Source: an uncultured Candidatus Saccharibacteria bacterium (GTDB lineage Bacteria > Patescibacteriota > Saccharimonadia > Saccharimonadales > EFPC-124). From it: a stretch of DNA of 64,000 nt. The notes beneath the pieces are model-generated. The model worked only from the letters and a program-made list of their open reading frames with translations, was not told the DNA's origin and did no database searches. The position numbers and the translations under genes are program-made. The stretch is taken from contig CBDDBE010000001.1 in assembly GCA_965225085.1 (NCBI GenBank), positions 193,641-257,640 on the forward strand. Reading direction: 5' to 3'. The first letter of the stretch is position 1; each line of letters opens with the position of its first letter. Positions 1 to 64,000 of this stretch are shown here, one piece after another.

Positions 1-258
1 AGTAGTACTGCACTGCATAGCACCGTGAAACGAATAATGTGTTTCATAGCTGGCCGGAATTATTCCCAAAGTTGCCTCGAATGTAAATAGATTCCTGAGA
101 GTTTTCTTAAAATTACAACATCCTACCCCTACAAACAAAATTATGTTATTACTTATGCTTGACGAATCACCCCAGCTGGACATATTCTGCCTGTCATGCG
201 CTTTTATCCACAGCCTAAAACAGCTATACTGAAGATAAGAAAGTGAGGGATTAACCAC

Positions 259-1311
259 ATGGCCGACAAGAAACAAACCGAAGACACAAAGCCCGACAAA
301 ACCGCAACCCCGACTGCAAACGCCGGAAAACTCAAGGCCCTTGGCCTGGCGATGGAACAGATTGAGAAGCAGTTTGGCAATGGTGCCATTATGAAGCTAG
401 GCGAATCGCATAAGGCAGACGTCGAACTAGTCTCATCTGGCGCCCTGAGTCTCGACCTGGCGCTCGGTGGCGGCTACCCCAAGGGACGTATTATCGAGAT
501 CTACGGCCCAGAAAGCTCAGGCAAAACCACTCTAACACTACACGCCATCGCCGAGGTACAACGTAACGGCGGCACCGCAGCATTCATCGACGCGGAGCAC
601 GCGCTTGACCCCGTCTACGCCAAAAAACTCGGCGTCGACACCAGCAACCTACTCATCTCGCAGCCAGACAACGGCGAGCAGGCACTTGAGATCGTCGAGA
701 CACTCGTCCGCAGCAATGCCGTCGACCTCATCGTCGTCGACTCCGTAGCCGCGCTGGTGCCCCAGGCAGAAATTGAAGGCGAAATGGGCGATAGCCACAT
801 GGGCCTCCAGGCTCGCTTGATGAGCCAGGCCCTGCGAAAACTAACCGGCGTCATCAACAAAAGCAAAGCGACTATCATCTTCATCAACCAGATCCGTATG
901 AAGATCGGTGTGATGTTCGGTAACCCCGAGACGACTACGGGCGGTAACGCGCTGAAATTCTACGCCTCAGTACGACTCGACATTCGCCGCACTGGGCAGA
1001 TAAAAGTCGGGGAGGAAATCATCGGCAACCGCACCAAAGTGAAGGTGGTCAAAAACAAGATCGCCCCGCCTTTCCGCCAGGCTGAATTCGACATCATGTA
1101 CAACGAAGGCATCAGTGCGAGCGGCGACGTCCTGGATCTGGCTGTCGTTCACGGTATCGTTGGAAAGTCAGGTGCGTGGTTTGACTACAAAGATGGAAAG
1201 ATCGGCCAGGGCCGCGAAGCCGCAAAGATATACCTCAAGGAACACCCCGACGTCATGACCGAAATTGACAAGCTGGTCCGCAAAAAAGTCGCCGCCGATA
1301 ACGCCCTCTAG
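259..1311 (+). CDS. recA: Recombinase RecA
   Basis: 350-aa ORF with full-length RecA-like sequence and Walker [12 protein letters not shown] gaggga lies upstream of the ATG. Confidence 0.97.
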
Positions 1312-1317
1312 CATTGC

Positions 1318-1926
1318 ATGCGCATCACTGCCATCAAAGCCCAGGTTCGTAACCCCGAACGTGTATCTATATACATCGACGGAAAATATACATTTTCGTT
1401 AACGCAAAATCAGCTTCTAGAGCAAAAACTCTTTGTTAGTAAAGAGCTCGACGAATTGCAGCTGAATGAGTTAAAAAACGAAAGTGACTACGGCAAACTA
1501 ATGGAGCGGACCATGAACTACGTCATGATTCGCCCACGATCGGTTCGAGAAGTGCGCGACTATTTATGGCGCAAGAAAGCCGCCCCAGAGACAGGTGAGC
1601 GCGTCGTTCAAAAGCTGGCGTCACGTGGCTATCTAGATGACGTGGCATTCGCCAAAAGCTGGGTGCGCGCCCGCCAGCTTACGAAGCCGGTTAGCAAACG
1701 ACGACTGACCGCTGAGCTTATGCATAAAGGTGTCGCCACTGAACTTATTGAGCAGGCGCTGGGAGGCAATGAAGCGGATGGGACGTACGACGAAATAACC
1801 GCGCTACGCCAAATCGTCGCCAAGAAACGCCGTCAAGCTCGCTATCAGGACGACCAGAAACTTATGCAGTACCTGGCCAGGCAAGGATTCGGCTACGACC
1901 TCATAAAACAGACGCTCCAGGAATAA
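1318..1926 (+). CDS. recX: RecA regulator RecX
   Basis: 202-aa ORF starting 7 nt after recA. It has the helical-repeat RecX-like pattern (YLxxRxRSxxEVRxYL). Confidence 0.85.
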   Translation: MRITAIKAQVRNPERVSIYIDGKYTFSLTQNQLLEQKLFVSKELDELQLNELKNESDYGKLMERTMNYVMIRPRSVREVRDYLWRKKAAPETGERVVQKLASRGYLDDVAFAKSWVRARQLTKPVSKRRLTAELMHKGVATELIEQALGGNEADGTYDEITALRQIVAKKRRQARYQDDQKLMQYLARQGFGYDLIKQTLQE

Positions 1927-1941
1927 CATTCCGAGTAATTT

Positions 1942-1963
1942 AAAAGGCGCCCTCGAGGGCGCC
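1942..1963. terminator. Perfect 18-nt palindrome hairpin flanked by an A-run and T-run
   Basis: aaaa-ggcgccctcgagggcgcc. On the minus strand it reads hairpin plus tttt, so it ends the convergent minus-strand unit and sits just after recX. Confidence 0.7.
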
Positions 1964-1999
1964 GCTGGGGCAGAATCCGATGCGGACCTGCCGGTCAGG

Positions 2000-2206
2000 C
2001 TACTGCCCAACGACTTCGATCGGCATCTCGCAACCGCAGCTATTACAGTAGCCGGACGGCCGGTCGAGGGGCATAGGGCTCTTCTTGGATTCGAGATAGC
2101 GCCCCCACAGGCTCTTGGGGCTGTAGATCCCAGCGAGGCAGGTTACGCAGCTTGTGCGCACTTCACTTACCCGCAGAGTGTAGGCTACGCGAAGCGCCGT
2201 CTGCAT
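2000..2206 (-). CDS. Possible small Cys4 zinc-ribbon protein (start uncertain)
   Basis: The ORF contains CxxC...CxxCxC (SCVTCLAG...YCNSCGCEMP). It fills the 200-nt gap between the PRC-barrel stop and the terminator. No clear SD, and it overlaps the upstream gene end. Confidence 0.3.
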   Translation of the reverse strand: MQTALRVAYTLRVSEVRTSCVTCLAGIYSPKSLWGRYLESKKSPMPLDRPSGYCNSCGCEMPIEVVGQ

Positions 2207-2783
2207 CCTGAGCTGTATGAATCTCAGCTGCGGAACGCGGGGCATTACGAAACGGATTATCAACGACGGGCATCACCCTCACAGGAGACTTGTCTTCAAC
2301 TGACGCGCGGCGCACGACAATATATTTGTCATTAATCTCGCTGATCTGTGTCCGATCGATCAATAGCTCGGCGTGGCTAAAGCTCTGCAGCAAGGTCGGC
2401 TTGATGTGCAGCTTAACGATATAAAATGACTCGCTATCTACCGTGTAGCTGCCGACCTTCCCGAGTTTGCGGCCGCCCTCCTCGACAACTGGCATATTTT
2501 CGAGCTCAAAGTGATAATCGATAATTTCCTGGAGACGCACTAGATCATCTGGAGGCATAATGTCGTCGGCATCGTCGATGATGAGGCCAACACTGCTCAA
2601 CTCACGAATATCATTGGTGTATAAAATGGCTGGCGTAAAGTCAATGAGCGGCCCCTCACAGTAAAAAGCAACTATGTTGAGATGCCGCGGGTCGATAATA
2701 TGCCGGACCGCCGTACCCACCTGCGTGCCGGTCTGCAAACTCATCAATGGCAAATTCAGAACATTATCGCGCGGCAAAAGCAT
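2163..2783 (-). CDS. PRC-barrel domain protein (tandem)
   Basis: Translation from the internal Met (MLLPRDNVLNLPLMSLQTGTQVG...) resembles two PRC-barrel repeats. The longer N-terminus in the ORF track overlaps the divergent pilin gene. Confidence 0.5.
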   Translation of the reverse strand: MLLPRDNVLNLPLMSLQTGTQVGTAVRHIIDPRHLNIVAFYCEGPLIDFTPAILYTNDIRELSSVGLIIDDADDIMPPDDLVRLQEIIDYHFELENMPVVEEGGRKLGKVGSYTVDSESFYIVKLHIKPTLLQSFSHAELLIDRTQISEINDKYIVVRRASVEDKSPVRVMPVVDNPFRNAPRSAAEIHTAQDADGASRSLHSAGK

Positions 2784-2855
2784 ATATCCATTATAGAACA
2801 AACCTCCCCATAATCGCAGACTCCGAGGTATAATAGCCGTAAAGGAGTAATCATC

Positions 2856-3254
2856 GTGACGACCACATCCCAACGCGGCTTTACCGTTCTAGAGCTCATC
2901 ATCGCCATCGTCTTCCTAATTGGCGCTGGTACTATTTTCTATGTACAGAAACGTGACCTCGAAGTCCAAGCTCGTGACTCGGCCCGCAAAACTGCCATCA
3001 ACGAAATATACTACAACCTCGAGGATGTATATTACGTAGCCAATCACGCGTATCCGCAAAAAATCACCGCCGATGTGCTAAAAGGGATAGACCCCGGCGT
3101 TCTGAAAGATCCAGACGGCGTAAGCCTAGGCGACAAAAATTCCAGCTACAGCTACGACCCTAAGGACTGCGCCAACAGCCTATGCAAAAGTTACACTCTC
3201 ACAGCCAACCTTGAGCACGAAGCAGACTACGTCAAAACCAGTCGTAATCAATAA
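2856..3254 (+). CDS. Type IV pilin-like / pseudopilin protein
   Basis: GTG start with SD aaggag. Class III signal QRG|FTVLELIIAIVFLIG with Glu at +5 of the mature end. Confidence 0.8.
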   Translation: MTTTSQRGFTVLELIIAIVFLIGAGTIFYVQKRDLEVQARDSARKTAINEIYYNLEDVYYVANHAYPQKITADVLKGIDPGVLKDPDGVSLGDKNSSYSYDPKDCANSLCKSYTLTANLEHEADYVKTSRNQ

Positions 3255-3259
3255 CTAGG

Positions 3260-4027
3260 CTAAAACTGCTCTGGCGGTGGCAGCGTAGGATCGTTATTGA
3301 TGCTATCGCGGTGCTGGCGAAAACGCACCGCAAAGCCTGTCGCTTCTTCCATGGCATCATTGATTGTTTGGGTCACCAACTGTGGACGGGCCACAAAATA
3401 AAATATGTACGGGTTACGGTCATCCCCTTCCGTCGAAACACGGATCGTGCCATAGTTGAGCACCTGCTGCATAATGCCCTGTTGGCGGTAACTAACATCA
3501 TCGATATTCACCAAATTGATCTGCTGCTGCCTGGTCGTAAAGATGCTTGACTGAACGTATTGGATAATGCTCTCGTTGGTCAAATAGAACAAATTGCCAT
3601 TGTAGATATATACCGCCACCAATCCGCCCATCAGGAAAAGTGCAGCTAGCGCCAGAAGTGGCATTGTAACCGCATCGGCAGCTGGCAAACGGTTAAGGCT
3701 AAGGTCGAGTGTCGACGCAATCGTAGCGCGGTTCATATCGTAAAATGGTATAAGCGCCAACACCGCGACGACCAATAGGCTGGTCAAAAGCCATATCGAC
3801 ACAAGGCCGATCGGGTGACGGCGCACCTCCATCACCACATATTCGCCCTTGCTTAGGTGTACGCGGGGAAATTTCTGTAGTGACTCTTCATGTTTGGCCA
3901 TCAAATCGCTGCTAATTTGAATCTCTTGGCGGCTCTGAATCATGGTCGTTGCCGTCGGGTGCACTGGAGCAGCGGCTTTGTAGGCACCGCCTGGATCTGC
4001 TTCTCGTTTGCTGGAAAATAGTCCCAT
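3260..4027 (-). CDS. Membrane protein with bacterial PH (bPH_2/YdbT-like) domain
   Basis: Two-TM hairpin after KGEYVVMEVRRHPIGL, followed by a PH-like C-terminal part. Confidence 0.55.
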   Translation of the reverse strand: MGLFSSKREADPGGAYKAAAPVHPTATTMIQSRQEIQISSDLMAKHEESLQKFPRVHLSKGEYVVMEVRRHPIGLVSIWLLTSLLVVAVLALIPFYDMNRATIASTLDLSLNRLPAADAVTMPLLALAALFLMGGLVAVYIYNGNLFYLTNESIIQYVQSSIFTTRQQQINLVNIDDVSYRQQGIMQQVLNYGTIRVSTEGDDRNPYIFYFVARPQLVTQTINDAMEEATGFAVRFRQHRDSINNDPTLPPPEQF

Positions 4028-4048
4028 AATAGTTCCTCTGTACTCTTA

Positions 4049-5083
4049 TTATAGCAGTTCGGGTTGTAGACTGTCGCTTGACGATTGAGGCCTGCCAAGA
4101 TGCCGATAAGCTCTCGGCGTAACTTTGCGGCCTCGTGGTGTACGCTCCAGGAATCCAATCTGCATCAAATATGGCTCGTACATATCCTCGATAGTAGCTC
4201 GCTCATCCCCCGTCATTGCAGCAAGCGTCTCGACGCCAACCGGACCACCTCTGTAATTTTCGATGATAGCCAGCAGAAGCTGTCGGTCTGCGGGGTCGAG
4301 CCCGGCGTCATCCACCTCGAGTAGTTTCAGCGCCTGGCGAGCAAGGTCGAGGTTGACATTACCATCGCCATGGACCTCGGCATAATCACGTACGCGTTTG
4401 AGCAAGCGATTTGCGATGCGAGGGGTCAGACGAGCACGCTTGGCGATCTCGGCCGCAGCATCAGGCTGAATCTGCACTCCCAAGATATCTGCCGCACGAA
4501 GTATTATCTGCCGCACTTCATCGGGGCTGTAAAATTCCAACCGATGCATAATCCCGAACCGATCGCGCAGTGGCGCAGCCAGGCTACCTGTCCGCGTCGT
4601 GGCGCCGATAACCGTAAACTTTGGCAAATCCAGGCGTAATGACCTGGCCGATGGACCTTTGCCGAGCATAATGTCCAGCTTGAAATCCTCCATGGCACTA
4701 TACAATACCTCCTCGACAGTGTGGCCCAGGCGGTGAATCTCGTCGATAAACAAAATGTCACCATCAATCAAGTTAGTCAAGATGCTAGCCAAATCCCCGG
4801 CGCGCTCAATAGCCGGACCACTGGTAATGCGAATATTGCTGCCCATCTCGTTGGCGATGACCGTCGCCATAGTGGTCTTACCGAGGCCCGGCGGCCCGAA
4901 CAGCAACACATGATCAATCGGCTCGCCGCGCTTTTTGGCGGCAGCAATTGCTAGCTGCAGCTGCTGCTTGAGTCGGGTCTGACCTATATAATTAGCAAAA
5001 TCACGAGGCCGCAGCGTGTTCTCTAGCTGCTGCTCCTGCGGACTCTCCTCGGCGGCAGCCGTATCGACAATACGTTCGATCAT
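4049..5083 (-). CDS. ruvB: Holliday junction helicase RuvB
   Basis: 344 aa with Walker [10 protein letters not shown] and a full-length RuvB-like sequence. It overlaps the ruvA stop by 4 nt. Confidence 0.97.
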
Positions 5084-5658
5084 GCTGTGGCCAAAATCTT
5101 CAATGCCTGCTTGATGCGTGCCTGAATATCCTGGCCGGCGTCAACCCTACTCAGCGCATGTGTAGCGTGCTGGAGTGTGTAGCCCAGCGACACCAGCGCG
5201 TCGAGGGCATCATCACTACCAACTAGCTTGGCTGGCGAGCCCGACATCTGCAGCGTCGGCAGTCCAACCTTTTCGCGTAATTCATTCGTGACGCGCTCGG
5301 CAATGCGCTTGCCCACGCCAGCAGCCTGCTGCACGTAGGCGATGTCATTATTGGCAATTGCGCTGCGCACCTGCTCGGCCGACCCCAGACCCAGGATGCT
5401 TAGCGCCATGCGTGGTCCAACGCCGCTCACCGTGATAAGCATCTGAAATAACTTCTTAGCAGCCAGACTCGTAAACCCAAACAGATCGTGAGCGTTCTCG
5501 CGCAAGTGATCGTGCGTATAAAGCTTGACCATGTCGTGAAGGGTAGCGTGGTCAAAGTCCTCGCTAGCCACCAGCACCTCATAGCCCAAACCACCGACGT
5601 CCACAATAAGCGTACCGTCGAACTTTTCTACCACTTCCCCTGAGACATGCGCAATCAT
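5080..5658 (-). CDS. ruvA: Holliday junction DNA-binding protein RuvA
   Basis: 192 aa with an N-terminal OB fold and HhH motifs ([12 protein letters not shown]). Operon with ruvB. Confidence 0.93.
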
Positions 5659-5698
5659 AACTTTATTATGCCATAGACCCTAGATGCGTACTAGTCCC

Positions 5699-6193
5699 CT
5701 ACACCGTCGCTGAGCTATTATTGTACACCGGCATAGTAGCGTGAGTCAGCGCCGCGGCCAAGGCATCGGCACAGTCGTCTGGCTTCGGGACAGTACTGAG
5801 GCCCAGCATGATTCGTACCATTTCCTGAATTTGTTTCTTGTCGGCTTTGCCATAGCCCGTTACAGCCTGCTTGATCTGCATCGGTGTGTATTCAAAGATG
5901 GGAATACCGCGTTGCTGTCCCAGTAACAGCACGATGCCCCGAGCATGGCTCACCGAAATCGCCGTGGTCACGTTGCGGGCAAAGAACAACTTCTCGACCG
6001 ACATAGCATGGAGCTCATGGGCGTTCATCAGCTGCGCTAGCTCGTCGTGAATAGTCACGAGCCTCTCGGGTAGGGGCTGGTGCACGGGCGTGCGGATGAC
6101 ACCAGCGTCGAGCATCTTTGACGTGCCGCCGTAGTGCTCGATAATACCGAAGCCGAGAATACCAGTACCCGGATCGATACCGAGGATCTTCAT
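5699..6193 (-). CDS. ruvC: Holliday junction resolvase RuvC
   Basis: 164 aa starting MKILGIDPGTGILGFG, an RNase H-like RuvC pattern. Confidence 0.93.
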   Translation of the reverse strand: MKILGIDPGTGILGFGIIEHYGGTSKMLDAGVIRTPVHQPLPERLVTIHDELAQLMNAHELHAMSVEKLFFARNVTTAISVSHARGIVLLLGQQRGIPIFEYTPMQIKQAVTGYGKADKKQIQEMVRIMLGLSTVPKPDDCADALAAALTHATMPVYNNSSATV

Positions 6194-6197
6194 CGTG

Positions 6198-6923
6198 CTA
6201 GTCTTTGATCTCGGCGTTGGTGTGCACGTTGGCTACGTCGTCGAGGTCTTCGAGCATATTCAGCAGATTAGTCGCCTTGCGGGCCGTCTCGGCGTCGTCG
6301 ATCTCGACCATTTGATTGGGCACAAAGGTGAGTTCAGCCTCCTTGATATCAAAACCCCGGACCGCTATATCGTCACGCACCGCAGCCAGCTCCTTTGGAT
6401 CAGTATAAATGATAAGCTCGCTGTCGCCGATATCGTCGGCATCCTCGGCCCCAGCGTCGATGACGTTCAGCATCGCCTCGTCGGCATCGCCCAGATAGCC
6501 TGCGCGTATAACACCCTTGCGCGTAAACTGGAACGCCACTGCGCCCGGCTCCGCCATGTTGCCGCCGTTTTTGGTGAATGCCAGGCGCACCTCTGGATAT
6601 GTACGGTTTTTGTTATCGGTTGCGCACTCGACCATCACCGCCATGCCGCCTGGGCCATAGCCCTCGTACATTACCTCTTCGATAATCTCGTCGCCTAGCT
6701 TGCCGCTCCCGCGGTCGATGGATCGCTGAATGTTGGCCGTGGGCATATTGGCCGCCCGGGCCTTGTCGATTGCCAGACGCAGGGCAAAGTTTGTGTCCGG
6801 ATCGGCACCACCCTTAGCAGCAACGGCAATATTGTTGCCTAATTTCGTAAATTCTGCACCGCGGCGCGCGTCCTTAGCGCCTTTTTCTCGCTTGATGGTT
6901 GACCATTTTGAGTGTCCTGACAT
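6198..6923 (-). CDS. yebC: YebC/PmpR family transcriptional regulator
   Basis: 241 aa starting MSGHSKWSTIKREKGAKDARRG, the canonical YebC N-terminus. Confidence 0.93.
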   Translation of the reverse strand: MSGHSKWSTIKREKGAKDARRGAEFTKLGNNIAVAAKGGADPDTNFALRLAIDKARAANMPTANIQRSIDRGSGKLGDEIIEEVMYEGYGPGGMAVMVECATDNKNRTYPEVRLAFTKNGGNMAEPGAVAFQFTRKGVIRAGYLGDADEAMLNVIDAGAEDADDIGDSELIIYTDPKELAAVRDDIAVRGFDIKEAELTFVPNQMVEIDDAETARKATNLLNMLEDLDDVANVHTNAEIKD

Positions 6924-6971
6924 ATTACTCCCTGCTTGCGCTTCGTTGCTATTATTGTACCACTACTTGGC

Positions 6972-8414
6972 CTACTCGACGACACTTTTACTGAGGTAGT
7001 CATAGCGCATTCTGCGGTATAGTACATACCCAATCGCAACAAAGGCCGCGTAGCCGCAGGTCAAGCCCGCCCACGACAAAGAGATAGCCTGGTAGGCCCA
7101 CGGAACACTCGCCAGCCACCCGATGACGCCGGTTATATATCCCAATATGACCTCAGCAGGCAGTGCAAACCAACTACCGATACCCGGAAGCACGACCGCC
7201 CCAATCCCTCCCACGAATGTCGCCAACATCGCAGCCGGCACCAACGGCGCGACAATTATATTTGCCGCCAGCCCCACTATTGATACCTTACCAAATACCA
7301 GCAGCGTTAAGGGAACCGTCATCAGCTCGGCGCACAATGTCTCGAGGGCGATCTGCCCCAGCAGTGGTGCTGTACGCCGACCGTACAAGCGCTTTTGGAG
7401 AAGTGGCGCGCCCAGCATCACACCACCAAACGCCAGGAAGGACAAGTACCAGCCCAAGTCGCCCCAGACATATAGCGGATTGATGGCAGCCGTCACCGCT
7501 GCGCTGAATAGGAGTAGCACCAACGGGTGGATAACCCGTCCGTAATACCACGCCGCCAGCGACAACGACGTTACCAGTGCCGCTCGCGCCATACTCGCAC
7601 TCACACCAGTCACCCCGACAAAACCTATCATCAGCAGCACCGCAGCCAGCGTGGCCTGATACTTGGACCGCTTAGCCAGTAGCCGCCGCGCCGCCCGTAC
7701 CAGAATTGTCAGGTTATAACCCGATGCCACAACGATATGCGTCAGTCCCACAATCTTCAACTGGGCAGTCAAATCCTGTGGCAACTGTGATTTTATGCCC
7801 AGCAAAAACCCAAGGCCCAGGCTTGCCTGAGGCTCGGGCAGCACATTTAGCACCGCCGCGCTGAACTGCCGCCGCAATGTCGCCAAGCCAGATACGCCAT
7901 GCCCCTTCATCTGGACCGCGGCATAATACATCCCTAGCTGATAGCTTCCGAAACCCGACTGAGCTTTGGCAGTTACCGTGACTATATCACCCTGCTTCGG
8001 CTCGACTGCGCTAAAGCTCGTTACGTGCGCGCTACCCGGAACGTGCCATCCGTCCAACACAATATGGTCCATCATAAAGTCAATCTGGCCTTTCGAGCTA
8101 TAAGTCGAATCCTGGGTCACCACTCCAGTAACCGTCGCCCTTTCGCCGACCACCCGCCGATATGGCTGAAGTTGATGCTGCATATCCGCGCCGCGCCACA
8201 GTCCGACCATCAACCCACAGATCACGACCGCTGGAATCGCCACAATCAACCGTCGTCGATAACATAACACTAGCAAGCCGCACCCGACTGCCACGGCAAA
8301 AAATGACGTGCCCATCCCGGTCAGTGCCAATCCGACACCGCCCAGAAATGCCGCGCACCCAAAACCAATAAGCGTCGTTCGTTGAACCCGACGGCCTGAC
8401 ATCACTCCTTGCAT
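6972..8414 (-). CDS. comEC: ComEC/Rec2-family competence channel, short form without the metallo-beta-lactamase domain
   Basis: 480-aa polytopic membrane protein with a DUF4131-like OB segment and competence-domain helices. Start uncertain. Confidence 0.7.
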   Translation of the reverse strand: MQGVMSGRRVQRTTLIGFGCAAFLGGVGLALTGMGTSFFAVAVGCGLLVLCYRRRLIVAIPAVVICGLMVGLWRGADMQHQLQPYRRVVGERATVTGVVTQDSTYSSKGQIDFMMDHIVLDGWHVPGSAHVTSFSAVEPKQGDIVTVTAKAQSGFGSYQLGMYYAAVQMKGHGVSGLATLRRQFSAAVLNVLPEPQASLGLGFLLGIKSQLPQDLTAQLKIVGLTHIVVASGYNLTILVRAARRLLAKRSKYQATLAAVLLMIGFVGVTGVSASMARAALVTSLSLAAWYYGRVIHPLVLLLFSAAVTAAINPLYVWGDLGWYLSFLAFGGVMLGAPLLQKRLYGRRTAPLLGQIALETLCAELMTVPLTLLVFGKVSIVGLAANIIVAPLVPAAMLATFVGGIGAVVLPGIGSWFALPAEVILGYITGVIGWLASVPWAYQAISLSWAGLTCGYAAFVAIGYVLYRRMRYDYLSKSVVE

Positions 8415-8480
8415 TGCAGGGATTATATCGTACGTTGCCTCGTCTGGACAGTCGATAGCCAGTTAACCACAAAACGAAGA

Positions 8481-8537
8481 ACACCCCGCGCCAGCAACGG
8501 GCACCTTTTTGGGGTGTCCTCGCTGTAGCGCGGGGTG
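8481..8537 (-). terminator. GC-rich terminator with two alternative 5' arms
   Basis: On the minus strand, caccccgcg (8537-8529) or acacccc (8517-8511) can pair with cgcggggtgt (8490-8481). A tcttcgtttt run follows. Confidence 0.5.
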
Positions 8538-8547
8538 ATTGGGCGCC

Positions 8548-9069
8548 TCAGGTTTTGAACTGGGCCGCCGTAAGAAGGCTGACAAAGCCCAGGTGATCGG
8601 CCGGCACACTGATCTCGAATGAAGTCACGGCAACGCCGTCGTCTTCTATTCGTTGAGGGCGGCCCAAAACTCGTTGATCGCCCGCCGCCCTTATTTCACC
8701 GTGAAGAACACAGTTCGCCAGTCGTGCGTGCAAAGGTTCGTCGTCGCCGTAGAAGAAAAGGCCAAAGTGCCAATACCCCTCTCTGTACCGCGCGACGAAA
8801 ATCGACTCGTGATCCTGACCGCTGGGCGATCGTACTGGAGCCCAAAATGCCCAGCGCAATCTCGGGGTCACACCCTCGCTCGCATAGGTGCCGCCCACGA
8901 AATGGAGTCCATGCTTGAGTACCTGTGAGGCCCAGTGGCAAAAGGTGCCCAAATCCATATCAGCGCAGCCATGCAAATAGGTGCTCGAAGTAAGGTTGAT
9001 CGCTTCCATGCCTCGCATGCATGCGCGTTGGACGGGCGCCAGCCCGAGCCGCTTGATTGGGTCAGACAT
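8548..9069 (-). CDS. Orphan hypothetical protein (cassette A)
   Basis: 173 aa from MSDPIKRLG. Minus-strand promoter TTGACT (9138-9133), N18, TAAAAT (9114-9109). SD gaagggg. G+C-rich coding sequence with no family recognised. Confidence 0.55.
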   Translation of the reverse strand: MSDPIKRLGLAPVQRACMRGMEAINLTSSTYLHGCADMDLGTFCHWASQVLKHGLHFVGGTYASEGVTPRLRWAFWAPVRSPSGQDHESIFVARYREGYWHFGLFFYGDDEPLHARLANCVLHGEIRAAGDQRVLGRPQRIEDDGVAVTSFEISVPADHLGFVSLLTAAQFKT

Positions 9070-9163
9070 TGTATACCCCTTCGGGATAGACGATACTACC
9101 AACCTGCTATTTTACACATGTTTGTTTCGTGTAGTCAATCTACGCATTTATTTTCAGCCAAAC

Positions 9164-9200
9164 AAAAACGTCGACCGGTAGCGAAGGTGTCGACGTTTTT
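9164..9200. terminator. Bidirectional intrinsic terminator
   Basis: aaaaacgtcgac / gtcgacgttttt, a 12-bp stem immediately 3' of tRNA-Lys. Confidence 0.75.
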
Positions 9201-9203
9201 GCT

Positions 9204-9280
9204 TGGAGGGCCCACTGGGACTCGAACCCAGGACACGAGGCTTAAAAGGCCTCTGCTCTAACCTGCTGAGCTATGGGCCC
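9204..9280 (-). tRNA. tRNA-Lys (anticodon UUU), CCA encoded
   Basis: Hand-folded cloverleaf: GGGCCCA/TGGGCCC acceptor, anticodon loop CTTTTAA, T-loop TTCGAGT. Confidence 0.9.
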
Positions 9281-9328
9281 ACGCGTAACTTAGATCAAGA
9301 AGATTTTACCATTTTTACCCTGTTACCG

Positions 9329-9814
9329 TCAATGGTCTGCCTTCTTGCCGCTACGATGCGTTTGGCGCGTCATGAGGATATCGGCCAGGGCTGCGATGAT
9401 GCCGGCAACCGTAATGGCACTGCTATTGCTCGACAGAAAATTGTAGACCTGGTAACTAGTCGAACTCAATGTCAGCGCTGCACCAAGGGGCATCAGCAAA
9501 AAAACCAGTCCCATGAGCCCAAATGCCGCCGACCCCACCAGCCGCTGCACCTGGCTGGAATACTTCGGCCCACTAAACAGTAGTGCGAACGGCGGAGCTA
9601 AAATCAACAGCGCGGCCACCACTACGGCAAGCGGCGGCGTAACCAGCTCGACACCCTGGCTCTGTATCATCGGTGTCAGCGTAGCCGTCCAGCTAGCGCT
9701 GAGCAGTGAACCCGCACAAAGCGCCAGCCCCAAAACACCAAAACGGCGCTTTGTAAAATACGCCGCCCCAAACAAGGCAACAAACAACACAATAAAAACC
9801 ATAAGCGTATTCAT
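9329..9814 (-). CDS. Polytopic membrane protein, unknown function
   Basis: 161 aa with 4-5 hydrophobic helices. Last gene of the rimK-cluster transcription direction. Confidence 0.5.
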   Translation of the reverse strand: MNTLMVFIVLFVALFGAAYFTKRRFGVLGLALCAGSLLSASWTATLTPMIQSQGVELVTPPLAVVVAALLILAPPFALLFSGPKYSSQVQRLVGSAAFGLMGLVFLLMPLGAALTLSSTSYQVYNFLSSNSSAITVAGIIAALADILMTRQTHRSGKKADH

Positions 9815-9837
9815 GCTATCCCCATCATAGCACCGTG

Positions 9838-10293
9838 CTAGTTGACGGTGAAGCTCACAATCTGACCGATGCCGACACTATGCTGCTGCGTAAAGCCCGC
9901 CGGCAGCTCTAGCACATACTGCGCATCACGATCAGGCAAGAATGCCTTGGGGTACGTACTGGGCGCAACATTCTGCTGCACATACACCACCTTTTTGCCG
10001 CCATCCAGCCACACGATGTCGATGCTATAGTTCATGTCCTTCATCCACATGCCCCAACGGCCCGACCCATCAAAGACAAACAGCATCGCCTGATTATCCG
10101 CTAGCGACGACGTACCCGAAAGCCCCTTCTGACGCGAGGCATCATCGTGCGCGACCTGCGCATACACCAGGCGGTCGCCAATTGTCACGGCAACCTTATG
10201 GCTGTTCAGCGAAAGCAGTAGTGCCCCGCCGGCACCCAAAATCAGTACAAGCGCGACAATCATCACCCACTTGCCCAAGCTGTCGCGCTGCAT
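9838..10293 (-). CDS. DUF192 domain protein
   Basis: N-terminal TM/signal, then the DUF192 pattern (MLFVFD...WMKDM..SIDIVWLD...YVLELPAG). Confidence 0.7.
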   Translation of the reverse strand: MQRDSLGKWVMIVALVLILGAGGALLLSLNSHKVAVTIGDRLVYAQVAHDDASRQKGLSGTSSLADNQAMLFVFDGSGRWGMWMKDMNYSIDIVWLDGGKKVVYVQQNVAPSTYPKAFLPDRDAQYVLELPAGFTQQHSVGIGQIVSFTVN

Positions 10294-10299
10294 GTTTAG

Positions 10300-11202
10300 C
10301 TACGCCCCTACGCGGTCTTTTTTGTTGCGGCGCTTGGCGTTAAGCTCAATGTATTCGATAACCTTTTCAGCGATATTGCGGCCAGTGACTTTTTCGATAC
10401 CAAATCCAGGCGACGAGTTCACCTCGAGCACGAGCGGACCGCGCGAACTTCGCATCATGTCTACACCACAAAATGGTAACCCCATCGTCCGGGCTGTTTT
10501 GATCGCCATGCGGCGCTCTTCCTCGGTCAATTTGACCGGCTTGCCTTCGCCACCCTGATGCAGGTTCGAGCGAAAATCATCGTCCAGGCTCTGACGCATC
10601 ATGCTTGAGACGACTTTGTTGCCAACCACAACGGCACGAATGTCGGTGCCGGCCGATTCCTTCACAAATTCCTGAACCAAAAAGCTCACGTTCTCGACAT
10701 AAAATGCCTGCATAACCGCCTTGGCGGCTTTATTCGTTTCAGCCAGGACCACGCCGTTGCCATGCGTGCCGCGTGCCACTTTAATAATCAAGGGCGCACC
10801 ACCCGCTTGCTCAATCAAGTCGTCAAACGCGGCGGTCTCGCTGGCAAACAGGGTTGTCGGAATGCCGATCCCGGCGCGGGCTAGCAGCTGCATTGCACGC
10901 AGCTTGTCCCGCGAGCGCGTAATGGCGATCGAGTTAGCGGTCGTATAAATACCCCGCATCTCGAACTGACGCAGGATAGCCGCACCGTAGCGGGTGTAGC
11001 TCTGGGCAATCCGCGGGATAATCGCGTCAAAGTCGTCCAGGTCTTGCCCTTCGTACCGTACGACCGGCTTATTCTGCTCAACCTTTACGTAACACTTGGC
11101 ATAGTTAATGACGTGGATTTCATGGCCTTGTTTTTCGGCCTCTTCCCGGAGTCGCTTGGTCGAGTAGTTACCCGGCCCCTTGGATAAAATTGCGATCTTC
11201 AT
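10300..11202 (-). CDS. rimK: RimK-family alpha-L-glutamate ligase (ATP-grasp)
   Basis: 300 aa starting MKIAILS...YSTKRL, with ATP-grasp motifs and a full-length RimK-like sequence. Confidence 0.85.
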   Translation of the reverse strand: MKIAILSKGPGNYSTKRLREEAEKQGHEIHVINYAKCYVKVEQNKPVVRYEGQDLDDFDAIIPRIAQSYTRYGAAILRQFEMRGIYTTANSIAITRSRDKLRAMQLLARAGIGIPTTLFASETAAFDDLIEQAGGAPLIIKVARGTHGNGVVLAETNKAAKAVMQAFYVENVSFLVQEFVKESAGTDIRAVVVGNKVVSSMMRQSLDDDFRSNLHQGGEGKPVKLTEEERRMAIKTARTMGLPFCGVDMMRSSRGPLVLEVNSSPGFGIEKVTGRNIAEKVIEYIELNAKRRNKKDRVGA

Positions 11203-11217
11203 ATTCGTCGTTCCTCA

Positions 11218-11685
11218 TTATTTAGAAAACTCACTCCGTAGCTCATCTGCGCGTTGCCTCTCGGCGGCGTGGTCAGGCCGGCCCATCTGCACATCCACGA
11301 CAAACTTGCCATGGAGCGCCCGACGCCCGATAAGTACAGGATAGGCTTGTCGAGAGCGATCGGCAAGAGTAAAACTTGCACGAATTCGTCGTCCGTTAAT
11401 AATTACCATCAGTTTCACCTTGTAACGAATCTGCTGATGCCCCGTAGAGCTCGCCACAGCAACCCGCTGAAATTCATCCGCAAAGTGCTCTTCGCCAGAG
11501 TAAAATGAACTTTTTGGCCCAAATAGCACGAACGCCAAACCGCCGTCCCGCTCCTGGACGTGCGACGCCCAGATGGCTGACGTACGTGCACCAGTATCAA
11601 TCTTGGCCGGCACGCCAAAAAGCCCCTGGTCGGGCAAATCTATGACATCGGCTCGCCCAATAATATCTTTCGTTTTTTCTACCAT
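11218..11685 (-). CDS. RimK-associated retropepsin-like protease (COG4067, annotated as ATP-dependent zinc protease)
   Basis: Contains VIDLPDQGLFGVPAKIDTGARTSAIWA. Sits immediately upstream of rimK. Confidence 0.7.
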   Translation of the reverse strand: MVEKTKDIIGRADVIDLPDQGLFGVPAKIDTGARTSAIWASHVQERDGGLAFVLFGPKSSFYSGEEHFADEFQRVAVASSTGHQQIRYKVKLMVIINGRRIRASFTLADRSRQAYPVLIGRRALHGKFVVDVQMGRPDHAAERQRADELRSEFSK

Positions 11686-11763
11686 ATGTGTTGGTACTAT
11701 TGTATCAACTTTTTGTTATCTGGCGAAGATTACCCAGGCATTTATTGAATCCGAGTGCTCATT

Positions 11764-12873
11764 CTACCAAAGCTTCTTCTTCCGCCCCTCTGGCGTGCCA
11801 AATTCCTGCAGTAGTTCTTTTTGTCGCTTGGTGAGCTTGGTTGGCGTATCGACATGGATGGTCGCAATATGCGGCCCCCGACCATCACCGCGCAGATGTG
11901 GTACGCCATGATTGCTGAGCTTGAAGTCCGTTCCGCTTTGTGTGCCAGCGGGAATTTTCATGGTTAACTCGCCATCAACGGTGTCGATTTGAATCTCTGC
12001 GCCAAGTGCCGCCTGGACCATACTAATGCGTTCGTTGCTGAGGATGATGTCGCCTTCGCGGGTAAAATGCTTGTGCGATTTTACGCGAATATTTACATAC
12101 AAGTCGCCCTTTTCACCACCACGAATGGCCTCGCCCCGACCGCTCAGGCGGATGGTCGAGCCGTCATCGATGCCGGCAGGCACTTTTAGCTTGACTATCT
12201 GGTGTTCGCGCTCTGTTCCTTTGCCATGACAAACGGTGCAGGTCTTTTCCGGAATTTTGCCGCGACCTTCGCATGTTGGGCATACGGTGGCCTGCTGGAT
12301 TTGGCCGAACATCGTGTTCATGACGCGGTTGACTTGGCCCAATCCCTTGCAGGTGCCACACGTTTTGAGACCGTGGCCAGGCTCTGCCCCATCGCCCTTA
12401 CAGTGCGAACACGTGTCTTCCAGCGTGACAGAAATTTCCTTCTCGACGCCAAAAATAGCCTCATCAAAACTAAGGGTTACATTTACAGCAACATCCTGGC
12501 CACGACGGCTTTGCCCCTGCCGCTGCCCGCCGCCGAAGAAACTGCCAAAGATGTCGCCCAGCCCCAAATCGCCAAAATCGAAGTTGACATTCTGCCCCTG
12601 GCCGCCAAACCCTTGGAACCCTTCGAACGGATTACCCCCGCCGCCTCCGCCACTACCGCCTACTCCGGCATGGCCGAACTGGTCGTAGCGCTGCCGCTTC
12701 GACTGGTCCTTTAATACCTCGTAAGCTTCGTTGATCTCTTTGAACTTCGTCTCGTCGCCGCCCTCTTTATCCGGGTGGTATTTGACCGCTAACTTACGGA
12801 ATGATTTCTTGATCTCATCAGCAGATGCGTCCTTGGAAACGCCAAGGACTTCATAATAATCACGTTTGCTCAT
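11764..12873 (-). CDS. dnaJ: Chaperone DnaJ
   Basis: J domain with HPD, G/F region, and four CxxCxGxG zinc motifs. Confidence 0.97.
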
Positions 12874-12884
12874 ACAATTTTATT

Positions 12885-12911
12885 TTAGCACTTCAAGGCG
12901 AAGAGTGCTAA
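12885..12911. promoter_or_regulatory. CIRCE operator (HrcA site) upstream of dnaJ
   Basis: TTAGCACTT-N9-GAGTGCTAA, 11 nt upstream of the dnaJ ATG. Confidence 0.85.
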
Positions 12912-12980
12912 ATCTTACTTAAATTACATTAAAATGTGGTATGATATACTTGTTTCGTATCCCTCAATCGAGGAGTATCC

Positions 12981-13307
12981 ATGGCCGATCAAGCCCCGGG
13001 GACCACAAGCTACTACGTCTCTCGCATGCGCGTCCGACGCGAGCTGATCCCGGTTTACGAGAACGACGCCATTACGGCCTACCGCTGCGTGACCTACGCA
13101 GCGAACGGGCCTCAGGACGGCGACAAGGTCCTTGCCGATCAGGTCGAGTTCGAAGATGTCCTGATTGACATGAGGCTGATGCCAGCACGCGATCTTGCGC
13201 GAACGCTTCTTGCGAAGGGCTGGCGTGCACTCGATCTGGACAAGCTGGTCCTGCACCGGCCGACTGACAGCGAACCGCTCGAGACGCTGCTACGTATCGT
13301 CCAGTAA
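12981..13307 (+). CDS. Orphan hypothetical protein (cassette B)
   Basis: 108 aa. Extended -10 tggTATGAT (12937-12945), SD gaggag. The first 60 nt are 39/60 G+C versus 27/60 for dnaJ (hand count). Confidence 0.55.
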   Translation: MADQAPGTTSYYVSRMRVRRELIPVYENDAITAYRCVTYAANGPQDGDKVLADQVEFEDVLIDMRLMPARDLARTLLAKGWRALDLDKLVLHRPTDSEPLETLLRIVQ

Positions 13308-13349
13308 TAAAGCCTCGCAGCTGCGGCGGCCCGACCGGCATCTACAGCC

Positions 13350-13379
13350 GTGAGGCCCCGCGCACATGCGGGGCCTCAC
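13350..13379. terminator. GC-rich hairpin between convergent cassette B and dnaK
   Basis: gtgaggccccgc / gcggggcctcac, a 12-bp perfect stem with no U-tract. Confidence 0.6.
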
Positions 13380-13396
13380 TATATCGCCACAAAACG

Positions 13397-15298
13397 CTAT
13401 TTCTTCTCAGCGTCGTCTACGACCTCACCCTCAACAGGCTCGTCTGCTTTCTTGTCCTCGTCGGGCTGTGGGTCTTCGCTCGGCTTTTCGTCCTTGCTGA
13501 CGGCTTCGTACAGCTTGGCGCCGATTGGCATGATCTTCTCGTTCAGGTCTTTGCCGGCTTGAGTGACTTTCTCGAGGTCGTCAGAATTCTCGAACTCACG
13601 AGCGGCCTTGACGGCGTCCTCGATGACTTTTTTGTCCTCATCGCTGATCTTGTCCTTGTGCTCGGTTGGGAGCTTCTCGGCCTGATAGATGGTCTGGGCC
13701 AGCGTGTTCTTGGCGTCGACCAGCTCGCGCTTTTTCTTGTCCTCGTCGGCGTGGGCTTCGGCTTCCTTTTGGGCTTTTTCGATGTCATCTTTGCTGAGGT
13801 TACCGCTGTTCTGGATAGTGATGCTCTGCTCTTTGCCAGTGCCTTTGTCCTTGGCTGTCACGTTCAGGATGCCGTTGGCATCGAGGTTGAAGGTGACTTC
13901 GACTTGCGGCACGCCACGAGGTGCTGGCGCGATGCCGTCAAGGATAAATTTGCCCAGGCTCTTGTTGTCGGCTGCCATTTCGCGCTCGCCCTGCAGCACA
14001 TGAATTTCGACTTGCGGCTGATTGTCGGCAGCGGTGCTAAATGTCTCGGATTTGCTGGTCGGGATAGTAGTGTTGCGGTCGATCAGCTTAGTCGTTACAC
14101 CGCCCATAGTCTCGATACCAAGGCTCAGCGGAGTCACGTCCAGCAGCAGCACGTCCTTGACATCGCCAGCTAGCACGCCACCCTGAATGGCAGCACCAAC
14201 GGCTACGACTTCATCAGGGTTGACGCCCTTTAGCGGCTCCTTGCCAAAGATCTTCTTGACCTTCTCGACGACAGCCGGCATGCGGGTCATACCGCCAACC
14301 AGTACAATCTCGTCGATGTCGGCAGCGGTCAGGCCAGCGTCTTTGAGAGCCTTCTCGCACGGAGCAGCCGTATTGTCGATCAAATCAGCAACAATTTCCT
14401 CCAGCTTGGCACGAGTCAGCTTGGTCTCGAAGTGCTTTGGACCATCGGCATCAGCGGTCAGGAATGGCAGGTTGATGTCTGTTTCGGTCGTGGTGCTGAG
14501 CTCTTTCTTGGCCTTCTCGGCTTCGTCCTTCAGGCGCTGCATCGCGGCGTTGTCGCCCTTCAGGTCCACGCCGTGCTCTTTCTTGAACTCCTCTAGAAAA
14601 TAATTGACCAAACGATTGTCAAAGTCTTCACCGCCCAAGTGCGTGTCACCGTTGGTGCTTTTGACTTCGAACACGCCATCGCCCAGCTCGAGGATGGACA
14701 CGTCAAACGTACCGCCACCAAGGTCAAAAACGGCAATCTTCTCTTCCTTTTTCTTGTCCAGGCCGTAGGCCAAGGCAGCTGCAGTTGGCTCGTTGATGAT
14801 ACGTTTGACCTCAAGGCCGGCAATCTTGCCTGCGTCCTTAGTCGCTTGGCGCTGAGAATCGTCGAAGTAAGCCGGAACGGTGATAACCGCTTCGGTAACG
14901 GGCTCGCCCAGGAACGCCTCGGCGTCTGCCTTCAGCTTGCTGAGGATCATGGCGCTGACTTCCTCGGGGCTGTATTCTTTGTCGCCCATCTTTACCTTTA
15001 CGCTGTCGGCGGCGCGTACAATTTCGTAGGGCATCAGGTCGAGGTCCTTCTGGACCTCGGGGCTATCGAACTTGCGGCCGATCAAACGCTTCACGCCATA
15101 AATCGTATTACGCGCATTGGTCACTCGCTGTCGCTGCGCCACCTGACCGACCAAACGCTGGCCGGCCTTGTTGATGGCCACTACGCTCGGCGTTGTGCGG
15201 TTTCCCTCGGCATTTGCAATAACCTCAGGCTTACCAGCAATCATATACGCTACCGCGCTGTTGGTTGTGCCGAGGTCAATTCCGATAATTTTACCCAT
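13397..15298 (-). CDS. dnaK: Chaperone DnaK (Hsp70)
   Basis: 633 aa starting GIDLGTTNS, with a full-length Hsp70 sequence. Confidence 0.98.
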
Positions 15299-15393
15299 AG
15301 GTCCTCCTGATTTATTACATTTGAAAGTAAATACAATATGTTCTTATCTTAGCAGCAGCGTGTACCGACTGCTAATACACCTAGCATAAAAAA

Positions 15394-15420
15394 TTAGCAC
15401 TCGCGAGTCAAGAGTGCTAA
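15394..15420. promoter_or_regulatory. CIRCE operator upstream of dnaK, with an embedded -35
   Basis: TTAGCACTC-N9-GAGTGCTAA. On the coding strand the spacer reads TTGACTcgc, and TATGCT lies 17 nt downstream (15388-15383). Confidence 0.9.
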
Positions 15421-15439
15421 TTTGATCTTCCTGGCATGG

Positions 15440-16006
15440 CTATTCCTCGCCGCGGGTCTCTTTCTCGTGCTCGACTGGCAGCTCGCTAGCCTTGGTTCCT
15501 TCTATCGCGTCCAGCGCAGCCTCTTCGGGTGCATGTTCGGGCGCTTCCTGGCCGGTAACCTTGACTAGGCTATGCCGAACAACCTGGCCGTCCAGCATAT
15601 ACCCGGCCCGTAGTTCTTCGCTCACCACTTGGTGCTCACCGTCACCGTCAGCGCTGATTGCTTCGTGCAGGTTTGGGTCAAACACCTGCCCAACGCTTAC
15701 GATGCGCGCAAGGCCTAGATCGGCCAGCGACTTCTCTAGGCTCCTACCCAACGAGCTAATGCCCCTGGCCCACTGGTTATCGGCCAGCTCGGCAGGCACG
15801 TGCATGACCGCTCGCTCGATGTTGTCGACGACGGGCAATAGTTTTAGCACTGTTGCGGCCCTGGCACTCTGAACTGTACGTTGCCGCTCCTCGTCCATGC
15901 GCGTTCGATAATTCACAAAGTCTGCCTGCACCCGTTTCAGGTCGGCAGTCAGCTCGTCCAGGTGCTCCTCGAGCTCTGATTCGCGTTTGCTCTTTTTATC
16001 TGCCAT
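15440..16006 (-). CDS. grpE: Nucleotide exchange factor GrpE
   Basis: 188 aa with a coiled-coil N-terminus and GrpE C-terminal pattern (FDPNLHEA...GY.L.GQVVR...V.V). Confidence 0.93.
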   Translation of the reverse strand: MADKKSKRESELEEHLDELTADLKRVQADFVNYRTRMDEERQRTVQSARAATVLKLLPVVDNIERAVMHVPAELADNQWARGISSLGRSLEKSLADLGLARIVSVGQVFDPNLHEAISADGDGEHQVVSEELRAGYMLDGQVVRHSLVKVTGQEAPEHAPEEAALDAIEGTKASELPVEHEKETRGEE

Positions 16007-16052
16007 AACGGCCTCCAGATTATACTTGCGTGTTTACCTTATCGTATGGCAA

Positions 16053-16079
16053 TTAGCAGTCAGCAGTCAAGACTGCTAG
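16053..16079. promoter_or_regulatory. CIRCE-variant operator upstream of grpE
   Basis: TTAGCAGTC-N9-GACTGCTAG. The spacer reads TTGACTgct on the coding strand. Confidence 0.75.
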
Positions 16080-16155
16080 ATAGTCGCGCCATTCTATGAT
16101 ATCCTCCTTTTCGGAACAGGTCCCTGTCCGACTCCTACAGAATGAGGTAGACGTC

Positions 16156-16608
16156 GTGAAGTATACTGGCATCAACTACGAAGTCGAACCTGGCAAGGCC
16201 GTCTTCTTCGGCTCTGAGGTCAACCGGAACATCCGCCCTGGTCAGTGGTACATGAAGGGCTTTCCTGCCGGCGACGCAATTGGAGCTGCCTTCGCCGCGA
16301 CGTACTGTCCGGTTCGCAGCATGCGCGATGTCCGTCGGGACATCCTGGGCTGCATCCAGAAGGCCAAGCGGGCTGGCACCGGTCGCGAGATGAGCATGGT
16401 CCTGGTCTACAAGACCCACGCCCTGTTCCTCTTCGCACAAGGCGTGCTGGCCGTCGAGGACTTCAGCCGGGAGCTCACCGAAGCCGCCGGCTCCATCGAC
16501 GTGCCGAATGTCAGATTCGGGCGTCGCCGACTGACGGTGCGCATCGTCGACAATGAAGCCTACTTCCAGGCCCCCGTCGCGGCCGACAGTGACGGTAACC
16601 TGATCTGA
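16156..16608 (+). CDS. Orphan hypothetical protein (cassette C)
   Basis: GTG start 7 nt after SD gaggt. The ATG at 16096 from the ORF track lies inside the -10 TATGAT (16095-16100). G+C-rich, no family recognised. Confidence 0.5.
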   Translation: MKYTGINYEVEPGKAVFFGSEVNRNIRPGQWYMKGFPAGDAIGAAFAATYCPVRSMRDVRRDILGCIQKAKRAGTGREMSMVLVYKTHALFLFAQGVLAVEDFSRELTEAAGSIDVPNVRFGRRRLTVRIVDNEAYFQAPVAADSDGNLI

Positions 16609-16612
16609 CATC

Positions 16613-16646
16613 CGAGGGGCGTGCCCGTACAAACGGGAACGCCCCT
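16613..16646 (+). terminator. GC-rich hairpin after cassette C
   Basis: gaggggcgt / acgcccctc outer stem with cccgt / acggg inner stem. Confidence 0.6.
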
Positions 16647-16718
16647 CATTCAATGTCTGTACATCTAACCCCAAATGCAGAAGACACATAGGACGTCGCG
16701 CGATCGACTACAGAAATA

Positions 16719-16747
16719 TTGACTATTTATAATTTTTATTGTATGAT
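16719..16747 (+). promoter_or_regulatory. Sigma70-like promoter of cassette D
   Basis: TTGACT-N17-TATGAT in an AT-rich stretch. Confidence 0.65.
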
Positions 16748-16780
16748 CTAAAACAGTTCTTCCCCCTCAGGAGGTGAACC

Positions 16781-16813
16781 ATGAATCGCAACGTGATATT
16801 GTTTGCGATCTAG
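16781..16813 (+). CDS. 10-codon leader mini-ORF (MNRNVILFAI)
   Basis: Near-perfect SD aggaggtga 5 nt upstream of the ATG. It lies in the 5' leader of cassette D and is followed by the direct repeat GAATTGAC x2 (16823-16830 and 16839-16846). Confidence 0.35.
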   Translation: MNRNVILFAI

Positions 16814-16896
16814 CCCTTACCGGAATTGACATGACGACGAATTGACGTTTCGACCGGCCCAATAGCAGCCAACCGAACCGACAAATCGGAGTAGCC

Positions 16897-17316
16897 ATGT
16901 CGTTTGACCCCGAAGCACTGGCCCGACTCGCAGAGTTCGCTCGCGAGCTCGACGCGCCAGAAGGAGAGACCTTCGATGAGCTGCAACAAGCTCGCGAAGA
17001 CGAAGCCGCTGCCACCCGCGAGGCGCTCCGTCGCCGAATCGCCGAGCTGGATGAACTGGCCAATCAGGCCCGTGAGTCTGCGGCACAAGCGACCAGGGAG
17101 TACAGAGCCAAACTCGCAAAGCAGATCGACCGAGTTCGGCACGAGCCCAGGCTCACCCGCGGACAACGCAACGACTGGTACCGCGATCTCGAGCGTGGCG
17201 CTATCCCAGCAGACGTATTCTACGAACGCGAGCTGCAACTGGGAACGTACTACAGTCTCCGTCGCAAGCAGCAACAGCTGAAGCGCGAGCTCGCTGCGCT
17301 GGAGAACGAGGGCTAA
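16897..17316 (+). CDS. Orphan coiled-coil, charged hypothetical protein (cassette D)
   Basis: 139 aa rich in E/R/A/L heptad-like sequence. SD ggag. G+C-rich. Confidence 0.55.
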   Translation: MSFDPEALARLAEFARELDAPEGETFDELQQAREDEAAATREALRRRIAELDELANQARESAAQATREYRAKLAKQIDRVRHEPRLTRGQRNDWYRDLERGAIPADVFYERELQLGTYYSLRRKQQQLKRELAALENEG

Positions 17317-17318
17317 CG

Positions 17319-17358
17319 CCCCCAGAAAAGGCCCTCAAGCCTCAACTGGGGGTCTTTT
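17319..17358 (+). terminator. Intrinsic terminator after cassette D
   Basis: cccccag / ctggggg stem with an inner aggc/gcct stem, followed by tctttt. Confidence 0.7.
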
Positions 17359-17381
17359 CATATCGCGATCCCGGAATGAGA

Positions 17382-18080
17382 CTACAACACTTCTTCGAGT
17401 GATTGACCTGCGTGCGCCACGAGCCCCATTACTTGTCGGTAACTCTGCCTGGTTGGGCCTAGCACGCCGATGTAGCTGTGATCGGAAAAGGGCGAATGGA
17501 ACCTGCTAATAATAAGCGAGCAGCCGCTTTCCTTGCCAATTGGGTTCTCGCGGCCAATATAGACGCTAAGCGGTTTATTGGGAGCTGCCTCGCGCAGCCA
17601 CGGCTCGAGGTTATCAAGTAATTGCGCAACCTCATGGACCGGACCAATAGCCTGTAGGAATTCTGGTCGCATGAATAAACGCGAAAATCCACTGAGGTAC
17701 AGTTGGTCGCCAATAGTTGCCAGCCCGACGTTGTGGGTTAGCTCGGCCAGCATATCCACGGCTGAGCGAATGGCAAATTCCGGCCTGCCAGCTTGGCTTA
17801 ACCGAGTATCCATAGCTCTTGCCGTGCGATCGACGGCGTTATTATCGGCAGCTGTTAGCTGATTGACATAGAATCGATAGCCCTTGTCGGTGGGAATCCG
17901 CCCCGCAGAGGTGTGCGGCTGCATGATATAGCCCATTTCCTCTAGGCGGCTCATCTCAGCGCGAATAGTTGCCGAGCTCACATCAAAGATCTTACCCAAC
18001 ATCACCGAGCCAACCGGGGAGGCAACCTCAGCATATTGCTCGACAATAGCAGCTAAAATATGGGCCTGTCGTTCAGTCAT
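17382..18080 (-). CDS. hrcA: Heat-inducible repressor HrcA
   Basis: Starts MTERQAHILAAIVEQY (wHTH N-terminus). The longer ORF-track start would translate through the CIRCE element, so the internal Met was chosen. Confidence 0.9.
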   Translation of the reverse strand: MTERQAHILAAIVEQYAEVASPVGSVMLGKIFDVSSATIRAEMSRLEEMGYIMQPHTSAGRIPTDKGYRFYVNQLTAADNNAVDRTARAMDTRLSQAGRPEFAIRSAVDMLAELTHNVGLATIGDQLYLSGFSRLFMRPEFLQAIGPVHEVAQLLDNLEPWLREAAPNKPLSVYIGRENPIGKESGCSLIISRFHSPFSDHSYIGVLGPTRQSYRQVMGLVAHAGQSLEEVL

Positions 18081-18101
18081 TATTCTATTATGGTACGTCG
18101 T

Positions 18102-18128
18102 TTGGCACTCACGAGTCAAGAGTGCCAA
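18102..18128. promoter_or_regulatory. CIRCE-variant operator upstream of hrcA
   Basis: TTGGCACTC-N9-GAGTGCCAA. The spacer reads TTGACTcgt on the coding strand. Confidence 0.8.
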
Positions 18129-18171
18129 ACCCAGACGCTGCGTGGCATACCGCAGCAAGTTACAAAAAGTG

Positions 18172-18200
18172 TTGACTTATACATATATACCTGCTATTAT
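18172..18200 (+). promoter_or_regulatory. Near-consensus sigma70-like promoter
   Basis: TTGACT-N17-TATTAT. Confidence 0.7.
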
Positions 18201-18206
18201 AGCCAA

Positions 18207-18777
18207 ATCAGCTTGGGCGACAAACGTTGCCCCTGCGTAATTTGATAGATAGTTTGTGAAGTCATGTCGGACTGAATCCACCAAAATCTTTGGTGTAGCC
18301 AGTCCGACATGACCCCCGACGCAAGTGTTTGCAGAGGGGTCCCGTTCAGTATCCGAAAGGGTCACGATGATGATGAGGTCCGTGCGGCACATGGCCGCTC
18401 CGAGCTCGAATGTGATCTAAGGCCGGCCGGCGCCCCGCCGACACGATGACCGCATATGCGGACCGCGAAGTTTGACCTAGCGTCAACGCCTTCACGGCTG
18501 TCATGCGGCATCGTCCACACCGTCTTTTTTCTTTTCCGAAAGGAACGCCTCGTGCGCAACAAGAAGAAACCCGTGGCGGCGTCGGCCGCACGCACTAAGT
18601 AGGTAACTTGTGGCACTGCAGGCCACGAGCATCGAAAGGTGCAAAGACGGGCTCGCCCGAGAGGATGATTTGCCCTCCGTGGATGTTGCATTAAACCACG
18701 GACGGCAGTCGCCTCTCAGGGCGAGCCCCTCGCTCCAAACTATCTATCGAAGCAAGCACCCTATCTGGGTGCTTTTC
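18207..18777 (+). ncRNA. Candidate ~570-nt structured non-coding RNA (unclassified), or a decayed cassette
   Basis: Bounded by a promoter and a terminator (agcaccc-tatct-gggtgct-tttc, 18755-18777). No SD-led ORF over 50 codons on the + strand. Contains a 13-bp perfect stem (18262-18274 / 18300-18312, with inner stem 18279-18285 / 18289-18295), an 80-nt near-perfect hairpin (18649-18728), and three cgaaagg loops. Confidence 0.4.
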
Positions 18778-18796
18778 AATTTGCTTTCATTTTTTA

Positions 18797-19648
18797 CTAG
18801 CTCAGGGTGAGCAGGAAATCATTTGTATCTTGCTCTAACCGTTCGGCAACGCGACGAAGACGCCGCCTAGAAGCTTCGCCGACAGAACCGCCCTCCACGA
18901 TATTGCGCACTTGCTGTGTCGCATGCTCAATAGTGTCATTCAGAACAATATGTAGGCGATCGTCCTGGCTGGCCATTTGAAAAATACGCTCTGCCGTCTG
19001 CAATCGACGCTTTAGCTCCAGCGGGTCCATCTCGCCGCGCTTCGAAAGTCTCTGCTGCCAGGTGTGAAAATCTGGCGGCAGGACCAACAACGCAATCGTG
19101 TCTTCCTTGGCATCTAGCGCATTCGCCACCCCACCAATATCCACATCAGTAATGGCGATGCGATGCTCACGCGTTGCGCGCTCGAGCTCACGGATACTGA
19201 TGCCCGAAACTTGCTGCCCATGAATCACCTCGGCCTCCAAAAATTCCCCGGCCTTGAGGTCGCGAAGCACGTCTGCCTCGCTGCGGAACCAATACTCCTT
19301 GCCGTCCTCTTCCCATTCACCATTGTTTTGACGCTTAGGGCGAGTTGTGTCAGAAATGACGTAGTGGTATTTGCCGGTTTTAACCAACTCCCAAATAATC
19401 GTATTGCGACCGGCCGCTGTTGGGCCACTCATAACCGCAAACGTTACGCGGCCTAGAACCCGGCGAGCATGATCGCTCGGCTGATAATTACTAATAGTTT
19501 CCTCAAATTCAGCACGATGCACCAGACGAGGCGACTGGGGCTGTGCCGAGAAGTTGTCTTCCATGCGGACACTATACAAAATATTGCCCTCTTTTCCTAA
19601 TGCATTCTGGGCGAAGTAACAAAAGAGCCGTCCGATCGGGCGGCTCAT
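18797..19648 (-). CDS. gmk: Guanylate kinase-like protein with N- and C-terminal extensions
   Basis: P-loop GPTAAGRNT and TTRPKR...EYWFRS...GEFLEAEVIHG match the Gmk core. The start is uncertain, with an alternative Met at 19564. Confidence 0.7.
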   Translation of the reverse strand: MSRPIGRLFCYFAQNALGKEGNILYSVRMEDNFSAQPQSPRLVHRAEFEETISNYQPSDHARRVLGRVTFAVMSGPTAAGRNTIIWELVKTGKYHYVISDTTRPKRQNNGEWEEDGKEYWFRSEADVLRDLKAGEFLEAEVIHGQQVSGISIRELERATREHRIAITDVDIGGVANALDAKEDTIALLVLPPDFHTWQQRLSKRGEMDPLELKRRLQTAERIFQMASQDDRLHIVLNDTIEHATQQVRNIVEGGSVGEASRRRLRRVAERLEQDTNDFLLTLS

Positions 19649-19668
19649 CTGCTTAGAGATTTCGCAAA

Positions 19669-20241
19669 CTATTTGTTCTGCTGCTTGTAGCTATTGATCG
19701 CCTGGACAACTTTACCGTCATTCTTCAGGTTCTCCCAGAACAACACCTGCTGACGCGAGATGTACATAGTGTCTTCTGGCCCATGTAGCTCGCTCCCAAG
19801 CTTGGCCAGCGAGACCTGGGACTGCGAGTTGTCAGTCTTGGTCTTGTCCGCAGGCTGGACACTCTGCTGCACCTGCAGATAGAAAATGTCCGTGAGCTTG
19901 ACGTAACCCTTGCTAGTATCGCTAACTTTGCCAAAGTACACCTGGCCGTTAGTCAAGAAAACTGCCTGGTATTGTCCTGACTTCACACCGGCGTCACCAC
20001 CCATGTTTGACCACGCAAGCCATCCGCCCATTACGAGGACAATAATCACCACAACCGCGACGACCATCATCATTAACGATTTTGAAGATTTGCCTGAGCT
20101 GTTTTGCATATGTGTGGCCTGCACCGGCGCTTCAGCGCCGCCTCCCATTGAATTTACGTTGTCATTTGGCGCACTTTGGGCGCGTGTTGGTTCAGGATAA
20201 CGACGAGCGCTTGAACCAGTCTGGCTGTTCCTAAATTCCAT
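19669..20241 (-). CDS. Single-pass membrane protein, unknown function
   Basis: Disordered N-terminus, one TM (MMMVVAVVVIIVLVMGGWLAW), and an extracytoplasmic beta-rich domain. Confidence 0.5.
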   Translation of the reverse strand: MEFRNSQTGSSARRYPEPTRAQSAPNDNVNSMGGGAEAPVQATHMQNSSGKSSKSLMMMVVAVVVIIVLVMGGWLAWSNMGGDAGVKSGQYQAVFLTNGQVYFGKVSDTSKGYVKLTDIFYLQVQQSVQPADKTKTDNSQSQVSLAKLGSELHGPEDTMYISRQQVLFWENLKNDGKVVQAINSYKQQNK

Positions 20242-20362
20242 AACCTCACCTTTTAGTTACTACCCTTACTAACAATCCAGTGTAGTAAAAAACGACCCTC
20301 AGCACAAGCGCTATGCAGCATTATCACGTTTTGTAAGTTATAATAGGGAACGAATAATACTA

Positions 20363-21217
20363 ATGGTTAAAAATATGTTGCTCACTGGGCATCGGCCGCA
20401 AAAACGATCCATCTGGCTAGCTGGATTCACAATGATATTCCTGTCGTTGTGGAGTTTTTTGGTGGCGGCCCACGCCGAGAGCACAGCTGCCATTTCCCAA
20501 GGCTTCAATACCAGCGAAACAAACATCGCGACAGGCGCGCTAGTTGGGCTCACGCCAAATTCAAAAAGCTCAGTACAGCTTAGCGACGTAGACCATGTCA
20601 GCGAGTTGGTCGGCGTCATTGGCGACAAGCCGCTCATTCAGTTGTCCAGTACGGGGCAACAAGTACAAGTGGTTATCAGCGGCATTACGCCCGCGTTGGT
20701 CAGCGATATCAACGGGGATATCAAGTCCGGCGACAAGATAACAGCCTCCCCAATCACTGGTGTAGGCATGAAAGCAACCGGCAGCGTACTGGTTGTCGGA
20801 ACCGCCCAAGCCAGCCTCAGCTCGGCCACTACCACCCAAAAATCTGTCAACGACAAAGACGGCAAGCCGCAGACGGTCAAAATTGGCTCTATCCCTATCC
20901 AAGTTAATATCACCTATTACGTGCCCCCGGAACAAAAGAACGCTTTCCTGCCGCCCTTCCTACAGTCACTGGCGAATGCCGTTGCCGGACGTGACGTATC
21001 ACCTGTGAGGGTTATCGTAAGCACGGTGGCGCTGATATTTGGGTTTGTTAGCATCGCCATCCTGCTATATTCCTCGACCCGCTCCAGCATCATATCCATC
21101 GGGCGCAACCCGCTTTCCGAAGGTGCCGTCCAGAAAAGCCTGATCGAAGTGGGCGCGACAGCACTTGGCATTTTACTGGTTATGCTTATTGCTATATATT
21201 TGGTACTAACAACCTAA
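20363..21217 (+). CDS. Exported protein with a C-terminal two-helix hairpin resembling ATP synthase subunit c; first gene of the ATPase operon
   Basis: Signal peptide (...LVAAHA|E), a ~200-aa extracytoplasmic domain, then TM - SIGRNPLSEG loop - TM carrying Glu (LIEVGATALG). Only 14 nt separate it from the b-like gene. Confidence 0.45.
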   Translation: MVKNMLLTGHRPQKRSIWLAGFTMIFLSLWSFLVAAHAESTAAISQGFNTSETNIATGALVGLTPNSKSSVQLSDVDHVSELVGVIGDKPLIQLSSTGQQVQVVISGITPALVSDINGDIKSGDKITASPITGVGMKATGSVLVVGTAQASLSSATTTQKSVNDKDGKPQTVKIGSIPIQVNITYYVPPEQKNAFLPPFLQSLANAVAGRDVSPVRVIVSTVALIFGFVSIAILLYSSTRSSIISIGRNPLSEGAVQKSLIEVGATALGILLVMLIAIYLVLTT

Positions 21218-21231
21218 CCTCGAAAAGGCTC

Positions 21232-21843
21232 ATGGATTCATCACAGCTCGTACTCATCGTCGGCCTGATCGCAATGGTCATCATCAATGCGATGAGTTTG
21301 CTATGGGCGATGAAACTGAATAAACAGCTCCAGACCCGACCCTCGCCGAAGGTTTATGAAGTGAAGGTTGACGCCGGTCAAGTGCTAGCGGATATCGATA
21401 TGAGTGAGATCGAAAAGCTTGCACGCCAGCAGCTCACCAAAGTCGCCAACGAAGCCGGCGCCCGGTTTAAGGAATCAATCGACAACGCCGTCGAGCAAGT
21501 GAGCATCCACATCAGCGATATGGCCAACAACTCACTGCTTGGCGAATTCGAGAAGTATCAGGTGAGCCTGCAAGCCCTGCGCGACCAAAGCATTCAGGAG
21601 TTTAGCAAGCTCCAAAAGGAACTGGACGATCGGCGCACGCAGCTGACCGAACATCTGGACAAGGTCATCCAGAATGAGGGCGAAAAGCGCCTTTCAACCC
21701 TTGATGACCGCATGAACGACATTATATCGAGCTACCTCATCGAAAGTCTGGGCACGCAGGTTGACCTGGGGGCGCAATCGGCCTACATCTTTGAGATGTT
21801 GCACAAACACAAGGACGAAATCAAGCGAGACATCCTATCATGA
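21232..21843 (+). CDS. atpF: ATP synthase subunit b-like stator protein
   Basis: One N-terminal TM plus a long coiled coil. 4-nt overlap with the delta-like gene. Confidence 0.55.
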   Translation: MDSSQLVLIVGLIAMVIINAMSLLWAMKLNKQLQTRPSPKVYEVKVDAGQVLADIDMSEIEKLARQQLTKVANEAGARFKESIDNAVEQVSIHISDMANNSLLGEFEKYQVSLQALRDQSIQEFSKLQKELDDRRTQLTEHLDKVIQNEGEKRLSTLDDRMNDIISSYLIESLGTQVDLGAQSAYIFEMLHKHKDEIKRDILS

Positions 21844-22337
21844 CCGAAACCCCAGTTAGACTGCCTGTCGACTTGTATTCCCCCGACCAACTAGGCGCGA
21901 TCATCCTGGAGCTGCGTTCGTACATCGCCGCTCTGCATGACGCCCTGGTGCGCGACCAAGTTGCCCATACCCAGAACGTCGCGGCCCCGCATACTTCTGC
22001 ACTCCTGATGGGCGTGCTCAGAAGCGCCAACGTGTCACCGACCGATCAAGCTGAGGTCGAAAAGGTCCTAAAAGAGCTCGAGGCCATTCGCAGCAAAGCG
22101 CCGGCTGCGCATCTCATGATGGCCGCCCTTCCCAACCGCGAGCTAAAGCGCCGGCTGGTAGAATGGTTCCGCGACGAGATCCATCCCTATATGCTGCTGA
22201 CATTTGCAACCCGCACCGACATCGGTGGCGGGGTGGTTATACAGGCTGGGTCGCACATATACAACTATTCGTTCCGCGAACAGATTCTCGGCCACAAGAA
22301 CCGGATATCGGAGATCTATAACAGTGTACGACAATAG
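21840..22337 (+). CDS. atpH: ATP synthase subunit delta (OSCP)-like
   Basis: C-terminal pattern LLTFATRTDIGGGVVIQAGSHIYNYSFREQI matches the delta C-terminal domain. Confidence 0.65.
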   Translation: MTETPVRLPVDLYSPDQLGAIILELRSYIAALHDALVRDQVAHTQNVAAPHTSALLMGVLRSANVSPTDQAEVEKVLKELEAIRSKAPAAHLMMAALPNRELKRRLVEWFRDEIHPYMLLTFATRTDIGGGVVIQAGSHIYNYSFREQILGHKNRISEIYNSVRQ

Positions 22338-23747
22338 TCTCTTCCAAAAACTTGTCGAGTCTGGCCAGCCAACTGGTGAGATCATTGGGGTGGATCGTTT
22401 TCTGGTAACCGTGAAAGGACTTGAGGGTGTCGCAACCAACGCCCTGGTACTATTCGAAAACGGCCAACATGGCATGGTTCGAGAAATCGACCTGGAAAAA
22501 GTCCACATCCTAAACCTCGAGGCCGAAAACAGCCAGCTGGGTAGCCTGGTTGTCCTGCAAAACAACGTCCTCACTGCAGGCGTCGGCGAAAGCTTGATTG
22601 GCCGCATCATCAACCCGTTGGGCCAACCGCTGGACGGCAAGGGAACGGTGCGGTTCGAGGCTAACTGGCCTGTCTTCAACAGAGCACCGGGCATCATGGA
22701 ACGCAGCCTGCTGAAGGACCAACTGCCATCCGGCGTGACCATGGTAGACATGATGTTTCCCATTGTGCTGGGTCAGCGCATCGCCGTGTTGGGCGATACC
22801 AAATCAGGCAAAACCAGCTTCCTAACGCAGTTGGGCGTAAACCAAGTCGGCACCGATCGCATAGTCGTATATGTACTGATAGGCAAACGGCGCCTAGAGA
22901 TCGACGCGCTACTAAATCGGTTGAACGAAACCGGGGCGATTGCCAATAGCATCGTCATTGTAGCCAATATCTTCGACTCGCTGGCGCAAAGTTATCTAGC
23001 CCCATACGTTGGCTGTTCGGTCGCGGAGTATCTGTGGTATCACGGGCGCGACGTCATTATCATCTACGACGACCTCAGCTCCCACGCCAAAGTTTACCGC
23101 GAGCTATCCCTCCTAGAGCAGGCAAACCCAGGGCGCGACAGCTATCCAGGTGACATGTTCTATGCGCACTCCAGCCTGCTGGAGCGCGCCGGCAAATTGG
23201 CTGCAAATGACAAAACACTCACGGCTCTGCCAACGGTCATCACACCAGGCGACGACATCACCGCGTACCTACCGACGAGCATCATGTCCATCACCGACGG
23301 TCAGCTAATATTCGATCTGGCGACCTTTCGCCAGAACATCAAACCAGCCATCAATGCCGGGCTATCTGTCTCGCGTGTGGGCGGTCGTGCGCAAAATCAA
23401 CGCCAGAAGAAACTCTCTGGCGCGCTATTCAAAAGCCTCGCGACCTACCGCCAAGCGTCTGAGTTTTCGCACTTTGGCGCCGACATTGCGCCCGAGACGC
23501 TCCAGGCGCTGGAGCTGGGCAAACAGATCAACGAAGCCTTCCGGCAGACGCCAGGCGAGCTCTTTACCGTCATGCAACAGACCCTCATACTCGAAACTGT
23601 CCTGAAGGCCGCCGGCCAACGCAAACTAAATGTCGGCCTGCTCAAAATGAAAGCCCGCGAGATGGCGGATGCCATACAAAACGACGACCAAGTCGACGGC
23701 ACCGTCAAGCAACTGCTCGAACTCAGCACTATGGGAGGTGCTGCAGC

Positions 23748-23751
<4 letters not shown>
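22324..23751 (+). CDS. atpA: F1 ATPase alpha subunit
   Basis: GTG start overlapping the delta end. Walker A GDTKSGKTS, and alignable by eye to AtpA throughout. Confidence 0.9.
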
Positions 23752-25903
<2,152 letters not shown>

Positions 25904-25963
25904 TATCAAATCAATGTTATAGTTTTTCAGTTCTCGTTTCGCTTTCCGAGGAAGGTAAATGTC

Positions 25964-26290
25964 TTGAAGCCGCTCACCAGCAGCCATATATACGATACCA
26001 ACTTGATAACGCCCGAACGCACCGAGTCACAGATAGATCAGGCGCGGGGCATAAAAGAAAACCTCGTAGCCGCGGTTGATGCAGCAATCATGGCGATAGG
26101 TGCGTTCACGGGGCTTGAGGAGCTGGGCAAGTGGGCGATAACATGCGCCCAGTCGACGCTTCGGCAGACTAAGCTTCCGGAGGGCTTTGTCATCACTCAG
26201 CTGACAATCAGGTACTTCAGTTTGCCTGGCGCAAGTGGGGGCCTGATTATGCGGGTCGACTGCCTGACCGGCAAGATCGAGATCTTCTGA
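25964..26290 (+). CDS. Orphan hypothetical protein inserted between atpD and atpC (cassette F)
   Basis: TTG start after SD gaggaagg. Promoter TTGATC-N17-TATAGT (25895-25923) overlaps the atpD stop. Confidence 0.45.
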   Translation: MKPLTSSHIYDTNLITPERTESQIDQARGIKENLVAAVDAAIMAIGAFTGLEELGKWAITCAQSTLRQTKLPEGFVITQLTIRYFSLPGASGGLIMRVDCLTGKIEIF

Positions 26291-26297
26291 GAGAACA

Positions 26298-26329
26298 GGT
26301 GAGGGCCGGCTCAAAAACCGGCTCTCACC
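26298..26329 (+). terminator. GC-rich hairpin after cassette F
   Basis: ggtgagggccgg / ccggctctcacc, 12 bp with one G-U pair. Confidence 0.6.
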
Positions 26330-26377
26330 ATCACGCACCCTGTAGTAATCTTTTTCTACGTGCGTTACAGTAAAATT

Positions 26378-26647
26378 ATGAAACTCAAAGGCGAACCGCG
26401 ATTACGTGCCCGAGTATTATCTCCTACCCAAACGCTGTACGACGGCCCAGCCATGTCGGTATCGGCCGTCAACAAGGTAGGACCGTTCGACATTCTGGCC
26501 GATCATGCTAACTTTTTCTCGCTACTGACCGAAGGCGATATTATCATCAATACGGGATATCAGACGTTCAATTTTCCCATCCAACACGGCATTGTCAAAG
26601 TCAAAAAGAACGAAGTGACGCTATTTATCGACATCGAGCCAGCCTGA
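26378..26647 (+). CDS. atpC: F1 ATPase epsilon subunit, beta-sandwich domain only
   Basis: 89 aa (95 aa if GTG 26360 is the start). The N-terminal domain pattern is present. It is about 40 aa shorter than typical ~135-aa epsilon subunits, consistent with the C-terminal helical hairpin being absent (inferred from length only). Confidence 0.75.
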   Translation: MKLKGEPRLRARVLSPTQTLYDGPAMSVSAVNKVGPFDILADHANFFSLLTEGDIIINTGYQTFNFPIQHGIVKVKKNEVTLFIDIEPA

Positions 26648-26666
26648 GATTTAGCACGATGGGGGC

Positions 26667-26694
26667 TTGCTTTCTCTAACATAAGCACTATACT
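26667..26694 (+). promoter_or_regulatory. Promoter of the giant surface protein gene
   Basis: TTGCTT-N16-TATACT. Confidence 0.55.
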
Positions 26695-26747
26695 AGTTTA
26701 TGAGACATTTTATATAAAAAGAAGCAAAAACGTTTCTTACAAATACG

Positions 26748-29700
26748 GTGGAAAATCAAGGGAACAATACCAGCACGCCAGTGGGTGGCAGCCGGGCTAA
26801 TACGACAATGGCCGCTTTTGATGTTGTGTCACCAGCAACATCCAGCGGGCCTCCGCAAGCACCGCCAGGCTTAGCTACGCCGACTCGGCAATCACCTCGC
26901 CCGCCACGTGGCAGGCGCACAGGGCTATTTATCAAGATAGCTATTGCCCTTGTTATCCTTGCACTTATCGGCGGCGTAGTTATCTTCATCCGCAGCATGG
27001 CGCCAAAGGGTTCGGTTCTGTCCAGCCAAAATTCCGACGCAACCCAACGCTTTAATACGCTCAATATCCCGCTCAATGACATATCCGGCGCGGGCACTGT
27101 TGTCCTGGACAACTCTCGCACGCTTAGCATTAACGGCCAGCTGAAGGCAAACAACGGCTTTGTACTGACCCCGTCAGGCCAGCCAACGAATGCGGTTGCC
27201 GGACAATTGTACTACGATAAAAGCTCCAACGAGCTGAACTATTACAACGGGGCTAGCTTCATCCCCTTAGTAAACAATCCTCAGACCGTCACAAGCATCA
27301 ACAACACCGGCGGTACATTCACGCTGGGCGGCGGACTGGGCCTGGTTGGCACCCAGCTGAGCAACACAGGCGTCATTAGCATCGCTTCTGGCAGTCCCAA
27401 CTTGACCGTCACAAACGACGGCAGCGGCAATGTCACCTTGTCGACCAGTGGCACTTCCCTGCAAAATACCGGCGGCACCGCTGGTTTTATTGCTATGTTC
27501 GACAGCACCAACAGCATCACCAATTCGCTGCTTAGCCAGTCGGGCAGCACGGTTTCGGTCAATGGTGGCGTGACCGTGTCGGGCACCTTGAATTTGCAAA
27601 ATAGCGCCACAACCACCATCAACCTAGCCAACACAACGAGCGGCGTGACAGGACAAATCTACAACGACGGCAACCTGCACGTCACTGGCGGCCAGAACAA
27701 CCTGTGGCTGGACGCGGGCGGGGTCGGCACAATATTCCTAAATGCCGGCAACAGCAACCCAGTCGCCATCAACGAATCAACCATCCCGTCATACCCGCTG
27801 GAAGTAAACGGCGACGTCAACCTGACGGCCGGTCACAGCTACCGTGTCAACGGCGTCGTCATCGGTGGGGGCGGCGGTGTCAGCAGCCTAGACGGCCTAT
27901 CTGGTGCGCTAAATCTGGCTAACTCGACGGGCGGCGGCACGACAGTTACCATCAACGACGCCAGTACGGCAGCGAAGGGTATCGCCCAGTTCAATGCGAC
28001 CAACTTTACAGCCGCTGGTGGCATAATCAACACCATCCAGAATATTAGCGCCGCTTCTTCTCCAACATTTGCCGGTATAAATACCAACAGCATTACGCCT
28101 AGCGCCGCGCTCACCGTTGGCGCAACCAGCCAAAACCTCACTCTGCAAGGCGCCGTCACCACGCTCAGCAGCACCAGTGGCGCAAACACCACTTCTCTGA
28201 CCTTCGTCACGCCAACTGCCAATGCAATCTACCGACTCCAAGCAGCCGCAGCCGGCACATACGACATATGCACAACGGCCGGCAACTGTGTGGGTGGAGG
28301 CGTTACATCACCGGGCGGCACGCCAAATCAGCTAGCCAAGTTCACCGCCGGACAGATCATCGGCGATTCGATCATTTCTGATAATGGCTCACTGGTGACT
28401 ATCAGCGGCAACCTAACCGTAACCGGTACTACCACGCTCAGCACACCGCTGGCGGTTGCGAGCGGTGGCACAGGTTCGGCGACTGCCAGCGGTGCGCGCA
28501 CCAACCTTGGCGCGGCAGCATCGGGGGCAAATAACGATATCACATCTTTGTCTGGGCTGACCACGGCGCTTAGCGTTGTTCAGGGTGGCACTGGCGCAAC
28601 ATCGCTTACCGCCAATGGCATCTTGCTGGGCAACGGCACCAGCCCCGTCACAACCATTGCAGCCGGCACGTCTGGTCAATGTTTGACTGCAACCGGTGGT
28701 GCACCGGCATTTTCGACATGTAACCTCCAAACCGCCTACAACAACGCAACTGGCGGAACGACGCCGGAGGTCAAGCTCAATACAACCGGTGGGGCGCTGG
28801 ATATCCAAGACGCCGACACGACACTTGGAACCAATCTACTGAATATCCGCGCCAGCAATGGTTCTGGCCTGGGTCAAATATTATTCGGCGTTGGCAGCAC
28901 TGGCGCAACCGTCTACCAAAACAGCGTCAACTCTGCAACGGCCTTTATGGTGGAAAACGCCGCCGGAGCAGCGCAGCTGACGGTCGACACCACCGGCAGC
29001 AGGGTTGTCATTGGGGCACTTCAAACCAACACTATCTCCCCTACCGCTGCACTGACGATCGGCGCGACAGGGCAGAGTTTTACGCTTCAGGGCAACGCCA
29101 GCAGCACCGTCACGGCAACTGGCGGTGGATTCACCACGACTGTTGGGTTTAGCGGCTCACCGACTGGCGCTGTAACGTACAATTTTGACCGGACGGTGGC
29201 TGCGGGGACGTATACTATATGTACGACAATCGGCAACTGTGCAGGAACAGGCACCGGCGTCACAACCAGCGGCGGAACCACCAATGCTATCCCCAAGTTC
29301 CTTTCAGCCCAATCTCTCGGGAATTCAATTATTACCGACAACGGCTCAACCGTTACGATCGGCGGGGCGCTGGGCGTCAACACCATCACGCCAACGGCCG
29401 CTTTGACTATTGGCGCAACTGGCCAAAACCTTACCCTACAAGGCGCCACCGTCAACCTCACCGCTACCTCCGGCGGCGTCACCAACAGCCTAACATTCGC
29501 GACGCCTGCCAGCGGGAACAAGACCATCACCCTACCCAACGCAAGCGGTACTGTCGCCGTATCGGCCTCAGGCCCCCTAACACTTGATGCAGCAGGCAAT
29601 CTTACCTGTCCAACTTGTGTTACCAGCGGTGGTGGCGGTGGTGGCGTGGGCGCAGTCGACAGCGTAGATGGACTAACCGGAGCGCTCACGATCGCCAACT

Positions 29701-32700
29701 CATCCGGCGTAGGCTCTACTATTACCATCAATAACGCTAGTACGGCAGCGAAGGGTATCGCTCAATTCAACGCCACCAACTTTACCGCCAGCAGCGGAAC
29801 CGTCAACACCATTCAGGACATCACCACAGCGTCAGCACCGACGTTTGGCCAACTAACGCTCAGCTCTAGTCAGGCCACCGCCGCGATGCTGACCGTTAAC
29901 AATACAAACGGCAGCGGCACAGGCAATCTTATCGACCTTCAGCTAAACGGCTCGAGCAAATTCAGCGTGGCGCCAAATGGCAACGCCACAGTCGTTGGGA
30001 CACTGACGTCGGGCGCCATAAACGGACAAACCATCAGCAGCAGCGCAAGCTTTACGGGCACGCTGGGAGTTACGGGACTCACTACCCTCAGCGGTGGCGC
30101 AACAGTAGTCGGCACGTTAGCTGCAAACACGCTCACGCCGAGCAGCTCGCTGACCGTCGGCGCGACCGGCCAGAGCTTTACGATCCAGGGTAATGCCAGC
30201 AGCACAATAACGGCGACCGGGGGCGGCTTCACCACGACAATTGGCTTTAGTGGCGCGCCAACTGGCGCCGTGACGTACAATTTTGACCGGACCGCATCTG
30301 CAGGAACATACACTATATGTACGACAGTGGGCAACTGTGCAGGATCAGGCAGCGGCGTGACGACACCCGGCGGGACGGCGAATACACTAGCTAAGTTCAC
30401 GGCGGGGCAGGCTATTGGAAATTCAGGTATTACCGACGACGGGACCACCATCACCCTTGGCGAGAATGTCAGCATCAGCGCCAACAAGACCTTGGCGCTC
30501 GCCAACGGCACAGGCACGGTCACTCAGACCTACACCAACACAACCGGCACAGCCTCAACGCTCAACGCAACCAACAGCGCCAGTAGCAGTACCACAACCG
30601 TCACCGGTCAAAGCATCAACCTGACCGGAACCAACAACGCCGGTGGCGCCAACACCGTAAACGGCATCAGCTTTGGCAATGTCACGGCCGCGACGAATAA
30701 CAGCTTCTACGGACTCAATTTTGGCACAGGCATGACCGACATACTGCGGTACAACGGCGCACAGTTGATATCTGGGACTGGGCTTATTCAGAACGCAGCG
30801 TTTGACTCTGCTCTGGCCTACACCAACATCACTAAGGTTGGAGCGCTTACTAGCGGATCAATCGCCTCGGGCTTTGGCACCATTGCCACGGCTAATACCA
30901 TCACTGGCACGACGCTCAATGGCACGACAGGCATAAATACCGGCGCGGCTGGCGGCACACAGCGTATCGACAGCTCGGGCAACCTGGTTAATATTGGCAC
31001 CATAACCTCAGGGCTGATCAACGGGCAGACCATCAGCAGTGCGGCAAACTTTACCGGTACACTTGGCGTTACCGGCCTAGCCACACTCAATGGCGGCGCC
31101 ACCGTCGTAGGCACGCTTACTGCCAACACCATTACCCCCAGCAGCTCCCTCACCGTTGGCGCCACTGGTCAAGCCTTTACATTGCAGGGCAACGCCAGCA
31201 GCACCGTCACGGCAACGGGCGGTGGATTCACCACGACCGTAGGGTTTAGCGGCGCACCGACTGCGGCTGTGACCTACAACTTCGACCGGACGGTGTCCGC
31301 TGGGACGTATACTATATGTACGACGTTTGGTAACTGTGCTGGTACAGGCGGTGGCGTGACGACACCAGGCGGCACAACGAACTCACTAGCCAAGTTCACT
31401 GCAGGGCAAGTTATTGGAAACTCAGGCATCAGCGACGACGGCACCACCATCAGCACCTCCGAAAAAATCTCGCAAGCATTCACCGGCACAAGCGGTACGG
31501 GCACAACGTTGGCCGTCACCGACAGCTCAGCCAGCGGCGCCAGCACACTCCAAGGCATGGCCGTCAACATCACCGGCACGAACACCAGCGGCACGAACAC
31601 CATCACTGGCGTCAACTTTGGCAACGTCGCAGCTGCAACCAACAACACCTACAATGGCATCGCCTTCGGCACCGGATTCAACAGCCTCCTCAGCTACAAT
31701 GGCACGCAATTGATCTCAGGTGCCGGCCTCCTTCAGAATGCCGCCATCGATTCGACACTGGCCTACAGCAACCTCCAAAAGGTGGGGACGCTCAGCGTCG
31801 GGTCTATCGTTAGTGGTTTCGGCACCATCTCGACTACTAACAACATCAGCACAACCGCCACTGTTCAGGGCGGTACGGGCATCTTCACTGGTGCGAATGC
31901 GCTGACGGTAGGCACAGCGTCCACGAACACCGGTGCCATCGTCTTCAAGGGGTCGGGCGGTACGGGCACGCTCACGCTGCAGGGCCCAACGACGCCAAAT
32001 GCCGGTAACTTCACCCTCACGATCCCGGCTATAACTGGCAACGCAAATATCTGTACAGACAATAGTGTCTGCACGGGCTACGCAGCAGCCAGCGGCAGCT
32101 CAAGCTATGTGCAGCTTCAGGGCGCTACGCCAGGCTCAGCTCAAACTGGTCACTTCAACATCACCGGTACCGGGATCGCAGGAACCGCGATCCAAACACC
32201 GCTCGTTGATGCCGCTACCGCTGCGACTGCCCTCAATGTCGGCACCACAAACGCAAATCAAATCAACCTCAACCAAAATACGGCCATCGCGACTAATAAA
32301 TCATTCACGGCAAATGGCGCCGCTCTCTTCCAAGATGCGACCAACTCAACAACTGCCCTCAAGGTGGTGAATAGCGCCAATACCAGCACTGCGTTCGACG
32401 TAGACACCACCAATAGCTTTGTCGGCATCGGCACGAGCGCCCCAAGTCGTACGCTTGATACCTCCGTGAACAATTCCCAGATCACCGCGCCAATGGCACT
32501 CTTTGAACAGGCCGGCAGTGGGGATGCCAACATCGAATTCAAGACCGCCGCCGCCAACAGCAACTACTACGTCGGGGTCGACAGTAGCAATTCCAACACC
32601 TTTACCATCAACTCATACATTGCAGCAACCTCCACAGTCGGCTCAACCTACTCACTTGGCAACGGGACCAACGACGGTACGCACGATTTCAACACTAACT

Positions 32701-35700
32701 TCATGGAAGCCACAAACTTTACCACGACCACAGCTGGAACGGTTTCGTCCATTACCGTCGACATGCGAAGCGTTGTAAGTACCAGCGACACTATTTCCGT
32801 AGCCCTCTACGCCAACAGCGCAGGCGCGCCAGGCGCACTACTGGCGTCGAGCACGCCACAGACCATTAGCATCACCAACGTGAACGGCGACAACTACAAC
32901 ACACTCACCATCCCAACGACAGCACTCACCGCTAGCACGCAATATTGGCTATCCATCAACACTAGCGGCGATGACCAATTCTGGCACAGCAGCGGCACAG
33001 GGCACACGACCGTCTATCTCGCCCATGCGAACACTAGCTGGCCGAATCCATTCGGAACGCCAACCTCGAGCGACGCCAACACCGCCCTCGCCGCATATGC
33101 GACCGTCACACCCACCACGTCACTCACGGATGCTAATGCCAACCCAATTTTCACACTCAGCCAGACCGGCCGTGCAACCTTCAAAAACTCAGCCGATTCA
33201 GCAACCGCCTTCCAGGTCCAAAATACTGCAGGAGGGGCCAATCTAACTGTTGATACCTCAAACAATCAAGTTGTACTGGGTAAGGCCGGCTCATTAGCTG
33301 GCAAGTTGGTCGTCGCAAATGCGTCAAATTCCAATATAGTCACCCTCCAGGCTGCAACGTCCGGTTCGGGCAACAACACAATTACAATCCCGAACGAAAC
33401 GGGCACCCTCTGTACGACAGCCTCAACTGTCTGTTCACTGCAGACAGCCTACAATGCCTCGACGGGTGGCTCGAGCACAACGCCGACCATCAAGCTCAAC
33501 AACTCCGTCGCGGACATCAACATCCAAGACACTGACGGCGGCCTGGGCGCCGGTAACTTCCTGAGCCTGCGCGCCAAAAACGCCGGCGGGCTGGGCGCCG
33601 TGGTCTTTGGGTTCGCCATCCAGGGGCAGCTCTTCGAGAAACCAACCACCGACAGCGCAACCACTGTCCAAATCGAAAATAGCAGTGGCAACACACTCTT
33701 TGCCGTCGATTCAAGTGGAGGATACGTCAACATTGGCTCAACGGGTGGCTCAACAGGTGGCACCGGCTCGGCGTTCAACGGTACAACAACCAATATCGAG
33801 ACGTCTCCAAATGCCAATACAACCACCAACATTGGTGGTACGGCTCAAAGCTCGGGCACAGCCACTATTAACATCGGCTTCACCAATACCGCAGGAGGCG
33901 GCAGCAACGTCAATATCGGCTCCGGCGGCACAGCTTCCAGCGGCACGACGACCGTTCGAGCAAATGGCGCGCTCACCCTGACGAGCGGCACAGCTGCTAC
34001 ATGGTCAACCACAACCGGCAACCTAACGCTCCAGGCAGGCGGAACCAGCAGTCTCCTCCTCGACACCGGTGGCGCGGGTACCGTATCAGTCGGCAACACA
34101 AACGCAACCACAGTCAACATCGGCGGTACAGCCAGCGCCGTCACCAATATCGCAACTGGCGACGTTGCTCACACAGTGCACATTGGCGACGGCGGCTCAA
34201 CAACATCGCAAAGCGTGACTATCGGCTCGACCGGCAGCTCTACCAGTTCGACAAACATCCAGGGTGGTTCAGGCGGCGGAATCAATATTGGTTTCGTTGC
34301 CTCGGCACAGACCATTCATATGGGATCAGCGGTATCGACGTCGACCACGAGCATACAGGGCGGAAACGGCTCATCCGCAGTCCAGATTGATGCCCAAACT
34401 GGCGGTACAGTATCGATCGCCTCACTCAACAACGAAGCGCTAGCTCTCGGAACCGGAGCTACATCCAACACTATAACTATTGGCGGTACAGTCGAGAGCG
34501 GTCTGCTCACGGTCGGGCGGTCCACCTCTTCCAACACTATCAGCATCGGTGATGCTGCCACAACCAATACTCAGACCGTCAACATCGCTACAAGCGCTAC
34601 CAGCACCGGTGTCGACACCGTAACCATCGGCAGCACCAACAGCTCGAGCGCCACTACCCTTCAGGGTGGCACGGGCAACATCAACCTTACGACCAACTCG
34701 GCATCGGCCAAGATAATCGCCAAGTCGAACACGAACTCTACTACCGCCTTCCAGGTAAACAGTTCTGGCAGCACCGTGCTCGACGTCGATACCACAAACG
34801 GCTTCGTCGGCATTGGCAACGCCGCCCCGAGCGTTGCATTGGACATAGGTCCAAGCAGCCTGGGCGCCAGCCAGCTTATTCAGGCTCGCCTCGGTGACTT
34901 GCTTTTCCAAAGCCAACAGGGTAGCAGCAGTGGCATCGTCGCCGCCACCAGCAGGGGCTCCAACGGTAATCTAACCCTGGACGGCGCCAACGGCAATGGC
35001 GTTTACCTCAGTCCATCAACCACGAACAACAACTTCCTGGCAGCCGGCGGCGGCAAGGTCATGATCGGCGGACAGGACGTTCCAACAGGCAACCTGAGCT
35101 TCGAAACCGGCGCCGATAAAGTCATCAACGTCATTACCGCTACCAGCGGCAACAACGGCAACGCTCTGACTATGCAGGCTGGTAGCGGCAATGGCACGAA
35201 CAAAAACGGTGGTAATCTCGTGCTCCAGGGCGGCAACAGCACTGGTAGCGGCGCGGCCGGAGTCGTTATAGTCAAACCTCAAACCGACTCGACAACCGCC
35301 TTCCAAGTCCAAAACGCCAGCGGTGTCGCATACTTCATCGCCGACACAACCAACGAACGGCTCTACGTCGGCCCAAGCGCGGGCGACACAACGGGCGCAC
35401 TGCTGGTGCTCGGCAACAAGACCAACGTTGGCGACCCAACCGGCGTAGAAGGCGGGCTCTATTACAACAACGCGCTCAAGGAATTCCGCTGCTACCGTAA
35501 TGGATATTGGAGCGGCTGCGATGTAGACCAAGTCGATTCCGGCTTCAATGTTACGGATGAATTCCTGAGCGGCGGTACATCATCGAGCGGTCTAATCGGT
35601 GCGCTGGGCTGGAACCGGGCAGCAATTGGCTCAGGCGGCGTAACATTCGACTACAACAACGGTATCGCTCCAACAGCGGACCACCCAGGTATCATCCGCT

Positions 35701-36239
35701 TCAGGGCAAACAACACAGGCGGCGTTGCCAACAGTGGACTCTCGATTGCACTCGGTAATGGTAGCGCGGGCAGTATGGTGCTAAGTCCAAGCTACGACAT
35801 GAAGGCGACAGCAGGCGTCGAGAGCTCGACCAGCGGTACGCAAACCTTCCGCGTCGGGTTCCACAATGAACACGGCTCGACAACCGCTCCAACTACAGGC
35901 GTGTGGTGGGAAGCAGACCCCACCGTCAATGCCAACTGGCGCTACTGCTACGTCAATGCCACACCAGCAACAATCTGCGCATCAAGCGGAGTCGGCATAA
36001 CCGCCAGCGTCTTCGCTCGCCTAGAGATACACGTAACTGCCTTGGGCAGTGGCACCTCAAATGTCGTCTTCACGATAAACAGCAACGGAAACAGCGCGAC
36101 CAACACGATTTCAGGAGTAACGGTTAACACCACCAACCTCGTCTACCCGGCCATGACCTGCTATGCCCAGGGGACATCCGAGCAAGACTGTGACGTAGAT
36201 TACTACCAGGCGAGCGGTACTGCGACTGCGCTGAGGTAA
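26748..36239 (+). CDS. Giant (3,163 aa) membrane-anchored repetitive surface protein, putative adhesin or fibre
   Basis: Single uninterrupted ORF. Pro-rich cytoplasmic N-terminus, one TM (IKIAIALVILALIGGVVIFI), then T/G/S/N/A-rich repeats, phage-tail-fibre-like ASTAAKGIAQFNATNFTA motifs (x2), and a Cys-containing C-terminal globular domain. Confidence 0.85.
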   Translation: MENQGNNTSTPVGGSRANTTMAAFDVVSPATSSGPPQAPPGLATPTRQSPRPPRGRRTGLFIKIAIALVILALIGGVVIFIRSMAPKGSVLSSQNSDATQRFNTLNIPLNDISGAGTVVLDNSRTLSINGQLKANNGFVLTPSGQPTNAVAGQLYYDKSSNELNYYNGASFIPLVNNPQTVTSINNTGGTFTLGGGLGLVGTQLSNTGVISIASGSPNLTVTNDGSGNVTLSTSGTSLQNTGGTAGFIAMFDSTNSITNSLLSQSGSTVSVNGGVTVSGTLNLQNSATTTINLANTTSGVTGQIYNDGNLHVTGGQNNLWLDAGGVGTIFLNAGNSNPVAINESTIPSYPLEVNGDVNLTAGHSYRVNGVVIGGGGGVSSLDGLSGALNLANSTGGGTTVTINDASTAAKGIAQFNATNFTAAGGIINTIQNISAASSPTFAGINTNSITPSAALTVGATSQNLTLQGAVTTLSSTSGANTTSLTFVTPTANAIYRLQAAAAGTYDICTTAGNCVGGGVTSPGGTPNQLAKFTAGQIIGDSIISDNGSLVTISGNLTVTGTTTLSTPLAVASGGTGSATASGARTNLGAAASGANNDITSLSGLTTALSVVQGGTGATSLTANGILLGNGTSPVTTIAAGTSGQCLTATGGAPAFSTCNLQTAYNNATGGTTPEVKLNTTGGALDIQDADTTLGTNLLNIRASNGSGLGQILFGVGSTGATVYQNSVNSATAFMVENAAGAAQLTVDTTGSRVVIGALQTNTISPTAALTIGATGQSFTLQGNASSTVTATGGGFTTTVGFSGSPTGAVTYNFDRTVAAGTYTICTTIGNCAGTGTGVTTSGGTTNAIPKFLSAQSLGNSIITDNGSTVTIGGALGVNTITPTAALTIGATGQNLTLQGATVNLTATSGGVTNSLTFATPASGNKTITLPNASGTVAVSASGPLTLDAAGNLTCPTCVTSGGGGGGVGAVDSVDGLTGALTIANSSGVGSTITINNASTAAKGIAQFNATNFTASSGTVNTIQDITTASAPTFGQLTLSSSQATAAMLTVNNTNGSGTGNLIDLQLNGSSKFSVAPNGNATVVGTLTSGAINGQTISSSASFTGTLGVTGLTTLSGGATVVGTLAANTLTPSSSLTVGATGQSFTIQGNASSTITATGGGFTTTIGFSGAPTGAVTYNFDRTASAGTYTICTTVGNCAGSGSGVTTPGGTANTLAKFTAGQAIGNSGITDDGTTITLGENVSISANKTLALANGTGTVTQTYTNTTGTASTLNATNSASSSTTTVTGQSINLTGTNNAGGANTVNGISFGNVTAATNNSFYGLNFGTGMTDILRYNGAQLISGTGLIQNAAFDSALAYTNITKVGALTSGSIASGFGTIATANTITGTTLNGTTGINTGAAGGTQRIDSSGNLVNIGTITSGLINGQTISSAANFTGTLGVTGLATLNGGATVVGTLTANTITPSSSLTVGATGQAFTLQGNASSTVTATGGGFTTTVGFSGAPTAAVTYNFDRTVSAGTYTICTTFGNCAGTGGGVTTPGGTTNSLAKFTAGQVIGNSGISDDGTTISTSEKISQAFTGTSGTGTTLAVTDSSASGASTLQGMAVNITGTNTSGTNTITGVNFGNVAAATNNTYNGIAFGTGFNSLLSYNGTQLISGAGLLQNAAIDSTLAYSNLQKVGTLSVGSIVSGFGTISTTNNISTTATVQGGTGIFTGANALTVGTASTNTGAIVFKGSGGTGTLTLQGPTTPNAGNFTLTIPAITGNANICTDNSVCTGYAAASGSSSYVQLQGATPGSAQTGHFNITGTGIAGTAIQTPLVDAATAATALNVGTTNANQINLNQNTAIATNKSFTANGAALFQDATNSTTALKVVNSANTSTAFDVDTTNSFVGIGTSAPSRTLDTSVNNSQITAPMALFEQAGSGDANIEFKTAAANSNYYVGVDSSNSNTFTINSYIAATSTVGSTYSLGNGTNDGTHDFNTNFMEATNFTTTTAGTVSSITVDMRSVVSTSDTISVALYANSAGAPGALLASSTPQTISITNVNGDNYNTLTIPTTALTASTQYWLSINTSGDDQFWHSSGTGHTTVYLAHANTSWPNPFGTPTSSDANTALAAYATVTPTTSLTDANANPIFTLSQTGRATFKNSADSATAFQVQNTAGGANLTVDTSNNQVVLGKAGSLAGKLVVANASNSNIVTLQAATSGSGNNTITIPNETGTLCTTASTVCSLQTAYNASTGGSSTTPTIKLNNSVADINIQDTDGGLGAGNFLSLRAKNAGGLGAVVFGFAIQGQLFEKPTTDSATTVQIENSSGNTLFAVDSSGGYVNIGSTGGSTGGTGSAFNGTTTNIETSPNANTTTNIGGTAQSSGTATINIGFTNTAGGGSNVNIGSGGTASSGTTTVRANGALTLTSGTAATWSTTTGNLTLQAGGTSSLLLDTGGAGTVSVGNTNATTVNIGGTASAVTNIATGDVAHTVHIGDGGSTTSQSVTIGSTGSSTSSTNIQGGSGGGINIGFVASAQTIHMGSAVSTSTTSIQGGNGSSAVQIDAQTGGTVSIASLNNEALALGTGATSNTITIGGTVESGLLTVGRSTSSNTISIGDAATTNTQTVNIATSATSTGVDTVTIGSTNSSSATTLQGGTGNINLTTNSASAKIIAKSNTNSTTAFQVNSSGSTVLDVDTTNGFVGIGNAAPSVALDIGPSSLGASQLIQARLGDLLFQSQQGSSSGIVAATSRGSNGNLTLDGANGNGVYLSPSTTNNNFLAAGGGKVMIGGQDVPTGNLSFETGADKVINVITATSGNNGNALTMQAGSGNGTNKNGGNLVLQGGNSTGSGAAGVVIVKPQTDSTTAFQVQNASGVAYFIADTTNERLYVGPSAGDTTGALLVLGNKTNVGDPTGVEGGLYYNNALKEFRCYRNGYWSGCDVDQVDSGFNVTDEFLSGGTSSSGLIGALGWNRAAIGSGGVTFDYNNGIAPTADHPGIIRFRANNTGGVANSGLSIALGNGSAGSMVLSPSYDMKATAGVESSTSGTQTFRVGFHNEHGSTTAPTTGVWWEADPTVNANWRYCYVNATPATICASSGVGITASVFARLEIHVTALGSGTSNVVFTINSNGNSATNTISGVTVNTTNLVYPAMTCYAQGTSEQDCDVDYYQASGTATALR
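28087..31870 (+). repeat. Intragenic ~1-kb tandem repeats (four copies, the last two most similar)
   Basis: Core units start near 28141, 29085, 30183 and 31182. Protein level: TLQGNASSTVTATGGGFTTTVGFSG.PTGAVTYNFDRT..AGTYTICTT.GNCAG. Long identical DNA runs are shared between the copies at 29085 and 31182. Confidence 0.85.
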
Positions 36240-36297
36240 TGGCGATCCACTAGATCCACTAATATTGTTGGCTATGCCGAGTTAACTCAGCGCGATC

Positions 36298-36846
36298 CTA
36301 CCGTTTAATTTCTTTCAGTCCACTCATTACCGTCATCACTTGAGTTGGCAACGATTTATTCGACGACGTAGCAATAACCCATGAATCAGCGGCCGCCAGG
36401 CTGGCAAAGACGCCCTTGTCGTCGGCACCTACCATCACGGTGCCGTTCGATGTTGTGCGCGATACAGGATGGAACAATTTGTGAGTATAAAAATCATCGA
36501 AGTTAAACCCAGATGGCTTAGCTTGGATACTAATTGAAATAGTGCCATTGTCACGATCCGGATTAACAATACCGTAAACAACAACCTGATTGTTGCTTGA
36601 TATCGATCCAGTATCCAAATGAAACCCAGCCGGCAAACTGGTCGGATAATACAACGGGAAATCCACTGACGATACCAAGTCGCTCGAGAATGGTGAGCGG
36701 GGGACGAACACGATCTGGAATATTGCCACCCCAGCGGTAACCAGAACAATTCCGGTTACCAGCGCAACTCGTGCGTTTCGAAATTTTACCGGTATAAAAC
36801 GAAGGATTTTAGAACGAAATGTTTGAGGCTTATGCGTAGGTTCCAT
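36298..36846 (-). CDS. Membrane-anchored hypothetical protein
   Basis: 182 aa with an N-terminal TM and an extracytoplasmic beta-rich domain. Confidence 0.5.
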   Translation of the reverse strand: MEPTHKPQTFRSKILRFIPVKFRNARVALVTGIVLVTAGVAIFQIVFVPRSPFSSDLVSSVDFPLYYPTSLPAGFHLDTGSISSNNQVVVYGIVNPDRDNGTISISIQAKPSGFNFDDFYTHKLFHPVSRTTSNGTVMVGADDKGVFASLAAADSWVIATSSNKSLPTQVMTVMSGLKEIKR

Positions 36847-36886
36847 GCATTCATCATGCCGGATTCGAGTGGTTTTGACAAACCTG

Positions 36887-38668
36887 CTACTTGCGCAACA
36901 GGGCCATGAACGCTTCGTTCGGAATTTCTACTTTACCAAACTTCTTGAGGCGTTTTTTGCCTTCCTTTTGCTTGGCCCACAGCTTTTTCTTGCGCGAGAC
37001 GTCACCGCCATACAGATGGCCGGTCACGTTTTTGCCCATGGCCTTCACGCTTTCGCTCGCAATAATCCGTCCGTTGATTGCCGCCTGCAAACGCACCTCG
37101 AAGAGCTGCCGAGGAATCACTTCCTTCAGCTTCGCCACAAAATCTCGCCCGACGCTCATGGCCTCGGACCGATGCGCCATGGTGCTGAGACTATCCATGC
37201 GCTCGCCTGCAACCAATATATCCAGCCTCACGAGGTCTTCTGTGCGGTAATCTGCCAGCTCGTAGTTGAACGACCCATATCCGCTCGTAGCGCTCTTTAG
37301 CTGATCATAAAAATCGGTCAGCATGTTCGCCAGCGGCGCCTCGAATGTAATGACCGCCAGGCTAGAATCGAGGTAACTTATATTCTTATGCACACCACGG
37401 TTGCTGGCGATGAGCGTCAGCACCCCACCGATATATTGTTGCGGCACAACAATCTCGCCAGTAATCCACGGTTCGCGAATGCTACTGATAGTCGCAGGGT
37501 CGGGGAGTTCGCTGGCGGCGCGGATTGTTTCGATCGTGCCGTTCAGTAGCTCAACCTGATAATCAGTTGACGGGTTCGTCACAATCAAATCGATATTGTG
37601 CGACCTTTCCAGTCGCTCCTTAACGATCTCCATGTGCAGCAGCCCCAGAAAACCTATTCGAAATCCATACCCCAAGACTTGCGAATTTTCTGGCATAAAT
37701 TGGAGCGCGGCGTCATTGAGCTGCAATTTCTCTAGCGCGTCCTTCAGGCTTGCATAATCATCGGCAGAACTAGGAAAAACACCAGCGTACACAAATGGCT
37801 TGACCTCGCGGTAGCCATCCAACGCAACACTGGCCAGAGCTTTGGTGAGGGTGACGGTATCGCCGACGCGAGCTTCGGCAACGGACTTTAGGTTGGTGAC
37901 GATATAGCCAATCTCACCCGTCTCCAGGCTGGATCCAGGAACCGATTTGGGTGTAAGCGTGCCTGTTTCTATTGCTAGGCCATGGCTTCGTGCAGCCATC
38001 ATGGTTATCTCGGCCTGCTTGGGAATATCGCCGTCCATCACGCGCACATACAGGATAACCCCTCGGTAGTCGTCGTACATCGAGTCGAAAATGAGAGCCC
38101 TGGTCGGAGCATCTGCCTTGCCGAACGGAGCGGGAACGCGCTCAAGCACAGCCTCCAAAACACTTTCGACGCCGGCGCCAGTCTTGGCGCTCACCAGCAA
38201 AATATCTTCCTTGGCGCACCCCAGCAGGTTCATAACTTCTTCGCTCACCCGGTCTACATCTGCCGCCGGCAAATCAATCTTGTTCAACACAGGAATAATG
38301 GTAAGGTTAGCATCGATCGCCAAATAGACATTGGCCAGCGTTTGGGCCTGAATACCCTGGCTGGCGTCGATGACCAGCAATGCCCCTTCGCAGGCGGCCA
38401 GGCTACGCGACACTTCATAGCTAAAATCGACATGCCCGGGCGTATCGATGAGGTTCAATTGATGGCCTTTGTATCGCATACGAACGGGCTGAAGCTTGAT
38501 GGTAATGCCCTTTTCCCGCTCTAAATCCATGCTATCGAGCAGCTGAGCCTTCATGTCACGCTTGTGCACTGTGCCGGTGACCTCAAGCAAACGATCAGCA
38601 AGTGTACTCTTGCCGTGATCAATATGTGCAATGATGCAGAAGTTCCGAATTGATTGTTGTGGGGTCAT
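36887..38668 (-). CDS. lepA: Elongation factor 4 (LepA)
   Basis: 593 aa with IRNFCIIAHIDHGKSTLADR and a full-length LepA sequence. Confidence 0.97.
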   Translation of the reverse strand: MTPQQSIRNFCIIAHIDHGKSTLADRLLEVTGTVHKRDMKAQLLDSMDLEREKGITIKLQPVRMRYKGHQLNLIDTPGHVDFSYEVSRSLAACEGALLVIDASQGIQAQTLANVYLAIDANLTIIPVLNKIDLPAADVDRVSEEVMNLLGCAKEDILLVSAKTGAGVESVLEAVLERVPAPFGKADAPTRALIFDSMYDDYRGVILYVRVMDGDIPKQAEITMMAARSHGLAIETGTLTPKSVPGSSLETGEIGYIVTNLKSVAEARVGDTVTLTKALASVALDGYREVKPFVYAGVFPSSADDYASLKDALEKLQLNDAALQFMPENSQVLGYGFRIGFLGLLHMEIVKERLERSHNIDLIVTNPSTDYQVELLNGTIETIRAASELPDPATISSIREPWITGEIVVPQQYIGGVLTLIASNRGVHKNISYLDSSLAVITFEAPLANMLTDFYDQLKSATSGYGSFNYELADYRTEDLVRLDILVAGERMDSLSTMAHRSEAMSVGRDFVAKLKEVIPRQLFEVRLQAAINGRIIASESVKAMGKNVTGHLYGGDVSRKKKLWAKQKEGKKRLKKFGKVEIPNEAFMALLRK

Positions 38669-38676
38669 AAAAATTT

Positions 38677-40302
38677 CTATTGCAGAGGCTTCGTCTGGCG
38701 GAATAACAGTTTATTGATCTTATCGAGCACAGGGTTTGCCTCTTCCAACCGGAAGACACGGCTAATGGCCAGGTATGTGCCAAGTCCCACGATGACGATG
38801 ATGCCGAACTTTGGTATAAGCGCAAAAAAGCGCGTATCGGTTGCGTTTAGGTCAAACGTCTTAACCATGACGTAGGTGATGACAAACATCAAACCCGTCG
38901 CAGACACCATACGTAATATACCACTAGTAAAGTCAACATCAAAGAGCCCTTTCAGGCGATGCGACATTACGATGAACAATATACACACTTCGAAAAACGC
39001 TACGATCGACTGCGCGAGCGCCAAACCCAGCACGCCAAACTGCAATCCCATCACGAACCACACCGCCAGCGCGATGTTGAGCCCAATCGCCGCAATAGAG
39101 ATATAGAGCGGAGTACGCGTATCTTGCTGTGCATAAAAACTCCTGGAAGCAATGTGATAAATAGAGCGAAATAGAATGGCAATAGACAGCAAACCCAAAA
39201 TATCGGCGATAGTCGGATCGCCACCCTGTTTCAGAAAGCTCACAATATACCCTCGGCCCAAAAATGCGATCACGGCCGTCGGCAATGCTAGCCAGATGAT
39301 AACACGCAGTATTTGCTGCAGCTCTTTCTTGAACTGACCAATCTGGCCATGCGCCATGCGCTCGGTCATCGTCGGAAAGGCTGCAGTCGAAATAGCCACA
39401 CCAATAAGCGTAACCGGAACCATGTGTAACGTCTGCGCCACCTGATAGGCCGTAATGGTTCCCTCCCGCAGGCGCGACGCCAGGTTAATTTCGACGAGGT
39501 TGTTAAAGTAATCAATACCTTGGTCAAGCGAGCGAGCGGGAAGTAGCCGCAACACTTGCTTGAGTCCATGATTGCGCCAATAAATCTTGAACTGGTAGAC
39601 AAAATTCATCCCATGCATGCCGACGCTACTTACGAGTAGCTGCATAATCGACCCCAACACAACACCAACGGCCACACCCATTATCCCGCCCTCGAACACG
39701 TGCCAACTGCCGATCGTCACACCATTAGTTAGGAACAAGATACCAATAATAATTCCCACACTGTACATCGACGGCGCCAGCGCAAAGAAGAAAAACCGGC
39801 CCACGGCCTGCTGCATGCTGGCCAGAACACTACTGATCGAAAACAAGAATGGGTTCACCGCAATCACACGCATCATCGATGCAGCCAGATTGCTCGTGCT
39901 CTCATCCAGGCCCGGCGCCACCACGTATTTGACCAGCGGCTCGGCAAAGATAATGATGAGAAGGCTGGCGACAAACGTCATGATCGCCAATAGGTTGATC
40001 AAGCTCGAGCTCAGTTCCCAAGCTGATTTTTTGTTCCCCTTGCTGAGGCGTTCGTTGAATACCGGGATGAAGGTGACGCTGAGTGCGCCCGATACCAAGA
40101 TGAAAAACATGAAGTCAGGAATTGTAAACGCAACTTTGTATGCGTCGATCGCGGTGGGATACGTATCGTAATAATAGCTGAGGAGTAGCTTCTCGCGGTA
40201 CAACCCCAAAATATTGGCGATCAAGGTCGAACCGGCTAGCAAGCTTGCCGCCAGCCCAATGCCCATACGCACATTTGCGCGCTCTAAAAACTTGTTGACC
40301 AT
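38677..40302 (-). CDS. murJ: Lipid II flippase MurJ/MviN
   Basis: 541-aa polytopic MOP-superfamily pattern. Confidence 0.85.
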   Translation of the reverse strand: MVNKFLERANVRMGIGLAASLLAGSTLIANILGLYREKLLLSYYYDTYPTAIDAYKVAFTIPDFMFFILVSGALSVTFIPVFNERLSKGNKKSAWELSSSLINLLAIMTFVASLLIIIFAEPLVKYVVAPGLDESTSNLAASMMRVIAVNPFLFSISSVLASMQQAVGRFFFFALAPSMYSVGIIIGILFLTNGVTIGSWHVFEGGIMGVAVGVVLGSIMQLLVSSVGMHGMNFVYQFKIYWRNHGLKQVLRLLPARSLDQGIDYFNNLVEINLASRLREGTITAYQVAQTLHMVPVTLIGVAISTAAFPTMTERMAHGQIGQFKKELQQILRVIIWLALPTAVIAFLGRGYIVSFLKQGGDPTIADILGLLSIAILFRSIYHIASRSFYAQQDTRTPLYISIAAIGLNIALAVWFVMGLQFGVLGLALAQSIVAFFEVCILFIVMSHRLKGLFDVDFTSGILRMVSATGLMFVITYVMVKTFDLNATDTRFFALIPKFGIIVIVGLGTYLAISRVFRLEEANPVLDKINKLLFRQTKPLQ

Positions 40303-40431
40303 GCTACCAGCATTATAGTCCGGCAGAACAGATTAGGAAAGCACTTGGCGGCATGCCCTCTTAAGACTTGCTGAGCGTTTTAGAATAGTCTAGAATAATG
40401 TTACGTCCAGGTTGCACGCTAGGAGGCACAG

Positions 40432-40743
40432 ATGAAACTGACTGAAACACAGATTGCGCTGCTCGGTATCCTGGAGCAAAGAGGGCCAGAAAATGGGTTG
40501 GCCATGATCGGCCTCTGCGAACAAGCGGGGATCGACCGCACTAGCTTCACGGCTATACGCGGCCTGGTCATTTTTGGCCTGGTCAAGGAATATAAGCGGC
40601 CCCTCACCTCTGAAGGACCTTCGGTTGGTGTCGAGCTCCGGCTCATCGACCTCAGCCCAATCCTATACAGCATCACCCAGGCAGGCATGGCTCACTACGC
40701 CGAGCTGCAAAAGCGATCGGACAGCACCAGCCCAGAGGAGTAA
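40432..40743 (+). CDS. Orphan small winged-helix (MarR/PadR-like) DNA-binding protein (cassette G)
   Basis: Promoter TTGCTG-N17-TAGAAT (40368-40396), SD aggagg. LTETQIALLGILEQRGPENGLAMIGLCEQAGIDRTSFTAIRGLVIFGLV looks like a wHTH. Confidence 0.55.
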   Translation: MKLTETQIALLGILEQRGPENGLAMIGLCEQAGIDRTSFTAIRGLVIFGLVKEYKRPLTSEGPSVGVELRLIDLSPILYSITQAGMAHYAELQKRSDSTSPEE

Positions 40744-40757
40744 TGCGGCCGGGTACG

Positions 40758-40791
40758 GCAAGGGCGACGATCATACGCTCGTCGCCCTTGC
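40758..40791. terminator. Hairpin between convergent cassette G and ftsH
   Basis: gcaagggcgacg / cgtcgcccttgc, a 12-bp perfect stem. Confidence 0.65.
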
Positions 40792-40811
40792 AATCATATT
40801 TTTGTTATCCG

Positions 40812-42665
40812 CTAAACCAGCACTGCTTCTTTTGGTGCTACTGCGTCAACTAAGATCTTGCTGACTTCATCACCTTCGATAGTTTCTTTCTCTAGTAGAG
40901 CGTCAGCCAATTTCTTGAGTGGCTCTAGGTTGGCTCGAATGACAATTTCGGCACGGTGCGCGGCTTCCTTGATGAGGCCTTGCACTTCGCTATCGATAAT
41001 CTTGGCCGTGTCCTCGGAGTAGGGCCTGTCGTGAACCATACGATCCAACATCATGCCACCCTCGTCCTCATGGAAGACCTGATCGCGCAGCACGTTGCCC
41101 ATGCCTTGCTCGATCACCATATCGCGTGCAATTTCAGTTGCTTTGCGCAGGTCGCTGCCAGCACCGGTTGTCACATTTTCCGCACCATACTTGACCTTCT
41201 CTGCAATACGACCGCCAAGGGCGCGCGCCAAAACATCTTTGAACTCCAGAATGGAAGTGTACGCTCGATCTTCAGGGGGCAAGAACCATGTTACACCACC
41301 AGTGCCACCACGCGGGATAATCGTGACCTTGTGGACCGGGTCAGAATGAGGCAATACGTGACCCACAATAGCGTGGCCTGCCTCGTGATAAGCGGTCATC
41401 TCCTTTTCGTGCTCGGTCATGACCCGCGCTTTGCGCTCTGGGCCGATCGCTACCTTTTCAAACGCCTCTGTTACGTCACGGTTGGTAATGTGCTTGCGAT
41501 TGTGCCTGGCTGCAATGATAGCTGCCTCGTTGGCGATGTTTGCCAAGTCCGCACCAGAGCTGCCAGCCGTCTTGGCCGCAAGCGTGCCAATGTTGACGCT
41601 AGGGTCAATCGGTTTCTTGTCGAAGTGAACCTTGAGGATAGCCTCACGCTCTTTGCGCTCGGGCAGTGTTATGTTGACGCGTCGGTCAAAACGGCCCGGA
41701 CGAAGAAGCGCTGGGTCTAACACGTCGGCGCGGTTGGTCGCGGCCAGGACGATTACATTCGTTCGCGCGTCAAAGCCATCCATCTCGACCAAGATTTGGT
41801 TGAGCGTCTGCTCGCGCTCATCGTGTCCACCGCCCATGCCACTACCGCGCCTGCGGCCGACTGCGTCAATTTCGTCGATAAAGATGATGCATGGCGCATT
41901 CTTCTTAGCCTTGGCAAACAGATCACGCACGCGGCTCGCACCTACGCCCACGAACATCTCGACGAATTCAGAGCCCGAAATGCTGAAGAATGGCACACCC
42001 GCCTCACCCGCCACAGCGCGGGCCAGCATGGTTTTACCGGTACCTGGAGGGCCGATCAGTAGAACACCTTTTGGAATCTTGGCGCCAACTTCTAGGAACT
42101 TCTTGGGGTTTTTCAGGAAGTCTACAACCTCGACAAGATCTTCCTTCGCCTCTTCATTGCCGGCTACGTCCTTGAATACGATCTTGTCTTTTTCGTTCCC
42201 GTACAAGCGCGCCTTTGATTTGCCAAAACCGAGAGCCTGATTATTCTGGCCCTGAGCCTGACGGAACATAAACAGGAAGAACGCGCCAAAGAGTAACACT
42301 GGCAAGAAAATACTGGCTAGGTTCCACAACGTGGCGTTAGTGTCAGACGCCTTCTTGACGTTAATCTCAACCTTGGCGTCATGGCTCAGGCCTTGTTCGT
42401 AAATAGTACTACCAGTCTCTTTGAAGGCACGTTCAGTTGGCTGGCCTTTGTCTTGATCGCTCGTTGGTGTGATCAGCAATTCGTCGCCCTGAATTTCGAT
42501 CTTAGAAATCTCGCCACTGTTGGCCTGGCGGATAATATCAGAGAGCGGGACGTCCTTTAGGTTTTGCTGTGGCGAATAAACCGCCCAAAGCACCAGGGCA
42601 ATAACGATCAACATGCCCCAAAAAACAGTAGTACGCATCAATTTGCTAGGTTGTTTCGGTTTCAA
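40812..42665 (-). CDS. ftsH: ATP-dependent zinc metalloprotease FtsH
   Basis: Two N-terminal TMs, AAA Walker A GPPGTGKT, and the HEAGH zinc motif. Confidence 0.97.
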
Positions 42666-42722
42666 AATTATATCCTCATTTACATGTGGCCTCTATAAAA
42701 GGCCTGGCATTTCCTTAGCTTA

Positions 42723-43625
42723 TCATGCCCCGTACCGCTCGACAATCACATGGTTGGCATTCATGCGTAGTTGCCAGCTGGCGCTGAGCCTAAAAACCTT
42801 GCCTCGCGTTGCAGTCTTCGCGAATAAAAGCGCCCGCACGAGGACCGGACGCGTCACCGAATCACCAACTACCCGAAGCAGAACAGCCCGCAAAATCTCG
42901 CCGGCAACAGCCTGAGGCAGCATGATGAGCTGGTAGCGGGGGAGCGAAACGAGCCCATCTGACTCAGGAGCCGCAAATTGCGCTAACCAGTTATTTACCT
43001 CGTCGTCAATCTGATCACGGAGTATGTGCTGTCGCACAATATATTGATTAAGCACCTCCCGATCGTGCGCTGACATCTTGGCGAGGAAACCGTGCCTCAC
43101 ACTATTCCGAAGGTAACGGGTGTCACGGTTAGTGGAATCTTCACGCCACTTTAATTTGTGTTGGGTCGCATACTCCAGCAGCTCAGACTTTGAAATCGCA
43201 AGGAACGGCCGCAAGATTTGGCTTGTCGAGCGAAGCGAGCTAAGCCCTCGCCAGCCCGTGCCGCGCACCATATTGATAATCGCCGTCTCGAGCAAATCGT
43301 CACGATGATGCGCCGTAATAATTGCGGCAGCGTTGTATTTGCTACATATATGTCGCAAAAATTCATATCGGGCTTTGCGCGCCATCTCCTCGCTTGCATC
43401 TGGACCAAGATCCAAGACAACTTCTTCGTATCTAACGTTGTGCGACATTGAAACTTTTCGAACTAGCTCAGCATCGAGATTCGCATCAGCACGTATACCG
43501 TGATTTACGTGAGCAACGATCAGTTCGACACCAGGCTTCCGCCGAACCACATCAAATAAAACCATCGAATCCACTCCCCCACTCACGGCGAGCACGTACA
43601 AACCTGGGGGAATATCACATTTCAT
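42723..43625 (-). CDS. tilS: tRNA(Ile)-lysidine synthase TilS
   Basis: PP-loop AVSGGVDSMV. Start chosen at MKCDIPPGLYVLAVSGG; the ORF track extends to 43670. Confidence 0.85.
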   Translation of the reverse strand: MKCDIPPGLYVLAVSGGVDSMVLFDVVRRKPGVELIVAHVNHGIRADANLDAELVRKVSMSHNVRYEEVVLDLGPDASEEMARKARYEFLRHICSKYNAAAIITAHHRDDLLETAIINMVRGTGWRGLSSLRSTSQILRPFLAISKSELLEYATQHKLKWREDSTNRDTRYLRNSVRHGFLAKMSAHDREVLNQYIVRQHILRDQIDDEVNNWLAQFAAPESDGLVSLPRYQLIMLPQAVAGEILRAVLLRVVGDSVTRPVLVRALLFAKTATRGKVFRLSASWQLRMNANHVIVERYGA

Positions 43626-43733
43626 TTCATCATTACAACCAAATTTAGTGCCTTGTGCAAGCGTATGCATTTGACAAAATCTACATCTACGTATACTATA
43701 TTAGTCAGCTTCGTCCCGACACTGGAGGAACTC

Positions 43734-44027
43734 ATGGGTATTCTGAAAAAGGCCGTCACTGCGATAGCTAAGCTCATTCCAGCCGAAGTCGTCTACTACC
43801 TCGACGACACGGAAATCTTCCGGGAGACCGTCACGGCTAAGCAGGTAGAGTCCGGCGGGTTCCATGCCGAACGCATCGTCACGAAGATGAGCCAGCTGGG
43901 GCTTAGGCTCAACGGTGAGTGCGTCAGGAAGGCTCTTCCCAACCACGGTCGCGAGTGGACCTACCCCGTCGTGCTTCCGAACGGCCGCCAGACGACGTTC
44001 AAGGTAACCGCGACGTTCAAGGCCTAA
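43734..44027 (+). CDS. Orphan hypothetical protein (cassette H)
   Basis: 97 aa. Promoter TTGACA (43671-43676), N17, TACTAT. SD ggagga. G+C-rich. Confidence 0.5.
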   Translation: MGILKKAVTAIAKLIPAEVVYYLDDTEIFRETVTAKQVESGGFHAERIVTKMSQLGLRLNGECVRKALPNHGREWTYPVVLPNGRQTTFKVTATFKA

Positions 44028-44035
44028 AGACCTCT

Positions 44036-44078
44036 CCCCCTTCCGCCCCGCTACACGCGTGGGCGAAGGGGGCTTTTT
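44036..44078 (+). terminator. Intrinsic terminator after cassette H
   Basis: cccccttc(c)gccc / gggcgaaggggg stem followed by cttttt. Confidence 0.7.
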
Positions 44079-44104
44079 GTGTGATGTTATATACTTAGTC
44101 CATA

Positions 44105-44644
44105 ATGCAGCAATTATTCATCATGCGGCACGGCCAAAGTCAGGCCAATGCCGACCGCATCGTCGCTGGATCGCACGAATCGCCTCTGTCGGAAGCAGGA
44201 CGGCGTCAAGTTGCCTATGCTAGCGAAACCGCCAAGCGGTATCTGCCTTTTGATCTTATTGTGACATCTCCCATGAGCCGAGCTAGGCAGAGCGCAGAGA
44301 TTATAGCCGACCACCTAGGCATTCCCACTGAGACAATCGTCGTCATGGGACAGCTCCGCGAGCGTAACCTTGGCGCCGTGGAAGGCCTTAACTACGCCGA
44401 GGCCCCGCAGTACAATGGCAACTACGAAGATGCCGAGCACGTCGACGGCGTTGAACCAATCGAACAGCTCCTCAGCCGCATGCAGGAAGCGCTAGCCGAA
44501 CTTCGAGCTAGGCCCGAGCAACGGATTCTAGTCGTCTGCCACAATGGCTGTGGCCGCATGCTACAGGTAGCAGCCGCCAATGACGCGCCCATGGACATGT
44601 ACGCTCAACCACGCCTCGAGAATGCAATATTCTATCCACTCTGA
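44105..44644 (+). CDS. Histidine phosphatase family (phosphoglycerate mutase-like) protein
   Basis: Starts LFIMRHGQSQAN (RHG motif). 179 aa. Confidence 0.8.
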   Translation: MQQLFIMRHGQSQANADRIVAGSHESPLSEAGRRQVAYASETAKRYLPFDLIVTSPMSRARQSAEIIADHLGIPTETIVVMGQLRERNLGAVEGLNYAEAPQYNGNYEDAEHVDGVEPIEQLLSRMQEALAELRARPEQRILVVCHNGCGRMLQVAAANDAPMDMYAQPRLENAIFYPL

Positions 44645-44687
44645 CAATTGAAAGGATATGCTTCAGTAGCATCTGGGCCCAAGTAAA

Positions 44688-44709
44688 AACCCCACACATT
44701 GGTGGGGTT
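44688..44709. terminator. Bidirectional terminator
   Basis: aaccccac / gtggggtt stem with an A-run and T-run on both sides. Lies between the phosphatase gene and tRNA-Met. Confidence 0.7.
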
Positions 44710-44715
44710 CTTACT

Positions 44716-44792
44716 TGGTAGCACCGACAGGGCTTGAACCTGTGACCTGAGGCTTATGAGTCCTCCGCTCTAACCAGCTGAGCTACGGTGCC
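44716..44792 (-). tRNA. tRNA-Met (CAU), elongator type
   Basis: Hand-folded. Anticodon loop CTCATAA, a paired 1:72 G-U, and a variable-loop/T-arm segment (AGGTCACAGGTTCAAGCCCTGT) similar to the corresponding E. coli elongator tRNA-Met segment (GGGTCACAGGTTCGAATCCCGT). Confidence 0.8.
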
Positions 44793-44925
44793 ATATATTT
44801 TAAACGCGGACAAATGGTATTTTAACAGATTACGAACAGGTTTTCTAGTCCCGAGACCTCGACCTCTTTGACACATCTGGTCGCATGGGTGTATAAATAG
44901 AGTAGCATTAACAAAAATAAAAACT

Positions 44926-45816
44926 ATGGTACTTTCTTCCTCGGCCTGGCCGTATGTATTCAGCAACGTGGCTGTTACTAGCTTGGCCGCATCTGTCAGG
45001 GATCTATCTGTAGCTGTCGTGTGGACGGCGGCTATTATGCTGACTCTTCTGATTACGGCAGGAATTGTGTTGCGCGGGCAACCGAGCTTCAAGAAGCCGC
45101 TCTTCACTTTGATGGTCGTCACTGTGGTAATTACGACGTTAATCATGAGCTGTGCCACCTTACTCGTAAACTTCAACTCGCCAACCGCTGGTCCGGTCCG
45201 CTGGGCGAGCGATTTTGAGGTTTGGGTTTGCGGCAATCAGCTCAAGCTTCGCGGCTCTAACAGCTTGCTTACCAGTCGCGTCGGCACGCCCACATTGTAT
45301 ATGCAGCCAGCTGGGAGCATTCACTTCAACGGCACGCCGACCACGCTCCCCAACGATGCATCACTGGGCGCATTTATGGAGGCCGTCGATGGGGAAATCA
45401 CCGACACGGCGCTATCCGTTCCGCTGAACAACGACAATGGTTTCGTGGGCACCCCTAACGCACCGGACCAAGTCCAACCATACATCCAGACAAACGCTCG
45501 CGGGCCATACGCCAGCGTACATAGCGGCAATACCTGCGGGGATGAAAAGGCCGCAGTGCAGGCCTTTGCCTACCGCCCGAACAACGACGGCAAAACCTAC
45601 ACTCAAACCAAAATAGCCCACCCCCACGACTACGAGCTAAGCCACACAGCCCAAGCCCCCCCAGGCGATTGCATCATCATGGAGTTTGCCGCGCCCGCAG
45701 ACCGCACCGAACACCTCTGCGCCAGCTACGGCATACGCGACCAGGACCGCTGCACGGACTATGGTATTGCTGCAGATAAAATCGCCAGCTGCGATATACG
45801 AGAGGTCGCAAAATGA
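44926..45816 (+). CDS. Membrane-anchored Cys-rich extracytoplasmic protein
   Basis: 296 aa with N-terminal TM helices and a C-terminal domain carrying several Cys. Confidence 0.5.
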   Translation: MVLSSSAWPYVFSNVAVTSLAASVRDLSVAVVWTAAIMLTLLITAGIVLRGQPSFKKPLFTLMVVTVVITTLIMSCATLLVNFNSPTAGPVRWASDFEVWVCGNQLKLRGSNSLLTSRVGTPTLYMQPAGSIHFNGTPTTLPNDASLGAFMEAVDGEITDTALSVPLNNDNGFVGTPNAPDQVQPYIQTNARGPYASVHSGNTCGDEKAAVQAFAYRPNNDGKTYTQTKIAHPHDYELSHTAQAPPGDCIIMEFAAPADRTEHLCASYGIRDQDRCTDYGIAADKIASCDIREVAK

Positions 45817-46520
45817 TAGTCGACTCGACGCTCGTCGTTGTTATCCTTATCGCGGCAGGTGTTAGCGCGCTTAGCCCCATTACGCTAGGAATTCTGGTCC
45901 TACTCATATCCGCCGTGCTGGGCAAGGGGCATCGCACGCGCCGCATGTTTTGGTTGGGCATCGCTTTCATACTGGTGCTGCTAACTGTCTCGCTACTATG
46001 GGGTGTTTTGGCGCTATACGCGTGGCACCTTTTGCCGCCGGTGGCATCCCAATACCTGGCTATCAGCGTTGGCCTGTTCGTTGTCGGTGCGGGCCTGACC
46101 GAAATCAAGCAATTCTTCTGGTACGGCCAAGGGTTGCGTCTAGCGCTCGGAAAACGATCGACCGCCTATGTCAAGGGTCTGACCAAGGGCCGCTTCACTC
46201 TCGCCCAGACAGTCCAATTGGGCATCTGGACATCAGCCGTCGCCGTCCCCAGCACCTGTGCAGCGTATTTGGCGGTCCTGGCGCTGCTACGTAATAGCGT
46301 TAGCTATACATCGCTCAGTCTGGTTGGTCTGTATAACCTTGTCTTTGTCTTGCCTCTGGTCGTAATCGTCGGACTAACGGCGAACGGCACAAGACTCAGC
46401 GTTATTCAGCGCTGGAAGGAAGAGGGCAAAGGTACGATGCGGCTCGGCATCGGAATGTTGCTAATTGCGCTGGGCTGGATCATCATCCTTAGCGCCAATG
46501 GAGTGATAAACCTGGAATAA
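45813..46520 (+). CDS. Polytopic membrane protein (GAP/DsbD_2-like fold, family uncertain)
   Basis: 235 aa, about 6 TMs, ATGA overlap with the upstream gene. It has only one Cys, so it is not a canonical CcdA. Confidence 0.45.
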   Translation: MIVDSTLVVVILIAAGVSALSPITLGILVLLISAVLGKGHRTRRMFWLGIAFILVLLTVSLLWGVLALYAWHLLPPVASQYLAISVGLFVVGAGLTEIKQFFWYGQGLRLALGKRSTAYVKGLTKGRFTLAQTVQLGIWTSAVAVPSTCAAYLAVLALLRNSVSYTSLSLVGLYNLVFVLPLVVIVGLTANGTRLSVIQRWKEEGKGTMRLGIGMLLIALGWIIILSANGVINLE

Positions 46521-46524
46521 CGCT

Positions 46525-46800
46525 ATGAAAACAACTATCGTCAAACAACACCCCAACCACAGTGAACCGTTCAACGAAAGCAAGCTGTACGCCAGCATCT
46601 ACGCCTCGTGCCTGTCCGTCCGTACACCCAGCGGCGAAGCGGAAACGACCGCAGCCCGCGTCTGCCAAGACTTCATACCATGGCTGGCCGACAAGATAGA
46701 GATAACCTCCCACGACATCCGAACCCGCGCCGCCTTCCACCTAGAGTCCTACAATCCACACGCGGCATATATGTACCAAAACTACGGCATAATCCACTAG
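46525..46800 (+). CDS. Stand-alone ATP-cone domain protein
   Basis: 91 aa with IVKQHPNHSEPFNESKLYASIYASC, an ATP-cone-like N-terminus. Confidence 0.55.
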   Translation: MKTTIVKQHPNHSEPFNESKLYASIYASCLSVRTPSGEAETTAARVCQDFIPWLADKIEITSHDIRTRAAFHLESYNPHAAYMYQNYGIIH

Positions 46801-46815
46801 AAAAAGGAGCGAGCA

Positions 46816-48192
46816 ATGGCAAAACAAAAATACGATTACGACCTCATAGTCCTGGGTAGCGGCGGGGGCGGTAGCGTTGCGGCCTTGATAGCGGCGGGGG
46901 CCGGCAAACAGGTGGCGATGATAGAGCCCGGCGAAATGGGCGGTGAGTGCCCCAACTACGGCTGCGTCCCCACCAAATCGTTGCTGCACGCTGCCGAGAT
47001 TTACGACTCTGCCAAGCACGGTCAGCAATTTGGCATTCGCTCTGGCACGCTCACCTACAACTACCCGTCACTAAAGGCCTGGAAAGATCTGGCCGTCGCA
47101 CGCACCGGCACCACCGAGGGCAAACGGCTATACGAAGCCGAAGGCATCAAGGTCATTGAGGGCGAGGCGCGCTTCCTGAGTGACCATGAGGTTACGGTCA
47201 ATCGCCACCACCTGAGCGCCGCCAATTTCCTGATCGCCACTGGCACGCACAATTTCATCCCGCCCATCGAGGGCCTCCAGAAAGTCGGCTACCTTACCTT
47301 CAAGGAAGCCGTCAATCTGACACGCCCGCCAAAATCGCTTTTCATTATTGGCGCCGGCTCGGTCGGATGCGAATTTGCCGAACTGTTCTCGATATTTGGC
47401 ACCAAGGTCTATCTGAGCGACATTACACCACGCATCCTATCCAAGGAAGATGAAGAAGTCAGCGAACTAGTACGCGAAACATTCGAGCAAGAACGCGGCA
47501 TGCACGTACTGACGAATACCAAAGTTTTGCGAGTAGCCAAGGACGGGCTAGCCAAACGCGTGTACTACCAACAGGGCGCCCACGAAAAGGTCCTAAAAGT
47601 CGACGAAATTCTGGTGGCTTCAGGCAAACTAGCCAACGTTGACATCGGACTCGAGAACGCTGGCGTCGAATACACTCCGCGCGGCATCACGGTCAACGAG
47701 CACCTGCAAACCACGGCCAAAAACATCTACGCTGCCGGCGACGTGGTCGGGCCGTACAACTACACTCATGCCGCAATTTACCAAAGTCGCGTCGTCGCCA
47801 ACAATTTGCTCGAGCGACAAAAAGTCGTCGTCGATTACCGCGCCGTCCCGCGTGTCACGTTCCTAAATCCCGAGGTTGCATCTGTTGGCCTAACCGAAGA
47901 CGAATGTATCAAGCGCGACCTGCGGATCAAGAAAGCAATCGCGCCAGTGGCTATCATCGGCCGGGCCAACACCAGCAATGCCGACCGAGGCTTCGTGAAG
48001 GTCATAACCGATCAGAAAGGCATTCTCATTGGTGCTAGCATTGTCAGCCCACGCGCCGGCGAAATGATACATGAGCTCACCCTTGCTATTCACATGCGCC
48101 TCGCTGCCTCTGACGTCGCCGGTACAATCCACGCCTTCCCTACTTGGTCAGAGGCTATCCGTATTGCGTGCGGCAAAGTTGCAAAAGCTTAG
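46816..48192 (+). CDS. Class I pyridine nucleotide-disulfide oxidoreductase (Lpd/MerA/GR-like)
   Basis: GSGGGG FAD motif, redox-active GGECPNYGCVPTK, and a C-terminal dimerisation domain. Confidence 0.85.
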   Translation: MAKQKYDYDLIVLGSGGGGSVAALIAAGAGKQVAMIEPGEMGGECPNYGCVPTKSLLHAAEIYDSAKHGQQFGIRSGTLTYNYPSLKAWKDLAVARTGTTEGKRLYEAEGIKVIEGEARFLSDHEVTVNRHHLSAANFLIATGTHNFIPPIEGLQKVGYLTFKEAVNLTRPPKSLFIIGAGSVGCEFAELFSIFGTKVYLSDITPRILSKEDEEVSELVRETFEQERGMHVLTNTKVLRVAKDGLAKRVYYQQGAHEKVLKVDEILVASGKLANVDIGLENAGVEYTPRGITVNEHLQTTAKNIYAAGDVVGPYNYTHAAIYQSRVVANNLLERQKVVVDYRAVPRVTFLNPEVASVGLTEDECIKRDLRIKKAIAPVAIIGRANTSNADRGFVKVITDQKGILIGASIVSPRAGEMIHELTLAIHMRLAASDVAGTIHAFPTWSEAIRIACGKVAKA

Positions 48193-48242
48193 ACGATATT
48201 GTATCCTATCTGAAGTCAGCCCACTTCGACCACGGAGACATC

Positions 48243-48659
48243 ATGCCAAACGCGACTCAAGTGAAAACGTCCAGCTGGGGAGGTAACGTCGTCGTCAGCT
48301 TCGACGACGGGCACACGGTCACCTTCTACCCCAATCAGGGCGGTTGGGACGAACCAGCGACCAACGAAGAAATCCGCCTCACTGATAGCTCAGGGCAGGC
48401 CATCATACGGTTCTATTCGCCCGGCCAGCGTCCGGTCAACTGCCGCCATCCGAAGCCGGCCGCCCCGTTCGGCTTCGGGCCGCTCAAGCGGGCTGGATAC
48501 ACTGCCGAACAGATTCGACAGTACTTCACCGCCGCTCGCGACTACGCAGCCGAATTGTTCGGGCGGGGCGAGAAGACCGGCGAGTGGCACGTGGTCAACC
48601 GCAGCTGCGGCGACATCGACAGAATTGGCAGCGGCGAAGAGCCTCTGGCTACAGACTGA
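48243..48659 (+). CDS. Orphan hypothetical protein (cassette I)
   Basis: 138 aa from MPNATQVK. SD ggaga. Promoter TTGCAA-N17-TATCCT (48179-48207) overlaps the end of the upstream gene. G+C-rich. Confidence 0.5.
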   Translation: MPNATQVKTSSWGGNVVVSFDDGHTVTFYPNQGGWDEPATNEEIRLTDSSGQAIIRFYSPGQRPVNCRHPKPAAPFGFGPLKRAGYTAEQIRQYFTAARDYAAELFGRGEKTGEWHVVNRSCGDIDRIGSGEEPLATD

Positions 48660-48662
48660 CAC

Positions 48663-48691
48663 TCTGCGGGCGGCCACACGCCGCCCGCAGA
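48663..48691 (+). terminator. GC-rich hairpin after cassette I
   Basis: tctgcgggcgg / ccgcccgcaga. Confidence 0.65.
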
Positions 48692-48757
48692 ATTACTTTT
48701 TAGCGAAATAATACTTCCGAAAATGAAAAAACGACCACCGAAGTGATCGTCTTTTCA

Positions 48758-48834
48758 TGGTAGCGGGGGCTGGATTTGAACCAGCGACCTCATGGTTATG
48801 AGCCATGCGAGCTACCGGGCTGCTCTACCCCGCG
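48758..48834 (-). tRNA. Initiator tRNA-fMet (CAU)
   Basis: 5' CGCGGGGTAGAGCAGCC as in E. coli tRNA-fMet, a C1xT72 mismatch, and the CTCATAA loop. Confidence 0.8.
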
Positions 48835-48889
48835 TTATCGGCCTCTTGGCCGTCAATCTATATTATCATACATTTGCAGCTCGGCTTTG

Positions 48890-49291
48890 TCAATTGCCTT
48901 TGTTACCAAACAAGAAGTACGACCACTGCTGAAAATTACTGCGCCGGGCAATCGGTACGGCCGCACTGGCCGTTGACGCCGATGGACCGGCGCTGACGGT
49001 GGTTGGCGGCAGAATCAGCAGCTTCTCGCCTGGATTCGCCTTGCCAAAATGGTCGCGTGCCGCAATCTCCTGATACTCCCGACTAGCGTAATACTGGTTC
49101 TGGAACTGCAACGTCTGATTCTCGAGCTCTTGATAGCCTATCTGCTGGCCCAGGCTGTCAACCTGCTGCTGCAACAAAAAATTCTGCTGAATCGCCCCGA
49201 CCGTACCCCACACCCAACTTACGGTTATCAAAAGCGCCACAAGCAGCACGCCGTTGTTGAGTGTCAGATGAGGGCGAATCTTTTGAAGCAT
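48890..49291 (-). CDS. Septum formation initiator FtsB/DivIC-like
   Basis: N-terminal TM plus a Q/L-rich coiled coil, then AREYQEIAARDHFGKANPGEKLLIL. Confidence 0.7.
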   Translation of the reverse strand: MLQKIRPHLTLNNGVLLVALLITVSWVWGTVGAIQQNFLLQQQVDSLGQQIGYQELENQTLQFQNQYYASREYQEIAARDHFGKANPGEKLLILPPTTVSAGPSASTASAAVPIARRSNFQQWSYFLFGNKGN

Positions 49292-49413
49292 GTTTTTGGT
49301 TTTCGAAATATTACCCTCTTAGTGTATACCTTGCCGGGTCCAGTAGCAACAGAGTACGACCAGTGGCGCGACAGGGTGGGTGTTTGATATACTTTATGGT
49401 GTATCAGATATTT

Positions 49414-49489
49414 GGGGCCATAGCTCAGTGGTTAGAGCAGGCGGCTCATAACCGCTTGGTCGCTGGTTCAAATCCAGCTGGCCCCACCA
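49414..49489 (+). tRNA. tRNA-Ile2 (CAU, lysidine-dependent) candidate
   Basis: Strong similarity by eye to E. coli ileX (AGCTCAGTGGTTAGAGCAGGCG.CTCATAA..GCTTGGTCGCTGGTTCAA). Confidence 0.7.
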
Positions 49490-49636
49490 TGAAATTATTT
49501 ATCCACGGAAAACACTCCGATACACAGCAGAAACTAAAATTTGTTGTAAATGAGACATATTGTTACACTGTGCATGTAGATATCGGCGCACATGAAGGCG
49601 CTAAACTTTTTATGATGTACAGAGAGGGTACCTTGA

Positions 49637-51040
49637 TTGCACATATTACCTTTGCGCCTTAAAGCTACTATCGATCGGTGGGCCGGAATGTCGGTGCTTG
49701 GGCTAATCCCTGCGTATCTTGTTGTGTACGACGCCCTGCATATTCATGGCTTTATTTTGGACGCATTCAATGCGGGATATGTCGTCATTATCATCCCGAT
49801 CTGGATTGTCGACGGCGTACGGGGGTTGGTCGACGTTGCCTTTACGGGCTCGTACAAACGTGCGGCCGAGGATATCAGCAAAGTCACGGTGGTAATTGCC
49901 TGCAAGGACGGCGAGGACGTCATCGGCGAAACACTTGCCGACCTGCTGACAAAATTTAGCTCCCCGCAGATTATCGTTATCTCCAACGGATCTACTGACA
50001 GAACCGTCGATATTATTCGCGATGCCCATGTGCGTTACGCTGATATCAAGGCGCCTATCGGCAAAGTCCGCGCCATCAACGCCGCTATTCCGCATGTCAA
50101 AACACCATATGTGCTCCTGCTGGATGACGATACACTCCTACGCGGAGCGTCGATACCAACCGGGCTACTGGACCAGGGCTACGCCGGCGTTGCCTTTCGC
50201 GTACACGCGCGCAACGTACCCGGCTGGGTGACCCGCATCCAAGCTCACGAGTACCGCAAGGGTTCGGATATCAGCAAGCGACGCCAAAATCGCCAAGCGA
50301 CAGTACAAAATATATCTGGTGCGGTCGGGTTATTTACACAAAAGGAGCTAATGCGTCAGATACACCTCCACACCGGGGAATTCTCGGGCGAGGATCTGCA
50401 GCGGACTCTTCTGCTGCATCTGGCCGATGACAATCGGGGCGTGGTACTGTCTGACTCCATCGTCGAAACGTTAGTCCCAGCAACACTCCGCGAGCTGTTC
50501 AACCAACGGGTATTCGGATGGTTCCCCGGCCAGTATACAAATGCCGGAAACTACTTCCGGCTGTTGTTCAGCCGACATGCTTCACTCGGCATCAGGGACG
50601 ATGCGCTCTACAATATTTTCTTTGTAATGCTGCTGGACATCATCCGCGTTCTGGCGTTGCCGATTATGATATTTTACCCCTGGTACGCCTTGGTGACCTA
50701 CATCAGCTATGTACTCCTAGAATCGACAGCGTACCTGCGGAACGGCCGGCGTGAGCCATTTTGGGTCATATTAGCATACCCGCTATATGGGTTATTTGGC
50801 TTAGTGACTCGTGTGGGAGCATTTGCAACGTTCCTGTACCGGCGTACGGTCGCCGCACTGTGCCGTTTGCGATGGCGCGACGATTATCGCAGGGCGCCAT
50901 TTAGCGTGAAGGCTGCGAGCTCAGTCTTAGCAATGAGCATTATTGCCGGTGTCTTAACGCTAAATGTCCTATACGACTACTCGCACATACTTACAAATAT
51001 CGATTTGGGTGCGCCCATCCGAAGCCTATGGCAGCGCTAA
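49637..51040 (+). CDS. Membrane glycosyltransferase family 2 (processive synthase-like)
   Basis: TM helices at both ends, DxD (LLLDDDT), and a Q(R)xxGW-like NQRVFGW motif. Start uncertain: TTG 49637 or ATG 49688. Confidence 0.75.
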   Translation: MHILPLRLKATIDRWAGMSVLGLIPAYLVVYDALHIHGFILDAFNAGYVVIIIPIWIVDGVRGLVDVAFTGSYKRAAEDISKVTVVIACKDGEDVIGETLADLLTKFSSPQIIVISNGSTDRTVDIIRDAHVRYADIKAPIGKVRAINAAIPHVKTPYVLLLDDDTLLRGASIPTGLLDQGYAGVAFRVHARNVPGWVTRIQAHEYRKGSDISKRRQNRQATVQNISGAVGLFTQKELMRQIHLHTGEFSGEDLQRTLLLHLADDNRGVVLSDSIVETLVPATLRELFNQRVFGWFPGQYTNAGNYFRLLFSRHASLGIRDDALYNIFFVMLLDIIRVLALPIMIFYPWYALVTYISYVLLESTAYLRNGRREPFWVILAYPLYGLFGLVTRVGAFATFLYRRTVAALCRLRWRDDYRRAPFSVKAASSVLAMSIIAGVLTLNVLYDYSHILTNIDLGAPIRSLWQR

Positions 51041-52060
51041 GAATCCCTTTTGGTCGTCAATGGCAAACCCCGCAAATGCGCCAACCCCACTGAATGCTTG
51101 CCGGATACTGTATGCCGATGTTTGCACGTCCTGCTTGCTCATACCGTAGAAGCTGAGTTTGCTCGGAGTGACTTTGGTCGTTTCCTCACCTATCAACATC
51201 TTGACGTTTCCACCTCCGATTCGTTGCGCCAAATCGATATCGCTGCGGGCACGATCGATAGTACCATCCGCGCCCGTAGCATGATTGCGGTAAGCCAGTA
51301 GCGCAACGTAGGTGCGTGGCACTCCTTTCAGTTGGACCAACAGCTGCTCCAGGGGCGACTTTGGCTGGCCGCCATCAACACTAACGTTTGGAACAAAACC
51401 AGCATTGCGTCCGTCCAGCCAATCAACCGCCGTAAACCCCAATAAGAAGTGCGCCGGGTCAAATAATTGCGAGCGCTTGGCGATGAGCTGTTTGGTCAAG
51501 CTCAAATAGTCAAGCGTGTTTTGCAGGGCGTTGTCCGAGAAATCTTTATCACTATAAAATTCAATATCAAACTGCATGCCTGTGATCTGCTCGGCAGCAG
51601 TGCTGCTAGCGTTGTACGAGCGAACAAAATCAAACAATTTGAGCGGGATATACGCATAATTAGGGTCGGCCCACTTGGTATTCCCAGCTAGGGCCTGGAC
51701 GGTAATGCCCACCGTATGCAGGGCATCAACCTCGCTTCGCAAAGCACTTGTAAAAGCAGCCACCTTCCCTGCGCGGTCAGACGTCGGCAGCTCGTCGTAG
51801 TCATTGTACGCCGAGATGTCCACGTATGCCTCACTCACGCCCGCACGTTTGAGCGCTTGAGCATTGCGAGTATTTTCCACAGAGGTCGTCATATCGGGCT
51901 GTTGCCAATTCCAAACGCCGACAGTAGCGCCCGCCGGAAACGACGCCCGCGCCGATGCGACTACTTTAACACTCTTAGAATTAAAGGCCTCGAGATAAAC
52001 AGCGCTGCACCCCGCCGCAACAAGAACCGCCACCATTCCCATGACTATACCTTTTCGCAC
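51026..52060 (-). CDS. Lipoprotein, possible glycoside-hydrolase-like TIM barrel
   Basis: Lipobox LVAAGC. 344 aa. Converges on the GT2 gene and overlaps it by 15 nt. Family assignment is tentative. Confidence 0.45.
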   Translation of the reverse strand: MRKGIVMGMVAVLVAAGCSAVYLEAFNSKSVKVVASARASFPAGATVGVWNWQQPDMTTSVENTRNAQALKRAGVSEAYVDISAYNDYDELPTSDRAGKVAAFTSALRSEVDALHTVGITVQALAGNTKWADPNYAYIPLKLFDFVRSYNASSTAAEQITGMQFDIEFYSDKDFSDNALQNTLDYLSLTKQLIAKRSQLFDPAHFLLGFTAVDWLDGRNAGFVPNVSVDGGQPKSPLEQLLVQLKGVPRTYVALLAYRNHATGADGTIDRARSDIDLAQRIGGGNVKMLIGEETTKVTPSKLSFYGMSKQDVQTSAYSIRQAFSGVGAFAGFAIDDQKGFLALP

Positions 52061-52132
52061 CAGACCCCCTGCAAATCAACCTACATAGTATACACCTAAC
52101 CGCAAATGGCTGCCGTCGAATAGCACGCTCTT

Positions 52133-52612
52133 TTACGAACGATGCCCACGCGAAGTTTGTCGCATGCGGCTGGTCTCTTCGCGGAAAACTTCGGCGGCAC
52201 GAGCTGCAAAATCGGCAATTGCCTCTAGCTCTTCCTTGCCGTACTGAGCCAGGAGTTTATTCATCGATTCCAACACTGGCATAAACAAATTCTGGACTTC
52301 ATCTAGTCTGCCATGTTCGGCCGGCTTTATGATGACACGACGGCGATCGTCCTTGTCGTGCTCACGTCTCACGTAGCCTTCTTTCTCGAGCCGATCCACC
52401 AGACCCGTAACTGCGCCGGTCGTCAAGCCTGTCTGCCCGGCCAGCTCGCCGGCGGTCATTGGTCCAAAACGGCGGATGATATCCGCCGCCTTGTACTCTG
52501 TTGCGCTGAGCCCCATGTGCTCACCAACAGCATTATGGAACATTATGACACGAGCGTTCAACTCGCGGCACCATTGTTGAATTTCCTGTTTGGTATCAAT
52601 CGATTTTGACAT
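52133..52612 (-). CDS. MarR family transcriptional regulator
   Basis: wHTH pattern MTAGELAGQTGLTTGAVTGLVDRLEKEGYVRREHDKDDRR. Confidence 0.9.
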   Translation of the reverse strand: MSKSIDTKQEIQQWCRELNARVIMFHNAVGEHMGLSATEYKAADIIRRFGPMTAGELAGQTGLTTGAVTGLVDRLEKEGYVRREHDKDDRRRVIIKPAEHGRLDEVQNLFMPVLESMNKLLAQYGKEELEAIADFAARAAEVFREETSRMRQTSRGHRS

Positions 52613-52658
52613 GCTGTCTTTCTGCCACTTCTGCGTTTGTGTAATGCTTTGTCATTGG

Positions 52659-52670
52659 GTAAAGCTTTAC
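52659..52670. promoter_or_regulatory. Candidate MarR operator
   Basis: Perfect palindrome GTAAAGCTTTAC two nt downstream of a minus-strand TATAAT (52678-52673). Confidence 0.4.
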
Positions 52671-52701
52671 TTATTATATCACTATGCCCGCCGATCACGA
52701 T

Positions 52702-54486
52702 TCAAAAAAGCGTCACTTGGCGGGCTTTCTGTTGTCTTTTGTATAGTCGCTTTTCCAGCTGGATGATATTCGGATCGTCAACTCGAGGCAGCGCAGTTTG
52801 ATTGACGTCAATCATAAACCGCGATGGCTCCCGCACCTCGCCAGCACGCTTTTTTGTGTACGTGATATCGAGCTTTTCCTTGGCGCGGGTTACCGCGACA
52901 TAGAACAACCGGCGTTCTTCCTCAAAATCCGTCGGTGACGCGCGTCGGATATTCGGCAAAATCCCCTCCTCGGCAGCAATTAATACAACATGCGGAAACT
53001 CCAGGCCCTTTGCGGCATGTATCGTCAGTAGCGTGACCGCGTCGGCCTCTGGGTCGTAAAAATCTGTCTGCGATAGACGATCGATGTATATCAAGCACTG
53101 CGCCAGCCCATCGGCCTGCCGATCAAAGCGCACCAGCGTGCTCACAAATTGCTCGATTCGCAGTCGGCTGCCTGGGTCAGTATTCAGGCCAAACGCTTCG
53201 GCCGTCGCGGCCACGATGTGACTAACCGGCTGCGCTTGGTCGATTCCCTCCAGCAATGCCTGAGTTTGCGCCGGTCGGAACCCCTTAACGCGCGGCAGAT
53301 CACCCCCAACGCACCACTTCAGTACATCGATAATCGCCCGAATATCCGACTGTTCGTACGGCGATCCCTCGCCCACCACCTGAAACGGAATGCCAGAATC
53401 GTGCAGACGCTTCTGAAGCGCCCTCGAGGCATGATGAGTCCGATACAGAATGGCAAAATCCCGAAATCGCCGGCCATCGGACTCCACCGTTGCCTTTTGC
53501 AGATTGCTCCCGCCAATGCCGCGCTCGATGGTGTCTAGTACCAAATCGGCCTCGCTGTATTCGTTCAAAGTCCGTAACGCCCGTACCTCGCCCACATCGG
53601 TCGAGAATGCCCCGAGCGCATCGTCACCACCAAAAATCGCCGTGGCCAGCGCGACGACAGATCGAGTCGAACGATAATTAACCTTCAATACAACGTCCTG
53701 ACGGTTCGGAAAGTCGTGCCGAAAGACATCAAACATATCATTGCCCGCGCCACGAAATCCGTAGATTGACTGCTTTGGGTCGCCGATCGCAAAGACGCTC
53801 TGGCTCCCTCGCAATAACTGCACCAGTTGCCACTGCAGCTCACTAGTGTCCTGAAACTCATCGATCAGAATATGCTGATAGATGTCACTAATCCGCCTGC
53901 GAGCAACTTCGTCTTCGTTCAGCAACCGATACACCTCTAGAATAATGTCGTCAAAATCCATCAAATCCTGCTCGTGTAGCGCAGTGTTATACGATTGGAC
54001 GAGCGCCGCGTCATCGGCATTGGGCTCCAGGCTTCCTTTTGCCACCGAGATCGCCAGCTGTGCGTCGCGCATACTCAAACCTTTTCGACCTGCGCTCTGC
54101 ACAGCCTGTTTGACAGCCTGAATGCGCTCAGCATCACTCGCAAACTGAACGTCACCGGAACGTTCCTGCTTCAGAATAGTCAGGCATAACGCGTGGAATG
54201 TGGCAATTGTCGGCACCTTGTCAGTCCCGATCAACGCCTGAACACGCTCGCGCATTTCCTTGGCGGCTTTGTTTGTGAACGTCAGACCGAGAATCGAGTG
54301 GGCCGGCACATCACGCGCCAGCAAATAGGCAATGCGCGCCGTCAATGTCTTGGTCTTGCCAGTTCCCGGCCCCGCGACTATCATAACCGGCCGATAGTCG
54401 GCAGTTATGGCCTGCCTTTGCAGATCATTTGCGTCCTGTAATAATTCCACGTTCCTAACTATAGGCTGCGCGTCGCCGAAATCCAA
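52702..54486 (-). CDS. UvrD/PcrA-family (SF1) DNA helicase
   Basis: Walker A AGPGTGKT, DEFQDT, and the remaining helicase motifs. 594 aa. Confidence 0.9.
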   Translation of the reverse strand: MDFGDAQPIVRNVELLQDANDLQRQAITADYRPVMIVAGPGTGKTKTLTARIAYLLARDVPAHSILGLTFTNKAAKEMRERVQALIGTDKVPTIATFHALCLTILKQERSGDVQFASDAERIQAVKQAVQSAGRKGLSMRDAQLAISVAKGSLEPNADDAALVQSYNTALHEQDLMDFDDIILEVYRLLNEDEVARRRISDIYQHILIDEFQDTSELQWQLVQLLRGSQSVFAIGDPKQSIYGFRGAGNDMFDVFRHDFPNRQDVVLKVNYRSTRSVVALATAIFGGDDALGAFSTDVGEVRALRTLNEYSEADLVLDTIERGIGGSNLQKATVESDGRRFRDFAILYRTHHASRALQKRLHDSGIPFQVVGEGSPYEQSDIRAIIDVLKWCVGGDLPRVKGFRPAQTQALLEGIDQAQPVSHIVAATAEAFGLNTDPGSRLRIEQFVSTLVRFDRQADGLAQCLIYIDRLSQTDFYDPEADAVTLLTIHAAKGLEFPHVVLIAAEEGILPNIRRASPTDFEEERRLFYVAVTRAKEKLDITYTKKRAGEVREPSRFMIDVNQTALPRVDDPNIIQLEKRLYKRQQKARQVTLF

Positions 54487-54573
54487 AGGGTAATTTTCGA
54501 TGAAAAGACTTGCATACTTTCAATATCTTGGTATAGTATCATGGTCAATGCCCGACCATGACTGGGAGAAGTT

Positions 54574-54927
54574 ATGACTGCTATCAGCCGAAGCAAGATC
54601 CAAGAACACCTCGATCGGCTCGCAGGCCTGCCAGAGCGTTATCCCGCTCTGCAGCAGATCCTCGTGGCCATCCGCGAGGAACTACAGAAGGCCGCGAGTG
54701 AAGGCCTGCCCACCGATCGTTCGGAGCGTCAAACGATCGGCGCATGGACTGTGCAACGGGTGCTCGTCGGGGGCGCAGTGCCGTCCGTGGTCGTCACGTG
54801 GCCGGAGGGGGATGAAGACAGCGACAACGTCGAAGACCTCAAGGCCGTCCTGGAGCGAAAGGACGTCTCCTACTGGCGCCCCGACGTTTCTCAGCGCGAC
54901 TGCCTGCTCATCAGCCTTATCGGCTAG
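54574..54927 (+). CDS. Orphan hypothetical protein (cassette J)
   Basis: 117 aa. Promoter TTGCAT-N16-(tgg)TATAGT (54510-54537). SD gggaga. G+C-rich. Confidence 0.5.
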   Translation: MTAISRSKIQEHLDRLAGLPERYPALQQILVAIREELQKAASEGLPTDRSERQTIGAWTVQRVLVGGAVPSVVVTWPEGDEDSDNVEDLKAVLERKDVSYWRPDVSQRDCLLISLIG

Positions 54928-54941
54928 CCCCTCGTGACATC

Positions 54942-54981
54942 CGCCCCGTGCGTGGCCCCAGATGTGGGTCCGCACGGGGCG
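54942..54981. terminator. Hairpin between cassette J and the convergent nuclease gene
   Basis: cgccccgtgcg / cgcacggggcg, an 11-bp perfect stem followed by tttct. Confidence 0.65.
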
Positions 54982-54984
54982 TTT

Positions 54985-56286
54985 CTATAGTAACGACATT
55001 TGGTTCATGGTTTCAAACTTTTCCGCCGCATCCCTAAAGACCCGAATAACGCCAAACACTCCATCAAAACCAGGATCCAGCACCACATCACCACGTCGCA
55101 TGCGTTGGATCGCCAGTGCCAGGAGCGGAAAGCCTGCGTCATGTATGCGCTCTATCGGCAGACTGCGCAGTATAGAAAACTCATCGCCCAGCACACGGTA
55201 CGCTCGTTCGTAATCGGCGACGACTTTGACCGAGCTCGCGCTCTTGGTGCCGTGCAGTTCGGCCAGGATCTCTGGTAGCGGAATGATATACTCGACCTGC
55301 TTAGGGCTTTTCAGAATAAAACCAGGCGCGCGATTCTGGTCGGCCAGCTCCCCAACGCGGTAATTTACCCCAACCACCAGCGGCTTGCCGCATACCGGGC
55401 ACACGCCGTTATGCGATCGTGTCTCCTCCGGGGCAAAGCGCACGTTGCATGCCCGATGCCCGTCGTGATGGTATTTGCCCTCCTCAGGGAAAAATTCAAC
55501 CGTGCCGACCAAGCGCTCATCGTTGGTCCGGATCGCACCGATAATACTATCGTAGCTGAGCTCGGCCCGTACGATCGTTGCCTCACGGCCTAGCTTTTGC
55601 GGCGAATGGGCATCAGAATGCGAGGTAACTGTAATGCCGTCGAGGTTTTTGATGCGCCAGTTCATACCCGGGTCGCTGGACAGGCCCGTCTCTATGGCAT
55701 GCACGTTTCGCGCGAGTTCTTCAAACGCTTCCTCCAGCGTATCAAAGCCGGACTTGCTCCCGAACAGTCCGAACCATGGCGTCCAAATGTGCGCGGGTAT
55801 ATAGAGGGCGCGGTCATCAGCCTCGAGGGCGTGGCCGAGTAGCAGCTTGCTATCCAGCCCCAAAATCGGCCGGCCATCCGCCTTTAGGTTGCCGATGCGC
55901 TCTAGCCGAGCATTCATCTCGCTCACCGCTTCGAAGCTGGGCATAACCAGTAATTGATGAAGCTTGCGGACTTTGCCGCCCTTGCTATAGATAGTCGCAA
56001 TCTCGACTGTCGGGATAAACCGAATAATGTTATGGCGCACTGTTTCGGGCAGACGCTGATCGATTTCCTGTGCCAGGTCGTCTTTCAGCCTATAGAGGCC
56101 TGGCTCTGCCGGTTCTAGCTGGTCGCGCAGTTCGGCAAACCACTCGGGATGGGTAAAATCGCCCGTCCCGATAATATTGATGCCCTTCAGCTTGCCCCAG
56201 TAATACAACCCCGCAAGGTCGGCATGCTTGCTAGTCGCCCGCGAATAATGCGAGTGAACATGGAGATCAACGATAAGTTCTTGCAT
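54985..56286 (-). CDS. PHP-domain nuclease, endonuclease Q-like (TIGR00375-type)
   Basis: Start at MQELIVDLHVHSHYSRATS (PHP His cluster), with a later CPVCGKPLVVG zinc finger. Confidence 0.65.
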   Translation of the reverse strand: MQELIVDLHVHSHYSRATSKHADLAGLYYWGKLKGINIIGTGDFTHPEWFAELRDQLEPAEPGLYRLKDDLAQEIDQRLPETVRHNIIRFIPTVEIATIYSKGGKVRKLHQLLVMPSFEAVSEMNARLERIGNLKADGRPILGLDSKLLLGHALEADDRALYIPAHIWTPWFGLFGSKSGFDTLEEAFEELARNVHAIETGLSSDPGMNWRIKNLDGITVTSHSDAHSPQKLGREATIVRAELSYDSIIGAIRTNDERLVGTVEFFPEEGKYHHDGHRACNVRFAPEETRSHNGVCPVCGKPLVVGVNYRVGELADQNRAPGFILKSPKQVEYIIPLPEILAELHGTKSASSVKVVADYERAYRVLGDEFSILRSLPIERIHDAGFPLLALAIQRMRRGDVVLDPGFDGVFGVIRVFRDAAEKFETMNQMSLL

Positions 56287-56431
56287 ATGTACCAGTGTAG
56301 CATTGAAATGCTGGGGCTCAGGATCCGCGCCCCAGCAGCTGCAGTGCATTCAGATGTGCCCCTCGTGAATCTCGAGCAGGGTCGCAGCATTCTTCATGCC
56401 ACAGCCGCACTATTATAGCAGCCCGAATAGT

Positions 56432-56806
56432 TTACGAAGGAGTATCTTCATCGTGAGTGTGTCGCACGCCCTCGCCGGCGGCTCGCTCTGCCCAATCCAA
56501 ATCTCGGGGTGGACGCTCGTCCAGGAGTACTTCGGGCTCACGAACGGGCTGGTCTTCTGGCAGCGGAAATAGATCCTTCACCTCAGCATCGGTAAGCTGG
56601 TGATTAAGTATTGCTCGCAATGCGTGACGACCTATCATTGCGCGAGTGCCCGATCGGTGACGACGCCTGGCCGCATCGCGCTGCTCTACTAGGTGCTTAT
56701 ACGCATCAGAATGTTCTGCCGTCGAATGCACAGGATCCTGGTCCGATTCAATCTCGAACAGAGGTTCGGCGTAATAATCAGCTGGCGCGTGCTGAATATC
56801 AGTCAT
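56432..56806 (-). CDS. Acidic hypothetical protein, co-transcribed with the ABC exporter
   Basis: 124 aa, 13 nt downstream of the permease stop. Confidence 0.45.
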   Translation of the reverse strand: MTDIQHAPADYYAEPLFEIESDQDPVHSTAEHSDAYKHLVEQRDAARRRHRSGTRAMIGRHALRAILNHQLTDAEVKDLFPLPEDQPVREPEVLLDERPPRDLDWAERAAGEGVRHTHDEDTPS

Positions 56807-56819
56807 AATTGGCTTCTAA

Positions 56820-57932
56820 CTACTCCCACCTGAACACACGGAAGGCAATAGCATAGATAACGATCGCCCACAGGCCAACCAAGCCAATCTGCGGTAGGAT
56901 GTCAGCGAAATGCTTACCTTCGGTTGCAATCATGCGAAGGCCATCGATAACTGGCGTCAGCGGCAAATAGCTGGATGCATTCTGTAACCACTCTGGCATC
57001 AGAAATCGTGGGAAAAAAGTACCAGACAGGAACATCATTGGGAACACTACGATGTTGCTCAGTGGAGCGGCCTGGCGCTCGTTCTTTGCCCAGCCACCCA
57101 GGCTCAAACCAATGCCCAGAATCATCACAATTCCCATCACGATATACAGTGCCAGCTCAAAGATATTCCCCACCAACTTCAGATGAAACACGCTAGCCGC
57201 AACGGCGAACAGGATACTCATGGCAAACAAACCAATGACTGCCTGCGTAATCATGGTGGACAGGAAGTACTGCCACACGCGAATCGGCGTGGTGTGGAAT
57301 CGACGCAGAATGCCTTGTTTCTTCAGCTCCGGGAAGATGTTGATAGGACCAAAGATACCCATACCCATGATCGAGAAACCAAGCAGACCCGTAAACGTAT
57401 AGTCAAATGTGCTAAGGCTCTGATCGTTCGTCTGCTGCGAGGTCACCGTAAACGGCTCTTTGTTATCAACCAGCTTAGCATTCACCGCTTTGAACTCACC
57501 CTGCAGTACCGATTCGAGCGTTCGAGCGGCTTGGGCATTATTTTGGCTGTACAGAATCTCTGCCTGACCGCTGGGGTAGGTAGCGCCTTTTTGTACATCA
57601 CCAAAATGCTCTGGCAGGATGATTGTAGCGTCAATTTCGCCGCGGTTCATGCGTTCCTTGGCCTGGTCGACTGTCGTCACATCGGTATTGACCTTCAGAA
57701 TCTTGCCGTCGTTGAGTGATTTGGCAATATCCTTCGATACCTGGCTGGTCGACTGGTTCAGCAGCGCAACCTTGAAGGACACGTTATTGTTGCTGTTACC
57801 GAAAATGCCGCCAAACACAACCAAAAAGATCAACGGAAATGCAACGGTGAAGAAAATCGCCGTTCGATCGCGGAAATAACGTCGCGTGTTAATGCGTGCA
57901 AAAGTCAAAACTGTGTAGAGTTTTCGCTTCAT
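56820..57932 (-). CDS. ABC-2 type transporter permease
   Basis: 370 aa with an N-terminal TM, a large loop, then 5 TMs. Confidence 0.85.
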   Translation of the reverse strand: MKRKLYTVLTFARINTRRYFRDRTAIFFTVAFPLIFLVVFGGIFGNSNNNVSFKVALLNQSTSQVSKDIAKSLNDGKILKVNTDVTTVDQAKERMNRGEIDATIILPEHFGDVQKGATYPSGQAEILYSQNNAQAARTLESVLQGEFKAVNAKLVDNKEPFTVTSQQTNDQSLSTFDYTFTGLLGFSIMGMGIFGPINIFPELKKQGILRRFHTTPIRVWQYFLSTMITQAVIGLFAMSILFAVAASVFHLKLVGNIFELALYIVMGIVMILGIGLSLGGWAKNERQAAPLSNIVVFPMMFLSGTFFPRFLMPEWLQNASSYLPLTPVIDGLRMIATEGKHFADILPQIGLVGLWAIVIYAIAFRVFRWE

Positions 57933-57934
57933 AA

Positions 57935-58696
57935 TTAGCCCCTTAACTCCTTACCGGTCAAATCTATGAATACATCTTCGAGGTTAGCCTGCTCGACATG
58001 TTGCTGTTTCTTGAAACCCTTAGCCAGCAAATCTTTGATAAGCTGCTTCGGTGTATCCAAGGCCACGATGTTACCGCTGTCCATAACAGCTACACGGTCG
58101 CACAGCACTTCGGCTTCGTCCATGTAGTGCGTAGTCAGGATGACGCTAATGCCCTTGTCGCGCACATGTCGGACCAAATCCCACAAGTTGCGCCTGGCCT
58201 GAGGGTCAAGGCCAGTTGTTGGCTCGTCCATAAAGAATACCTTTGGACTGTGGACCAAGGCTGCGGCAATGCTAAAGCGCTGCTTCTGCCCGCCGCTGAG
58301 TGTTTCGATGTAGCTGTCGGCTTTCTCTAGCAAGTTGACGTCCTCGAGGAACTCCGCCACATTCACCTTCTCGCCATATGCAGCGGCGAATAGCTTGATA
58401 AGCTCACTGAGCTTGGTCTTGTCCTGAAACGCCGGGCTTTGCGGCTGCACGCCAATGATGCTGCGAATTTTGTAAGGATTGTCAGCAACATCCACGCCGT
58501 CGATCGTTGCGCTGCCACCGTCAATCGGCCTGAGCGCTTCGATCATCTCGAGAGTCGTCGTCTTGCCCGCACCGTTCGGACCGAGGATGCCGAATATCTC
58601 ACCCCTTTTAACTTCGAATGAAATACCATTGACGACTTTCTTGTCATCGTAGGATTTTTGCAGATTTTTTACAACTAGAATATTATCTTTTGCCAT
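57935..58696 (-). CDS. ABC transporter ATP-binding protein
   Basis: Walker A GPNGAGKTT, signature LSGGQKQR, Walker B FFMDEP. Confidence 0.95.
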   Translation of the reverse strand: MAKDNILVVKNLQKSYDDKKVVNGISFEVKRGEIFGILGPNGAGKTTTLEMIEALRPIDGGSATIDGVDVADNPYKIRSIIGVQPQSPAFQDKTKLSELIKLFAAAYGEKVNVAEFLEDVNLLEKADSYIETLSGGQKQRFSIAAALVHSPKVFFMDEPTTGLDPQARRNLWDLVRHVRDKGISVILTTHYMDEAEVLCDRVAVMDSGNIVALDTPKQLIKDLLAKGFKKQQHVEQANLEDVFIDLTGKELRG

Positions 58697-58833
58697 ATAT
58701 GCTTATCTTATCATCTGCAAATTGAGGTGGCAACTACCTGATAATATCTCAAAATTAACTATTGACTTATTCAAGTAAAAACATTAAAATATACTTTGGT
58801 CAATTCAACAGCCATTCCTACCTAGGAGAAAAC

Positions 58834-59478
58834 ATGGCCGTCCGCCCCAGCCTGCCGCAAGGCCGATCATCCAAGATCACCGTGGCCGCCGCGGCCCTGG
58901 TCGCGCTCACCATCTGGATCGTGAGCGCTTGCAGTGGCGCTGCCGCTGACAAGTTCGACCAGGCGTTCAACGGGTTCCATGCAACCCTGACCACGTACAA
59001 CCAGTCCGGTCAGCCGGTCGACGAGATCCACGGCGCGAGCTTCCACGTCACTCGTGACTCGGAGTTCGACACTCAGGACAGCAAGGGCAACAGCAATAAC
59101 GACTCCAAGGTCCTGCTGATCAGCCTGGGCAGTTCGCACATCGAGCACGTCGGCTCAACGATGATCCTGGCCCAGGACGGGCTCGTGGACATCACCGCGC
59201 AGATCCCGCCAGAGTTCCGGTTCAGCAACAGCAAGCCGGGCACGCCCTGGCTCAACGACCTGAAGTACAACTTCAGTCGCTACTGGAGCGGCACGGCGAA
59301 GACCATCATGGTCCGCTCCCAGGACGGGACGCCGATCAAGGTTTATGGCGGCAACGACGTCCAGGTGCTCAGTACTGATGTGCCGAGCTCCACCTGGTTC
59401 CGGGTGGACGGCAAGACGCTGTTCGTCTACAGGGCCGACTACACAGTGGTCGACAACAACCTGCTCGCGAACAACTAG
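58834..59478 (+). CDS. Orphan lipoprotein (cassette K)
   Basis: Lipobox IVSAC. Promoter TTGACT-N17-TAAAAT (58762-58790). SD aggaga. G+C-rich. Confidence 0.6.
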   Translation: MAVRPSLPQGRSSKITVAAAALVALTIWIVSACSGAAADKFDQAFNGFHATLTTYNQSGQPVDEIHGASFHVTRDSEFDTQDSKGNSNNDSKVLLISLGSSHIEHVGSTMILAQDGLVDITAQIPPEFRFSNSKPGTPWLNDLKYNFSRYWSGTAKTIMVRSQDGTPIKVYGGNDVQVLSTDVPSSTWFRVDGKTLFVYRADYTVVDNNLLANN

Positions 59479-59530
59479 AACGAGCATCAGGGCCTCCCAC
59501 GCCCCACCCTGCGCAGTCTCCGCACGTCGG

Positions 59531-59553
59531 AAACGCCAGGGAGGGGCGTTTTC
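59531..59553 (+). terminator. Small hairpin plus T-run after cassette K
   Basis: aaacgcc-agggagg-ggcgttt followed by tc. Confidence 0.5.
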
Positions 59554-59574
59554 AATTGGCATAATCTCTCCAAC

Positions 59575-59597
59575 AAAAAAGTCGGCCGAAGCCAACT
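59575..59597 (-). terminator. Intrinsic terminator (UUCG loop)
   Basis: The minus strand reads agttggc-ttcg-gccgact-tttttt, downstream of the 72-aa gene. Confidence 0.7.
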
Positions 59598-59670
59598 GGG
59601 CTGCGACCGACCGTTTCTACCCTTTTTGTTTGATACTAGCTTAGCATTGCAAACTGGAAGGGCACAAGTC

Positions 59671-59889
59671 TTAAACTTCTGCTTTTTGAACTTTCTTCAG
59701 AGTCAGGAACCCGTTGCGTGGGTTTTCTTGCACGCCGTAACCTTCTGGTAAGGCTGAAACAGCGTCAGCTGGACGCTCGTCCTTGGCGAAGAAATAAATA
59801 CGCTGTTCTTTGCCGCCGCGCAAAACAACATTCTTTGAATGCAAGAAGTATGTTACCCCTTTTGAATTAGTGTGCGTGTAAGCTGCCAT
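59671..59889 (-). CDS. Small conserved-looking hypothetical protein (72 aa)
   Basis: Strong SD aaaggagg 8 nt upstream of the internal ATG (MAAYTHTNSKGVTYFLH...). The longer ORF-track N-terminus is unlikely. Confidence 0.55.
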   Translation of the reverse strand: MAAYTHTNSKGVTYFLHSKNVVLRGGKEQRIYFFAKDERPADAVSALPEGYGVQENPRNGFLTLKKVQKAEV

Positions 59890-59992
59890 ACTAGAATTTC
59901 CTCCTTTTAGTTGCTTAACGTGATTTAACGATACGCTTGGGAAAGAACCTTTGTCAACAGGGATGTCAGAGATGCGAACAAAATCGGCACAC

Positions 59993-60622
59993 CTACCGAC
60001 GGGATCGTAACAGTAGTACGAGCGCCCCGGCCAGCACCATCCGACTGGCAATCAAAACCAACAAAAATACCGTCACCAGAACCGTAAACCCTGCTACATC
60101 AGGGCTCCACACGGGTGACAGAAAATCGTATCGATACAGATCTGCCAGCGGTACGCTAATAGCAACAACAGGCGATTGCGAAGACGTCTGCGCAGCAACA
60201 CGATCTACAACGCACTGCACATGCGCTTCGAAGGCCGTGATGCGATCGTAAGCTTTCTGGCAATCATCATCAACCTGCTGGTACACCCTGCCGGTCGAGC
60301 CGCCGGCCTGTTTGGCGTGGTCGATAGCCTGCAAATACGCCCGCTGGTAACCATGCTGCAAATACAGACCACTCGGCCCAATGCTGGTGTTCATGTGAGT
60401 AGTCACATATGTTCCCAGGGTAGTCAGAGCCCCTGATGCGTCCCCGCCCTGTTCGTCGGCCTGCTGAACTAGATTGCGCAGGGTAATCATGTTCAAGTTA
60501 TTTTGGCGCAGCATCAACGCCGACCATGCCGTCAGCGCCATCAGCAAAACCAGCAGCTGCCACAGCTTGACCTGCCGGATAACAACCAACATATGATGAA
60601 GCGCGCGCTTATTCACTCCCAC
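59993..60622 (-). CDS. Bitopic membrane protein, unknown function
   Basis: TM near each end, with an extracytoplasmic middle part. Confidence 0.5.
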   Translation of the reverse strand: MGVNKRALHHMLVVIRQVKLWQLLVLLMALTAWSALMLRQNNLNMITLRNLVQQADEQGGDASGALTTLGTYVTTHMNTSIGPSGLYLQHGYQRAYLQAIDHAKQAGGSTGRVYQQVDDDCQKAYDRITAFEAHVQCVVDRVAAQTSSQSPVVAISVPLADLYRYDFLSPVWSPDVAGFTVLVTVFLLVLIASRMVLAGALVLLLRSRR

Positions 60623-60779
60623 CTGCTTTCTTTACAGTCTAGTATACCAGCCGTAAGGAATACATTCCTAAGCTACACTTGCAACTCATGTGACTCCGGC
60701 GTGCGACTTGACTAAACTTCTAAATAATTATACTATCTATGAGTTCACAAGAGCCATTACTCGAGTAAGGAACAGTCAC

Positions 60780-61217
60780 ATGATCACGAGTGTGAACCTC
60801 GGCTTCGACGAGGCGAGGGACCTGCTGGACCAGCTCCTCGCGGCTGCGGCCAAGGACGCGAAGCTGGGGGCCGTCGCGATCTGCATCGTCGACGGTACCG
60901 GACGCCAGCTGATCGCTGCTGCGATGGACGGCGTCAAGACGCCCAGCATCGCGGTCGCCCACGACAAGGCCGTGACCGCGGCTGCGTGGCGCCGAGGCAC
61001 CATGGAGTTCTGCTACGCAATGCAGGACGGCAAGTGGGTGCCCGCCGGAGCCAAGGCCTGGTCCGGCATCGATGTGATGGCCGCAACCAACGCCTGGCCG
61101 TCTTTCACGCCGTGGGGCGGTGGCGCCCTGGTGATGTACGAAGGCAAGGTCGTGGGCGCCATCGGCGTCTCGGGGCGAACCGAGGCCGAGGACCACGAGC
61201 TGGCCTCTAGCGTGTAG
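60780..61217 (+). CDS. GlcG/HbpS-like (DUF336, haem-binding/degrading family) protein (cassette L)
   Basis: Contains AICIVDGTGRQL...SIAVAHDKAVTAA...GGGALVMYEGKVVGAIGVSGRTEAEDHELA. Promoter TTGACT-N17-TACTAT (60708-60736). Confidence 0.65.
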   Translation: MITSVNLGFDEARDLLDQLLAAAAKDAKLGAVAICIVDGTGRQLIAAAMDGVKTPSIAVAHDKAVTAAAWRRGTMEFCYAMQDGKWVPAGAKAWSGIDVMAATNAWPSFTPWGGGALVMYEGKVVGAIGVSGRTEAEDHELASSV

Positions 61218-61223
61218 GCCGCC

Positions 61224-61262
61224 GGCCCTGTTGCCCAGTCCGATTGGACGGGCAACAGGGCC
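61224..61262. terminator. Long GC hairpin between cassette L and tsaC
   Basis: ggccctgttgccc / gggcaacagggcc (13 bp) plus inner gtcc/ggac, followed by actttt. Confidence 0.7.
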
Positions 61263-61273
61263 ACTTTTAATTT

Positions 61274-61855
61274 CTAGCGGTATAGACTGCCGCGCAACAC
61301 TTCAACCACACCATCCTTTTGGCGGATAAGTGCAGAGGGTTGATTGCCCGACAGATCACCAGCGTCAACGTAGAGGTCAACGTTTTCGCCAAAATATCCT
61401 TGGGCTTCGGCAATAGTACTAGCTGGTTTTTCTCCGGCCAAGTTGGCGCTGGGCGCGATCAACGGGCCGGTATGGCGTAGTAGCGCGCGTAGCTCGTCAT
61501 CGTCAGGGACCCGAAAAGCCAGCGCACCGTCCATTGGGCGCAAAAACGTAGGCGTATTTGGCCGAACCGGCAGTACAATACTCACCGGCCCAGGCCAATA
61601 CTGCCGCGCGAGGCCACGGTCAAAATCGTTCCAATCAATCATATCCGACACCTGGCCAACATCGGCGATCAAGATAATACAGCTCTTCTGCGGCGGGCGA
61701 CTACGGGCTTCGTACACACGCTGAATTGCATCGGGAAAGCCAATACTGGCCACGATGCCGTACAGCGTATCGGTCGGGATGACGCCGATTGCACCACGCA
61801 CCAGCGCGGCAAATACGTCGGGATCGCTCAGGGTTTTATATACTTTCATGGTCAT
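61274..61855 (-). CDS. tsaC: L-threonylcarbamoyladenylate synthase (TsaC/YrdC family)
   Basis: Contains GVIPTDTLYGIVAS and SIVLP...APSANLAGEKP. The rest of the 357-aa ORF-track entry is antisense read-through over mscS. Confidence 0.85.
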   Translation of the reverse strand: MTMKVYKTLSDPDVFAALVRGAIGVIPTDTLYGIVASIGFPDAIQRVYEARSRPPQKSCIILIADVGQVSDMIDWNDFDRGLARQYWPGPVSIVLPVRPNTPTFLRPMDGALAFRVPDDDELRALLRHTGPLIAPSANLAGEKPASTIAEAQGYFGENVDLYVDAGDLSGNQPSALIRQKDGVVEVLRGSLYR

Positions 61856-61877
61856 CTCTTGGTATACTGGGTTAGTT

Positions 61878-62717
61878 ATGTGGCAACTTATTGTCTCGTG
61901 GTTCCGGGTTAATACCATCCCTATTATACTCATTCTGATCGCTAGTACGATTGTGGCACATTTTGGCGTCAAGTTAATGGCCTTGATCGTGCGTCGAACG
62001 GTCGGGCGAATACACACTGACCTTTCCGAGGAAGACATCAGCAAACGCCAAAATACGCTTATCAGCATGTTTGGGACGATACTGAAAGTGCTAGTATGGC
62101 TGACCGCGGGCTTTACCATCCTACAGACAATGGGCATCAACCTCGCGCCACTCCTGGCAGGCGCCGGTGTCCTGGGCGTAGCGCTAGGCTTTGGCGCGCA
62201 GTCGCTCATCAAGGATCTCTTGTCGGGCTTGTTTATCATTATCGAAAACCAATACCGCGTGGGTGACGTGGTAGATATTTCCAACGCCGTCGGCACCGTG
62301 GAACAGATCACCATCCGCTCGACCGTCATCCGCGACAACGACGGCAACGTGCACTACCTACCAAACGGCACGATCGCCCATGTCATCAACAAAACCATGG
62401 GCTACTCCAAGGTAAACTTCACGATCGCCGTTGCATCCGATACCAATGTCGACACCCTCAGCGAAATTATCAACGATGTCGGCGAAAAGCTAGCTCGCGA
62501 GGACAAGTGGAAGGACAAAATGCTCGAACCACCACACTTCCTGAATATCGGGTCCTTCACCAATGCCACCCTGGAGGCACGCATTATCGGCAAGACTCAA
62601 CCATCACAGCAATGGGCCGTCACGGGTGAGCTCCGCAAGCGCCTGTTGGTTGCGCTCAACAAACACAATATCTCGCTAACCCAAGGTTCGGCTCCAGCGT
62701 CTAGCAAGAAAAAATAA
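61878..62717 (+). CDS. mscS: Small-conductance mechanosensitive channel (MscS family)
   Basis: Three TMs, then GAQSLIKDLLSGLFIIIENQYRVGDVV. Confidence 0.88.
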   Translation: MWQLIVSWFRVNTIPIILILIASTIVAHFGVKLMALIVRRTVGRIHTDLSEEDISKRQNTLISMFGTILKVLVWLTAGFTILQTMGINLAPLLAGAGVLGVALGFGAQSLIKDLLSGLFIIIENQYRVGDVVDISNAVGTVEQITIRSTVIRDNDGNVHYLPNGTIAHVINKTMGYSKVNFTIAVASDTNVDTLSEIINDVGEKLAREDKWKDKMLEPPHFLNIGSFTNATLEARIIGKTQPSQQWAVTGELRKRLLVALNKHNISLTQGSAPASSKKK

Positions 62718-62724
62718 GGGGCTA

Positions 62725-63117
62725 CTACTGGGTGGTCGAACTTCCGCTCGCCGAAGCTCCTAGCTGGATGTTGTTGTCGTCCAGGGCTGCATCGCGAAAA
62801 TCGCCATAGCTGCCTAGCTCTTTGACGCGCGCGTCGTACTCTTTGTTAAAAGTGTCGATGGCGTTTTGGGTGATTGGGCTAGAGGTATCGTACGTCTCTG
62901 GCGTGCCCGTGGCGCGAACCTCGGCTCGTTCTCGCTCGTATCCTGGGCGGCTGAGGTCGAGCTTGGACGAACCGCCCCACGAGTACCACGCCACGCTAAT
63001 AACAGTTAGCACAAGTGCCATCAAAATCGCCGCGCCCAATGCCATAGGCAGCTTGGGGCCTCGGACAGACTTACGCGCAAAACGTTTGAACTTAGTGAGC
63101 GGCGGAGTAAATGACAT
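62725..63117 (-). CDS. Membrane-anchored hypothetical protein
   Basis: 130 aa with one TM. Confidence 0.45.
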   Translation of the reverse strand: MSFTPPLTKFKRFARKSVRGPKLPMALGAAILMALVLTVISVAWYSWGGSSKLDLSRPGYERERAEVRATGTPETYDTSSPITQNAIDTFNKEYDARVKELGSYGDFRDAALDDNNIQLGASASGSSTTQ

Positions 63118-63644
63118 TACTGCACCGTGTCCTTATATTTGACGAGTGCTGAACGGTACTGGTTGGTTAAATCGTTAATAGTCTGCACTTCGTCCCCCAC
63201 GGCATTTCGGTCGTCCCGCGCATGCGTTACAACATCATAATAATCCGCCGGCTTACTCTTGCAATCGATTGCAGCCGCGTTGGTCAGGTCAGTATCGTAT
63301 TTGTCATAATTGGCACGGAACTTATCGATATGCGACTGCATATCACTGGTAATTTGCAGCATATCGGGGGCGCTGATTTTGTTGTAGGCAAACCGGCTGT
63401 TCATGGCTGAGACCTGGCGCAACATTTGATCGTAATCACGGCCACGGTTTATGCGGGAAACGGCGTCACGCTTTTCGATCTGCTGCAGCGCAAACTGCGA
63501 GCTAGAACAATGCTGAACGATCACACTCAGTTTCTCTGGCGATATGTCTGCACCCGTCTGGGCAAAAACAGCGCTCGCGCCAAATAGGCCGACAGCAAGT
63601 ACAGCTAGGCCAATAAGAATTCGATTAACACGACGATGGCTCAT
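63117..63644 (-). CDS. Secreted hypothetical protein
   Basis: Signal peptide ...ASAVFA|Q followed by a helical domain. Confidence 0.45.
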   Translation of the reverse strand: MSHRRVNRILIGLAVLAVGLFGASAVFAQTGADISPEKLSVIVQHCSSSQFALQQIEKRDAVSRINRGRDYDQMLRQVSAMNSRFAYNKISAPDMLQITSDMQSHIDKFRANYDKYDTDLTNAAAIDCKSKPADYYDVVTHARDDRNAVGDEVQTINDLTNQYRSALVKYKDTVQ

Positions 63645-63653
63645 CGGTTTTAA

Positions 63654-64000
63654 TTATGGCAGCTTGGTCTGGCCTGTCAATCTGACGCGTGGACCATCGC
63701 GTTCTACCAGACCCTCTTGTGTCAGGTCATCCAATACCGACATAAGCCGCTCGTCTGGCAGGTGAGTCTGGAGCTTATCCACACGTATCTGGCCTGTGAG
63801 CAATTGTCGCAAGATTTCCCCACGCAGTTGCCGACGGGAGCCTTCAAATGTACTCTGGCGAACATAATGCTTGGAACGCGCTATATTATTACCCCGCGTC
63901 TGCTTCAGGTGCGTCCCGTAATCCATCAACGCCCAATACCACTCGCGGGGATGTTCGCGGTCAAGCATCTGCTCGACCAACGGCATTAATTCTTTGTCAT
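63654..64000 (-). CDS. HhH-GPD (MutY/Nth-like) glycosylase, C-terminal part; gene runs off the window
   Basis: Contains WYWALMDYGT. The Cys-free segment after it is followed by a wHTH-like tail. Confidence 0.55.
   Translation of the reverse strand, partial: DKELMPLVEQMLDREHPREWYWALMDYGTHLKQTRGNNIARSKHYVRQSTFEGSRRQLRGEILRQLLTGQIRVDKLQTHLPDERLMSVLDDLTQEGLVERDGPRVRLTGQTKLP

Follow-up and report, generated by a model that had tools for sequence, protein, structure and literature searches.

How did the chaperone genes hrcA and grpE come to be separated by genes on the opposite strand, what do these genes encode, and is the short open reading frame in front of one of them a regulatory leader? These questions are raised by a 64,000-nucleotide stretch of DNA from an uncultured Candidatus Saccharibacteria bacterium (herein the window), in which hrcA and grpE, both on the minus strand, flank a gap of 1,375 bp (16007 through 17381). 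Within the gap lie two plus-strand genes, herein ORF C and ORF D, together with a predicted grpE promoter that contains a CIRCE element. On balance we think it probable that this lineage-specific block of ~1.4 kb broke an ancestral CIRCE-hrcA-grpE operon of this Saccharibacteria (TM7) genome. For the most part the block is an ordinary lineage-specific gene insertion, accompanied by a compensating CIRCE promoter.

The hrcA-grpE gap and the grpE promoter

The gap is bounded by grpE (15440 through 16006, minus strand; Pfam GrpE, 5.8e-32) and by hrcA (17382 through 18080, minus strand; Pfam HrcA, 6.7e-16; TIGR00331, 1.6e-53), which encodes 232 residues from its true ATG at 18080; the HrcA protein is 86% identical to that of the relative L081. 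In all nine relatives examined (L003 through L008 and L080 through L082) hrcA and grpE either overlap or have 20, 22, 137, or 219 bp between them, and the 1,375-bp gap is present in none. Because the two genes are adjacent in these nine relatives, their splitting in the window is lineage-specific. When the window is compared with L080 through L082, DNA homology stops exactly at the hrcA stop codon and at the grpE ATG (16006). The GC content of ORF C and of ORF D is 0.62 each; that of the window genes is 0.545 ± 0.032.

An earlier note on this DNA, made from the sequence alone, had described two autonomous plus-strand units between hrcA and grpE. The comparison with relatives bears this description out, and all of the sequence features that the note listed were found, at coordinates that were exact or at most 1 nt off. 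It had also allowed that relatives might have hrcA and grpE interrupted by the same genes, which is not the case in the nine that were checked. Each plus-strand unit is predicted to have its own promoter-like site and SD sequence and its own hairpin or terminator.

No transposase or integrase was found, and a repeat search at the block edges found no target-site duplication or terminal repeats; the block has no phage, plasmid, or IMG/VR matches, and its genes gave no Pfam or PHROG hits. With neither signatures nor matches of this kind, an origin of the block from a mobile element, phage, plasmid, or virus was rejected. The sequences that precede the two cassettes share a 24-nt similarity (16069 through 16092 and 16681 through 16704; 71%), which was taken as chance.

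The predicted grpE promoter occupies positions 16041 through 16079 on the minus strand and was identified by the promoter scan together with a CIRCE-like operator, TTAGCAGTC-N9-GACTGCTAG (16053 through 16079). This element has three mismatches to the consensus TTAGCACTC-N9-GAGTGCTAA, among them a C/G swap that is symmetric across both arms, with complementarity preserved. The window contains four CIRCE matches compared with 0.00 expected from shuffled sequences; they lie separately at hrcA (18102 through 18128, at its promoter), grpE, dnaK, and dnaJ. The grpE -35 hexamer TTGACT (16070 through 16065) falls inside the CIRCE spacer and is followed 18 nt later by the -10 TACGAT (16046 through 16041), a layout that recurs in the hrcA and dnaK CIRCE promoters. 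No CIRCE promoter is present between hrcA and grpE in the relatives. The grpE element overlaps a chaperone promoter, and HrcA is encoded in the same genome; from these sequence features we infer that HrcA controls grpE through positions 16053 through 16079.

The course of events that we favor would run as follows. The block would have been inserted as two independent monocistronic plus-strand genes, ORF C and ORF D; grpE would have been severed by it from the hrcA promoter, and would have acquired a sigma-70-type promoter and a CIRCE operator of its own. Since grpE has its own CIRCE promoter, it should remain under HrcA control. The gene order, HrcA, and the 9-N9-9 operator over a sigma-A-type promoter are shared with the hrcA-grpE-dnaK-dnaJ operon of the Bacillus subtilis type. 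Unlike that operon, the cluster in the window is fragmented, has a separate CIRCE for each gene, and carries small opposite-strand genes in two of its gaps, the one between hrcA and grpE and likewise the one between dnaK and dnaJ.

ORF C, its family, and the flanking RNAs

ORF C (16156 through 16608, plus strand) encodes 150 residues from a GTG start, 8 nt 5' of which lies the SD sequence GAGG (16144 through 16147, plus strand; duplex energy -6.9 kcal/mol). As the earlier note had reported, a candidate -10, TATGAT (16095 through 16100, plus strand), is located beside the grpE CIRCE, and the leader contains a small stem; we measure a distance of 16 nt from the CIRCE and find the stem, cggaacagg/cctgtccg, as a hairpin with one bulge at 16112 through 16130 (plus strand). 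The promoter is weak: its -35, CTGCTA, is poor and lies within a CIRCE arm, and the promoter scan made no call for this -10. The fold of the leader is no more stable than those of shuffled sequences (z 0.04). Downstream of ORF C is a GC-rich hairpin (16614 through 16647, plus strand) with 15-nt arms that are 93% complementary, recovered by the repeat search; it has no U-tract and is presumed to mark the end of the ORF C transcript.

An ATG at 16096, which would extend the protein to 170 residues, was rejected as the start codon, as the N termini of homologues align at the GTG at 16156, and it is the GTG that has an SD sequence. The ATG at 16096 falls inside the TATGAT hexamer.

Reading this cassette on the plus strand is correct, though the Logan gene call took the minus strand. 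The alternative implied by that call is that the minus-strand ORF of 184 residues (16135 through 16689), which is co-directional with hrcA and grpE, is the gene and ORF C its antisense shadow. Its frame is open, and the 184-residue protein is present in the protein collection (NCBI, Logan), from which the exact ORF C sequence is absent. Against this reading, the 184-residue protein finds only itself in searches, its ATG at 16689 has no SD sequence, and its codon score is 0.148 compared with 0.289 for ORF C, whereas the plus-strand product has 14 homologues with aligned N termini and shared motifs and a confidently predicted structure. On the self-hit, the lower codon score, and the missing SD sequence we rejected the minus-strand ORF as a gene, and we give this alternative almost no chance of being right.

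The AlphaFold2 (AF2) model of ORF C, computed with the homologue alignment (A1), has an α/β fold with a pLDDT of 91.6 and a pTM of 0.86. It has no fold neighbor at E <= 1e-3 in the PDB or among viral models (BFVD), and neither ORF C nor ORF D gave a significant match in sequence searches of Pfam, PHROGs, NCBIfam, PADLOC, and the PDB. Judged by its homologues and by the structure prediction, ORF C is a real gene with a folded product.

The 14 homologues, found with phmmer (E 1.6e-11 to 7.5e-4), are distant and about 140 residues long; tblastn of ORF C against the family loci gave E values of 1e-10 to 1e-15. Members share the C-terminal motif ATADxDGNIL, and in the alignment their N termini match the GTG start of ORF C. 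ORF C retains the invariant residues G74, E109, I114, P117, A143, D144, and G147; no other member is as divergent, and ORF C has a loop insertion of 8 residues and departs from the family at two positions that are otherwise almost invariant. Among the members, one is named as a hypothetical protein of Candidatus Saccharibacteria, and a contig of 990 kb carries another. Elsewhere the genes form stand-alone cassettes, sometimes in tandem copies. By sequence, ORF C is thus a divergent member of a rare, uncharacterized family that includes Saccharibacteria.

RAGATH stands for RNAs Associated with Genes Associated with Twister and Hammerhead. In four other loci (L078, L160, L070, and L162) the family gene lies 3' of a match to one such RNA, RAGATH-10 (RF03147), with scores of 55, 50.9, 28.9, and 28.6 bits, respectively, against a gathering score of 41.2, and the closing helix of RAGATH-10 contains the SD sequence in all four. 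Matches to the type III hammerhead (Hammerhead_3, RF00008) lie downstream of the gene in L160 (44.1 bits), L162 (29 bits), and L078 (27.4 bits), all of them below the gathering score of 48.5. RAGATH-10 does not define the family, because it occurs in only 4 of the 13 family loci. We found no literature on RAGATH-10 specifically.

ORF C is 28 to 39% identical to the proteins of these RAGATH-10/hammerhead cassettes, equal to them in length, and has the same ATADxDGNIL motif. Like the L160 cassette, it is GC-rich, stands alone, and has a GC-rich hairpin downstream. In contrast to those cassettes, the window copy has neither RNA: no RAGATH-10 or hammerhead match was obtained over 16000 through 16950 even at E <= 10, and the leaders of ORF C and ORF D gave no Rfam match. 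Compared with the RAGATH-10 loci, the 49-nt ORF C leader retains only a CCUC...AUGAGGUAGA resemblance, without stable structure; a degenerate RAGATH-10 in this leader was rejected, as the resemblance is confined to the flanks, no covariance-model match was obtained, and the fold is at the level of shuffles. The window copy may have lost both RNAs or may never have had them. No CIRCE was found 5' of the other family genes.

The joint arrival of ORF C and ORF D, their similar GC content, and their small size would fit a functional two-gene module, a toxin with its immunity protein or antitoxin or a defense system, carried on a mobile element. In one locus (L069) the family gene also lies between two ORFs that match PF18451 (CdiA_C) with E about 1e-14. 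This CdiA_C neighborhood is confined to 1 of the 13 family loci, and an ORF D-like neighbor occurs in 0 of 13; neither a conserved pairing of ORF C with ORF D nor a role of the family as CdiA-CT immunity proteins was accepted on support from 1 of 13 loci. Each of the two genes is predicted to have a separate promoter and terminator. The same reading is opposed by the lack of significant domain or defense matches described above and by the block itself, for which integrase, transposase, target-site duplication, terminal repeats, and phage, plasmid, or IMG/VR relatives were all missing; the best PADLOC E value, 0.0016, involves only a coiled-coil stretch, and the ORF C family has no PADLOC match. 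We therefore regard a module of this kind as very improbable and retain the insertion of two independent genes as the preferred reading.

ORF D and its 10-codon leader ORF

The predicted promoter of ORF D, TTGACT-17-TATGAT (16719 through 16747, plus strand), was found where the earlier note had placed it and agrees with the consensus at 10 of 12 positions in the promoter scan. It is followed by the SD sequence AGGAGGTGA (16769 through 16777) and the mini-ORF MNRNVILFAI (16781 through 16813; SD and mini-ORF together 16769 through 16813, plus strand), by a tandem 16-nt repeat, GAATTGACATGACGAC / GAATTGACGTTTCGAC (16823 through 16854, plus strand; 81% identity in the repeat search), and by ORF D itself (16897 through 17316, plus strand), with the SD sequence GGAG at 16888 through 16891. 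The unit ends in a predicted intrinsic terminator, CCCCCAG...CTGGGGG then TCTTTTC (17319 through 17360, plus strand), identified by both the terminator scan and the repeat search. The direct repeat GAATTGAC (16823 through 16830 and 16839 through 16846) that had been pointed out in this leader does exist, but at chance level, as the window has 64 comparable 8-mer repeats; it was rejected as an operator on this ground.

As noted earlier from the sequence, ORF D encodes a charged protein of 139 residues, and we predict it to be all-helical. The single-sequence AF2 model is all-helical with a pLDDT of 85, a value to be read with the caveat that single-sequence AF2 favors any helix-prone sequence; a fold search returned generic coiled-coil matches only. 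The codon score of ORF D is 0.169 compared with 0.119 in the antisense frame, a small margin. Its predicted coding status is based on this margin, on its signals, and on the AF2 model. A word-indexed search gave the self-hit only, and ORF D is provisionally a singleton by sequence; its status is provisional because the same search also missed all of the ORF C homologues. Searches for loci homologous to ORF D or to its leader found none, and a search for population variation and dN/dS returned two Logan contigs that are 100% identical to the window.

The near-perfect SD sequence of the mini-ORF, reported in the earlier note, was confirmed. Its predicted duplex with the anti-SD (-11.6 kcal/mol) is the strongest of the seven SD sequences scored, compared with -6.1 kcal/mol for ORF D and -10.3 kcal/mol for dnaK, and its spacing to the ATG is 6 nt. 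In the 128 kb that the two strands of the window make up, AGGAGG has a start codon 4 to 9 nt 3' of it at five sites only; at the four besides the mini-ORF, the ORF that begins there is 64 codons or longer. The mini-ORF stop codon is separated from the ORF D start by 83 nt. In the minimum-energy fold of the leader, GACAUG (16828 through 16833) pairs with CAUGUC (16896 through 16901), over the ORF D start codon.

On the strength of the better SD sequence, the earlier note had proposed translational attenuation or sensing, in which the mini-ORF would be a regulatory leader peptide and ribosome stalling or sensing would remodel the RNA and so control translation of ORF D. The difference between the SD sequences stands. 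A consensus-like promoter, a near-perfect SD sequence, and an ATG at 6-nt spacing, all in intergenic DNA, agree with this proposal, as do the weaker SD sequence of ORF D and the pairing over its start codon. The ermC, cat, and cmlA attenuators likewise have a short ORF with a strong SD sequence 5' of a gene whose SD sequence is weaker, as is the case on the predicted transcript here. Unlike those, the leader of ORF D has no demonstrable alternative pairing: its fold does not differ significantly from those of shuffled sequences (z -1.53, with 13 of 200 shuffles equally stable), and when 16769 through 16828 is forced to be single-stranded the unpaired probability of the ORF D SD and AUG goes from 0.29 to 0.24, so that they are not opened. 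No terminator (hairpin and U-run) was seen between the mini-ORF and ORF D. The 83-nt gap also counts against it, and ORF D, which is neither a resistance gene nor a biosynthetic one, is of no type known for control of this sort. We know of no stalling motif in MNRNVILFAI. As the leader has no terminator, no significant structure, and no release of the SD sequence, translational attenuation is therefore unsupported, and we consider it unlikely.

A second alternative is that the mini-ORF is the relic of a longer, truncated gene, or a coincidence of SD sequence and ATG, with ORF D sharing the promoter. Over its 10 residues the peptide resembles the beginning of a signal or membrane anchor (a basic N terminus, then VILFAI) and then stops abruptly; the three downstream frames are all closed within 35 nt; the window has roughly a dozen further sites at which GGAGG and a start codon open an ORF shorter than 40 codons; and the adjacent direct repeat is at chance level. 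The rarity of the full AGGAGG arrangement, and the long ORFs at its other four sites, speak against coincidence, the intact promoter and SD sequence would be unexpected in a decayed gene, and the window holds no paralogous 5' end. We treat a relic or coincidence as possible but doubtful.

Most likely, although we say so with low confidence, the mini-ORF would be a 5' element of the ORF D mRNA that binds ribosomes. The SD sequence of the mini-ORF, about 15 nt from the 5' end predicted from the -10 (16742 through 16747), may serve as a ribosome-loading or 5'-protecting site of the STAB-SD type, or the mini-ORF may be a simple translated upstream ORF. STAB-SD elements are 5'-proximal ribosome-binding stabilizers of Bacillus mRNAs, known from cryIIIA, the ermC leader, and SP82. 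By analogy with these, a very strong SD sequence lies near the predicted 5' end, about 120 nt upstream of the main start; unlike them, this SD sequence has a proper ATG and an ORF of 10 codons after it. By such comparisons the mini-ORF appears to fit a STAB-SD-like site or a translated upstream ORF better than a switchable attenuator. On present evidence the leader-peptide idea opens no new regulatory principle.

HrcA, the small genes, and a proposed repair of the operon

The placement of small opposite-strand genes beside CIRCE operators invites one further reading. A 108-residue ORF at 12981 has its -10 at a distance of 30 nt from the dnaJ CIRCE, much as the candidate -10 of ORF C lies close to the grpE CIRCE. 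Chlamydial HagF is a lineage-specific small protein that is repressed by HrcA and binds HrcA (PMC12154930). By analogy, the small opposite-strand genes of the hrcA-grpE-dnaK-dnaJ cluster could be new additions to the HrcA regulon, specific to this lineage, with a role in modulating the heat-shock response, and ORF D may join this group, additionally gated by a translation-sensing 10-codon leader. The likeness to HagF consists in lineage-specific small proteins being encoded beside CIRCE operators in a reduced genome; in contrast to HagF, there is no sequence relationship, and HrcA control of the window ORFs is something that we can only infer. We hold this reading to be improbable. If it were true, ORF C would be the first member of its RAGATH-10/hammerhead-associated family to have been rewired from RNA-based control to control by a protein repressor.

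For annotation, the consequence is that the protein collection carries an antisense shadow ORF and not the real gene, ORF C. The family to which ORF C belongs can now be recognized: it has a predicted fold of high confidence without a PDB or viral match, and in several genomes, Saccharibacteria among them, its gene lies between RAGATH-10 and a hammerhead match. The window copy, which naturally lacks both RNAs, offers a useful comparison for the role of RAGATH-10 and the hammerhead. As for the organism, the locus would be a clear example of a chaperone operon, essential and autoregulated, that newly gained genes split and that a fresh operator-promoter copy then restored, and such a repair would show the upkeep of a regulon in very small genomes.

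The chaperone cluster and the hrcA-grpE block

The heat-shock genes dnaK (13397-15298), grpE (15440-16006; Pfam GrpE, 5.8e-32) and hrcA (17382-18080; Pfam HrcA, 6.7e-16; TIGR00331, 1.6e-53) lie on the minus strand. The true ATG of hrcA is at 18080, giving a product of 232 aa in agreement with the Logan gene call, and 1,375 bp (16007-17381, herein the block) separate its stop from the grpE start. By HrcA and GrpE searches the window belongs to the Saccharibacteria (TM7); its best genome matches are MAGs of Saccharimonadales and Nanosyncoccaceae (HrcA identity 63-71%), and the metagenome contigs L081 (HrcA 86%), L082 and L080 are nearer. The earlier note's claim that two plus-strand units, ORF C and ORF D, split hrcA from grpE is borne out, and the split is particular to this lineage: the two genes are adjacent and co-directional in all nine relatives compared, none of which is interrupted by the same genes. 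They overlap in L005, L006 and L008, and gaps of 20, 22, 137 and 219 bp part them in L081, L082, L080 and L003, respectively; the L003 gap is filled by a small same-strand ORF. No CIRCE, the inverted-repeat operator of HrcA, was found between hrcA and grpE in the nine relatives.

Because hrcA and grpE adjoin in the relatives and DNA homology to L080-L082 breaks exactly at the block edges (the hrcA stop, 17382/3, and the grpE ATG, 16006), sequence comparison indicates that the 1.4-kb block was gained in the window's lineage. The GC content of ORF C and ORF D (0.62 vs 0.545 ± 0.032 for the window's genes) is consistent with acquisition. No recombinase is recognizable in the block, as both ORFs lack Pfam and PHROG matches; terminal repeats, a target-site duplication and phage, plasmid or IMG/VR relatives were likewise not found.

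In this clade, small genes seem to have landed repeatedly in the chaperone cluster. In the closest relatives, lineage-specific genes fill the grpE-dnaK gap instead (L081 4540-6600; L080 1358-1543): the three ORFs of L081 encode 203 aa (opposite strand), 149 aa (hydrophobic) and 89 aa, the last sharing the motif WYG..GE.LRFADL..AEQRVALIA.GGLL with a 61-aa ORF of L080. Nearly all long ORFs in the 18 kb at 2166-20256 of the window are on the minus strand; the plus-strand protein-coding exceptions noticed are ORF C, ORF D and a 108-aa ORF (12981-13307; no Pfam hit), all with local GC above their neighbors. The 108-aa ORF, the cluster's third small opposite-strand gene, lies in the dnaJ-dnaK gap (12874-13396). 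Its layout is that of the ORF C unit: an extended -10 (TGgTATGAT, 12937-12945) at a distance of 30 nt from the dnaJ CIRCE (12885-12911), a GAGGAG Shine-Dalgarno (SD) sequence and a perfect GC-rich hairpin (13351-13380). Its homologue in L082 is 50% identical and likewise antisense to grpE and dnaK, which implies an insertion older than the hrcA-grpE block.

The grpE promoter and the CIRCE elements

The window holds four CIRCE matches with at most 3 mismatches (0.00 expected from 100 shuffles), one upstream of each of dnaJ (12885), dnaK (15394), grpE (16053) and hrcA (18102). The grpE element (16053-16079; TTAGCAGTC-N9-GACTGCTAG) has 3 mismatches to the consensus, two of which are a C/G swap, symmetric between the arms, that preserves their complementarity. 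At hrcA, grpE and dnaK the layout is common, with a -35 TTGACT within the CIRCE spacer and a -10 17-18 nt further on. By these sequence features the grpE element is identified as a new instance of the CIRCE/HrcA operator-promoter; after separation from the hrcA promoter, grpE would have acquired or retained a private, putatively HrcA-controlled promoter.

Directly upstream of dnaK, a second, variant CIRCE-like repeat (15349-15375; TTAGCAGTC-N9-TGCTGCTAA on the minus strand) adjoins the perfect CIRCE at 15394-15420. Since it shares the unusual half-site TTAGCAGTC with the grpE operator, there is a hint that the grpE CIRCE may derive from it.

Divergent from the hrcA CIRCE, a strong plus-strand promoter (18172-18200; TTGACT-17-TATTAT with an upstream TG) precedes ∼340 nt with no convincing ORF, ended by a T-run at 18526-18540. 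The region (18172-18545) lies between hrcA and a guanylate-kinase-like gene, and carries a 71-aa minus-strand ORF in the Logan gene call. The stretch folds with an MFE of -138.5 kcal/mol (z -4.9; equaled by 0 of 100 shuffles), has no Rfam match and no similarity in any fetched locus, and is a candidate novel structured RNA.

ORF D and its upstream mini-ORF

ORF D (16897-17316, 139 codons) sits in a unit whose predicted promoter (TTGACT-17-TATGAT, 16719-16747; 10 of 12 positions in the promoter scan), SD and terminator (hairpin and U-tract at 17319-17360, from the terminator scan and repeat search) all point in the plus direction; its codon score is slightly higher than the antisense one (0.169 vs 0.119). 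A word-indexed search of 5.8 billion proteins returned only ORF D itself, and no match was found in phages, plasmids, IMG/VR or any fetched locus; it is provisionally a singleton by that search. The AlphaFold (AF2) model from the single sequence is all-helical (pLDDT 85; helices 5-18, 26-81, 88-99 and 105-138), and its fold matches are generic coiled coils only.

Between promoter and ORF D, an SD (AGGAGGTGA, 16769-16777) ∼15 nt from the predicted 5' end precedes a mini-ORF (16781-16813; atg aat cgc aac gtg ata ttg ttt gcg atc tag) encoding MNRNVILFAI. The promoter, mini-ORF, direct repeat and 139-codon ORF of the earlier note are all present, as is the better SD that it gave the mini-ORF: the anti-SD duplex energy of -11.6 kcal/mol is the strongest of seven sites scored (dnaK, -10.3; grpE, -9.3; ORF D, -6.1 kcal/mol). 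Counting both strands of the window, AGGAGG is followed by a start codon at 4-9 nt just five times; the other four cases open ORFs of at least 64 codons. The repeat (GAATTGAC; 16823-16830 and 16839-16846) is not distinctive, being one among 64 comparable 8-mer repeats in the window.

The proposal that the mini-ORF is an attenuating or sensing leader for ORF D is possible but unsupported. Neither the sequence nor the terminator scan shows a hairpin with a U-run between the two ORFs; the 152-nt leader fold (z -1.53) is equaled by 13 of 200 shuffles; forcing 16769-16828 unpaired, as a ribosome would, moves the unpaired probability of the ORF D SD/AUG from 0.29 to 0.24, no gain; and the mini-ORF stop is 83 nt upstream of the ORF D start. 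In predicted structure the pair does not match an attenuator. With low confidence, we read the SD as a ribosome-loading or 5'-protecting element, or the mini-ORF as an upstream ORF that is simply translated. The probability is almost as high that the mini-ORF is a relic of a truncated gene, since the ten residues of MNRNVILFAI look like the start of a signal or membrane anchor. Both Logan contigs with this locus match the window at 100% identity. ORF D with its mini-ORF is an unclassified helical ORF with an upstream mini-ORF.

ORF C and a protein family with RAGATH-10 and hammerhead matches at some loci

ORF C (GTG 16156 to 16608, plus strand) encodes 150 aa. The Logan gene call at this locus is instead a 184-aa minus-strand ORF (16135-16689), whose product is present in the protein collection (NCBI and Logan sources); that collection of 15 billion proteins lacks the exact ORF C sequence. 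A word-indexed search missed every homologue of ORF C, and a full phmmer scan found 14 representatives (E 1.6e-11 to 7.5e-4), 12 of them 133-150 aa long and matching end to end. Shared motifs are G.N[FY].V..G...FFG at the N terminus, IDIP.V, LTVRI and ATADxDGNIL at the C terminus. The homologues' first residues line up with GTG 16156, not with the alternative ATG at 16096. AF2 with the 14-row alignment gives an α/β domain (pLDDT 91.6, pTM 0.86), and the per-codon score, from a model trained on the window's long ORFs, is 0.289 for ORF C vs 0.148 for the antisense frame. Given these homologues, aligned starts, model and codon score, and an antisense product that finds only itself, ORF C is a real plus-strand gene and the 184-aa ORF is rejected.

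The -10 TATGAT (16095-16100), stem and ORF described earlier are all present. TATGAT, although not reported by the promoter scan, is the only -10-like site for ORF C; it abuts the grpE CIRCE, with a poor -35 within the CIRCE arm, and co-repression of ORF C by HrcA is conceivable, as conjecture. The bulged stem (16112-16130) exists but carries no statistical weight, the 49-nt leader folding no better than shuffles (z 0.04).

Across 13 distinct loci, the family is always a stand-alone unit amid unrelated housekeeping genes. Its members include a protein recorded as hypothetical in Candidatus Saccharibacteria and one encoded on a 990-kb contig; L073 has three tandem copies and L071 a 278-aa protein with an internal duplication. 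Searches of Pfam, PHROG, NCBIfam, PADLOC and PDB sequences gave no match to the family, and Foldseek returned no PDB or BFVD neighbor at E ≤ 1e-3. RAGATH-10 (RF03147; gathering score 41.2 bits) matches the 5' leader in 4 of the 13 loci, above that score in L078 (55 bits) and L160 (50.9 bits) and below it in L070 (28.9 bits) and L162 (28.6 bits). Downstream, the type III hammerhead ribozyme model Hammerhead_3 (gathering score 48.5 bits) matches, below that score, in L160 (44.1 bits, canonical CUGAUGA...GAAA core), L162 (29 bits) and L078 (27.4 bits); none was found in L070. In all four loci the gene's SD is GAUGAGGAGA, the 3' strand of the RAGATH-10 closing helix. As such RNAs flank it at several loci, the family counts among the "genes associated with twister and hammerhead" from which RAGATH takes its name.

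The conserved cassette (L160 3860-4590; L078 330-1012; L162 3940-4980; L070 730-860) includes an upstream hairpin CACAAGAUGAG...CUCAUCUUGUG, whose 3' arm doubles as the 5' strand of the closing helix (in which CCUCAUC pairs with GAUGAGG, the SD). Only one of these pairings can form at a time, an arrangement resembling a riboswitch expression platform; the L070 helix shows a compensatory change (GGUGAGG/CCUCACC). A further upstream block, TTGACAAG, is kept in L160, L078 and L162, and L160 has a GC-rich hairpin 3' of the gene. In one of the 13 loci (L069 3942-5591), two short ORFs (132 and 137 aa) matching PF18451 (CdiA C-terminal toxin domain; E about 1e-14), neither with a delivery domain, flank the gene.

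At the window copy, Rfam matches neither RNA (no hit of any kind in 15300-18700 at E ≤ 1, no relevant one in 16000-16950 at E ≤ 10), and the whole window yields four tRNAs only; the sole remaining likeness of the ORF C leader to RAGATH-10 is CCUC...AUGAGGUAGA. By sequence homology, ORF C is assigned to an existing protein family, as yet unnamed, that is linked with RAGATH-10 and hammerhead RNAs; the RNA flanks are absent here.

The locus combines several known kinds of element and nothing categorically new. Its interest lies in an operon split with a compensating CIRCE, in an antisense misannotation of ORF C in public gene calls, and in the recognition of a protein family, confidently modeled and unmatched among PDB and viral folds, that is flanked by RAGATH-10 and a hammerhead match and of which a natural copy exists without either RNA.

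Follow-up and report, generated by a model that had tools for sequence, protein, structure and literature searches.

A unit of about 570 nt that runs from a promoter to a terminator and contains no credible open reading frame lies between the heat-shock repressor gene hrcA and a guanylate-kinase-like gene (gmk) in a genome of the Saccharimonadales (Saccharibacteria/TM7, candidate phyla radiation; G+C 54%). We tentatively interpret this element as a strain-specific, stand-alone cassette for a structured non-coding RNA, that is, as a candidate RNA gene, a reading that we hold to be possible and to fall just short of probable. No known RNA family includes the element, which stands as an orphan candidate that cannot yet be called a new family. 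All coordinates below refer to the window, the whole stretch of 64,000 nt that was analysed.

The left neighbour of the element is hrcA (17382-18080, minus strand, PF01628) and the right neighbour is gmk (18797-19648, minus strand, PF00625, 1.8e-21). The 665 non-coding nucleotides between them form the longest gap in a tightly packed window. An independent assembly, from Logan (run SRR9179562), agrees without a difference over 4202 nt that include both flanks of the element, and thus the element is not an assembler artefact. The segment had been described beforehand as G+C-rich; its G+C content is indeed above the window mean, but the excess is modest (0.57-0.62 versus 0.545). Three signals mark out the locus:

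18102-18128, no strand assigned: CIRCE operator TTGGCACTC-N9-GAGTGCCAA, read directly and also present in relatives.
18172-18200, plus strand: sigma-70-type promoter TTGACT-N17-TATTAT with a TG extension (10/12 match, promoter scan).
18754-18784, plus strand: intrinsic terminator with an 8-bp stem, a 5-nt loop and a T-rich tail (terminator scan and sequence reading).

The CIRCE operator overlies the divergent hrcA promoter, for which the scan gives a promoter-like site at 18119-18090, and marks the left edge of a variable slot that is described below. That a promoter and a terminator bracket the element had been proposed from reading alone, and scanning recovers both signals, on the same strand and with ~570 nt between them. 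Transcription would start near 18206-18208. The TTGACT hexamer at -35 also heads other cassettes in the same genome, and past the terminator stem (AAGCACCC/GGGTGCTT, 18754-18774) a T-tract stands on the plus-strand side only. The scan returned four promoter-like sites in the region, against 0.8 expected. A second promoter-like site, TTGTCG-N16-TATAAT (18196-18223, minus strand, 10/12), stands back-to-back with the plus-strand -10 box and, from its place upstream of CIRCE, aims at hrcA; it may simply be a consequence of the -10 region being AT-rich and near-palindromic.

The body is devoid of coding signals. Neither six-frame inspection nor a Shine-Dalgarno-anchored scan of start codons found a credible ORF across its ~570 nt, codon periodicity (GC3) is absent, and none of 10 stop-free segments from the six frames matches Pfam. 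Further, TAA, TAG and TGA all interrupt each of the six frames, which excludes a recoded gene as well. A protein-coding or recoded gene was ruled out on these three grounds (stops in every frame, no periodicity, no Pfam match), in agreement with the preliminary description, whose list of short reading frames had nonetheless overlooked a 66-codon GTG frame (18610-18810, plus strand). This frame reads across the terminator and is not credible as a gene. The sole Shine-Dalgarno-like motif of the body, AAGGA, lies 8 nt ahead of GTG 18552, which opens a frame of 16 codons, and is contained in a UUCC-GAAA-GGAA hairpin; the Shine-Dalgarno-anchored scan found no usable ribosome-binding site at any other start codon.

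The predicted fold is, by comparison, very strong. The plus-strand RNA from 18205 to 18780 has a minimum free energy (MFE) of -278 kcal/mol, and comparison with 100 dinucleotide-shuffled sequences yields z = -12.9. For two GC-rich cassettes of the genome that do encode proteins, z is -5.9 and -3.0, so that the fold of the element is far beyond the local background. For the window-wide comparison, MFE was regressed on G+C content. The element contains perfect inverted repeats of 14, 13 and 10 bp, and a perfect inverted repeat of at least 13 bp occurred in none of 150 shuffles. The predicted parts are, from 5' to 3':

18215-18232, plus strand: 5' hairpin GGGCGAC-AAAC-GTTGCCC, 7 bp, just past the inferred start (z = -2.3).
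18241-18256, plus strand: 5' arm of the closing stem P1, paired with 18736-18751.
18261-18313, plus strand: hairpin H1, with a perfect stem of 14 bp separated by a 4x4 internal loop from a 7-bp stem that carries a 3-nt loop (z = -9.6).
18314-18423, plus strand: segment of small helices that includes the first CC-GAAA-GG hairpin, at about 18349-18365 (z = -0.3, chance level).
18424-18588, plus strand: central branched domain closed by CGGCCGGCGCC/GGCGTCGGCCG (fold prediction).
18592-18642, plus strand: hairpin with an 8-bp core (z = -3.3; -5.0).
18646-18731, plus strand: hairpin H-big, with about 31 bp arranged as five stacked helices, interrupted by one bulged A and one C-C mismatch and capped by a 13-nt loop (-59 kcal/mol, z = -8.2).
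18736-18751, plus strand: 3' arm of P1, paired with 18241-18256.

The fold signal is driven by H1, H-big and the end-to-end stem of 13-16 bp, and comes also from the hairpins at 18592-18642 and 18443-18514. P1, absent from the helices listed in the preliminary description, consists of 13 perfect base pairs plus one G-U and two A-U pairs (16 bp), and its extended arms of 23 nt are 83% complementary. It closes the entire body, its arms being 479 nt apart, and it begins ~35 nt past the inferred start and stops 3 nt short of the terminator; with this placement, signals and fold make up one coherent unit. The central domain holds an irregular 72-nt hairpin with G-U pairs and bulges (18443-18514, z = -2.6), a helix UUUUUUCUU/AAGAAGAAA and a second GAAA-tetraloop hairpin (18534-18545), which contains the only Shine-Dalgarno-like motif of the element. 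A third such hairpin, GCAUC-GAAA-GGUGC (18629-18642), appears as an alternative local fold within 18592-18642.

Every helix identified earlier by hand was recovered, including the near-perfect 80-nt hairpin (18649-18728) and the palindrome CCGCATATGCGG with its distal partners at 18443-18455 and 18503-18514. Only one needed correction, a stem given as 13 bp, which does enclose a 7-bp stem as stated and is 14 bp long (18261-18274 with 18300-18313). The three CGAAAGG motifs are also present. They lie within 286 nt, all on the plus strand, where ~0.04 would be predicted from the density in the window (eight copies in 64 kb, both strands together), and each of the plus-strand sites can form a local GAAA-tetraloop hairpin.

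Folding energy hardly distinguishes the strands. MFE is nearly equal (-278.1 kcal/mol for plus and -278.8 kcal/mol for minus), with 15 G-U pairs on each, and the strongest helices are pure Watson-Crick, so that the main helices could form equally well in either RNA or in single-stranded DNA. The ensembles do differ: diversity is 52 for the plus strand and 115 for the minus strand, and mean positional entropy is 0.39 and 0.74, respectively. The irregularities of H1 and H-big are gathered in discrete internal loops, not scattered as mismatches. From the promoter and terminator, the location of all three CGAAAGG sites and the better-defined ensemble, we favour the plus strand as the one that would be expressed.

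Comparison with known RNA families was uniformly negative, as the preliminary description had anticipated from consensus sequences. Searching the window with Rfam 15 at gathering thresholds gave no match in the element and only four tRNAs elsewhere; with permissive filters (E <= 10, 18050-18900) only microRNA, snoRNA and lncRNA noise appeared, at 12-21 bits against thresholds of 40-80. The families without a match include RNase P, tmRNA, SRP, 6S, riboswitches, group I and II introns, ROOL, GOLLD, OLE and HEARO, and ARAGORN found neither tRNA nor tmRNA in 18000-18900. A CRISPR array and the antitoxin RNA of a type III toxin-antitoxin system were ruled out because the element has no direct-repeat families. 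In general form the element resembles the large ornate ncRNAs (ROOL, GOLLD, OLE, raiA, HEARO), which are likewise ~0.5 kb, stand-alone, non-coding and multi-branched, with a terminal closing helix and several GNRA tetraloops, and whose function is unknown or has been studied only recently; structures have been published for ROOL, GOLLD and OLE (PMC12286853). Those RNAs are, however, widely conserved with covariation, whereas the element is a singleton without an Rfam match at E <= 10. Unlike them, it does not lie beside tRNAs or phage genes, and its main helices are much more perfect.

Homologs were equally elusive. None was found in ~50 related Saccharimonadales loci, and nhmmer detected no similar element in 80 HrcA loci from genome contigs, in 12 close-relative loci retrieved by exact-protein look-up or in 62 metagenome loci; 239 IMG/VR loci, picked by their stem or loop patterns, gave chance matches only. 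Searches of phage and plasmid records by blastn had no match to the element. At the protein level, the only ORF that gene callers place in the element (71 aa, spurious) stands alone, with no relative among 5.8 billion proteins, and a stop-free frame of 117 aa returned two low-complexity matches only among 1.84 billion representatives. Scanning of 16 related loci for analogous structured, ORF-less units found ordinary terminator hairpins only, and a literature search on ncRNAs of Saccharibacteria or Patescibacteria yielded nothing relevant.

The site that the element occupies, upstream of hrcA, is a hypervariable cargo slot in the clade (HrcA at least 82% identical), and this slot is a new context for the element. 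Relatives from the genome-contig scan, with HrcA identity of up to 73%, have the upstream neighbour gene 40-200 nt from hrcA. Closer relatives, from exact-protein look-ups and the metagenome scan (HrcA identity 82-87%), lack the element; the nearest other HrcA is only 87% identical and the species is rare. Seven loci (L081/L082, L084, L223, L224, L330, L332 and L392) carry in the slot an orphan, fast-evolving protein of ~100-112 aa, present as two tandem copies in L330; L392 is the closest relative. Members of this orphan family are 26-45% identical to one another, number only six in 5.8 billion proteins and match neither Pfam nor phage, and GC3 is 0.78-0.86 in the two members measured. At other loci the slot is taken by unrelated proteins (260, 148 or 179 aa) or by a gene that runs the other way, and in three (L083, L085 and L393) the slot is empty. 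In the six cargoes measured, G+C is 62-66%, versus 53-56% for the locus; an origin of this GC-rich cargo in Actinobacteria, as the host, would be a guess.

Each slot unit that was read along its whole length has an AT-rich promoter of its own right after CIRCE and a terminator hairpin of its own. In the three loci where the promoter was read (L084, L223 and L224) the -35 hexamer abuts CIRCE, which suggests that the orphan-family genes may belong to the HrcA regulon. The element shares this outer design around an ORF-less body. Like the GC-rich accessory cassettes of the clade (the orphan family, and an HbpS-like gene at 60780-61217) it sets GC-rich cargo between a promoter of TTGACT type and a terminator of its own; those cassettes are protein-coding with GC3 of 0.78-0.86, whereas the element lacks both an ORF and codon periodicity and exceeds them in length by ~150 nt. 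No similarity between the element and the slot cargoes was found by nhmmer, tblastn or profile HMM. For the orphan family in particular, all tblastn matches to the element have E > 0.3 and none is collinear, and a profile HMM run on the six frames gives at most 0.6 bits.

Since in relatives the site is either filled by unrelated protein genes or empty, the element is not a conserved housekeeping RNA. Its absence from the closest relatives (82-87% HrcA identity) indicates that it is recent or dispensable and, while showing that it is not ancestral to the clade, says little about its age within the species.

Taken together, a stand-alone structured RNA is the best single reading because the helices are nested and compatible, a closing stem fits between promoter and terminator, the tetraloops lie on the plus strand and the plus-strand ensemble is well defined. 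The element would then be a strain-specific accessory transcription unit in the hypervariable slot, upstream of and divergent from hrcA, expressed as a stable, heavily base-paired non-coding RNA that acts as RNA and not as mRNA. Genomic context counts for this reading as well: in relatives the slot, where filled, carries a unit that looks expressed, with promoter, cargo and terminator, and the 665-nt gap is the longest in the window. The predicted architecture is closed: a 5' hairpin, a 16-bp terminal stem, two long near-perfect hairpins, a branched centre and three GAAA-tetraloop hairpins. The terminal stem and the 5' hairpin might protect the RNA ends, and the duplex segments of 20-30 bp could serve as substrates or platforms for double-strand-specific proteins such as RNase III. 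Against this reading count the lack of a homolog in any search and the segment 18314-18423, which folds at the level of shuffled sequence; it is also weakened by the pure Watson-Crick, strand-equal helices, since inverted repeats at the DNA level would look alike. A bolder version, to which we give a slim chance, makes the element the first representative of a class of ~0.5-kb structured RNAs not described before, which soil Saccharimonadales would carry as accessory cargo; the RNA would replace or counteract a factor linked to stress or to host interaction in an epibiotic bacterium of minimal genome. The RNA would in that case be expressed beside the HrcA operator, where relatives carry the fast-evolving orphan protein.

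The principal competitor of the structured RNA, unlikely on balance and still of real weight, is a non-functional remnant in a recombination or insertion hotspot, with a leftover promoter and terminator around a recent or scrambled GC-rich body that is perhaps transcribed. The hypervariability of the slot, which holds the orphan family, other proteins, a reversed gene or nothing, fits this account, as do the restriction of the element to one genome, the unstructured segment 18314-18423 and a G+C content similar to that of neighbouring protein cargo. The preliminary description had likewise considered a decayed cassette, and variable cargo at this locus in relatives lends substance to the idea; on the other hand, the body retains no residual coding signal, with neither periodicity nor a Pfam match, and no trace of the orphan family by tblastn or profile HMM. 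Decay, moreover, does not make nested perfect inverted repeats of 14, 13 and 10 bp or a stem across 479 nt, and the window is densely coding: reduced, dense genomes usually purge useless DNA.

We regard as rather improbable that the element is a DNA-level, MITE-like non-autonomous insertion (18234/18244-18748/18758, ~505-525 bp) that landed between a promoter and a terminator. As in MITEs and palindromic intergenic repeats (Correia, ERIC), there is a terminal inverted repeat, GATAGATAGTTTG/CAAACTATCTATC, perfect over 13 bp and 83% complementary over 23 nt, the position is intergenic, and the syntenic sites of relatives lack the element; its Watson-Crick stems and equal folding on both strands are also what such an insertion would show. 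Mobile repeats of this kind differ from it in several respects. It is single-copy where searched: neither the repeat nor any other part of the element recurs in the 64-kb window or in 394 retrieved loci, and the terminal-repeat pattern is absent from JGI metagenomes and IMG/VR. No target-site duplication is clear: the best possibility, CCC (3 bp), occurs at just one of the three boundaries considered, and the perfect part of the repeat is at its inner end and not at the tips. The element is also larger and has far more internal structure, and an insertion leaves its internal hairpins and plus-strand GAAA loops unexplained.

That the transcript is instead a structured mRNA for a very small protein, similar to the mRNAs of hok-type type I toxins, seems very unlikely. 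Such mRNAs are also several hundred nucleotides long and highly folded, with paired ends and a ribosome-binding site held in a hairpin; here the 5' and 3' ends pair, and the AAGGA 8 nt before GTG 18552 would be sequestered in the UUCC-GAAA-GGAA hairpin. The other candidate frame (18456-18602, 48 codons) encodes a short hydrophobic run followed by basic residues. This run is, however, just ~13 residues long, the 16-aa peptide from GTG 18552 is purely basic, and neither makes a credible membrane peptide. ATG 18456 is without a Shine-Dalgarno sequence, the promoter scan shows no antisense promoter facing a candidate ORF, as hok-type systems would have for their antisense RNA, and neither frame is recorded among 15 billion predicted proteins. 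Burial of its Shine-Dalgarno sequence inside a GAAA-tetraloop hairpin likewise speaks against the 16-codon frame as a leader peptide, and the earlier suggestion of a leader or attenuator meets a further obstacle in that nothing but the convergent gmk, with its stop codon at 18797, comes after the terminator, and no same-strand gene lies downstream.

Finally, a retron-like reading, in which the element would be an orphan template RNA serving a reverse-transcriptase system (a1/a2 end repeats, small 5' stem-loops, long 3' hairpin), is scarcely credible, for although a retron ncRNA (msr-msd) also has terminal inverted repeats and a long hairpin beside the 3' repeat, as the 13-bp repeat that joins the ends and the 80-nt hairpin that stops 5 nt before the 3' arm would provide, the neighbours here are hrcA and gmk, no reverse transcriptase or transposase is adjacent, nearby ORFs contain no RT domain, Rfam gives no msr match, and the ~510 nt between the repeats give the body two to three times the length of the retron ncRNAs known so far, roughly 150-250 nt.

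If the structured RNA is real and functional, it would join a very short list of candidate large non-coding RNAs from the candidate phyla radiation, and it would mean that minimal genomes swap RNA as well as protein cargo at defined hotspots. Were the element merely a remnant or a MITE, the finding would be an ordinary one. The slot beside hrcA and the GC-rich orphan cargo in it offer a handle on gene acquisition by such genomes.

Several other features were observed in the window. On the far side of hrcA, grpE is adjacent in most relatives, at a distance of 17-24 nt; here, in the region 16053-17360, the two genes are ~1.37 kb apart. This stretch contains, on the opposite strand, two orphan ORFs rich in G+C (16096-16608 and 16897-17316), and Pfam matches neither. 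The ORF at 16096-16608 is followed by a GC-rich hairpin (~16614-16647, by eye), and the ORF at 16897-17316 has a TTGACT-N17-TATGAT promoter at 16719-16747 and a terminator at 17339-17353 (scan). The grpE gene has acquired a CIRCE-like operator of its own, TTAGCAGTC-N9-GACTGCTAG (16053-16079). Another GC-rich cassette (60700-61270, 64% G+C, GC3 0.81) encodes the HbpS-like/GlcG protein (PF03928, 1.4e-24) between a consensus promoter, TTGACT-N17-TATACT, and a 17-bp terminator hairpin. Its design matches that of the hrcA-slot cargo, and it looks horizontally acquired; a search for plasmid matches to it was negative. An ORF of 3163 codons (26748-36239, plus strand) encodes a giant protein with no Pfam domain at E <= 0.001. 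Two further segments are compositional outliers, an orphan ORF of 117 aa with 63% G+C (54574-54927) and the gene for a DUF5052 protein (58762-59478, PF16475, 1.2e-49) with GC3 of 0.84.
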